Assembly: GCF_000260965.1 (NCBI RefSeq)
Contig: NC_017856.1
Location: forward strand, 1,560,001-1,592,000
Length of the DNA stretch: 32,000 nt
Direction of reading: 5' to 3'
Source: Methylophaga frappieri
Lineage (GTDB): Bacteria > Pseudomonadota > Gammaproteobacteria > Nitrosococcales > Methylophagaceae
Shown piece after piece: positions 1-32,000 of this stretch. The position numbers were made by a program, and so were the translations under genes. Under the pieces are notes generated by a model. It had not been told where the DNA came from. It searched no databases and saw only the letters and a program-made list of their open reading frames with translations. Each line of letters begins with the position of its first letter. Position 1 is the first letter of the stretch.

Positions 1-297
1 GCTATGTGGGTCGATCAGAACCTGATTCTGTCCATGTACCCGGACGTCAATGTCTTCCTGCAGATCTTCGCCAACCCCGGCGAACACGACGCCAAGCGCA
101 TGCTGCTGAATATGATTACCACCAGCCTCTATTTGGGATTGCCGTTGCTGTGGAGTGGGATGATGGCGTGGGCAGGTGTGAAAGTAGGGCGGTCGATTGA
201 CGCCGCAGCGAGCCCCATCAAGGCTCCCGCGCAGGACGCGGGAAACCAGGGGGGAAGTATCGGGAAAATGGCGCTAACCAAGGGCAAGAAGCGTTAA
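1..297 (+). CDS. 3' end of a membrane-protein gene (5' part outside window); family not recognised
   Basis: Frame 1 is open from the window edge. It has a hydrophobic helix LYLGLPLLWSGMMAWAGV followed by a basic tail KGKKR. The stop at 295-297 overlaps the stop of the convergent ORF. Confidence 0.5.
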   Translation, partial: AMWVDQNLILSMYPDVNVFLQIFANPGEHDAKRMLLNMITTSLYLGLPLLWSGMMAWAGVKVGRSIDAAASPIKAPAQDAGNQGGSIGKMALTKGKKR

Positions 298-524
298 TTT
301 TTTTCGTACCAGCCAGCGGCGTCTGTGCCGTCGTCGAGTTTGCCGGTGCGGTAGTTCATAACGCCTCCACGAACAGTATCAGACGACGTTCTTTCAGCGT
401 CAGTGTCTGCACCTTCAGCGAAAAAACCAAGCACATCGCGTAGAAAATGGCCGATGGCGGCTATAACCGCAAAGGCAGCCAACAATACTCGGCGAGTACG
501 GGGTTTTTCCGCTGTAGCGGTCAT
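294..524 (-). CDS. small hypothetical membrane protein (76 aa)
   Basis: The ATG overlaps the stop of the upstream ORF (ATGA at 521-524), which suggests translational coupling. There is one N-terminal TM helix, VLLAAFAVIAAIGHF. No family recognised. Confidence 0.4.
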   Translation of the reverse strand: MTATAEKPRTRRVLLAAFAVIAAIGHFLRDVLGFFAEGADTDAERTSSDTVRGGVMNYRTGKLDDGTDAAGWYEKN

Positions 525-799
525 GATTCCTCCTCAAACTCCACTGAATTAAAGCGCAGGACGTTACAATTTTCCTTGACCGCGCGTTGCATGGATTCGT
601 CAAATCCGTCACGGCTGCTGGCTTCAATCTCAACCGAAATTTTGACATTGACGCCAAGCTTGGCCGTGAACTGCTGAACGACTTCATCCATGATTGTAGC
701 AAAGTCCATTTTGGCTTTGACCGGGTCAAGCGAGATGGTTCCGTAAAATTGCTTTTTGGTCGCGGCTGGTGTGGGTTGGCTGTTTTGAATGCTCTCGCG
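521..799 (-). pseudogene. C-terminal stub of a large NTPase-type gene (DUF499-like tail), 5' part missing
   Basis: The frame is open only from the TAG at 800-802. The translation KKQFYGTISLDPVKAKMDFATIMDEVVQQFTAKLGVNVKISVEIEASSRDGFDESMQRAVKENCNVLRFNSVEFEEES resembles, from memory, the extreme C-terminal tail of roughly 1000-aa DUF499-type ATPases found in restriction-like defence loci. The rest of such a protein is absent. The stub abuts the stop of the AT-richer gene at 827. An ATG at 709 could still give a 62-aa product. Confidence 0.4.
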
Positions 800-826
800 C
801 TAGGCCACTACGGCTTTTATTTGCAT

Positions 827-2347
827 TTAATTACATTTTGAGCGAATAGCGTTTAAAGCCCATGCTCTGTCAGATGCCGGAGGTGCAGGCCTTTCGCTTA
901 ATTTTCTCACAGCTTTGTAATATTCATCAAAATCAGCTTCAAATAATTGGCGCTCTTTACTGCTAAGCACCTTGAGGGCTTCTCTTTCAAAACATAAACA
1001 ATATTTTTTACTGGGATCATAGGTGTTCATACAGGACCCATACAATGAAGATTTGGATTTACTACTTTCAGCAACAGCGTTCTCTAAAACAATACCCGCC
1101 TTTTGCAAAGAAGGCTGTCCTTTTGCTGCGCGCAGAAAGTTTTCCCTTAGCTGGTAAACAGCAGATGTCTCGCAGCCACCTGATGATGCGATAAAGCGAG
1201 ACAATTGATGGATGGGTTCATTATTGATTGCGCCGCCTAGAACGTCGGATAAACCGCGTCCCCTTGATATCGAAGTATTTGCCTGACTTTGCAGTGTTCG
1301 TTTCTGTTGCTGCATAAAGCTGGAGACATCATCTTGATAGGCATCGTAGAGCTCAATGAATTTCGGATCAATCAGTGCGCTACGCTCAACCGGAGTATCC
1401 TTATAGCCATCACTGTAAACATTCCATGTGACATATCCTCGCTTTACCGTGTTGGCCGGAAGATAGGGTTTACAGCTATCTGAATAGGCCCATTGCATGG
1501 CTGAAAAATATACTTTGAACGTTTTGGATGATGTATCGCTGAAATTACCCTCAAAAACATCCTTGACCGTACCGCTAAATTGAAGACGATCCCAAAACTC
1601 CTGATCCTTAACCACTTGTTTTCCGAGCGCTGGGTTAATTTCTGGTTTCGTTATAGCAATTTCAGCCTGACGTTTACTTCGAAGGCTGGCAATCGTAGAA
1701 GGCAGTTTCTTTCTTTTTGTATCCTGCGTACCTTTTGCATAATGTATTTTTGGCACCCCTGTTTTTCCAAGTGCCTCATAAGCAGGCCGCATGGGTGATC
1801 TTTGATTTTTTCTCTCAAAATTCAAGCCTGTTATCCATTGTTCCGGCTCTTCAAGGTCTGGATTTGGTGATTGCGTGCTTAGTGGTGAGCCGGAGAAATA
1901 TTCACCTTTCGAATATACAAGAATTCTTAAGTAATTCTTTTCTCGGCGCTCTGGAAACTTCTCATCTACCGGACCAATAATATGCTGATTGACTAGATCA
2001 ATTTCATTTTGACCGTAGCGCTTTCCTTCAATCGGATTGCCATTATAGTCTTTTATTTGTTGTGGCAGAAAGCTGACAAGCGTTCCATCCGGAGCCGCCT
2101 TTCGAAATGCAATCACCCTAAAATTAGCTTTTTTATCACTGGCATCCAAACCGTTAAGAGCATTGTAGTCACTGGTCATATAAACCCCGTAATAGGCGTT
2201 CGTTCCGTCCGAATATAAAAGCTTCCCATCAGGTAAATTCCGCTCTTTTAACGGGTTTGCCAGAGCGATGCCGCTAAATTGCATCAGGCAAAGCAGCATG
2301 AAGAGAATTTTTTGTCTTAACCTGAGAGGCTTAAATTGATAGCGCAT
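827..2347 (-). CDS. Sec-exported protein, 2-Cys C-terminal module family (member A, 506 aa)
   Basis: ATG at 2347 and leader MRYQFKPLRLRQKILFMLLCLMQFSGIALA. The mid-domain (LLYSDGTNAYYG, YGQNEIDLVNQHI, RPAYE) is shared with 11280..13742. The C-terminal module (VFEGNF, YSDSC, GGCETSAVYQLRENFLRAAKGQPSLQKAG) has Cys codons at 1472-1474 and 1172-1174. An extra YCLC Cys-motif tail follows. Confidence 0.85.
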   Translation of the reverse strand: MRYQFKPLRLRQKILFMLLCLMQFSGIALANPLKERNLPDGKLLYSDGTNAYYGVYMTSDYNALNGLDASDKKANFRVIAFRKAAPDGTLVSFLPQQIKDYNGNPIEGKRYGQNEIDLVNQHIIGPVDEKFPERREKNYLRILVYSKGEYFSGSPLSTQSPNPDLEEPEQWITGLNFERKNQRSPMRPAYEALGKTGVPKIHYAKGTQDTKRKKLPSTIASLRSKRQAEIAITKPEINPALGKQVVKDQEFWDRLQFSGTVKDVFEGNFSDTSSKTFKVYFSAMQWAYSDSCKPYLPANTVKRGYVTWNVYSDGYKDTPVERSALIDPKFIELYDAYQDDVSSFMQQQKRTLQSQANTSISRGRGLSDVLGGAINNEPIHQLSRFIASSGGCETSAVYQLRENFLRAAKGQPSLQKAGIVLENAVAESSKSKSSLYGSCMNTYDPSKKYCLCFEREALKVLSSKERQLFEADFDEYYKAVRKLSERPAPPASDRAWALNAIRSKCN

Positions 2348-2446
2348 CTATTTGTATTCCATTGTCATGTTCATTTAAGGAGAAAGAACTTCCCTTGTGT
2401 TTATAGCTATATAAAATTTATTTGAAAATCAAATAACAGCGGTAAC

Positions 2447-2650
2447 TCAATAAAACGTAACAGAGTCTTTTTCATCCAGTGTGCCACGAAAATCGGCAAT
2501 ATATTCAATATGATAGCATTTTTTGATGAGTGGTCCTTTAAAAGTCGTGAATTTTACCAAGCTCCTATTAAGAATAAGAAAACTGGGCATTTTCCAAAGT
2601 GAGATTTTAATATCATATAACATTGCATCAGTGAGGTCGCAATTGCCCAT
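2447..2650 (-). CDS. doubtful small ORF (67 aa)
   Basis: ATG ORF in an AT-rich spacer. No SD site, leader or family signature seen. Its start abuts the truncated 5' end of the family pseudogene on the other strand. Confidence 0.2.
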   Translation of the reverse strand: MGNCDLTDAMLYDIKISLWKMPSFLILNRSLVKFTTFKGPLIKKCYHIEYIADFRGTLDEKDSVTFY

Positions 2651-3176
2651 TGGCTAATCGTGATGCGCAGACGCTAAGAGAACTGGATCAGCAATACACC
2701 CAGGGGTTTAAGCCCTTTATTGCCCTGGCGGGCAAAGCCATGTCGATGATTAACACCAATGCCAGATAGGATTCTGCAAGTTTTTCACGCAATATGACGG
2801 CGGTAAATCCTTTTTTTTCCAGCTATATGTTGAACTATCAGAAAACTTACCCTGACTGTCTGGGTGCCGATCGATTTATCGCTACTGTCAGCAAAACTAC
2901 AACTGAAACCAGAAAAGATGGTTTTGGTTTTGAAATCTCGCGCAATGCCTGGACAGAATACGATAAGTACACCATGCCGCGCCGCCTGGCACCACATTTC
3001 GAAAAATTGTGGCGTTCCAGTTTCAGTGGTGATGCCGTTGCCAGCGATGCGTTATTCAATGATCAAAAATCGGTAAGCTGGTGCGAGGTTTGAAAAAGGT
3101 AACGGAAAAACACAGTTGTGATCACCCGCATATTAAGGCCTTGGAAGCTGGGATGATTGCCTATTACTCGCGCTGA
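2635..3176 (+). pseudogene. decayed, 5'-truncated copy of the 2-Cys module family (member G)
   Basis: Only the C-terminal module remains, with no leader or N-domain. YMLNYQKTYPDCLGADRFIATV...GFGFEISR...MPRRLAPHFEKL aligns with YVTYLFRYEDTFPQCMGPNPKSVHIPW...GFGVQSER...VPERLYDRL of 18589..20058. There is an in-frame TAG at 2767-2769. A frameshift near 3065-3075 precedes LVRGLKKVTEKHSCDHPHIKALEAGMIAYYSR (compare FMSKLSCNTPEKSQFEANLFSMYDKH). Cys codons are at 2857-2859 and 3117-3119. Confidence 0.65.
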
Positions 3177-3205
3177 TCATAAGCCAATACTTGAACAGGC
3201 AGTTG

Positions 3206-5020
3206 TCAAAGCGTGCAGCCTTTACAACCAACAACAAAAGGCATCTGCGCTAATATAGCGTTGACTTTCTCTTTCTCGGGCATTGTATTAAATTCAGCCA
3301 GGGCTTGATCAAAATAACCATTCCAATAAAGACGTTTTAAATAGGGTCTTTTGAGGAAGAAGTCCTTTTTCTTAAAAGCGGTGGTGCGTTTAAATTGCTC
3401 TACTTGTTCATGGGATGATGCCAGAGCGCCAACGGCGGCCAAAATGTCATTATGCTTGTAGGTATTTCCATATTTGGTTTCAACGGCATTGGTCCACTCT
3501 GTTGCTTTATCAAATTTTCGTACTTCAATAAAAGCGTCTATAACTCCTTTGTGTCCATATTTATCATCAACAAAGGGGGAGAGTTCGTTAACAGAAGGGT
3601 TGGCGGGTAGATAGGCTGCTAAAACCTCATAAAACTGTTCAACAACAAGCTTGCTTAGTTTTTTTCTTTGTTCTGGTGTCGCAGCCTTGAATTTGGCATA
3701 AGTCTCATCAACCAGTTTGGGTAAGTCTTTGTAATGCTGTAATGCTAGCCCCTTGGCGCTTCTGGAGTTCGCTGCTTCGATGGTCAGTTTCATCATCATC
3801 TCAAGGGGGTTGTCTTTAAAGTGCTTATCAATATACTTGCGCCCATTGTGAATGCTACCCACTGCACCATAGGCTTCAACAAGGCTGCCTGCGGTGAGGG
3901 GCTGAATAAACATATTACCTTCTCCGCTTTTGTAGAACGCTTCCAATCGTTTGATGGTATTCCAGGCTGCATCTTGCATATGCAACTTATGAAATAACCG
4001 TACAAAAATAATATAGTCCCCGTTTGTCCATGATCGTTTTACGGAATATACAAGATTGACAGCTTCCTGCGCCTCTTCTTTTTTCTGAGATTTGACCAGT
4101 TCAACAATGTATCTTTCAAGCAGTTTGTTTTTTGTTTCGGATGAGTGCTGGTCTGATTTTAGATAGGAGATAAGCTGATCTTTTTTGCCTAACTTAGCCA
4201 GGGTTTGGCCAACATACATCGTTTTATTTTTAAGCTCTTTTGGCTTCTGCTTGATCAAATTAACCATATCCTTATAAAAAGCATTGGCATGATTCATCGA
4301 GCCGTATTTTGCAAATAGGTCGGCTGCACCGGATAGAGCACTGACACTTTTCTTTGTATTTACATAAACGTAATCGAAGTGACGTTTCTCAGGTTTGAGG
4401 CCCAGTTTCTCCATCGCTGAAAACAGCGTGGCCGTATCATAGTTGATAAGACCTTTATCCCGAAAAAAGAGGACATCCATTTGTTTATAAGCTGAGAGCG
4501 TTTTTTGTTGCCTTCCAAGTAAACTATAACGCTCTACTTTACTGCTGTAGTTACGCATTATTGAGCTATTATCTTGAGTCATCGGTTGTGAGTTATCGAT
4601 AACAGTTTCAAGACAGGCTGCATCAGGGGCCATGTAGCAGTTGGCATAAAAATCACTCCCTTTTTTCTTTGGAAAACTACGTGAAGGTTTATTGGCGTCA
4701 ACCATAATACGGTTGAGTCCACCCTTACGTTCTACCATAACGATAAAGGGCTGTTCTTTTGCGATGTTGTACTTCAACATACGCTCTGCCTGATCGACAA
4801 ACCAGATGGCAACGCCATTCACTTCTTTGATACGGTCACTAGCCATAAGGCCAGAGGCGGCGCCACTACCAAAAGGATCAATATCAGAGATGTACGCTGT
4901 GTTATAACCTTGTTTAAGCTCGATACCGAGTTTTGCTTCTGCAAATGCAGTTTGGCCAAGAAAAAGCCACATTAACGCTAACAGCGAAAAAGAAGTGCGT
5001 AGAGTTGGTTTAGTCGTCAT
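3206..5020 (-). CDS. Sec-exported PDZ-domain protein with long all-helical (TPR-like) C-terminal region (604 aa)
   Basis: ATG at 5020 and leader MTTKPTLRTSFSLLALMWLFLGQTAFA. PDZ signature LGIELKQ...DPFGSGAASGLMASDRIKEVNGVAI...FIVMVERKG lies at about 4691-4939. The remainder is lysine-rich helical repeats. It lacks the family module. Confidence 0.85.
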   Translation of the reverse strand: MTTKPTLRTSFSLLALMWLFLGQTAFAEAKLGIELKQGYNTAYISDIDPFGSGAASGLMASDRIKEVNGVAIWFVDQAERMLKYNIAKEQPFIVMVERKGGLNRIMVDANKPSRSFPKKKGSDFYANCYMAPDAACLETVIDNSQPMTQDNSSIMRNYSSKVERYSLLGRQQKTLSAYKQMDVLFFRDKGLINYDTATLFSAMEKLGLKPEKRHFDYVYVNTKKSVSALSGAADLFAKYGSMNHANAFYKDMVNLIKQKPKELKNKTMYVGQTLAKLGKKDQLISYLKSDQHSSETKNKLLERYIVELVKSQKKEEAQEAVNLVYSVKRSWTNGDYIIFVRLFHKLHMQDAAWNTIKRLEAFYKSGEGNMFIQPLTAGSLVEAYGAVGSIHNGRKYIDKHFKDNPLEMMMKLTIEAANSRSAKGLALQHYKDLPKLVDETYAKFKAATPEQRKKLSKLVVEQFYEVLAAYLPANPSVNELSPFVDDKYGHKGVIDAFIEVRKFDKATEWTNAVETKYGNTYKHNDILAAVGALASSHEQVEQFKRTTAFKKKDFFLKRPYLKRLYWNGYFDQALAEFNTMPEKEKVNAILAQMPFVVGCKGCTL

Positions 5021-5043
5021 GATGGTCTTCCGTATCCTTGATA

Positions 5044-5265
5044 TTAATACTCTTCCGCCGAGGAGGTTTTAGCATTCGAGGGCGTCATTGGGTTTGATGG
5101 GAAAGGCAAGAAATCTTCCCGATATTCATTTGCGGAAAAGTAATTCAGCGCACGCTGAACGTCCTCATTGTCGAAGAGGTCAGCTGCCAAAGCGATTTGT
5201 GCGATAACCTGATAAGCTTGGCCCATAATATCCGCTTCGCGATTTTGTGTTTCTTCTACAGACAT
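5044..5265 (-). CDS. small leaderless hypothetical protein (73 aa)
   Basis: ATG ORF whose stop lies 23 nt upstream of the start of the PDZ gene on the same strand. It is acidic with no leader. The SD is weak and an alternative start exists at 5226. Confidence 0.45.
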   Translation of the reverse strand: MSVEETQNREADIMGQAYQVIAQIALAADLFDNEDVQRALNYFSANEYREDFLPFPSNPMTPSNAKTSSAEEY

Positions 5266-5352
5266 TTTTTTACCAATATTTCTTCTACAAATAGGGTTGA
5301 AATACTCTGGGTTCTATTTCTTGAGCTTACACCATTGAGCTTTCTCTGCCAT

Positions 5353-5369
5353 CTAACCATCCTGGTTAG
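5353..5369. repeat. palindrome CTAACC-N5-GGTTAG overlapping the kinase stop codon
   Basis: Perfect 6-bp arms with a 5-nt spacer. It shares the CTAACC arm with the palindromes at 6774 and 7624. No T-run follows, so it is not a classical terminator. Confidence 0.3.
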
Positions 5370-6700
5370 GATCTCATAGCCGCGTTAAAATGCAATGTAG
5401 CCCTGAGCCCCGGGTTAGCATTTTCCAGCGACAGCTTTGCGCCATGACGGATCGCAACGGCTTCCACATGGCGCAGACCAAATCCATGCCCGCCTGAATC
5501 CTGGCGACGGCCTAAAGCTGCCAGCAGATCCAGCGTTGTATCCTCAATGCCGGCCCCATAGTCACGCACACTTAACGAGAACCGGTAACCATCGTGTTTG
5601 AGCGTTATCAGTACCGTTGAGCCAGGTGGTGCGTATTTCAATGCATTTGAAATCAGGTTGACCAAGGCACTCTCAATAAGTGGTCTGGATCCCAGTATTT
5701 CTGCCATCTCGCATAAGATCTCCTGTTTCAAGGTGACAGCGCTTTCTTCAAACGCATCAGCATAGAGTTGAACAACCGATTGTACGACGCTCTCAAGATT
5801 GAGCGGCTTCATGGCAAAGCCTGGTGTTGCCTCGATTTTTGCAAGCTCCAGAATATGGGTGACGAGTTCAATCAGCTGGTCAGCTTCAGCGGCGATCTCG
5901 GTATTGCCAGCGGCGACTATCTGATTGCGTAGATTCGATATGGCGTGATTAAGCTCGTGTGCTGCGACCTGGCTGTAGGATTCAAGGCCGTGCAGCAGGC
6001 GCTCGACTTCAGCCAAAGCCTTGTCAATATTGACAGACAATTGTGAAAGCTCATCACCAGACCCAGCCTTCGGTGTTGAAAAAATTCGGGCAGACAGGTC
6101 GCCTTCCTCAATGCGTTGAAAAACAGCATTGATACGTCTAATTCTGCTACGAAAGCGGTGATTGAGGGATCCCAAAAGAAGAGAGCTACAAAGACCGAGA
6201 AAAATAACAGCCACTATCATCACTGGAACAAACCAATGATTCAATGACTCTCGCGCACTCAGGCGGCGGCCGACGACAAGCGCAAAATCCGGTTCAATAT
6301 GAACGCGGTGTAGAAGCAATGGGCCTGCGGCTATTCCAATGTCTACGCCATCCAGTTCTATCCAGGGATCTGACGGGTGATTCGGCATTCGTTCCGCATT
6401 GCCGATGATCTTTTCGCCATTGGAATTAGCCAGCAAATAGACTGCGCCGTTTTCCCCACTTTCATCTCCCGATAGGCGTATACCTATGTTCTTCATTAAA
6501 ATAGTAATGTCGGGAATAATGCCGCGCTCTGGCGCCCGTTCCAGCATAACCGCTATGTCGCGAGATACATCCTCTTTGACTGATCGCTCAACCGCAATAT
6601 TGATCGCGCTGTAGGCCGTAACCCCGGCAATCAAGGCAACCAGTAGGGTCACCAGTATATTGATGAGTAGAGCAACAACGATTGGATTTCTGGCTCGCAC
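5366..6700 (-). CDS. membrane sensor histidine kinase (444 aa)
   Basis: GTG start with GGGAGGG SD. Two TM helices flank a periplasmic segment of about 130 aa. HAMP-like segment RIRRINAVFQRIEEGDLSARI, H-box AAHELNHAISNLRNQ, N-box LVNLISNALKYAPPGS, G1 VRDYGAGI, G2 GGHGFGLRHV. Confidence 0.9.
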   Translation of the reverse strand: MRARNPIVVALLINILVTLLVALIAGVTAYSAINIAVERSVKEDVSRDIAVMLERAPERGIIPDITILMKNIGIRLSGDESGENGAVYLLANSNGEKIIGNAERMPNHPSDPWIELDGVDIGIAAGPLLLHRVHIEPDFALVVGRRLSARESLNHWFVPVMIVAVIFLGLCSSLLLGSLNHRFRSRIRRINAVFQRIEEGDLSARIFSTPKAGSGDELSQLSVNIDKALAEVERLLHGLESYSQVAAHELNHAISNLRNQIVAAGNTEIAAEADQLIELVTHILELAKIEATPGFAMKPLNLESVVQSVVQLYADAFEESAVTLKQEILCEMAEILGSRPLIESALVNLISNALKYAPPGSTVLITLKHDGYRFSLSVRDYGAGIEDTTLDLLAALGRRQDSGGHGFGLRHVEAVAIRHGAKLSLENANPGLRATLHFNAAMRS

Positions 6701-6762
6701 TGTCCCTCCCTAAGATGGGTATGCTGATACGCAATTTCTGCTTATTATTGGCGAAGTGTTGG

Positions 6763-7617
6763 TTACTCGTCACCTAACCGATTGGGTTGGTTTGCTTGTT
6801 GTCGTTCCATTGATGTGGCCACGGTTTTGGCATTGCCACTGATGAAAACCAGTACATCAATCCCTGAATCACCATTATTCTGCAGGTTGATTTCGATTTC
6901 AGAATGGTCGCCTGGTGGGACAAAGCAAGGCAGCCGCGCTGCAGTCGTCTCCGGGCAAATGACACTTTTCCAACTTTCTTCATTTTGGGCATAACGCGAG
7001 ATGTTCATGGTGATTTTGGCTGCTGTTTCAAGGTGTTGATGGCCGGCAGGTTGGGCGTAGATCGTTGTGCCTTGACTTCCATCAACAGGTAATCTGATGC
7101 TGTCTTTTTCAGCAGGGGAGAGGGTTGCTTGTACTTCCAGCCCTATGGTCATTTTGACTTCCCGCAGGCTGCCAATGATGCCGGCAAATCCACCAAGTAG
7201 ACTGGGCTGCGTAGCTGGCGTTAGAGGAGATAACTGTTCAATTCGGCGAAGCGTGTCTTCATCATCGGCAGCCATACGGTTGGCAGCCTCTACCATGTCG
7301 CGAGCTGACGCCAGGATTGCTGATCGGCGTTGGTCAGATTTGAGATCAAAACGGTGAGTGTTTTGTTCCAGAGTGTTTGAGTCAAGCTGTTCAACCAGGT
7401 TCAAGCGCGATTTTGCGGCGCGCGCCATGCCATAGGCGTCACCTGCCGCTTGTCGATCCAAAAAGCTGACCTCGGACTGGTAAAGAGCACTCGCAAGCGA
7501 AGAGTCAAAAGGGCTCGAAGCGTCATATGATAATTTTGGAGGTGTCTTTGTTTGCGTAAGGCATCCGGTGATCAGTAGGGAGGTAAGCCCCAAGGTTAAT
7601 AGTCTGGAATAGCTCAA
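6763..7617 (-). CDS. lipoprotein of unknown function, first gene of the kinase operon (284 aa)
   Basis: TTG start. Leader MSYSRLLTLGLTSLLITGC contains the lipobox LITGC. Its stop lies 62 nt upstream of the kinase start on the same strand. No family recognised. Confidence 0.7.
   Translation of the reverse strand: MSYSRLLTLGLTSLLITGCLTQTKTPPKLSYDASSPFDSSLASALYQSEVSFLDRQAAGDAYGMARAAKSRLNLVEQLDSNTLEQNTHRFDLKSDQRRSAILASARDMVEAANRMAADDEDTLRRIEQLSPLTPATQPSLLGGFAGIIGSLREVKMTIGLEVQATLSPAEKDSIRLPVDGSQGTTIYAQPAGHQHLETAAKITMNISRYAQNEESWKSVICPETTAARLPCFVPPGDHSEIEINLQNNGDSGIDVLVFISGNAKTVATSMERQQANQPNRLGDE
6774..6790. repeat. imperfect palindrome CTAACC-GATTG-GGTTGG between lipoprotein and kinase genes
   Basis: Same left arm as 5353 and 7624, with one mismatch in the right arm. 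It shares CTAACC..GATTG with the 7624 copy. Confidence 0.25.
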
Positions 7618-7623
7618 AAGTGT

Positions 7624-7641
7624 CTAACCTCGATTGTTAGG
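7624..7641. promoter_or_regulatory. palindrome CTAAC-N7-GTTAG in the 82-bp divergent intergenic region of the two-component locus
   Basis: Lies between the lipoprotein start (7617) and the regulator start (7700). This is a candidate operator position and the third copy of the CTAACC arm. Confidence 0.3.
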
Positions 7642-7699
7642 TGCGGAAAGCGTGTTTTCGGGGTACTCTGGCCAAGATGATATAGGAAAGCGAAAGGAA

Positions 7700-8428
7700 A
7701 TGTCTGAAACCAGTAACGTACTCATTGTTGAGGACGACCCGGTAATTGCATCGCTGATGGCTGATGTTGCTGGCGAACTTGGCTATGGGATTAGTCAAGC
7801 AGAAACCCTCGACCAGGCCAAGCGGCAGAGCGTCACGCAGCTGCCTGATCTGGTTATTCTCGACCGGATGCTGGGGGACGGTAGCGAGGGGCTCGATTAC
7901 ATCGAGTGGCTGAACGCACTGGAGGGAAAGCGCCCTGGGATTCTCATCGCCAGCCGCCTGAGCTCTGTGAGTGACCATGTGCTGGGCTTAGAGACGGGCG
8001 CTGATGATTACATCAACAAGCCATTCGAACGCGAAGAGTTGAGGGCGCGCCTGCGTGCTGTTGCGCGTCGTGCAGCGTCCAATCGAGCACCGGCGAGTGT
8101 GCTGATTTTTGACACACTCGAAATCAGAAAATCGAGCGCCCAGGCGTTGGTCAACAACACACCACTACCGCTTCGCCCGCAATCATTTGCACTGTTGAAG
8201 GCGATAGCCGAACGCCAGGGAGAGTGGGTCAGTCGCAAGGCGCTTTGGCATGAAGTGTGGACGGATTACAAAAACCTGTCGCCGCAAGACACGGTTATCA
8301 ATACCGCCATTAGCCGTTTACGGGGTGTGTTGTCTGCCGTAGAGGGCGCACCGGAGATTGTCAGCGAAAACTTGGGCTACCGTCTGGTGAGCCAGAATGA
8401 CAGACTTTTGGACTCTGAAACTGTATAG
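7700..8428 (+). CDS. OmpR/PhoB-family response regulator (242 aa)
   Basis: Trimmed to the ATG at 7700 (AAAGGAAATG). Receiver: VLIVEDDP, DLVILDRML (acceptor Asp), GADDYINKPF. Winged helix: LRPQSFALLKAIAERQGEWVSRKAL...INTAISRLRGVL...GYRL. Confidence 0.9.
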   Translation: MSETSNVLIVEDDPVIASLMADVAGELGYGISQAETLDQAKRQSVTQLPDLVILDRMLGDGSEGLDYIEWLNALEGKRPGILIASRLSSVSDHVLGLETGADDYINKPFEREELRARLRAVARRAASNRAPASVLIFDTLEIRKSSAQALVNNTPLPLRPQSFALLKAIAERQGEWVSRKALWHEVWTDYKNLSPQDTVINTAISRLRGVLSAVEGAPEIVSENLGYRLVSQNDRLLDSETV

Positions 8429-8442
8429 GGAAATCATTAACT

Positions 8443-9222
8443 ATGGGTGTTCTAACCACCATTAAAAAGCGATTGAGCACCTTGCTAGGCGGTAAACACA
8501 CTCAAGTGGCAGCCCTGCCTGAAAAAACAGCGGCACCTGTCTCGCTGTGGCTCGATCAACGCATTGTCAATGTCGCTTACGAGACCTTTGCTTACATGCT
8601 GAAAAATTATCATACAGCGGGGGTGATCGACCATGCGGCATGGATCATAAACGACGCAGATCTCCAGAGAATGATCTCAATGCTTGAGCCTTACGTTACA
8701 ACAGCGCATCGAGGTGTCAATCTGCAGATGAGCACGGATGAACAGGACGATTTCGTCCGGCTGCTGGATTATGCCGGGTTTGCTGCGCAGACACTGGCTG
8801 ATCGAGTGCTGCTTGAGATGGTATACGAGGCCTGTAGTGACGATGGTTATGGCAAAGATCGGAACTATAACGATCAGCTCTATATTGTCCTGGAATTTAC
8901 GCCTGAAGAACTCTCAGCCCATAATCGGGTTTTTCAGAAAATGATTGATGACCCTGAGTGCATCGACAACTCAATGTACGATCTCACCGAGTGGGATAAA
9001 TTCGTAGCACTCGTTGCAAAGCTGAAACAGATTGATGAAAGCACGAAATCGCCCGTGGTTGTGCCAATGACTTTTAGTGAATGGGCGACTTACAGCTCGT
9101 ACAGCTCGCATGCATTTGATCTCGACGATGGAGAGCTGACCGAGGAGGAGGAAACTGCGATGTCAAAAGTCATGTCATTTAACTCTGTAATTTTGAGAGG
9201 GAATGCTCGAATCAAAGCGTAA
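8443..9222 (+). CDS. leaderless acidic hypothetical protein (259 aa)
   Basis: The ATG is 14 nt after the regulator stop. No leader or TM. Acidic C-terminus DLDDGELTEEEETA. No family recognised. Confidence 0.75.
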   Translation: MGVLTTIKKRLSTLLGGKHTQVAALPEKTAAPVSLWLDQRIVNVAYETFAYMLKNYHTAGVIDHAAWIINDADLQRMISMLEPYVTTAHRGVNLQMSTDEQDDFVRLLDYAGFAAQTLADRVLLEMVYEACSDDGYGKDRNYNDQLYIVLEFTPEELSAHNRVFQKMIDDPECIDNSMYDLTEWDKFVALVAKLKQIDESTKSPVVVPMTFSEWATYSSYSSHAFDLDDGELTEEEETAMSKVMSFNSVILRGNARIKA

Positions 9223-9242
9223 GTATGGAAGATAAATAGCAC

Positions 9243-10451
9243 ATGAAAGTTTACCTCGACGATGAACGCAAGACTCCAGACGGCTGGGTCAGGTGTTATT
9301 GGCCAGATGAGGTCATTGAGCTGCTTTATTCTGGCGAGGTAACGGAGATCAGCCTTGACCATGACCTCGGCGATGATGAGCGAGGCACGGGTTATGATGT
9401 GTTGCTATGGATTGAAGAAGCGGTTGGCGGGCGCGGCTGGCAACCGCCAAAAATATCGGTCCATTCGGCGAATGCATCAGCCCGGCAAAAGATGGAGGCC
9501 GCAATCCGCCAGATAGATAAACTAACCGCAGCTCAGCGTGACTATGAAAAACACTGGGAAGATGGAAAGTTTCTAATGATCTGGGATAGAAGCAAACCGG
9601 CCTGGTTTATCCCGGAAGCAGGTGAACCTGTATTGCTGGCGGGCAGCGCTGAGGTATCCAAATTATTTGATCTTGGTGACGGAACCGTTCTCGGCGTTGA
9701 TTTTGGCTGGAAGTGCTATCGCAAAGAATTTCTTGATGACGGCTGGCGGCGACCACTAACCCCTCAGCCCATGGCGATCTGGAATGCGCAAACGGGGGTG
9801 TGCACAGGCTATTTGCAGGGTCATCATCTGGGCGATGTAACAGGCGCAGAGCTGCTCGATGATAATCGCCTGATTACCTGGGGCCGCGATTATCTTGTGC
9901 GCGTCTGGAGTCGCCAGTCCGGTGAATGTACTGATATTTTGCCGCTGCCTTTGTGGCCGGAGCCATCAGATCGTCGTGCGGTCTTGTCATGCGAGCAGTT
10001 TGGCCAGATGAAGCCTTCCGAAAAACAGCGCTACATCAACACCCGCCATCTACCGTCACCAGATGTACGCATTGACTGGATCGTCAGGCCGGGTGGAAAG
10101 CAGTACAGTTTCAAGTGCGCGGCTCAATCTGAAAAGGCGCAAAAGGTGGTAAAACCCTGGCAGCCAAACACGGAACAGCACGCGAGCTACCGGATATGGG
10201 ACCTTGCTGGCGCAGAGGCGGGCTATTCAGACTGGTTTATTACGTCAGACGGGCGTCTTTGCGGCGGTGGAACCACTTATGGCGCTTCAGGGCAAATTTA
10301 CGTTTGGGACGGGTTTTACACTTTGCAGATGCTGATTGTTGGCAGGCATGACTGCAATATGCACTTAAAGGGCGAAGTGGAGCCAAACGTGATCGTTATC
10401 GAAAATACGCTGGGTATTGATGCGTTCGACAGCTACAGGTTTCAACTCTGA
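9243..10451 (+). CDS. cREC-like divergent receiver domain fused to WD40-like repeats (402 aa)
   Basis: The N-terminal roughly 95 aa, MKVYLDDERKTPDGW...EISLDHDLGDDERGTGYDVLLWIEE...ISVHSANASARQKM, match from memory the cyclic-phosphate-processing receiver (cREC) signature LDDxR..P.GW / S.DHDLG / TGYD / HS.N. The C-terminal part has WD-like units IWNAQTGVCTGYLQGHHLGDVTGAELLDDNRLITWGRDYLVRVWSRQSGEC and YRIWDL...GQIYVWDG. Confidence 0.75.
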   Translation: MKVYLDDERKTPDGWVRCYWPDEVIELLYSGEVTEISLDHDLGDDERGTGYDVLLWIEEAVGGRGWQPPKISVHSANASARQKMEAAIRQIDKLTAAQRDYEKHWEDGKFLMIWDRSKPAWFIPEAGEPVLLAGSAEVSKLFDLGDGTVLGVDFGWKCYRKEFLDDGWRRPLTPQPMAIWNAQTGVCTGYLQGHHLGDVTGAELLDDNRLITWGRDYLVRVWSRQSGECTDILPLPLWPEPSDRRAVLSCEQFGQMKPSEKQRYINTRHLPSPDVRIDWIVRPGGKQYSFKCAAQSEKAQKVVKPWQPNTEQHASYRIWDLAGAEAGYSDWFITSDGRLCGGGTTYGASGQIYVWDGFYTLQMLIVGRHDCNMHLKGEVEPNVIVIENTLGIDAFDSYRFQL

Positions 10452-10452
10452 T

Positions 10453-11229
10453 ATGGACGACAGACTCCTCATCATTGGTGATGTTCATGGCATGCTCGAT
10501 GCGCTTCGCCAGCTTGTCGATGAACTGGATATTCAGCCTTCGGACACGCTGGTTTTTGTGCGCGACCTGATCGACAAGGGGCCGGACTCTATCGGTGTTC
10601 TACGTTATGTTGAAGCACTGCGTCGCCATGCCAGCTTTGAAGTTGTTCTTGTTGAAGGGAATCACGAAGACCGGATGCGTCGTTACTTACGCAACCGTAA
10701 ACTGCGGCCGAACGTTGCCACGGAACAGGCCGTCCGCGCACCTGAACTGGCATTACTGCACAAACAGCTAGACGCGGAAAGGTTAGCATTTCTGGATGGG
10801 TCAGTGCCGTTTTTTCACTACAAGCCGCTTGATGTGCTTGTCGTTCACGGTGGTATTCCTGGCACCATGAGCACATTCCCTTCGTCAATCGACGAGGCAA
10901 GACGGCTGACTGGCCGAGCAGCAAAACGCTTTGAAAAGATTTTTCGTACGCGCTATGTCGATGCAGCTTCAGGCGAGTTTCTCGCCCTCGGCGCCCAGCG
11001 CCCAGAAGATCCATTCTGGGCAGAGACGTATGATGGCCGGTTTGGGCATGTTGTATTTGGCCATCAGTTGTTTCTCGAAAGGCCAGCAGAGTTTCCCTAC
11101 GCCACAGGTATTGATACCGGTGCGGTTCACGGTGGCGGGCTGACGGCACTCGTTTGGGCGCCTGATGCACCACGCCGATTCCTTACGGTCCAATCCGACT
11201 GTTTTATTCCGTATACCGGGATGTACTAA
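10453..11229 (+). CDS. PPP-family (ApaH/PrpE/lambda-phosphatase-like) metallophosphoesterase (258 aa)
   Basis: Trimmed to the ATG at 10453, 1 nt after the upstream TGA. Motifs: GDVHG, RDLIDKGP (variant of GDxxDRG), GNHE, VVHGG, FGH, IDTGAVHGGGLT. Confidence 0.9.
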   Translation: MDDRLLIIGDVHGMLDALRQLVDELDIQPSDTLVFVRDLIDKGPDSIGVLRYVEALRRHASFEVVLVEGNHEDRMRRYLRNRKLRPNVATEQAVRAPELALLHKQLDAERLAFLDGSVPFFHYKPLDVLVVHGGIPGTMSTFPSSIDEARRLTGRAAKRFEKIFRTRYVDAASGEFLALGAQRPEDPFWAETYDGRFGHVVFGHQLFLERPAEFPYATGIDTGAVHGGGLTALVWAPDAPRRFLTVQSDCFIPYTGMY

Positions 11230-11279
11230 CCAGATAAAAAGAGGGAATCGTCGTTCCGATAAGCAAAGGAGAATATCAG

Positions 11280-13742
11280 ATGCGCATAACAGCCGCTGAG
11301 GCCAGATTTTCATTATTTCTATGCATGTTGGCAGCCCCGCTGCAAGCGCAGTCAGAGGTCTCTGAAAAGTCGGCTCAGGCTGCTGCACAGAGAATAACAG
11401 AACACATGGTGGCCACGCTGCCGCACTGTTTGAAGCTGGGTGCCTCTGCCTGGAACAGCAAGTTGACGAACGCCGGAGCGTACCAATACGGTCTGGTTGT
11501 GAACGTGATCCAGCCATCTTGCAGTGCTGAGCAAGCCGGGTTACGCGTTGGCGATATGATCGTGCGTTTTCATGGTAAGGCATTGTCGCAAGCGGCAAGC
11601 CTGCCCCAGCTGGTGAGCACCGATCAGCAACCGGGGGTGGAGCTGCACTATATTCGTGCAGGAGAAGGGCTGCGCACGGCGCAAGTCACCTACGCCAGTA
11701 ACCGGCCTGTGCAGGACAGTAAGCAGCGACAGGCAATGCTTCTGCCCGATAAACAACTGACAGCGCAATGTGAAATCCTCTTTGGGGACTTCACGGACAG
11801 AAAAAGTCTTGACCCTTCGTCTCTGACGTCCTTCGCCGCGTGCGGCCCAGCGAAAAGCCCAGCCTACTGGTTCTATGACGCCGAGATAAAATATGAGCAG
11901 GCGAAGCAGGCCCGGACGGCCGGACAGCAGGATAAGGCCAGTGAATTGATGCAGGCGGCCTCAAAGTCCTACGGTGTGGCCGATGACTATGGCAAGTCTG
12001 GTGCACAAAAGCGCGCGGCTGATGTTCTGGCTGAAAGTGAGTCTTTTCAGCGTGTTGAAGGCCTGGAAAGTCGCAAAATTCAGGACGCCCGTCTTCTCTA
12101 TCAAGATGCCAGCGGCAAATATTACGGCGCTATCGTCACCCATCGCAATGGTTGTCCGCGGCAGGCCAATCTCTACGAACAGGAATTAAAGATCTTTGTC
12201 GAACGCATACCGGATGCAAAGGGTGTCTTCTTCAATGCAACGCTGGCTAAAGCAAAACCGCAGAAGGAGGCTCCGGCCCAGGACGGCCTGAACTATGGGG
12301 AGGATGAGATCGCCCGTATTGCAAACCATGTCCTGCCCAATGTTGATCGCATTTTTCCGGAATGGCGCGCGCATCCGATGTGGAAACACTATAAGGATCG
12401 CGTGATCGTCGAATTCTATATTCAGGATCTGCATCTGCAAACAACGCGTGATTTCGATTATTCAGGCACCGCCGAAGATGCCGTATTCTGGATGTTGCTG
12501 AAGCGACAAGGCAGTGGCGGAAAATGGCGTCCGGCCTATGAGGTGGACGGCTTGCTCGGCCACGCCGAAACCGTCGATCGCCTCACTGTTGCAAGCGTTC
12601 TGCAGCGCCGTAAACGCGTTGATGATGGCGTGAGTGATGACCGAAAAATGATCCTCGCCATGTTTGACCGCCACAAGGTAGCTGCAGCGAAAATGCAGAC
12701 TGATATACAGAACGCCTATGCCCGCAGGCTGGTCACAGACCGGCGTTCGGGGATCGTCAACAAGCCTGGTTCATATTGGAAGCAATACGCGAATTTCGAC
12801 ACACCCCGGAATGTCATCGAAGGCAACTTTCACTTCATTGAACACCCGGCCGAATTTGCTGAAGCCTACCTCACCTATGTGTATCAGTACTATGAGGTCT
12901 GCGAACCCCACTTGCCAGCAGGCCGGAAATCCTACACCGCAACCTGGTTTGAAACGCGTTATGGCGTAACCTCACAGACCAGTTCCTCTTACGTTGAAAT
13001 GGCTCCGCGGTTTGCGACAGCCTTTGAGAAAATGGGGGATATCAAGTACAAGAAGGATACTTCCGCTTTCCTGATGTCGATCGTCAACTCCATGGCTGAA
13101 GTAGAAGGTCGTAATCCCTTCTCTTTCGTTGGTGAAACTCTGACGGGGCTGGCAAAGGATCTCGTTACAGACCGGGAAACAGCCCGTTTCCTGCGCACGG
13201 AAGGCTGCACCTCTCCGATCGTTCGGCAATATGGCGAAAATCTGTGGCGCGGCGCGAATGGGCGGTCGTCTGCACAAAGAGCTGGAATCTCGTTTGTGGG
13301 GGCAGATGCAGCCAGCGCCGACTATGAGCGCGCCGATACTCGCCGCTTTATGGATGAGACCATCGCTGCGCGCGCCCGCAACCCCGGTCCCAAGGCGCAG
13401 GGATATGCCTATTATGATGAAAATCTGGTCGCCTACCGGACCGGCATGGGCATGGCCAATGATGGCCGGCGTCAGGTTCCCGCCATGCGCACGGTCGGTC
13501 TCGAACTGGAAAAACGCGGCTATCCCGTACTTTACTGCAATTACGGCCCAACCGGCTTCTATGACAATGGTGAGTACAAGACCCTGAGCTACGCATTCTG
13601 GTACGAGCAGAAGCCCGCCGAGCTGGACCGCCTGTTGGCTGCACGCAGCAAAGAGACGGATGTCTATAAGGGGATGAAATATGCTATCTCGGCCTGCCCG
13701 ACCAACAGCCTTGATGCGCTTGCGATTATCAATGGGAAGTAA
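11280..13742 (+). CDS. Sec-exported PDZ-domain protein, 2-Cys module family (member B, 820 aa)
   Basis: AAGGAG SD and leader MRITAAEARFSLFLCMLAAPLQA. PDZ: YGLVVNVIQPSCSAEQAGLRVGDMIVRFHGKAL (about 11487-11700). Mid-domain LLYQDASGKYYG, YGEDEIARIANHV, RPAYE. Module at 12771-13320 (VIEGNF, YYEVC, EGCTSPIVRQYGENLWRGANGRSSAQRAG) has Cys codons at 12900-12902 and 13206-13208. A unique tail of about 140 aa follows. Confidence 0.9.
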   Translation: MRITAAEARFSLFLCMLAAPLQAQSEVSEKSAQAAAQRITEHMVATLPHCLKLGASAWNSKLTNAGAYQYGLVVNVIQPSCSAEQAGLRVGDMIVRFHGKALSQAASLPQLVSTDQQPGVELHYIRAGEGLRTAQVTYASNRPVQDSKQRQAMLLPDKQLTAQCEILFGDFTDRKSLDPSSLTSFAACGPAKSPAYWFYDAEIKYEQAKQARTAGQQDKASELMQAASKSYGVADDYGKSGAQKRAADVLAESESFQRVEGLESRKIQDARLLYQDASGKYYGAIVTHRNGCPRQANLYEQELKIFVERIPDAKGVFFNATLAKAKPQKEAPAQDGLNYGEDEIARIANHVLPNVDRIFPEWRAHPMWKHYKDRVIVEFYIQDLHLQTTRDFDYSGTAEDAVFWMLLKRQGSGGKWRPAYEVDGLLGHAETVDRLTVASVLQRRKRVDDGVSDDRKMILAMFDRHKVAAAKMQTDIQNAYARRLVTDRRSGIVNKPGSYWKQYANFDTPRNVIEGNFHFIEHPAEFAEAYLTYVYQYYEVCEPHLPAGRKSYTATWFETRYGVTSQTSSSYVEMAPRFATAFEKMGDIKYKKDTSAFLMSIVNSMAEVEGRNPFSFVGETLTGLAKDLVTDRETARFLRTEGCTSPIVRQYGENLWRGANGRSSAQRAGISFVGADAASADYERADTRRFMDETIAARARNPGPKAQGYAYYDENLVAYRTGMGMANDGRRQVPAMRTVGLELEKRGYPVLYCNYGPTGFYDNGEYKTLSYAFWYEQKPAELDRLLAARSKETDVYKGMKYAISACPTNSLDALAIINGK

Positions 13743-13870
13743 GTCCAAGCCTTGCTTCATTTCTCGGGTCGAGGGCAGCCTGTTCGTTCAGATGCGGCTC
13801 TGCGAGATAGTTTCTTTGCGGCATCACAGCTCAACGATGAGCATGGTATTTTTCTTAGAGGTATTAAAGA

Positions 13871-14845
13871 GTGAGTTCTGGAAACTTCTTGAATAAATCA
13901 CTGATTGTAGTAGCCGCACTTGGTGCACTCGGTATAGCGTTTTCCCAAAGCAAACTTGCAGTGTTTGCAGATGACCGCACCGATACACCGGCTGCCAGCA
14001 CGGCATCACCTGCTTCTGAGAATCGCAAAAGCGGCGATGGATGGGATACCCCATACAGATCATCTGAGGCTTTTCTGGAGTTGCCTAAGGCAATCAAAAA
14101 AAATCCTGAGGCGACCGGCTCCAATCAGACCCAAGCGGAAGAAAACGTACTTGAACCGACTGATCCCGTTGGTCAATATGAGCTGGCCAAAGAATATGCG
14201 GATAAGAATAACCCCAGATATGATATGCAGCAGGCCCTTTTCTGGTTCGAAAAAGCCGGGAATAAAGGGCATATCCGCGCACAAAGAGAAGTCGGTGATA
14301 TTTATCGCTACGGTAAAGGTGTGGAAATAGACACAGACAGAGCGCTCTGGTGGTATCAAGCGTTTTATATGAACGACTTGAAGCTGATTGGCGGTACCAA
14401 CGAAGACATGGATGCCATGCACAAAGCTGCGATCGAGTTGATGGTCGCCAAGAAAAAAGCCCGCGACGTACAGCCTAAAAAAGAAATGACGGCCTACGAG
14501 CTGGGGGAAGCTATCGGTACGATGCTGAAGTATGGCAGTGAGAATAACAGCCGTGACAACACCGCAAGCGCTCCCGCGGGTACTGTTAAGTATAGCCAAC
14601 AAGTGAAAGCGTGCCGCGATGAAGCAATGAAGCACATCATTACGTGTGCCAAGGTTACGGATTATCAAAATTGTGAAACATGGGGCTGCCCGGAGATCAT
14701 CCAGTGCGACAAGAGGCTCACCTCATGTGATGATCACGGCGCGCCCTATGATCGCTCCGGTAATTTTTATTGCGATATGCGCGATTGGCGAACGCGTGAT
14801 TTTGATCTTGAAGCTGTCTTAAAACGTGCGTGTCCTGCACAATGA
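13871..14845 (+). CDS. Sec-exported Sel1-repeat protein with Cys-rich C-terminus (324 aa)
   Basis: GTG start and leader SSGNFLNKSLIVVAALGALGIAFSQSKLAVFA. Sel1-like repeats: YELAKEYADKNNPRYDMQQALFWFEKAGNKGHIRAQREVGDIYRYGKGVEIDTDRALWWYQ. The last 90 aa contain 9 Cys. Confidence 0.8.
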   Translation: MSSGNFLNKSLIVVAALGALGIAFSQSKLAVFADDRTDTPAASTASPASENRKSGDGWDTPYRSSEAFLELPKAIKKNPEATGSNQTQAEENVLEPTDPVGQYELAKEYADKNNPRYDMQQALFWFEKAGNKGHIRAQREVGDIYRYGKGVEIDTDRALWWYQAFYMNDLKLIGGTNEDMDAMHKAAIELMVAKKKARDVQPKKEMTAYELGEAIGTMLKYGSENNSRDNTASAPAGTVKYSQQVKACRDEAMKHIITCAKVTDYQNCETWGCPEIIQCDKRLTSCDDHGAPYDRSGNFYCDMRDWRTRDFDLEAVLKRACPAQ

Positions 14846-14851
14846 AATTTA

Positions 14852-15712
14852 TTACTTTTTGATCTCCGCTAAATCTTTGATTGCGTTACGATGCTGGAAT
14901 GTCTTTCCTGCTTCATAGCTCATGGTATAAATAACGCGGTTACGAGGTGCAATAACACGGACCTCTAACCGTGGACTCATTTCACTGATCATTGCCCGGC
15001 GTAATGCCTGCACACTATTCGGACACATTTTCATAGCTTCAGCTAACGGCTCCGCTTTTATGTGTGCCACTTTTCGTCCGAACTCCGCACCATATCCATA
15101 CGCTTTGTCCCCACGCTTCTCAATCACTTCAGCAATGCATTGGCGCCGGGCAACTTCATATATCGCATCATCCATTTTATATTCTAATGCATGAAATTTA
15201 TCGCTCTGCGTCTCCGCGATTGGCGTACCAAATTTTTTACGGGCACGTTTTAAAACTTTCTCACTATTGAGTTTGCCATCTTCATATAATTCTTCAATCT
15301 GGATCCAAGTAGCAAAAGTAACGGAGTCATCTTCTTTTTTCCCACGATGTCGCAAGATTTTTTTATGAGCAGCAGAGGTCGAAAATTTCGTTTTAATCTG
15401 CATGCGACCTTTCTCGGTATAAAATTCGAGTGGGGCATCGCTTTGAGGGCGAATATATTTAATCTCCTTATCGGCTATATCCTGCGCCTGATCAATCACT
15501 TCCTGACGCGATATGCCGGGGTAAAATCCATAAATTTCGTAATCTTTACGCTTTGCATGCACGTCCTTATAGACGTCTTCAAGGATCGGTAAATCGGCAC
15601 GAATGACAGGATCGTTGGAAGAAAAAACAATTTTCGGAAGGATAATAAGAACTAAAAAGCCGAAGACGCCATAGATAATTTTTTTGTTTGAAAGCATGAA
15701 TGGTAACTGCAT
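14852..15712 (-). CDS. exported or membrane-anchored hypothetical protein (286 aa)
   Basis: ATG with AAGGA SD. N-terminal hydrophobic segment IIYGVFGFLVLIILPKIVFS. AT-rich and lysine-rich. Convergent with the Sel1 gene, 6 nt apart. Confidence 0.75.
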   Translation of the reverse strand: MQLPFMLSNKKIIYGVFGFLVLIILPKIVFSSNDPVIRADLPILEDVYKDVHAKRKDYEIYGFYPGISRQEVIDQAQDIADKEIKYIRPQSDAPLEFYTEKGRMQIKTKFSTSAAHKKILRHRGKKEDDSVTFATWIQIEELYEDGKLNSEKVLKRARKKFGTPIAETQSDKFHALEYKMDDAIYEVARRQCIAEVIEKRGDKAYGYGAEFGRKVAHIKAEPLAEAMKMCPNSVQALRRAMISEMSPRLEVRVIAPRNRVIYTMSYEAGKTFQHRNAIKDLAEIKK

Positions 15713-16015
15713 AAACCTATCCTTGATGCTGGTATTTTTACCTGGACAAAAACAACTTTAAAAATGTAACCAGACTATCAATTCATTCGCTGATAATCTA
15801 TCATCAGACCAACAATAAGCAGGATTATACCTGTATTCAAAATAAAAATTCTGATGAAACCGCATTGGACTTGACCGACGGGCTGACACTGATTGATACC
15901 GATGATGCACATAACAACTATGGTTCAGCAAATCCAGACCTAATGGATGGGCGTGGCGGAAACGATAAACTGTCACGCTCGCCCCCGCCACAAGAGTAGC
16001 TGGTTCTACGGGCCG

Positions 16016-16597
16016 TCACCGACGGCACTTTTTCTGAGCGCTCTTGCTCAGAGGGCTGTTCCTCATGAACCTGTTGTCTTGGTGGTAGCCGGGCTCAAGG
16101 GTAATGAGCTTCGACGTTATCTCTTCCGCGTAACAGGCGCAATACGCATCGCCTTCTTCCTTGGAGGCCGCCCGTTTGTAGAGCATGGAATTCGTACATT
16201 CGAAGACGTATCTCGCCTGAAGCTTTTCGGGGACGTAGCAGTGCATCTTCTTTCCCGCTTCCTTCCTCACATTCCGTACGTTTGCTTCGGGCATCTCCAG
16301 GCGGGTTTTCAGGATGATCATTGCGCGGCAACCGCAATAGGTCGGGCCGTAGTCAAGATCATTCAGTTTACATTCCGCATAGGCGTACTGCATCTCGCCC
16401 ATAAATTCGGGACTTATGCTTGAGGATGCCGGAAGTTAGATCACGCGGCCATCGAAGATCTGGTATGTCTCGATATCAAGCGGAGGAACGCCGTATTTAT
16501 AACTCTCATCAGGCTCTTGCGCAGAAACAGAAAACGGAACTGCAAATAAAACAAGAGTAAAAACGGATAGTAAGACAGGTTTTAGAGTATCCTTCAC
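16016..16597 (-). pseudogene. secreted Cys-rich protein gene split by an in-frame TAA
   Basis: A GTG at 16597 opens MKDTLKPVLLSVFTLVLFAVPFSVSAQEPDESYKYGVPPLDIETYQIFDGRVI (Sec leader). A TAA at 16436-16438 follows. The same frame then continues LPASSSISPEF-MGEMQYAYAECK... to 16016, which is the track ORF 16016..16402. The downstream part has two C-x(10-17)-YCxC units. Confidence 0.55.
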
Positions 16598-16942
16598 GGT
16601 GATATTTTCCCTGATCGGGTGGTGCGCAAGACTTCAAAATTTTATAATTTTCTGTGATCTGTGACAAGTTTAGTCTTCGCTTCCCTTCGTTTCCTGCTTG
16701 TATGCCACTAAGAAGCGCAAACCTACTGCTGAATTTTTCTCGGAAAAATGGAAGATGTTAGCGATCTCGGAGCGGAGCAATCGATGTCAGTCAGTGTGTA
16801 AAGCTGGTGACCGACAGAGAGCGAATAATAACCGAAAAGGTTATTTGTCGCATTCAGCGAAATGCTTGATACTGTTCGAGAGCATAGGTTCTGTACGAAT
16901 CTAAAAGATGTTACCGCCAAACTGAAAAGAGAAGATGTGACC

Positions 16943-18403
16943 ATGATTTTGACCCGAATATTACTTTTATTTTCAGTCTTGGTAATTGCTGGCTGCTGGC
17001 AATCTGAAGACTATATTTATAGCACCGACGATTATTTTTTGCCGGTACAAGGTGACCTAGTGACTATCAGTGACGAGTTCGGGCCGCTTGGTGTTTATTC
17101 AATCAATTCTGAAAATCAATATGTACCCGTTTTTAAAGAGGCAGAGAAAAACTCGTTCGAACAAAAGTTTAGATTGTTCGATATAGGCTTTATTCCAGTG
17201 GATCGAATGGCAGCTTATAAAGAACCGCGTGAAGACTGGCAGGCGAATCCTACATTTTCCAGATCGATTTTTCAGGATGAAGAGACCCTGCTGTTTATTT
17301 CCACTCTGCAGCAAGCTGAGCAGCCAGGCCAATTGGTGTTAGCGAGTTTTGTCTCGAACGACGTCATTGGCATATGCTCAACCCTTCTTCAAAAAGGAAA
17401 GGGTCTGCATAAAGAATTTTCGGAATTTGCTTCAATACACGCCCCCGAACAGGCGTTCACCAGAAAGGCCGGAATAGCGATGCTTGTTCTGAACGAAGTG
17501 ACGGAAGCTAAACGCCGCGGTGAACTGCAATGTGATGAATACAAAATAGAGACGCATAGCCACGGCGATCAGGATGGGCTCTTTGAAGCCGTGAGTAGAG
17601 GTGATGCTCTGCGCAAGGCGCAAACGAAACAACAGATGGCTAAGATGAAGGCTGGTGCCGTAGAGCTGGCCGAGGCGCGTGCTTCCCGGCAAACAGCTGA
17701 AAATGCAGGGGTATCAGAAAAGACAGAACTTACACCTAAGGAGCAACTTGCCACTTTGAACCAAAAGCTGTCCATCTTGCACCGGGGAGCCTATGACATC
17801 AATAATGAACTGGACGTTGAACGCTGGGGTACACTTGATGGTGTTGGCGGCAAATACTTCGGGGTTGAACGAAATTTCCGCGACCGGGGACTCTTATTCA
17901 AAAGCAAGATGCTTTGCCACAACCTCTCAGGTTATCAGGCAATTTACGTAACAGTCACCCATGCATCCTCTTCGGCAACGAATGCTGAATGGGCGGTGAG
18001 GCGGGGCGATTCGATACCGGTTCGAATAGAAACTGAATGCGGTACCATCATTCATAACGCTGCATTAAAGCAGGTCAACAAAACGCTATACACCAATACG
18101 TTGAGTCTTACTTTCGCCGATTTGATTCCATCCAGGCGAGACAACAAATACGTTCAGGATCCGGCAGCGCTTGAGCGCGCTCGAATTCAGGCCAAACTCT
18201 TTGGAACGTCCGTAGAGGGGTTGACGAAGATGGCGGGGGGCTTTCTTTCGCTAGAAGAGGCGATGAAATCCAAGACTTTGAAAATCTACGCCGATATCAG
18301 ACAGAATGGTGCGGTTCGGACTGTGATGTTAGGTGATTTTGGCTCAGAGTCTGATGAAAAAGGGTTTAAAGGGTTCCACGCTGCCTGTTTGTTTGGCAAA
18401 TAG
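16943..18403 (+). CDS. lipoprotein of unknown function with central coiled-coil segment (486 aa)
   Basis: Trimmed to the ATG at 16943. Leader MILTRILLLFSVLVIAGC contains the lipobox VIAGC. Central helical stretch KAQTKQQMAKMKAGAVELAEARASRQTAEN. It does not carry the family module. Confidence 0.8.
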   Translation: MILTRILLLFSVLVIAGCWQSEDYIYSTDDYFLPVQGDLVTISDEFGPLGVYSINSENQYVPVFKEAEKNSFEQKFRLFDIGFIPVDRMAAYKEPREDWQANPTFSRSIFQDEETLLFISTLQQAEQPGQLVLASFVSNDVIGICSTLLQKGKGLHKEFSEFASIHAPEQAFTRKAGIAMLVLNEVTEAKRRGELQCDEYKIETHSHGDQDGLFEAVSRGDALRKAQTKQQMAKMKAGAVELAEARASRQTAENAGVSEKTELTPKEQLATLNQKLSILHRGAYDINNELDVERWGTLDGVGGKYFGVERNFRDRGLLFKSKMLCHNLSGYQAIYVTVTHASSSATNAEWAVRRGDSIPVRIETECGTIIHNAALKQVNKTLYTNTLSLTFADLIPSRRDNKYVQDPAALERARIQAKLFGTSVEGLTKMAGGFLSLEEAMKSKTLKIYADIRQNGAVRTVMLGDFGSESDEKGFKGFHAACLFGK

Positions 18404-18588
18404 GCGTACATGTCGGAATCAGGCGCTTTGAAGGTTATGAAGGTAAACAGCTTAAACTGAGATACTACCAAAAATTAAATGGATTATTTCCAGCCTATTA
18501 TGGAAGTAAACAGGATTAAGAACTATGAGTTCAGTCTTTCGTCATCCTAAAACCAAATATGTAAACTCAAAACAGGTAAAAGACAGCA

Positions 18589-20058
18589 ATGAAAAATCGA
18601 GTTCGAACAATTGTCTATCAGCTATTCATGTCCTTCGTCATGTTGTGGTCATTTGGTATGTTCCCAACGATTGCCTCTGCACAAACACCGGAAGAGATGA
18701 ACAAAGCTCTGCAAGACTTATTCGGGCAAGCGGGTGTAGAAATGAAAAAACCGGCCGCGCAAAGACGGCAGGAAGAAAGAGACCGTATACAAAAAGCGCG
18801 TGAAGCCGCAAGTAAAATTCCACCTGCTGCTAATTTGGAAGGTGCTTGGCGTTTAACTGCGCATGATAAATCGCTCGATCTCGTTCTATATGAGACGAAG
18901 GGCAGCTCATATGCTGAAAAAATTTATGACGGATTTGTCCAAGACGCGGTGAGCAACTGTGTCCTGCCAGTCAATATACGTATCCCGGACAGACATCCTC
19001 ATCCGGTCGTCGCGACTTATAGCACGAACCGATACTATATTCAGACTGATGGTGGGCAGATAACAGACCATTCCAAAGTCTATCCGGAATTGATGACTGG
19101 CAATTGCGGCGGCGGGTCGGAAGACGTGATGGCACAATCCAGCCTGTATGGTCGGCTTAATTTAGCAGCAGATCGCCAATGGTCAGGCAAGCTTGCAGTC
19201 AATAGACGTATTGATGCGACACAATTAGAGGCAACGTTAATACCCTCTACGATAACACCGATTTTGAGAGAATACCTTACCACCGTAAAACTAACTCGTG
19301 AAGGAATTCCCGAGAAAAGTATCTATGCGTCTATGGCCCCGAAGAATAACCCTTTCGCGGATAAAGAGTTGCAGGGTAAGGATGCAGAATTGGTCGGAGA
19401 ATTGCCCACAGGTGGGACTTATGTAGAGGCCATTTATCGGAATTTGCCGAATAAGGTTGCTGTGGCTGATCGTCGTTTTGCAAGACTTTATGTGAAGGCT
19501 ATGACAGGAGAAGGAAACCGGGCCTACCAAGATTTAAGCTCTTTATTGTCAGGTAAAGGGTTTTTGACAGAGCGCGAAAGAGCCGCAATGGATGAATGGG
19601 TCGCCAATCAAAGCCTGTTACCGGCCGCCTACGTCACCTATCTTTTCCGTTATGAGGATACATTTCCGCAATGTATGGGGCCGAACCCAAAATCTGTTCA
19701 TATTCCTTGGGTGGCAATCACCAAAACTGATTATGGTTTTGGCGTTCAGTCAGAGCGGGTGACGTCTTCGAACACCATCGTTCACACCGTGCCAGAACGC
19801 CTTTATGATCGACTTGTACCCATAAGCCGAGCAGATCCTTACCAGGCAGAAGCTTCAGATAGAATTTTGAACCTGATGCATGGTGATAAAGAGCGTTTGG
19901 TAGTATCTGACGTCACAGCTGCCACACATGCGTTCATGAGCAAGCTATCATGCAATACGCCTGAAAAATCTCAGTTCGAGGCAAATTTATTTTCGATGTA
20001 TGACAAACACAATGCTGCGCAAAATGAACGCATGGCCCGTGCGAATGGGCATAAGTAA
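18589..20058 (+). CDS. Sec-exported protein, 2-Cys module family (member F, 489 aa)
   Basis: Leader MKNRVRTIVYQLFMSFVMLWSFGMFPTIASA. Module: AAYVTYLFRYEDTFPQC ... FMSKLSCNTPEKSQFEANL, with Cys codons at 19672-19674 and 19951-19953. The N-terminal 190 aa are duplicated at 31433 onward. Confidence 0.9.
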   Translation: MKNRVRTIVYQLFMSFVMLWSFGMFPTIASAQTPEEMNKALQDLFGQAGVEMKKPAAQRRQEERDRIQKAREAASKIPPAANLEGAWRLTAHDKSLDLVLYETKGSSYAEKIYDGFVQDAVSNCVLPVNIRIPDRHPHPVVATYSTNRYYIQTDGGQITDHSKVYPELMTGNCGGGSEDVMAQSSLYGRLNLAADRQWSGKLAVNRRIDATQLEATLIPSTITPILREYLTTVKLTREGIPEKSIYASMAPKNNPFADKELQGKDAELVGELPTGGTYVEAIYRNLPNKVAVADRRFARLYVKAMTGEGNRAYQDLSSLLSGKGFLTERERAAMDEWVANQSLLPAAYVTYLFRYEDTFPQCMGPNPKSVHIPWVAITKTDYGFGVQSERVTSSNTIVHTVPERLYDRLVPISRADPYQAEASDRILNLMHGDKERLVVSDVTAATHAFMSKLSCNTPEKSQFEANLFSMYDKHNAAQNERMARANGHK

Positions 20059-20206
20059 TGAAGCAAAAAGGCCAGTTGCCAACAGAGCGAGATGATAAAC
20101 AACCATCCACATCAAAAGACCGTTGGCGCAGTGGCCGGGCAAAGCAAGCTAAACACCAAATGACCTAGAAAGGTCTTACTCAGATTTCACAAGGAGAGTT
20201 TTAGCG

Positions 20207-21202
20207 ATGCCAAGCACTCAGTCACCTCACCCGCTTGCTGTTTCACTGTACTCAGTTGGCGAGATTGGTTATCCAGTCGTAGAGAATATAGAAGCCTATC
20301 TGGAGGCCCTTTACGGCGCCGGGCTTTACGAAACACTCGCCGCCGGGAATCCGGGAGAGGCGGTCATTCGTAATCTTGCCGAAGCTTACAGCATCATTTC
20401 GGAAATGATTTTTTGGCAGGAAGATCAGGACTATGACCAAGCTCTCAAGGCTTTTCCGCTATTTGTTGAGTATGTGACTGAGATGCAGCTGAGTCTGGGA
20501 GATTTGCATCATATCACCGAAATTGTGACAAGCTTTTTCGACTGGGAAGCCGATAGTGAAGGGCCAGCTCATCTCGATGAGCTAAAACCTTCGATACAGT
20601 CTTTAACCAACCTGTTTAATCGGGGTGAGTATAAAAGTGCGATCTACAGTGCGTTGGCAGAGCACTCCTATAAGGATGTCGATGATCTCATCGGCATGGC
20701 GCACTGGTTCTATGGTGAAGATGAGTTTGAGCTGTTTTTCAGTTGTGCACAGCATTATCCATTGCGTGCTCTGTCCAATGCTTACTGGCTTATTGATCTC
20801 AATGACGAACAGCGTCAGCGCTTTATTGCCTGGGCACGACGCTTTATGCCATCGGAGCGTTTGGGTAAGACGCTTTCTCAAACGCAAGTTTATACTGAGA
20901 TAGAGAAAAGGATTCTGGATCGGGTGATATTTCATCAGGAACATCTGCTTAAAAACCAGAAAGATCATCGAGATTTTGCCATCTGGGGGATGTGTTCTGA
21001 AGACAGGCTTATAGCGCTGCATGGTGCTTATCTGCTTGAAGAGTTACCTGTCGCTATATGGCCTCAGGGGAGTAAAACGATAATTGAAAGTTTGCTGGTT
21101 TGGACAGAACCTCATTGGAACTCAGTAAAGAGGAAAGACGGTAAGTCCCAGTACGTTAAATCACAAGATTGGCTGAGGGAGTTATTGGAAAGAGTGACTT
21201 GA
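20207..21202 (+). CDS. leaderless hypothetical protein (331 aa)
   Basis: AAGGAGAG SD 8 nt upstream. No leader or TM. Acidic and helical. No family recognised. Follows member F. Confidence 0.8.
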   Translation: MPSTQSPHPLAVSLYSVGEIGYPVVENIEAYLEALYGAGLYETLAAGNPGEAVIRNLAEAYSIISEMIFWQEDQDYDQALKAFPLFVEYVTEMQLSLGDLHHITEIVTSFFDWEADSEGPAHLDELKPSIQSLTNLFNRGEYKSAIYSALAEHSYKDVDDLIGMAHWFYGEDEFELFFSCAQHYPLRALSNAYWLIDLNDEQRQRFIAWARRFMPSERLGKTLSQTQVYTEIEKRILDRVIFHQEHLLKNQKDHRDFAIWGMCSEDRLIALHGAYLLEELPVAIWPQGSKTIIESLLVWTEPHWNSVKRKDGKSQYVKSQDWLRELLERVT

Positions 21203-21293
21203 AAAGGCAGGGCGTGATTAGGAATGACGGAATTTTTAACTTATACCCTTACGAATATTCAGGGCCGGTATTGAATTTGAGGTCTGGTATTGA

Positions 21294-21617
21294 ATGGAAA
21301 GTAACAGCAAACGGTTAAAAAAGTCACTAACAGGCTGGCGGTTATCTCCTAATGTACTGCTTGCTCTTATAGCCTCTTGCCTGGTGGCTTGCGAGGCGCA
21401 ACCACAACCAAAACCACCGCGTTCGGTGTCACAGGAGGCTGTATCTTGCAAACCTTCACCTTCACCTTCACTTTCTGAGTCAGCGACAGGGCCAAGAAGC
21501 TGTTGTGACCGTCAACTTGAAGGCGATGACCGCCCCGTTATTCTTTGCCCTATTTTTTGTACGGTAAAACCTGAAAAGACACCTCAGGACGATGAAGTGT
21601 GTGATTCGGAATTATAA
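21294..21617 (+). CDS. small Cys-rich lipoprotein (107 aa)
   Basis: Leader ...LLALIASCLVAC (lipobox LVAC), then a Pro/Ser-rich linker and 7 Cys (SCCDRQ, LCPIFC, VCDSEL). Confidence 0.55.
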   Translation: MESNSKRLKKSLTGWRLSPNVLLALIASCLVACEAQPQPKPPRSVSQEAVSCKPSPSPSLSESATGPRSCCDRQLEGDDRPVILCPIFCTVKPEKTPQDDEVCDSEL

Positions 21618-21956
21618 TTTATTAAATAACTTGTCGATACTGACCGCTTGTATTTGTCGATTAATATCTTTTTTCCGTGCTTCAGATATTTCTGGAATGA
21701 TAAAAGAATGTGCGCTATCCATAACGGCCAGGAGACGGAAAAAATATTTCTCTTCCAGTGGTAAAGGTAAGTCATGAAACATGTCTAATTCTTTTTTTAA
21801 GCCTTCAACATCTTTGCGATCTATATTGGCATAAAATAAGTCTGTTTTATCATAATGTGCCAGTGCATGGCTGATCATTATTCTAATGGCGTCAAACTCT
21901 TCCTGCGTGCAATCCATATCCAGGAAGCCATCATGCTGGTTTTCAAAGGTGATCAT
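21612..21956 (-). CDS. leaderless 114-aa protein, paralogous to the N-domain of the HD protein at 30301
   Basis: Trimmed to the ATG at 21956 (AAGAGG SD), 13 nt after the stop of 21970..23403. MITFENQHDGFLDMDCTQEEFDAIRIMISHALAHYDKTDLFY aligns with MITIERTDYAFAAVDASIEEWAAIKAIVRYCANHYWATELHY. Confidence 0.7.
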   Translation of the reverse strand: MITFENQHDGFLDMDCTQEEFDAIRIMISHALAHYDKTDLFYANIDRKDVEGLKKELDMFHDLPLPLEEKYFFRLLAVMDSAHSFIIPEISEARKKDINRQIQAVSIDKLFNKL

Positions 21957-21969
21957 GGAAAATGACCTC

Positions 21970-23403
21970 TTAATATCGAAGTGAAGTATCAGCCGAGATT
22001 TTCCCGGTTTCATACAGCATATTGTGATAGACAACTTGCACGACTTTGCTGTCACAACCTTTGTCAATAAGTGCCTCTACGGTGCCATTTTTGCGATTAA
22101 TTAAAGACATGCCGCTGGCAATGGCGTCCTTGTTTTGTCCTCGGGACAATAATCGAAACAGGTCACCTGCCAGCATAGTATTCAGCCGTTGTGTGTATGC
22201 CTTGTAGTAAGGTAGATAACGTTCATCGGCATAAACAGTATGTTCTTTACCTTTGACGCGACCGACCTCAAAGCCGCCTTGTGTGGTGACTTGATCTGCG
22301 CGAGTAGTGTAGCGCACTTTATTTTGGATAAAATTGGAGCAACGCTCACTATAGGCATTGATAAAGTCATTGAAATACAAAAAATAATCACGCTTGTTGC
22401 GCAAAGGTTGAACCATGGCGTAACCCAGTAGTGACTGAACTTTTACTGAAGGCGTGTACAAATCACTTTCCAGGCCAGGAGCCTTGAGAAAGGGATCGTC
22501 TATTTTAAGTAGGCCATGTGAGGTAAACCGGAGAGAAGGGCCGGAGGAACGCACAATATTCTTGACATAAGCTGGTGGTAAATTAACTCTCTCATGGATT
22601 CTATTAAAATCCACGGTGGTTAATTCTGCCGTTAACTCTGGCCAAAAACTGGGGGGTGATTCATACCAAAACCAATGCTGTTCGGTGTAGTGTGTATCAC
22701 CGTTATCCGGAAAATACTCTGCCTTAATAAAATAAACATCGCCTAGTGGCTGCCGATAGCCATCTGCTGCAATATAAGCTGGGCGCCTTTGGTTTTTTGG
22801 TGTGAAATTCTGAATCAAATCACTGAGCATTGCATTGCCGTCAATCAGTGCAATATTGGCCAGGGCACCCGCTCCGGAAGGTCGTTGGGCTAAGAGCATG
22901 GATTCAATATTGGCTGGCAAAGAGAGTCCGTCGGGGCGAGATGAAACAAGCCAGAGATCGTAGAACATGGCGTTGGCCAGTGGGTCGGCCAGTTGAATTT
23001 TTTCGATTAGCTCTTTCAAGGCTTGCTTGGTCGTTGCTGGGGTGAGACCGCCATAGCGGGCATCACCAATGATGCCTAAATTGACAAATGGCTTGCCGCT
23101 TTTTGGCTGCGAAGCGCGACCCAGAAGACTGGCAATATAAGGCGAACCTGACAGTTGTTGAGTCAGGTATCCTGCATACTCATCGATAAATACATCGGGT
23201 AGCCGCTGTTTTTGACGCTCCAGTAGATAATTGATGACACCTGCTTTGAGATTGCTCTCACCCGTTGTGTTGGCAGCTGTAGCCGTTGCGCTTACCGTTG
23301 ATAGCGAAAGGATAACTAATAACGCCAACGTTATCTTGTGCAGTAACATAAAAGCTTCTCGTTTACCGCTATTTAGTAGAGTAAGCTGTCTGATTTTATT
23401 CAT
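21970..23403 (-). CDS. Sec-exported protein, 2-Cys module family (member D, 477 aa)
   Basis: Leader LLHKITLALLVILSLSTVSATATA, with start at 23403 or the internal ATG at 23349. PPAYV mid-motif. Module: YFLYFNDFINAYSERC ... DKGCDSKVVQVVYHNML, with Cys codons at 22339-22341 and 22054-22056. Confidence 0.85.
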   Translation of the reverse strand: MNKIRQLTLLNSGKREAFMLLHKITLALLVILSLSTVSATATAANTTGESNLKAGVINYLLERQKQRLPDVFIDEYAGYLTQQLSGSPYIASLLGRASQPKSGKPFVNLGIIGDARYGGLTPATTKQALKELIEKIQLADPLANAMFYDLWLVSSRPDGLSLPANIESMLLAQRPSGAGALANIALIDGNAMLSDLIQNFTPKNQRRPAYIAADGYRQPLGDVYFIKAEYFPDNGDTHYTEQHWFWYESPPSFWPELTAELTTVDFNRIHERVNLPPAYVKNIVRSSGPSLRFTSHGLLKIDDPFLKAPGLESDLYTPSVKVQSLLGYAMVQPLRNKRDYFLYFNDFINAYSERCSNFIQNKVRYTTRADQVTTQGGFEVGRVKGKEHTVYADERYLPYYKAYTQRLNTMLAGDLFRLLSRGQNKDAIASGMSLINRKNGTVEALIDKGCDSKVVQVVYHNMLYETGKISADTSLRY

Positions 23404-23412
23404 AATGGTTAA

Positions 23413-23643
23413 TCATCCTACTTTTGCAGCAAGCTTGCTTTGATTATCAAATTCACGTTGACTGATCTCATGCCGATCACTGAGCTCTATCGTTATATAA
23501 TATGCCAGCCTATCATCACGGATAAGCTTATTGGTTTCACATTCAATGCGATAGCACTCGGTGATAATGCCTTCTTCCCACAAGGTTTTGATTGAGTTTT
23601 TGTCGAACATGAAATATTTTACGCCACTAAATGCTTCGTCCAT
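23413..23643 (-). CDS. leaderless 76-aa hypothetical protein
   Basis: The ATG is 3 nt after the stop of the upstream small lipoprotein and the stop lies 9 nt before the start of member D. No leader. No family recognised. Confidence 0.55.
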   Translation of the reverse strand: MDEAFSGVKYFMFDKNSIKTLWEEGIITECYRIECETNKLIRDDRLAYYITIELSDRHEISQREFDNQSKLAAKVG

Positions 23644-23646
23644 TTT

Positions 23647-23910
23647 TCACCTTTCGTCTGATTTCCGGCGGAGATCAACAAACGGGCAGACGGTTGTGGA
23701 CTTGTTTTTTGCGCCGTCTTTTCCATTGCCTGAAGATATCTCGAAACAACGCTCTTCCCCATCCTGTATCTCAAGGGCGTGTCCGTTCGTGCGTTGATCA
23801 TCTTGCGGCGATGGAACAGGGGATGAGCAGGCGGCGTTCAGGACGCAGAGACTTGCAACGGCGAGTACAGATTTAAAACTGTCATCGTTAAAGTTGTCTT
23901 TTGCGCTCAT
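23647..23910 (-). CDS. small putative lipoprotein (87 aa)
   Basis: Trimmed to the ATG at 23910, overlapping the end of member C by 23 nt. Leader MSAKDNFNDDSFKSVLAVASLCVLNAAC has a non-canonical lipobox. The mature part has Cys in CFEISS and VCPFVD. Confidence 0.45.
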   Translation of the reverse strand: MSAKDNFNDDSFKSVLAVASLCVLNAACSSPVPSPQDDQRTNGHALEIQDGEERCFEISSGNGKDGAKNKSTTVCPFVDLRRKSDER

Positions 23911-26107
23911 TCGCCTCAGCCCTGAGAGCCTGAACCTGCTCACGCAATTGTTCGCCAGCGGCTCTTTGTTTTTGCTCGTAGTCTTTGAGCAGACGGGTAC
24001 GCTCGGGTCCGGAAACCGTGGTTATCTGCTTCATGAACACTTCGGCCTCTTCGACCTGCGTTTGATGCTGCGCCTGTATCAGAGCCTGAACTTTCTTATC
24101 GGTTTCCTGGTCAATCTGGCGGATACGCTGACGGCGGTCTGCGGTTGCCTGACGTGCGCTGTCTTGTTGGGGTTGTTGGCTTTGACCCCGTGTTTTGGGG
24201 GCAGGCGGCCTGTTCTCGGAGGGGACTGTCGGTTCTTCCGTTATTCCCATATGCTGCATGGTGAATTCGATAGTGTTTTGCAGGTCGTTGTACCTTTGCG
24301 AATTTTCCGGCGTTTGATTGCGCTCCTTGATCAACTCGATCAGGCGCTGCTCAAGGTTTTGCCTGTTTTGGGATTGGGCCTGTGCCGCTTCTCGCGTAGC
24401 TTCTTCCAGCTCATCCAGTGATTGCTCGGCATCGCGTGCGGCGCGATTGAAATTATCCTGACCTTCTCCGGTAACGTGATCCACTTCCCGGTTGAATTCC
24501 TTTTCGCTCATTGTCGGCGTTTTCCAGTCTTCCCCGAATAGACCGCCCCCGCCAAAAGCTGCAACCGCTGCATTGACGGTTTCATTCTCTTCCTGCACGT
24601 TCGCGACAGGGGTAAAGGGCGGTGGCGGTGCTCCTGTCTTTGTGGGTGCATCGCTTTCCGTTGCCGCTCCGGCAAAACGCAGCCCGGCCTGCTGCACCGA
24701 TGGCTGGCCGTTTGCCGCGCGGATAAAGTTATCTGTCATTTGACGGACAGTCGCGCTGTCACATGCATGAGTCTTGAGGAAAGTTTCCATCTCCCCGCGC
24801 AGGCCAAGCACAAGCCCGAAGCCCTGAAAGATACCCTGATCCAGAACGGCCCTGTTGAGGTCGGAGTCAAACTGCGCCCAGTGCGCGCCGAACCGTGCAT
24901 CAATCCGGTAGGTCTTGGTTTGCTCCGAGGTATGGATGGTTCTCGATCCGTCGAGATTATGATCCGTGCCTTCATAAGCATCGTAATTGCGCTCGAAAGT
25001 TTGCCACTGCTTTACATGGGCTTTGCAGCGTTTGGAATAGGACATGGCCAAGCCAGTGTAGAAAGCTTTGAATTCCGGTGTATTGCGGTACTCGCCAAAC
25101 TCTCCCTCGAAGATGCGCCGGGCGATATCAAACCCGTCATAGCGCCCCCAATAGGGATCGAGTTTGTAGACGATGCCCTCGCGACGCCCAGCTTCATAAG
25201 CGAATGCTTTCCGGTAATCTCCGGCACTTTCGGCTTTTTGCAGTTCGCCCTTGATAAAGCCCGCGAGGGTTAGCTCCGGGTTTTCCTGCGGATCAGCAGT
25301 GATGCCCCGTGATGATCTGATAGCACGGCAAGCCGGTGTATCACAGCGATTGAAGTTCAGCCGGTTGTTTTCGACCTCGTAGCCAAAAGATAAAACAGGC
25401 TTGTCACTCTCCCCGTAGCGGAATGCATTTTTATAATAGTGAGAACTATAGGCTCCATTGGTCTTGCCGCATGTGCCCAGGAACAAACTGACGATATCGT
25501 TCAGGCTCTTGATAAACCTGTTATCGGGTTGATCGCCGGAAAATGGCAATATTGTTTGCGTAGGATGAGATGGTGTATGAAGTATATTGAAATCGACTTT
25601 GGTTGCACCAGCCTTGGATATGGCAGCATTCCGCGATGCATCTATTGCGTCTGTTTGTTCTAAATAGCGCGCCTTGAGGTCTTTATTTTCCTCCATCAAT
25701 CTGGCCATGTCCTCTGTCAACCGTTTGACCTCTGGCCCACTCAGTTTTTGGCTTCTTAACGTATTCCCGATATCCGTGAGAGCTTGTTGAATGCGCCTCT
25801 CTTCTGGTTCATGGGCGAGGCGTAAAGCCTCTTGGCGGGTATTGAATTCAGCTTCGGCTTTTGCCCTGTCAGCAACGGCTAATCCTATAGAGCAAACCGC
25901 TTTGCCATTGTTGAATTCCGCTTGATTTGAATAGACCTCGTAATTATCGCTGCGCCCGATCATCACACCCATCCGTTCCAGTCTTGTGGCACGTTTTTCT
26001 TCTAGCGTTGCCGCCTGGAGTGAGAGGGGCAGAAACAGGATCGCCATCCATACCATCAGTGTCAGGGTTGCTTGAATCCTTTCAATACTATCGCCGTACC
26101 TTGTCAT
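23888..26107 (-). CDS. Sec-exported protein, 2-Cys module family with long coiled-coil tail (member C, 739 aa)
   Basis: Trimmed to the ATG at 26107 (GAGGA SD). Leader ...TLTLMVWMAILFLPLSLQA. Module at 24650-25159 (IFEGEF, SYSKRC, THACDSATVRQMTDNFIRAANGQPSVQQAG) has Cys codons at 25025-25027 and 24761-24763. The C-terminal roughly 250 aa are Q/E/R-rich helical. Confidence 0.9.
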   Translation of the reverse strand: MTRYGDSIERIQATLTLMVWMAILFLPLSLQAATLEEKRATRLERMGVMIGRSDNYEVYSNQAEFNNGKAVCSIGLAVADRAKAEAEFNTRQEALRLAHEPEERRIQQALTDIGNTLRSQKLSGPEVKRLTEDMARLMEENKDLKARYLEQTDAIDASRNAAISKAGATKVDFNILHTPSHPTQTILPFSGDQPDNRFIKSLNDIVSLFLGTCGKTNGAYSSHYYKNAFRYGESDKPVLSFGYEVENNRLNFNRCDTPACRAIRSSRGITADPQENPELTLAGFIKGELQKAESAGDYRKAFAYEAGRREGIVYKLDPYWGRYDGFDIARRIFEGEFGEYRNTPEFKAFYTGLAMSYSKRCKAHVKQWQTFERNYDAYEGTDHNLDGSRTIHTSEQTKTYRIDARFGAHWAQFDSDLNRAVLDQGIFQGFGLVLGLRGEMETFLKTHACDSATVRQMTDNFIRAANGQPSVQQAGLRFAGAATESDAPTKTGAPPPPFTPVANVQEENETVNAAVAAFGGGGLFGEDWKTPTMSEKEFNREVDHVTGEGQDNFNRAARDAEQSLDELEEATREAAQAQSQNRQNLEQRLIELIKERNQTPENSQRYNDLQNTIEFTMQHMGITEEPTVPSENRPPAPKTRGQSQQPQQDSARQATADRRQRIRQIDQETDKKVQALIQAQHQTQVEEAEVFMKQITTVSGPERTRLLKDYEQKQRAAGEQLREQVQALRAEANERKRQL

Positions 26108-26348
26108 AGGTTCGATCCTCACTTAAATCGCTAGGTTTTCTAATGTCTTGCGGTGCGCCCATTCCTATACGAGATCGGAAATGGATCCTTTTTAGCCTGC
26201 CGGGATGTGTTGAGGCGGGGGCTTTCGAACCCCGTAGACTGCGGTAGTGCACTCATCATCAAAAAAAATATGAAAACCATAACAAAAAGGATCTTTTTTA
26301 TCTATTTTGCGTGGAAACTAAGTGTGAACGAAATTAAAGGGGCGGAAT

Positions 26349-26498
26349 TTGAGCGTTATTGGTTATGCGCGGGTCAGTACAGAAGAACAGCGACTAGATC
26401 TCAAGCGGGATGCAGGCGGCCAGGAAACGCGATTCCGCAAAGACGGCCTCCCCGGGAAGCGCTCTGAGCATTTTGCCATTGTTGTCGAGAATGACTGA
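26349..26498 (+). pseudogene. N-terminal stub of a serine recombinase (resolvase/invertase)
   Basis: LSVIGYARVSTEEQRLDLKRDA matches the catalytic-Ser N-terminus xIGYARVSTxxQxLDLQxxAL. The sequence then diverges and stops after 49 codons (a full enzyme is about 190 aa). TTG start only. Confidence 0.6.
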
Positions 26499-26921
26499 GA
26501 TCCCTTTGAGGCGCTAAGGGGAGAGATGTTGTAACATCGTCAGCATGTGAGTTTTTTGCTAACCCCATCCATAGGGGACACTCGGTTGTTCTGGTGCTTG
26601 CCCTTTAAGGCTGGGCTAACCAGTAAAAAATGAAATTATTTTCAAGTAATTTCTGAGCATGGTATTTTTCGTGGTATTTGGAATATGGCGATTTGTAACT
26701 GTATGAAAAATAAGAAAAATAAATGCTTATTTACAATCGAGTGGGAGTGACCGGCACTGACAGGCAATGTCTGGCACCGACTAGCAACTGCAGGTATTAA
26801 CGACAAAGACATATTTCTCAGCGAATCGAGAGTGGACAGTTTTTTCTGGGAAGACTGTCAATGATTATTTTCGACAGCAGTCACGAAGATTTCTCTCCAC
26901 GGTCAAGTCTGGCGTCGATGG

Positions 26922-27230
26922 CTAGTTCTGCAACCAGTTGTCTATTTTCAGTCCAGGAACCTGCGAGAATTCACCGATATTTGCAGTCACCACCGTAAGG
27001 TCATTCGCAAGGGCATGTGCAGCAATCAGTAGATCATTTGGCCCAATCGGTGTTCCCTGACGTGTGAGGTTATGTCGTAAAGATGCGCACTGTACGGCGC
27101 GGGCTGTGGACTGAGCGCTGCTGCCGGCGCATGGCTGACATTGCGATCAGCGAAGACCCCAATGGCAACTCTGATCGAGATATTGCAAATCTATCTCGAC
27201 CAGTAGCCGCCGCTGTTCCTCGGAGTATAT
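26922..27230 (-). pseudogene. vapC: 5'-truncated vapC-like PIN toxin remnant with in-frame TGA
   Basis: C-terminal RQGTPIGPNDLLIAAHALANDLTVVTANIGEFSQVPGLKIDNWLQN is the classic VapC tail. There is an in-frame TGA at 27147-27149. The N-terminal roughly 50 codons (DTN motif) and any vapB are absent, replaced by the 3' end of 27232..28719. Confidence 0.65.
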
Positions 27231-27231
27231 T

Positions 27232-28719
27232 TTACTGCTCAACGTGTCCTGCGCCGGGCGGCAATGGCATACCCAGCGTTTTTGCCACCACGGTAATCGG
27301 GTTGCGCCGCAGGCGGGCCACTTCCTCTGAATCACATCCGAAAGTCCGGATCAGGTGCTTGGCGCCGGTGCCCATGGGAATGCCGATGTGGTTTCCGTTT
27401 GCAAGTATCTGCAGAATAATCGGCTCCCAGTCTGCATCAAACTCATAGGTGACCGTAGTGGTATCCACGGTATATTCGTCCTGCTGCGTAATAGTGTGTT
27501 TGTAGGTTACGGTCTTACCGACCTGGTTTTTGCACAGTTGTGCATCCGCCAGCGCGAACTGAAATGCGATGGTTTGCCAATGTGCATCGCCACCCATGGA
27601 CTGAGACCAGCCGCCGCGGGTAAATTCCCGCTCCCACAAGCCACTGGCTATATTGATCAGGGGGGGAGCCACCCGGGCAAACGGGTACCCTGGGTCATTG
27701 CTGAGAAAATCCAGATATTCTGCGGTAAGAACAGAGTAGGGCAGGATCACGCCTGATTTGTACATATACATGTAGCGTTCGCTCAGCTTTGCACCTGCCG
27801 GTGTGTAGACGGGAACGTCAAAACGCCGCCAGTTTCTGCGACACTCGGAACGCATGGAGCTGATGGCGTTCTGCAAAGCACCCAGCACGCGGCCACTCTC
27901 GGGTATGGCCGCTTCGCTCTCGGCGATAACGACCAGCGGGTCGCCTGTTTCTTCGCAGCGGGTTTTCGTATCCAACAGGACGACGGCTTCATTGCGCTCT
28001 ACACGCCTGTTAAAGCGAGCCAGCGGGCTTATGGACTCGAGTTGGGCGCGGCGCTCAGCAAGCGCACGTGCTTCGACCGCCTGCTCTTCCATATACTCCA
28101 GCTGGCGCGTCGACAACCCCCTGGTTGCGTTGTGCCCGGTCTTGCGCTGCCAATCGACAATAGCAAGCCGGGTATTCCCATCGATTACGCCATCCACCTG
28201 GCCCGGGTCGTATCCCAGCGCGGCGAGAGCACTTTCGATGCGCATTCCAGTGGCGGTATCTGACTGTGAGCTTGATGATGAGCTAATGGATTGAGCAGGG
28301 GCAGGTCGGCTGACCGTGGCCTTGGCAGTACCTTGGGTCGGAGCGGGTGCTTTCTTTGCTTGTCCCACGCGTGCAACCGACCAGGGCGAGGTGGCGCGTC
28401 GACCATTACCCCAGAAGCCGTCACTTACGCTGCAATCTCTTGTGACGGTAAACCGTGCTGCCCCGTTCTGGCTCCCCTCAATCCATTTGCCCGTCAGCTC
28501 GTTACCGCGCGAGGATAGCGTAAGCTCCAGTTTCTTATCACACGAGCGAACATTACCGTAGCAGCAATCAAGTCGGCCTGAAGCCGCCCCACACTCCATC
28601 GCCCCGTAAGCTGATTTGTATTCGCCTGCCAGTTGTTCGATGTTGCAGTCTGTGTTGGCGTAAGTAGCACTGATTGGCAGACCGAAAAAGATCAACGTCA
28701 GAACTATTTTTTGGGTCAT
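27232..28719 (-). CDS. Sec-exported protein with peptidoglycan-binding domain, 2-Cys module family (member E, 495 aa)
   Basis: Trimmed to the ATG at 28719. Leader MTQKIVLTLIFFGLPISATYA. Cys-rich N-domain. PG_binding_1-like IESALAALGYDPGQVDGVIDGNTRLAIVDWQRKTGHNATRGLSTRQL (about 28090-28245). Module: LWEREF, FALADAQLC, RTFGCDSEEVARLRRN, with Cys codons at 27532-27534 and 27334-27336. Confidence 0.85.
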   Translation of the reverse strand: MTQKIVLTLIFFGLPISATYANTDCNIEQLAGEYKSAYGAMECGAASGRLDCCYGNVRSCDKKLELTLSSRGNELTGKWIEGSQNGAARFTVTRDCSVSDGFWGNGRRATSPWSVARVGQAKKAPAPTQGTAKATVSRPAPAQSISSSSSSQSDTATGMRIESALAALGYDPGQVDGVIDGNTRLAIVDWQRKTGHNATRGLSTRQLEYMEEQAVEARALAERRAQLESISPLARFNRRVERNEAVVLLDTKTRCEETGDPLVVIAESEAAIPESGRVLGALQNAISSMRSECRRNWRRFDVPVYTPAGAKLSERYMYMYKSGVILPYSVLTAEYLDFLSNDPGYPFARVAPPLINIASGLWEREFTRGGWSQSMGGDAHWQTIAFQFALADAQLCKNQVGKTVTYKHTITQQDEYTVDTTTVTYEFDADWEPIILQILANGNHIGIPMGTGAKHLIRTFGCDSEEVARLRRNPITVVAKTLGMPLPPGAGHVEQ

Positions 28720-29071
28720 CGTTCGCAATTTCCCTAGACTCCGATACTTGACTAACGAGTATAACATCGCAACATTACGAGTCGTAACCCCTCGACGGCA
28801 GGGTGGGGTTTAAAACCCGGCAGCATAGGTAATTCCGAGTTATCGTTTTCATACATATGGAAAGGAAACCCGCTGGACTTCACCGCAAGACTGGCGACGC
28901 TGTTGTCGAAGTCGGGTATGACCCTGACGGTTTCATGGGCCCAATGGCCCGAATTTCCGGCCATGCGGTTACGCTATCGGGTTTTGGTTGCTAGAGGCTC
29001 ATGGCTGGCAGTTACCCTATGGCCAGAGGCGGATTCCGACTCGCCCACTAACCAGAATGAGGGACCCTACA

Positions 29072-30280
29072 ATGTTTCGTTGGCACAGGCAGCTACTGTT
29101 AAACCTTATGGCTGCGGTAGTGGGCATATCGTCCGCGCACGCACAGGACATCATCACCACCGAATACGGCAATGTCTTTGTTATCCCGTTCAAGCAATAC
29201 CTTGATCCGGATAAGCGGCCGTCCTGTTCCACGCTACCTGGGGTGATTAGCTACAAAGCCTTTCAATCCCAGGATAACCACAACTTCACTGCCGAGGAGT
29301 ATCGTCAGCTCGCTGGTGATGCGCCTTACATGGGCTTAAGGGGGCACAATTCCTGGTATGACCGGGACCAGCGCAAGATGGTGTCATGGGACGATCTTTT
29401 TCCGGTCTACGGTGATTTTAGTAGCGGCAAGTGGGATGATCTGCCGGTACTGTGCGGTGCCAGGGATCAGCCCAAGCCGAACCCCGCTGCTGTGAGCCGG
29501 GCTAAAAAATCGGTCGACGACTACCCAGAATTTACTGATTACGTTCTCCACAGAGCGCCGGGGCTGGTTACACACTCTCATTTCTATTCAGCCGGCAAAG
29601 CCTGGTGCCAACACGCGTATGTCAGCGTGATTGCTGAATACGAGAATGACCAGGTAAAAAGCTCGCTGCTGGCTGCCAATCCTGCCGCGTATTTACAGAA
29701 CACCATTATTCCTAAGATTAAGCAAATATGCCCTGATTTTCCCAACGCCAACCCGCATTCAAAGCAGCTGCTGGTGCTGAAATTCAGGCCTGAAGAGGGG
29801 AGGATTGCCGATGAACGGATTAATCCGGATAAATTGAACTTTAAGATTGATGATGCGGGTCATTTGAAGCTGGTTCGCGATACAGCCTACCGGAACTGGC
29901 TCACCTATAACGATAACCCCGATGCCCGTGAAGCGATTAGTAATATCGTGGAAGCAGAGAACAAGCGGGTCTTAGCCAGGGAATCCGATTGGCTCGAACT
30001 GTACATCACGGCCGCGGATATCGGGCTGAATCTGGCCTACTCGCATCGAGATATCCATGGCGATGGCAAGCGGGTCAGACGCCAGATTGATTATTATGAA
30101 TACGCGCTGGAGCAGCTGCAAAAGGCCAGTAAACCGCTGGAGCAAGCTGTGACGGCAAACCAGGCATTATCTCTCACTACCTTTGATGAGGTTGATGCAC
30201 TGCTCAAGGCCTATTTCAGCGACAAGTCGCGCGGTCAGAGTGCCATGAAAAGAGCTGAAAGCCTCTCCACCAAACAGTAA
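29072..30280 (+). CDS. Sec-exported hypothetical protein (402 aa)
   Basis: Trimmed to the ATG at 29072 (GAGGGA SD). Leader MFRWHRQLLLNLMAAVVGISSAHA. No family module recognised. Confidence 0.8.
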   Translation: MFRWHRQLLLNLMAAVVGISSAHAQDIITTEYGNVFVIPFKQYLDPDKRPSCSTLPGVISYKAFQSQDNHNFTAEEYRQLAGDAPYMGLRGHNSWYDRDQRKMVSWDDLFPVYGDFSSGKWDDLPVLCGARDQPKPNPAAVSRAKKSVDDYPEFTDYVLHRAPGLVTHSHFYSAGKAWCQHAYVSVIAEYENDQVKSSLLAANPAAYLQNTIIPKIKQICPDFPNANPHSKQLLVLKFRPEEGRIADERINPDKLNFKIDDAGHLKLVRDTAYRNWLTYNDNPDAREAISNIVEAENKRVLARESDWLELYITAADIGLNLAYSHRDIHGDGKRVRRQIDYYEYALEQLQKASKPLEQAVTANQALSLTTFDEVDALLKAYFSDKSRGQSAMKRAESLSTKQ

Positions 30281-30300
30281 GTGTGTCTGAGGTCAGGGCT

Positions 30301-31191
30301 ATGATCACCATTGAACGCACAGACTATGCCTTCGCCGCCGTCGATGCCTCCATCGAGGAATGGGCGGCGATCAAGGCAATTGTGCGGTATTGCGCTAATC
30401 ACTACTGGGCTACGGAATTGCATTACCTTATTTCTGGCCCAGAAGAACGTCGTCCGCAGAAGGTTGAGTCCTTGAGCGAAGCGATGGAAAACGTTTGGGG
30501 AGAACCCCCTGTCGAGTTGTTATTCAGGGATGAATTATTATTGCTGACCCAGTGTGTCACCGATACCGAGGGCAAGGGCCTGCCCGGCGTCGACGAGGAC
30601 TTCCATGCGGATCTTGCCGGCCAGATTTATACACTCGATGTCTATGGCATTTTTGATGACGACAAGGTCACGGATGAGACATGGGATCGCTGGGCAAGAG
30701 AACGACGCGTACATGACACGGTTTCCTGGATCATCAAACTGCATGCCGGGCAAACCGACAAGGCTGGCCACGCCTATGCCCAGCATCCGCTGCGTGTACA
30801 TATGCGCTTGCAGGCGCTGTTTCCCGATGCGGGAGAGGATGTCCGCCACGCTGCCCTGTTGCACGACGTGATGGAAGATTGCGGTATCACCGCAGATGAC
30901 CTGCACCAACGGGGTTATTCGGACGATACCATTGACATCGTCAGTGCGCTGACCAAGAACCCGGATGATGACCGCACCTATGCGCAACGTATCGAGTGGT
31001 TGGCGGAGCAGGGGACAGTAGGTGCAATGCAAGTGAAGCTTTGCGATCTGCTGGACAATACTGACCCTGAGCGCCTTCGTGACTTACCCGATGCCCAGGC
31101 CGCATCATTGTCGCAACGCTATGCCAAAGCCATTGCGCTGTTAACCAGCCGACTGGAGGCCTTGGGTGTTACGCATACCGGGCCGCAATAA
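30301..31191 (+). CDS. two-domain leaderless protein: N-domain paralogous to the 114-aa protein, plus a SpoT/Mesh1-like HD (small alarmone hydrolase-like) domain (296 aa)
   Basis: ATG at 30301 with GAGG SD (GTG at 30283 is possible). HD signature: LHAGQTDKAGHAYAQHPLRV, AALLHDVMEDCGITADDL, SALTKNPDD, VKLCDLLDN. Confidence 0.85.
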   Translation: MITIERTDYAFAAVDASIEEWAAIKAIVRYCANHYWATELHYLISGPEERRPQKVESLSEAMENVWGEPPVELLFRDELLLLTQCVTDTEGKGLPGVDEDFHADLAGQIYTLDVYGIFDDDKVTDETWDRWARERRVHDTVSWIIKLHAGQTDKAGHAYAQHPLRVHMRLQALFPDAGEDVRHAALLHDVMEDCGITADDLHQRGYSDDTIDIVSALTKNPDDDRTYAQRIEWLAEQGTVGAMQVKLCDLLDNTDPERLRDLPDAQAASLSQRYAKAIALLTSRLEALGVTHTGPQ

Positions 31192-31432
31192 TGAACATTT
31201 GTTATCGATGTTGAGGTCTTCGAACGCCGTGACGGTCAAGTCAAAGTCACTGCAAGTATAGCGAGCCCAACGGTGTGACCTAGCCCAGAATTCTTGGTCC
31301 ACATTGAAAGTCGTAAACGTGTCAACACCCGCCGAACAGCAAATGTCGCGGCGTAACTGGGTTGTCAAAAACCACTTGACCACTCCAATCGGGTATACTC
31401 ATGTTGTATCAATCTTCAGAAATGTGGCGACC

Positions 31433-32000
31433 GTGAGACTTACCACTCGCAATATCTTCTATCAAATATTCTTTGCTGTGATTGCCTCAAGTTCACTTGG
31501 TTTGGCACCTGTGGCTGCATCTGCTCAATCGATGAAGGAGATGAGCAGCACGTTGGAAGACCTGTTTGGGCAAGCGGGTGTTGAAATGAAAAAACCTGCT
31601 GCGCAACGTCGGCAGGAAGAACGTGACCGTATTCAAAAAGCGCGTGAAGCCGCGAGCAATATCCCCGCCACTGCAAACCTCGAAGGGCCATGGCGACTGG
31701 CGGCGCAAAACCGATCGCTCGACCTCGTTTTATATGAGACAAAGGGCAGCTCGTATGCGGAGAGAATCTATGACGGTTTTGCCCATGACCCAGTGCGCGA
31801 TTGTGTTCTGCCCGTAAATATTCGTATCGCTGACAAACATCCTCGCCCCGTAACCGCACGATATAGCACTAGCCGATATTATATTCAGACGGATGGAGGG
31901 CAGATAACAGAGCATTCCAAAGTCTATCCTGAATTAATGTCTGAAAATTGCGGCGGCGGTTCTGAGGACGTCATGGCGCAATCCAGCCTTTATGGTCAAT
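31433..32000 (+). CDS. 5' part of a second copy of member F (member F', runs off window)
   Basis: Not in the ORF track because there is no stop in the window. A GTG at 31433 (or 31424) opens MRLTTRNIFYQIFFAVIASSSLGLAPVAASA. The sequence is then colinear with 18589..20058, including the identical 33-aa stretch DLFGQAGVEMKKPAAQRRQEERDRIQKAREAAS. The antisense track ORFs 31440..31859 and 31493..31708 are shadows. Confidence 0.8.
   Translation, partial: MRLTTRNIFYQIFFAVIASSSLGLAPVAASAQSMKEMSSTLEDLFGQAGVEMKKPAAQRRQEERDRIQKAREAASNIPATANLEGPWRLAAQNRSLDLVLYETKGSSYAERIYDGFAHDPVRDCVLPVNIRIADKHPRPVTARYSTSRYYIQTDGGQITEHSKVYPELMSENCGGGSEDVMAQSSLYGQ

Follow-up and report, generated by a model that had tools for sequence, protein, structure and literature searches.

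A cREC protein with a WD40-like C-terminal part and its neighbouring PPP-superfamily phosphatase in a two-component gene cluster of Methylophaga frappieri

Results

Gene cluster of cREC-X

A cytoplasmic 402-aa protein with an N-terminal cREC domain, named here cREC-X, is a near-constant member of a two-component gene cluster, in which its most constant partner is the pair of a histidine kinase and an OmpR-type response regulator. The DNA analysed (32,000 nt of contig NC_017856.1; hereafter, the window) belongs to the marine bacterium Methylophaga frappieri, host of the gene string considered (Q7C_1564/1565). The cluster is compact around one two-component system, with the lipoprotein, the kinase and a small acidic protein encoded on the strand opposite to the regulator:

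5044..5265, − strand: small acidic protein of 73 aa, conserved cluster member, gene downstream of that of the kinase (homology)
5366..6700, − strand: sensor histidine kinase with HAMP and HATPase_c domains (Pfam) and two membrane helices (sequence inspection)
6763..7617, − strand: putative lipoprotein of 284 aa, first gene of the kinase operon (lipobox LITGC)
7700..8428, + strand: OmpR/PhoB-type response regulator (Pfam Response_reg 2e-18, Trans_reg_C 3.7e-11)
8443..9222, + strand: acidic cytoplasmic protein of 259 aa with four beta-alpha repeats (AF2; homologues)
9243..9509, + strand: cREC domain, residues 1-89 of cREC-X (PF20274, phrog_1479, intact motifs)
9510..10451, + strand: linker helix and diverged WD40-like beta-rich domain, residues ~100-402 of cREC-X (AF2, Foldseek, profile search)
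9762-9941, + strand: clear WD40 repeat, residues ~174-233 of cREC-X (profile search)
10453..11229, + strand: PPP-superfamily metallophosphoesterase of the ApaH/PrpE/Pnkp-phosphatase type (Metallophos, NCBIfam and PDB matches)
11280..13742, + strand: secreted 820-aa protein, probable PDZ, last gene of the string, not conserved (signal peptide; PDZ matches)

The list of open reading frames bore out the original prediction of five co-directional genes on the + strand (7700/7634..8428, 8443..9222, 9243..10451, 10453/10417..11229 and 11280..13742), with intergenic gaps of 14, 20, 1 and 50 nt. The orthologues have N-termini in agreement with start codons (ATG) at 7700 and 10453. Orthologues of all the string genes but the PDZ one (four out of five) are conserved in other assemblies, and these four are therefore real genes. 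In a consensus scan, no intrinsic terminator appeared within any of the gaps, the terminator-like sites of the whole region being not above chance (14 versus 11.5 ± 3.5), so that the proposed single transcript from the regulator promoter is compatible with the sequence.

Kinase orthologues (50-90% identity) adjoin cREC-X in all the loci with enough flank, except L039, and regulator orthologues are 66-93% identical. Kinase or regulator adjoins cREC-X in gene orders A, B1-B3, C, D and F and in L036; cREC-X comes directly after the regulator in L018 (3-nt gap) and directly after the kinase in L011. No NCBIfam equivalog reached its cut-off with the regulator and, therefore, no characterized regulon is assigned here. 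The lipoprotein, without family match in Pfam, has orthologues (38-86% identity) that are invariably upstream of the kinase. The 73-aa protein, also without family match, is homologous (54-55% identity) to the product of an 82-aa gene placed after the kinase in L001, L005, L012, L015 and L036.

Concerning the 259-aa protein, its homologues form only 18 clusters; it gave no Pfam match, and its AF2 model (pLDDT 79, pTM 0.75) gave no match in fold searches of PDB and viral structures (E > 0.2). Its gene belongs to the regulator operon in orders A and B (in B, cREC-X is encoded on the other strand), and order D lacks it. So, this protein tracks the response regulator, and the triad it was supposed to form as a unit with cREC-X and the phosphoesterase must be abandoned.

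The cREC domain

The N-terminal domain of cREC-X was correctly predicted to be a cREC rather than a canonical receiver. Residues 1-89 matched Pfam cREC_REC (PF20274; E 9.4e-28, 97.2 bits versus a cut-off of 27) and phrog_1479 (3e-25), while no match to Pfam Response_reg was obtained at E <= 0.1. The LDDER, SLDHDLG, TGYD and HSAN motifs are all found, with residues D6 D7, D39-H-D41 and S75 intact. No solved structure related by sequence to the domain was found. In canonical receivers, represented in the comparison by CheY, alpha-1 docks on kinases and beta5-alpha5 bears a conserved Lys; the AF2 model of the cREC domain, with four strands and three helices, has no helix from strand 1 to the next strand and no beta5-alpha5 with that Lys.

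The nearest other cREC proteins are fusions with RF-1/peptidyl-tRNA hydrolase, YbaK, GNAT, nucleotidyltransferase, Macro, HD, His_Phos or PfkB, partners that point to RNA-end or nucleotide chemistry. Phage homologues reach up to 47% identity, and no relative of cREC-X was found among 2.9 million viral contigs. In the literature, cREC is found mostly in phages and prophages (PMC9503650 section 3.4.5). It is described as experimentally uncharacterized (PMC9503650), and its published predicted function is the opening of cyclic phosphates (PMC7824862 section 3.4.8; PMC9503650 section 3.4.5). It has been placed in no phosphorelay and never with a histidine kinase/response regulator (PMC7824862, PMC9503650).

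The WD40-like C-terminal part

The WD40-like repeats attributed to the rest of cREC-X were clear for residues ~174-233, which in the profile search matched repeatedly thousands of long multi-WD40 proteins. The AF2 model of the C-terminal part has a pLDDT of 74, and the best PDB matches of the cREC-X model in Foldseek were WD40 propellers with E ~3e-6 and a TM of only ~0.2. Standalone ~300-aa relatives of this domain occur (P0013, L020-L023). The gene of P0040, an independent fusion of cREC to canonical WD40, overlaps with an upstream one for a metallo-beta-lactamase-fold hydrolase, which weakly matches the RNA-specific RMMBL.

The phosphatase

The phosphatase gene starts 1 nt past the cREC-X stop codon. 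Its predicted nature, a calcineurin-like PPP phosphoesterase, was confirmed by Pfam Metallophos (8e-14, 52.9 bits versus a cut-off of 21.5) and by NCBIfam matches to ApaH (NF001204, 1.2e-20), Pnkp (TIGR04075, 1.8e-20) and PrpE (4.5e-16), the equivalog scores being far short of their cut-offs (ApaH/PrpE, 73.9 versus 176 and 59 versus 340; Pnkp, 72.8 versus 750). PDB matches were 2qjc (1.6e-13), ApaH structures (~1e-10 to 4e-11) and 4j6o (4.9e-9). Ser/Thr-phosphatase models also matched (phrog_246 NinI-like 2.8e-27; PrpA/B-type 9e-11), mostly over the shared N-terminal metal motifs. ApaH, PrpE and the phosphatase domain of Pnkp are all at roughly the same distance from the enzyme. Its substrate class is not readable from sequence because the ApaH, PrpE, Pnkp and Ser/Thr models score alike, all below cut-off. 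The motifs GDVHG, (R)DLIDKG, GNHE, HGG and GH were found; motif II is RD, not GD, in M. frappieri, a replacement that might weaken its phosphatase.

Pairing of cREC-X and phosphatase across gene orders

The phosphatase follows cREC-X in about five of the nine gene orders. It adjoins cREC-X in A (the window, L012-14, L032), B1 (L001-4, L035), B2 (L008, L017) and F (L038), with spacings that range from an overlap to a gap of 43 nt, and in B3 (L005) it is found 3.7 kb downstream. In three lineages, the two genes overlap or are 1 nt apart. Two independent phosphatase-cREC fusion proteins (P0070 and P0073) occur in unrelated contexts; they carry the same phosphatase type, with 28% identity to that of the window over its full length, and the island of P0070 also contains genes for PP2C, FtsK, an S24 peptidase and a dynamin-like protein. 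These data favour the processing or signalling pair of the original prediction. On the other hand, the phosphatase is absent from beside cREC-X in orders C and D, L037 and L039, the cREC motifs being intact in D and L039, and phosphatase relatives at 52-58% identity are standalone in unrelated neighbourhoods, with no cREC neighbour; they belong to a large, mostly standalone family with 686 clusters at E <= 1e-10. The cREC-X loci all descend from one ancestral cluster and, with 53-94% identity, are fairly closely related, so that the linkage is partly inherited synteny.

The PDZ protein and the surroundings

The PDZ protein proposed as a partner in the string is specific to the M. frappieri genome, with no orthologue in any related locus and with paralogous sequences at 827-2347 and 23888-26122 of the window. 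Its PDZ assignment is below threshold in Pfam (22 bits versus 27) and reaches E 6.7e-8 for the NCBIfam DegP-PDZ region. The PDZ gene and many neighbours vary between loci, and the flanks of the cluster contain IS elements and HipBA modules (HipBA adjoins it in L001, L011 and L015). A defence island or prophage gave no signal in PADLOC, where 15 proteins of the window were scanned without any significant match (best, SduA 0.0018, PDC-S10 0.025 and Cas11a 0.028), or in the viral contigs. The window is free of phage structural, integrase and tRNA genes, and the cluster of genes for RNA ligase, polynucleotide kinase, sirtuin, KptA, Macro and Nudix.

A conserved palindrome

Three sites of a palindrome, CTAACC-N5-GGTTAG, occur in the window versus 0.48 expected:

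5353..5369: CTAACCATCCTGGTTAG, over the kinase stop codon, candidate operator (conserved in related loci)
6774..6790: CTAACCGATTGGGTTGG, third copy, one mismatch, upstream of the kinase start (conserved)
7624..7643: CTAACCTCGATTGTTAG(GTG), divergent promoter, ~60 nt upstream of the regulator ATG (alignment)

All the related loci examined (orders A, B and D, and L036) have the palindrome no more than ~20 nt away from the kinase stop; L011 (order C) has a one-mismatch variant, CTAACCAAAATCGTTAT. The third copy is kept in L012, L018, L032 and L033. The promoter copy is the sole conserved block in the intergenic alignment of eight loci, is unique in the window at <=3 mismatches (0 expected by chance), and occurs once per related locus. 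The palindrome heads the gene string containing cREC-X in five gene orders, and is directly upstream of cREC-X in L011 and L038. The original prediction had overlooked both this conserved palindrome and the histidine kinase/regulator pair that it accompanies as the most constant partner of cREC-X.

Discussion

The alignment of the phosphatase to the phosphatase domain of Pnkp extends over the whole protein (TIGR04075 positions 184-404; 4j6o). The end-healing step of Pnkp/Hen1 RNA repair, i.e., the removal of 2',3'-cyclic, 2'- or 3'-phosphates, is the chemistry proposed here, but neither the protein nor the window contains a kinase domain of that system, a ligase domain or a Hen1 methyltransferase. 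The best sequence matches are ApaH, PrpE and ApaH-like enzymes, with which the five metal-binding motifs and a helical insert are shared; in contrast to them, the M. frappieri copy has R rather than G in motif II and, unlike ApaH in its housekeeping ksgA-apaG-apaH context, it is beside cREC-X in a two-component cluster. This group of Ap4A hydrolases also includes decapping enzymes of Np4-capped RNA, as well as trypanosome ALPH1. The cluster resembles classical OmpR/PhoB systems in its HAMP kinase, its receiver-winged-helix regulator, the accessory lipoprotein gene of the kinase operon and a divergent, autoregulated-looking promoter. It differs in that the candidate operator is a palindromic, inverted repeat, not one of the direct repeats to which regulators of the OmpR family usually bind, and in having a cREC enzyme-like protein as conserved cargo.

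We tentatively propose that cREC-X and the phosphatase form a cytoplasmic phosphoester-processing pair under two-component control, which could act on an RNA end or a nucleotide. The palindrome would be the operator of the cluster's regulator and, therefore, cREC-X and phosphatase would be induced by the stimulus of the periplasmic sensor. The metal-independent cREC would open a cyclic phosphate, either a 2',3'-cyclic RNA/tRNA end or a cyclic ADP-ribose-type phosphate, and the binuclear-metal phosphatase would then take off the resulting monoester, or a polyphosphate cap. A platform for a macromolecular substrate or partner may be provided by the WD40-like domain; the 259-aa protein may be accessory to the regulator, not to the enzyme pair, and the PDZ protein may be a strain-specific passenger.

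It is rather unlikely that functional coupling is absent, with synteny inherited in a horizontally moving island made up of lineage-specific genes and the phosphatase a captured ApaH-like housekeeping enzyme. The close relatedness of the cREC-X loci, the size and mostly standalone character of the phosphatase family, the loss of the phosphatase in several gene orders, the variable PDZ gene and neighbours, and the flanking IS elements and HipBA modules would agree with it. However, cREC-X keeps its kinase/regulator neighbours despite repeated rearrangements, the palindrome was relocated together with the cREC-X unit, and both the tight spacing to the phosphatase in three lineages and the independent fusions argue for coupling.

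Another interpretation, which seems improbable, takes cREC-X as a non-canonical receiver or adaptor of the kinase, phosphorylated on D39 or docking the kinase or regulator via its WD40-like domain, and the PPP enzyme as its protein phosphatase, so that the module would tune the two-component output without nucleotide processing. There is a parallel in E. coli, where PrpA/PrpB modulate the Cpx envelope-stress pathway. The lack of a Response_reg match and of the kinase-docking alpha-1 and the beta5-alpha5 Lys in the model speaks against such a role, as does the presence in the cluster of a canonical cognate regulator, and the Ser/Thr-phosphatase matches that would support it lie mainly over shared metal motifs. 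In its favour, cREC-X stays beside the kinase/regulator through at least six gene orders, including the direct adjacencies of L018 and L011, its receiver-like acidic residues are conserved, and the rest of the cluster encodes envelope or secreted proteins. The literature, which places cREC in no phosphorelay (PMC7824862, PMC9503650), again speaks against this role. Finally, it is very doubtful that the pair is an anti-phage, counter-defence or toxin-antidote system on a mobile island, which would repair tRNA cleaved by toxins or break down a nucleotide signal of immune or toxin origin, as the phage association of cREC, the island of P0070 and the adjoining HipBA modules might suggest, given the PADLOC, viral-contig and phage-gene negatives and the better fit of membrane sensor kinase control and secreted neighbours to an envelope or environment response.

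Returning to the phosphoester-processing pair, cREC-X is like phage and prophage cREC proteins in the domain, the Asp pair and the DHD motif (Iyer et al. 2021, PMC7824862; Iyer et al. 2022, PMC9503650; PF20274) and, like many of them, has a variable C-terminal domain after the N-terminal cREC. It differs from them in being chromosomal, outside the viral contigs, and fused to a WD40-like domain, and lacks the sirtuin, KptA, tRNA ligase, kinase, Nudix, Macro or WYL partners of the published contexts. The view that no system of this composition had been described has to be tempered, since cREC with an occasional calcineurin-like phosphoesterase is published for RNA-repair neighbourhoods of phages (PMC9503650, section 3.7.3), a companion that one described phage case shares with cREC-X. 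What goes against the published "never" (PMC7824862, PMC9503650) is the conserved histidine kinase/response regulator neighbourhood of cREC-X.

Layout of the gene string

The five co-directional open reading frames of the original prediction were recovered at the same positions, separated by gaps of 14, 20, 1 and 50 nt. Together with the neighbouring genes of the opposite strand, they form the following arrangement:

5044-5265, minus strand: small 73-aa protein
5366-6700, minus strand: sensor kinase
6763-7617, minus strand: lipoprotein
7700-8428, plus strand: OmpR/PhoB-type response regulator (Pfam Response_reg 2e-18, Trans_reg_C 3.7e-11)
8443-9222, plus strand: acidic 259-aa protein
9243-10451, plus strand: 402-aa protein with an N-terminal cREC domain and a WD40-like C-domain, called cREC-X here
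10453-11229, plus strand: PPP/calcineurin-like phosphatase
11280-13742, plus strand: secreted 820-aa protein with a probable PDZ domain (sub-threshold Pfam and DegP-PDZ matches)

The 402-aa and 259-aa proteins correspond with 100% identity to Q7C_1565 and Q7C_1564, respectively, on a contig of 2.70 Mb, and the ATG starts at 7700 and 10453 agree with the N-termini of the orthologues. Consensus scans for intrinsic terminators and sigma-70 promoters within the string gave matches that overall did not exceed chance, and no terminator was found in the gaps. The layout is compatible with a single transcript for the five genes. The G+C content of the string is 48–56%, versus 41–47% in the flanks.

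Judged by its domains, the product of the first gene belongs to the OmpR/PhoB family, as it joins a receiver to a winged-helix regulator domain and is encoded near a kinase with HAMP and HATPase_c domains (Pfam), in the sequence of which the H-box AHELNH is seen. No cut-off of the NCBIfam equivalogs was reached by the regulator. Concerning the 259-aa protein (pI 4.7, no signal peptide), no family was found in Pfam, NCBIfam, PHROGs or PADLOC, and its homologues form only 18 clusters. Its AlphaFold model is confident (pLDDT 79, pTM 0.75) and contains four beta-strand/helix repeats. A search for a recognizable partner role gave no fold match in the PDB or among viral models, and the model may represent a new fold. 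As to the PDZ protein, no orthologue occurs anywhere in the related loci. A domain of about 400 aa without family assignment is common to the secreted proteins encoded at 827-2347 (minus), 11280-13742 (plus) and 23888-26122 (minus), with 24–29% identity. In an unrelated gammaproteobacterial MAG, a homologue of this domain (39–40% identity; contig L021, 177-1538) is encoded at a distance of 3.5 kb from one of the standalone relatives of the cREC-X C-domain.

The cREC domain and the WD40-like domain of cREC-X

The N-terminal domain, which had been assigned to cREC from its motifs, proved to be one: residues 1-89 match PF20274 over profile positions 1-87 of 88, with 97.2 bits against a cut-off of 27 (E 9.4e-28). 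The domain also matches phrog_1479, and the UniRef name of the protein is cyclic-phosphate processing receiver domain protein. The signature given for it is correct, with LDDER (D6, D7) and SLDHDLG (D39, D41), and these receiver-type acidic residues are kept in the window and in every orthologue except P0009, the protein of contig L011. The canonical receiver profile Response_reg (PF00072) gave no match in cREC-X at E ≤ 0.1. In the AF2 model the domain is a shortened receiver-like fold, with four strands and three helices within 98 residues, and it does not present the five-stranded (beta-alpha)5 fold with a Lys after strand 5 of canonical receivers. No solved structure is related to it by sequence, even at E ≤ 10.

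P0009 (L011 5973-7184) has lost the cREC motifs by decay, with LGVER in place of LDDER and DFE in place of DHD. L011 is the sole lineage with cREC-X directly after the kinase and no phosphatase nearby. The WD40-like part stays 64% identical overall there despite the decay of the cREC motifs, which indicates that the C-domain has a function of its own.

Concerning this C-domain, the original claim of a fusion to WD40-like repeats held for one clear repeat, at residues ~174-233, a closed propeller being no more than a possible fold. The repeat is considered genuine because the C-domain profile repeatedly matches thousands of long multi-WD40 proteins with exactly that stretch. The rest of the protein (about 300 residues) is beta-rich; Pfam propeller matches for the C-domain stay far under their cut-offs (19 bits vs 154), and two segments of the AF2 model are of low confidence. 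In the Foldseek comparison of the C-domain model, every top match was a WD40 propeller (E ~3e-6, probability 1.0), although TM was only ~0.2 and rmsd 13–16 Å. The label "WD40-like" is justified. Standalone relatives of the C-domain, of about 300 aa, exist (P0013 and contigs L020-L023), and the neighbourhoods in L020-L023 are mutually unrelated and uninformative. The 303-aa WD40 protein encoded upstream of cREC-X in some relatives (order B below) was considered as a paralogue of the C-domain and discarded, as there was no significant pairwise similarity.

The phosphatase and independent links between cREC and phosphoesterases

The fourth gene codes for a PPP/calcineurin-like metallophosphoesterase, in accordance with the original assignment (Metallophos 52.9 bits vs 21.5; all metal-binding motifs present, as GDVHG, RDLIDKG, GNHE, HGG and GH). 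Its similarity to ApaH, to PrpE and to the phosphatase domain of Pnkp is of much the same level and that to Ser/Thr phosphatases of the lambda type is lower, and every one of these scores falls far short of its equivalog cut-off. With the ApaH equivalogs of NCBIfam, the scores were 73.9 vs 176 (NF001204) and 47.9 vs 222.85 (TIGR00668), so it is not an ApaH equivalog. The family comprises 686 clusters at E ≤ 1e-10. Motif II reads V-R-D in M. frappieri (codon cgc, 10561-10563) versus G-D in all eight relatives compared; this G to R replacement is a single-base change beside the metal-bridging Asp, and it might lower the activity or be a sequencing error.

Links between cREC and phosphoesterases were also found independently of this cluster. 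P0070 and P0073 are fusions of cREC with an ApaH/PrpE-type phosphatase 28% identical over the whole length to that of the window, and in P0095 cREC is fused to another Metallophos type. A second, independent fusion of cREC, to canonical WD40 repeats, is P0040 (L031 645-3244). The gene upstream of it, which shares 4 nt with it, encodes a hydrolase of the metallo-beta-lactamase fold that gives a weak match to the RNA-specific RMMBL profile (19.8 bits vs 21.6). This is a second pair of metallo-hydrolase plus cREC-WD40. Other C-terminal partners of closely similar cREC domains include RF-1/peptidyl-tRNA hydrolase, YbaK, GNAT, nucleotidyltransferases, Macro, HD, SpoT-type HD, His_Phos, PfkB and UDG; these partners cluster around RNA/tRNA ends and nucleotides. 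Elsewhere in the window, the gene of a 430-aa protein (28988-30280) is separated by 2 nt from the next one (30283-31191), which codes for a cytoplasmic SpoT-type HD (HD_4) protein, to whose HD domain the cREC-HD_4 fusion P0055 is weakly similar (27% identity, E 0.001).

Gene orders in related loci

The orthologues of cREC-X found (53–94% identity) were confined to a few contigs from marine metagenomes and MAGs, and a search of 2.9 million viral contigs gave no relative of cREC-X. The gene orders observed number nine (A, B1, B2, B3, C, D, F, L037 and L039).

Gene orders around cREC-X (L numbers are contigs; arrows give the direction of transcription; 227, 82 and 450 are neighbour genes named by protein length, 227 being the 259-aa homologue)
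A (window, L012-14, L032): small protein <- kinase <- lipoprotein; divergent regulator -> 259 -> cREC-X -> phosphatase
B1 (L001-4, L035): 227 <- 450 <- regulator; divergent lipoprotein -> kinase -> 82 -> Lcl_C protein -> WD40 protein -> cREC-X -> phosphatase
B2 (L008, and L015 with L017 from one MAG): like B1
B3 (L005/6): like B1, with four genes between cREC-X and phosphatase
C (L011): regulator <-; divergent lipoprotein -> kinase -> cREC-X with decayed cREC (LGVER, DFE); no phosphatase
D (L018/19, L033): Lcl_C <- kinase <- lipoprotein; divergent regulator -> cREC-X (3-nt gap); no 259 gene, no phosphatase within 5 kb; cREC motifs intact
F (L038): WD40 protein <-; divergent cREC-X -> phosphatase; regulator convergent downstream
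L037: no phosphatase within 1.4 kb downstream of cREC-X
L039: FG-GAP protein -> cREC-X; LysR convergent; the 4-kb contig carries no two-component genes

A variant of order B with a deletion occurs in L036: the kinase, 82-aa and Lcl_C genes are as in B, while of the WD40 gene only a stretch of 40 aa remains ahead of cREC-X. The kinase/regulator pair adjoins cREC-X in eight of the nine orders. Their comparison indicates that this pair is the most constant neighbour of cREC-X, that the phosphatase is a frequent but dispensable one, and that the 259-aa protein goes with the regulator and not with cREC-X. The idea that the 259-aa protein, cREC-WD40 and phosphatase form a conserved triad had to be abandoned, since the first tracks the regulator and the last is absent from several orders. 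The string is a real, small, lineage-restricted cluster.

Several side observations concern the surroundings. In several relatives the cluster is bordered by HipBA toxin-antitoxin modules and by IS (rve) transposase genes (L001 13204-14759, L011 199-1673, L015 9475-11030, L012 5532-6505, L005 14264-16877), and the MAG labels of the related contigs include Gamma- and Alphaproteobacteria and Opitutaceae. These flanks, the mixed labels and the G+C content of the string suggest a horizontally moving island, or else mis-binning. A lipoprotein family without Pfam match (513 aa, window 16862-18403) recurs in L005 (11239-12705), where it lies between cREC-X and phosphatase, in L011 (9142-10698), and as a distant member in L012 (12807-14084), in place of the PDZ gene. 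A 489-aa secreted protein (18589-20058) has a 75% identical partial paralogue at the window end (31448-31999).

A conserved palindrome in the divergent promoter

The alignment of the divergent promoters of eight loci contains one conserved block, CTAACCTCGATTGTTAGGTG, at 7624-7643, about 60 nt upstream of the regulator ATG; the block has no second match in the window, even with three mismatches allowed. The palindrome has the consensus CTAACC-N5-GGTTAG and the core CTAAC-N7-GTTAG. Two more copies of the core occur: one (5353-5369) overlaps the kinase stop, and the other (6774-6790), which has one mismatch, precedes the kinase start. The window thus holds three sites versus 0.48 expected, a number reached by one of 100 shuffles.

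The promoter and post-kinase sites are present in all related loci, and sites also occur upstream of further cluster genes; palindrome positions in the relatives are L001 2948/5229/10088, L005 3038/5315/~9284, L011 5773 and L038 625. In order B, the post-kinase site stands at the head of the string holding cREC-X and phosphatase; in L011 a one-mismatch variant lies between kinase and cREC-X; and in L038, where cREC-X -> phosphatase stands alone, a one-mismatch palindrome is found about 118 nt upstream of the cREC-X ATG. The palindrome is probably the operator of the cluster regulator, and we infer that cREC-X belongs to the regulon of this regulator. Direct repeats are commoner as binding sites of OmpR-type proteins.

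Comparison with known systems

The definition of the cREC domain comes from comparative genomics (PMC7824862 section 3.4.8; PMC9503650 sections 3.1, 3.4.5 and 3.7.3). The domain is described as "experimentally uncharacterized" (PMC9503650 section 3.1), and the reaction predicted for it is the opening of cyclic phosphates, either at RNA ends or in ADP-ribose derivatives (PMC7824862, PMC9503650). It is found mostly in phages and prophages and, according to the same papers, "never with a histidine kinase" (PMC7824862, PMC9503650). The published context, RNA-repair or NAD/ADPr genes and no histidine kinase, is a generalization and not a criterion for the domain. Like the published contexts, the cluster has a cREC domain and a phosphoesterase partner; unlike them, it lacks every other published partner, including any RNA-repair or NAD/ADPr gene in the window, is chromosomal, and is tied to an adjoining kinase/regulator pair.

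An RNA-repair operon of the Pnkp/Hen1 type, or of the phage sirtuin/tRNA-ligase type, was rejected, as there is no ligase, kinase, methyltransferase, sirtuin, Macro or Nudix gene for it among the window ORFs scanned. Compared to Pnkp/Hen1, where a kinase-phosphatase-ligase tri-domain protein adjoins Hen1, only the phosphatase domain aligns here (72.8 vs 750). What is new is the architecture and context, namely the cREC-WD40-like fusion, the two-component link and the candidate operator, and not the kind of component.

Interpretation

The observation behind the original prediction is confirmed and its interpretation is supported in part. Our tentative reading, held with somewhat less than even confidence, is a cREC/phosphatase pair under two-component control, acting as a phosphoester-processing unit. 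The two-component system and its accessory lipoprotein would sense an envelope or environmental cue, and the cluster regulator would bind and activate promoters bearing the palindrome. The conserved cargo would be the cytoplasmic pair, presumably co-transcribed: the cREC domain would open a cyclic phosphate, the binuclear-metal phosphatase would take off the resulting phosphate or a polyphosphate cap, and the WD40-like domain would hold the RNA or protein substrate. Of all this, the domains, gene orders, fusions and conserved palindrome are observations, whereas binding by the regulator, co-transcription, the two enzyme activities and the substrate are proposals.

It is rather doubtful that the genes of the pair are joined by mere synteny. 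No cREC was found beside the closest outgroup relatives of the phosphatase (52–58% identity), which sit in unrelated places; on the other side stand the fusions of cREC with phosphatases. A signalling role for cREC-X, with its partner as a protein phosphatase, would suit the adjoining kinase and is distinctly improbable, the modelled receiver fold being truncated, without helix alpha-1. A conflict or defence role is very unlikely, as neither a known defence system nor a prophage was recognized: the 15 window proteins scanned with PADLOC 2.0 gave no significant match (best SduA 0.0018, PDC-S10 0.025, Cas11a 0.028), the window has no tRNA or Rfam element, and the viral contigs hold no cREC-X relative.

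In a bolder reading, which appears unlikely, cREC would be part of a two-component circuit, against the published statements: an envelope signal sensed by the kinase would turn on, or even control directly, a cREC-WD40/phosphatase module editing RNA ends or a nucleotide second messenger. If this were true, it would be the first case in which envelope sensing by a bacterium is coupled to the processing of cyclic phosphates or RNA ends, and what cREC does could be studied outside phages in a tractable model. A real coupling would connect envelope signalling to the processing of RNA ends or nucleotides; if there is only synteny, the cluster is still a well-annotated island of genes without known function. 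The cluster corrects the published rule that cREC never occurs with a histidine kinase. For a domain widespread in phages and bacteria, with an activity so far only predicted, its presence in the cultivable M. frappieri JAM7, in a small chromosomal cluster together with a probable partner enzyme, a candidate operator and a defined sensor system, offers handles for the first biochemical and genetic tests of cREC.
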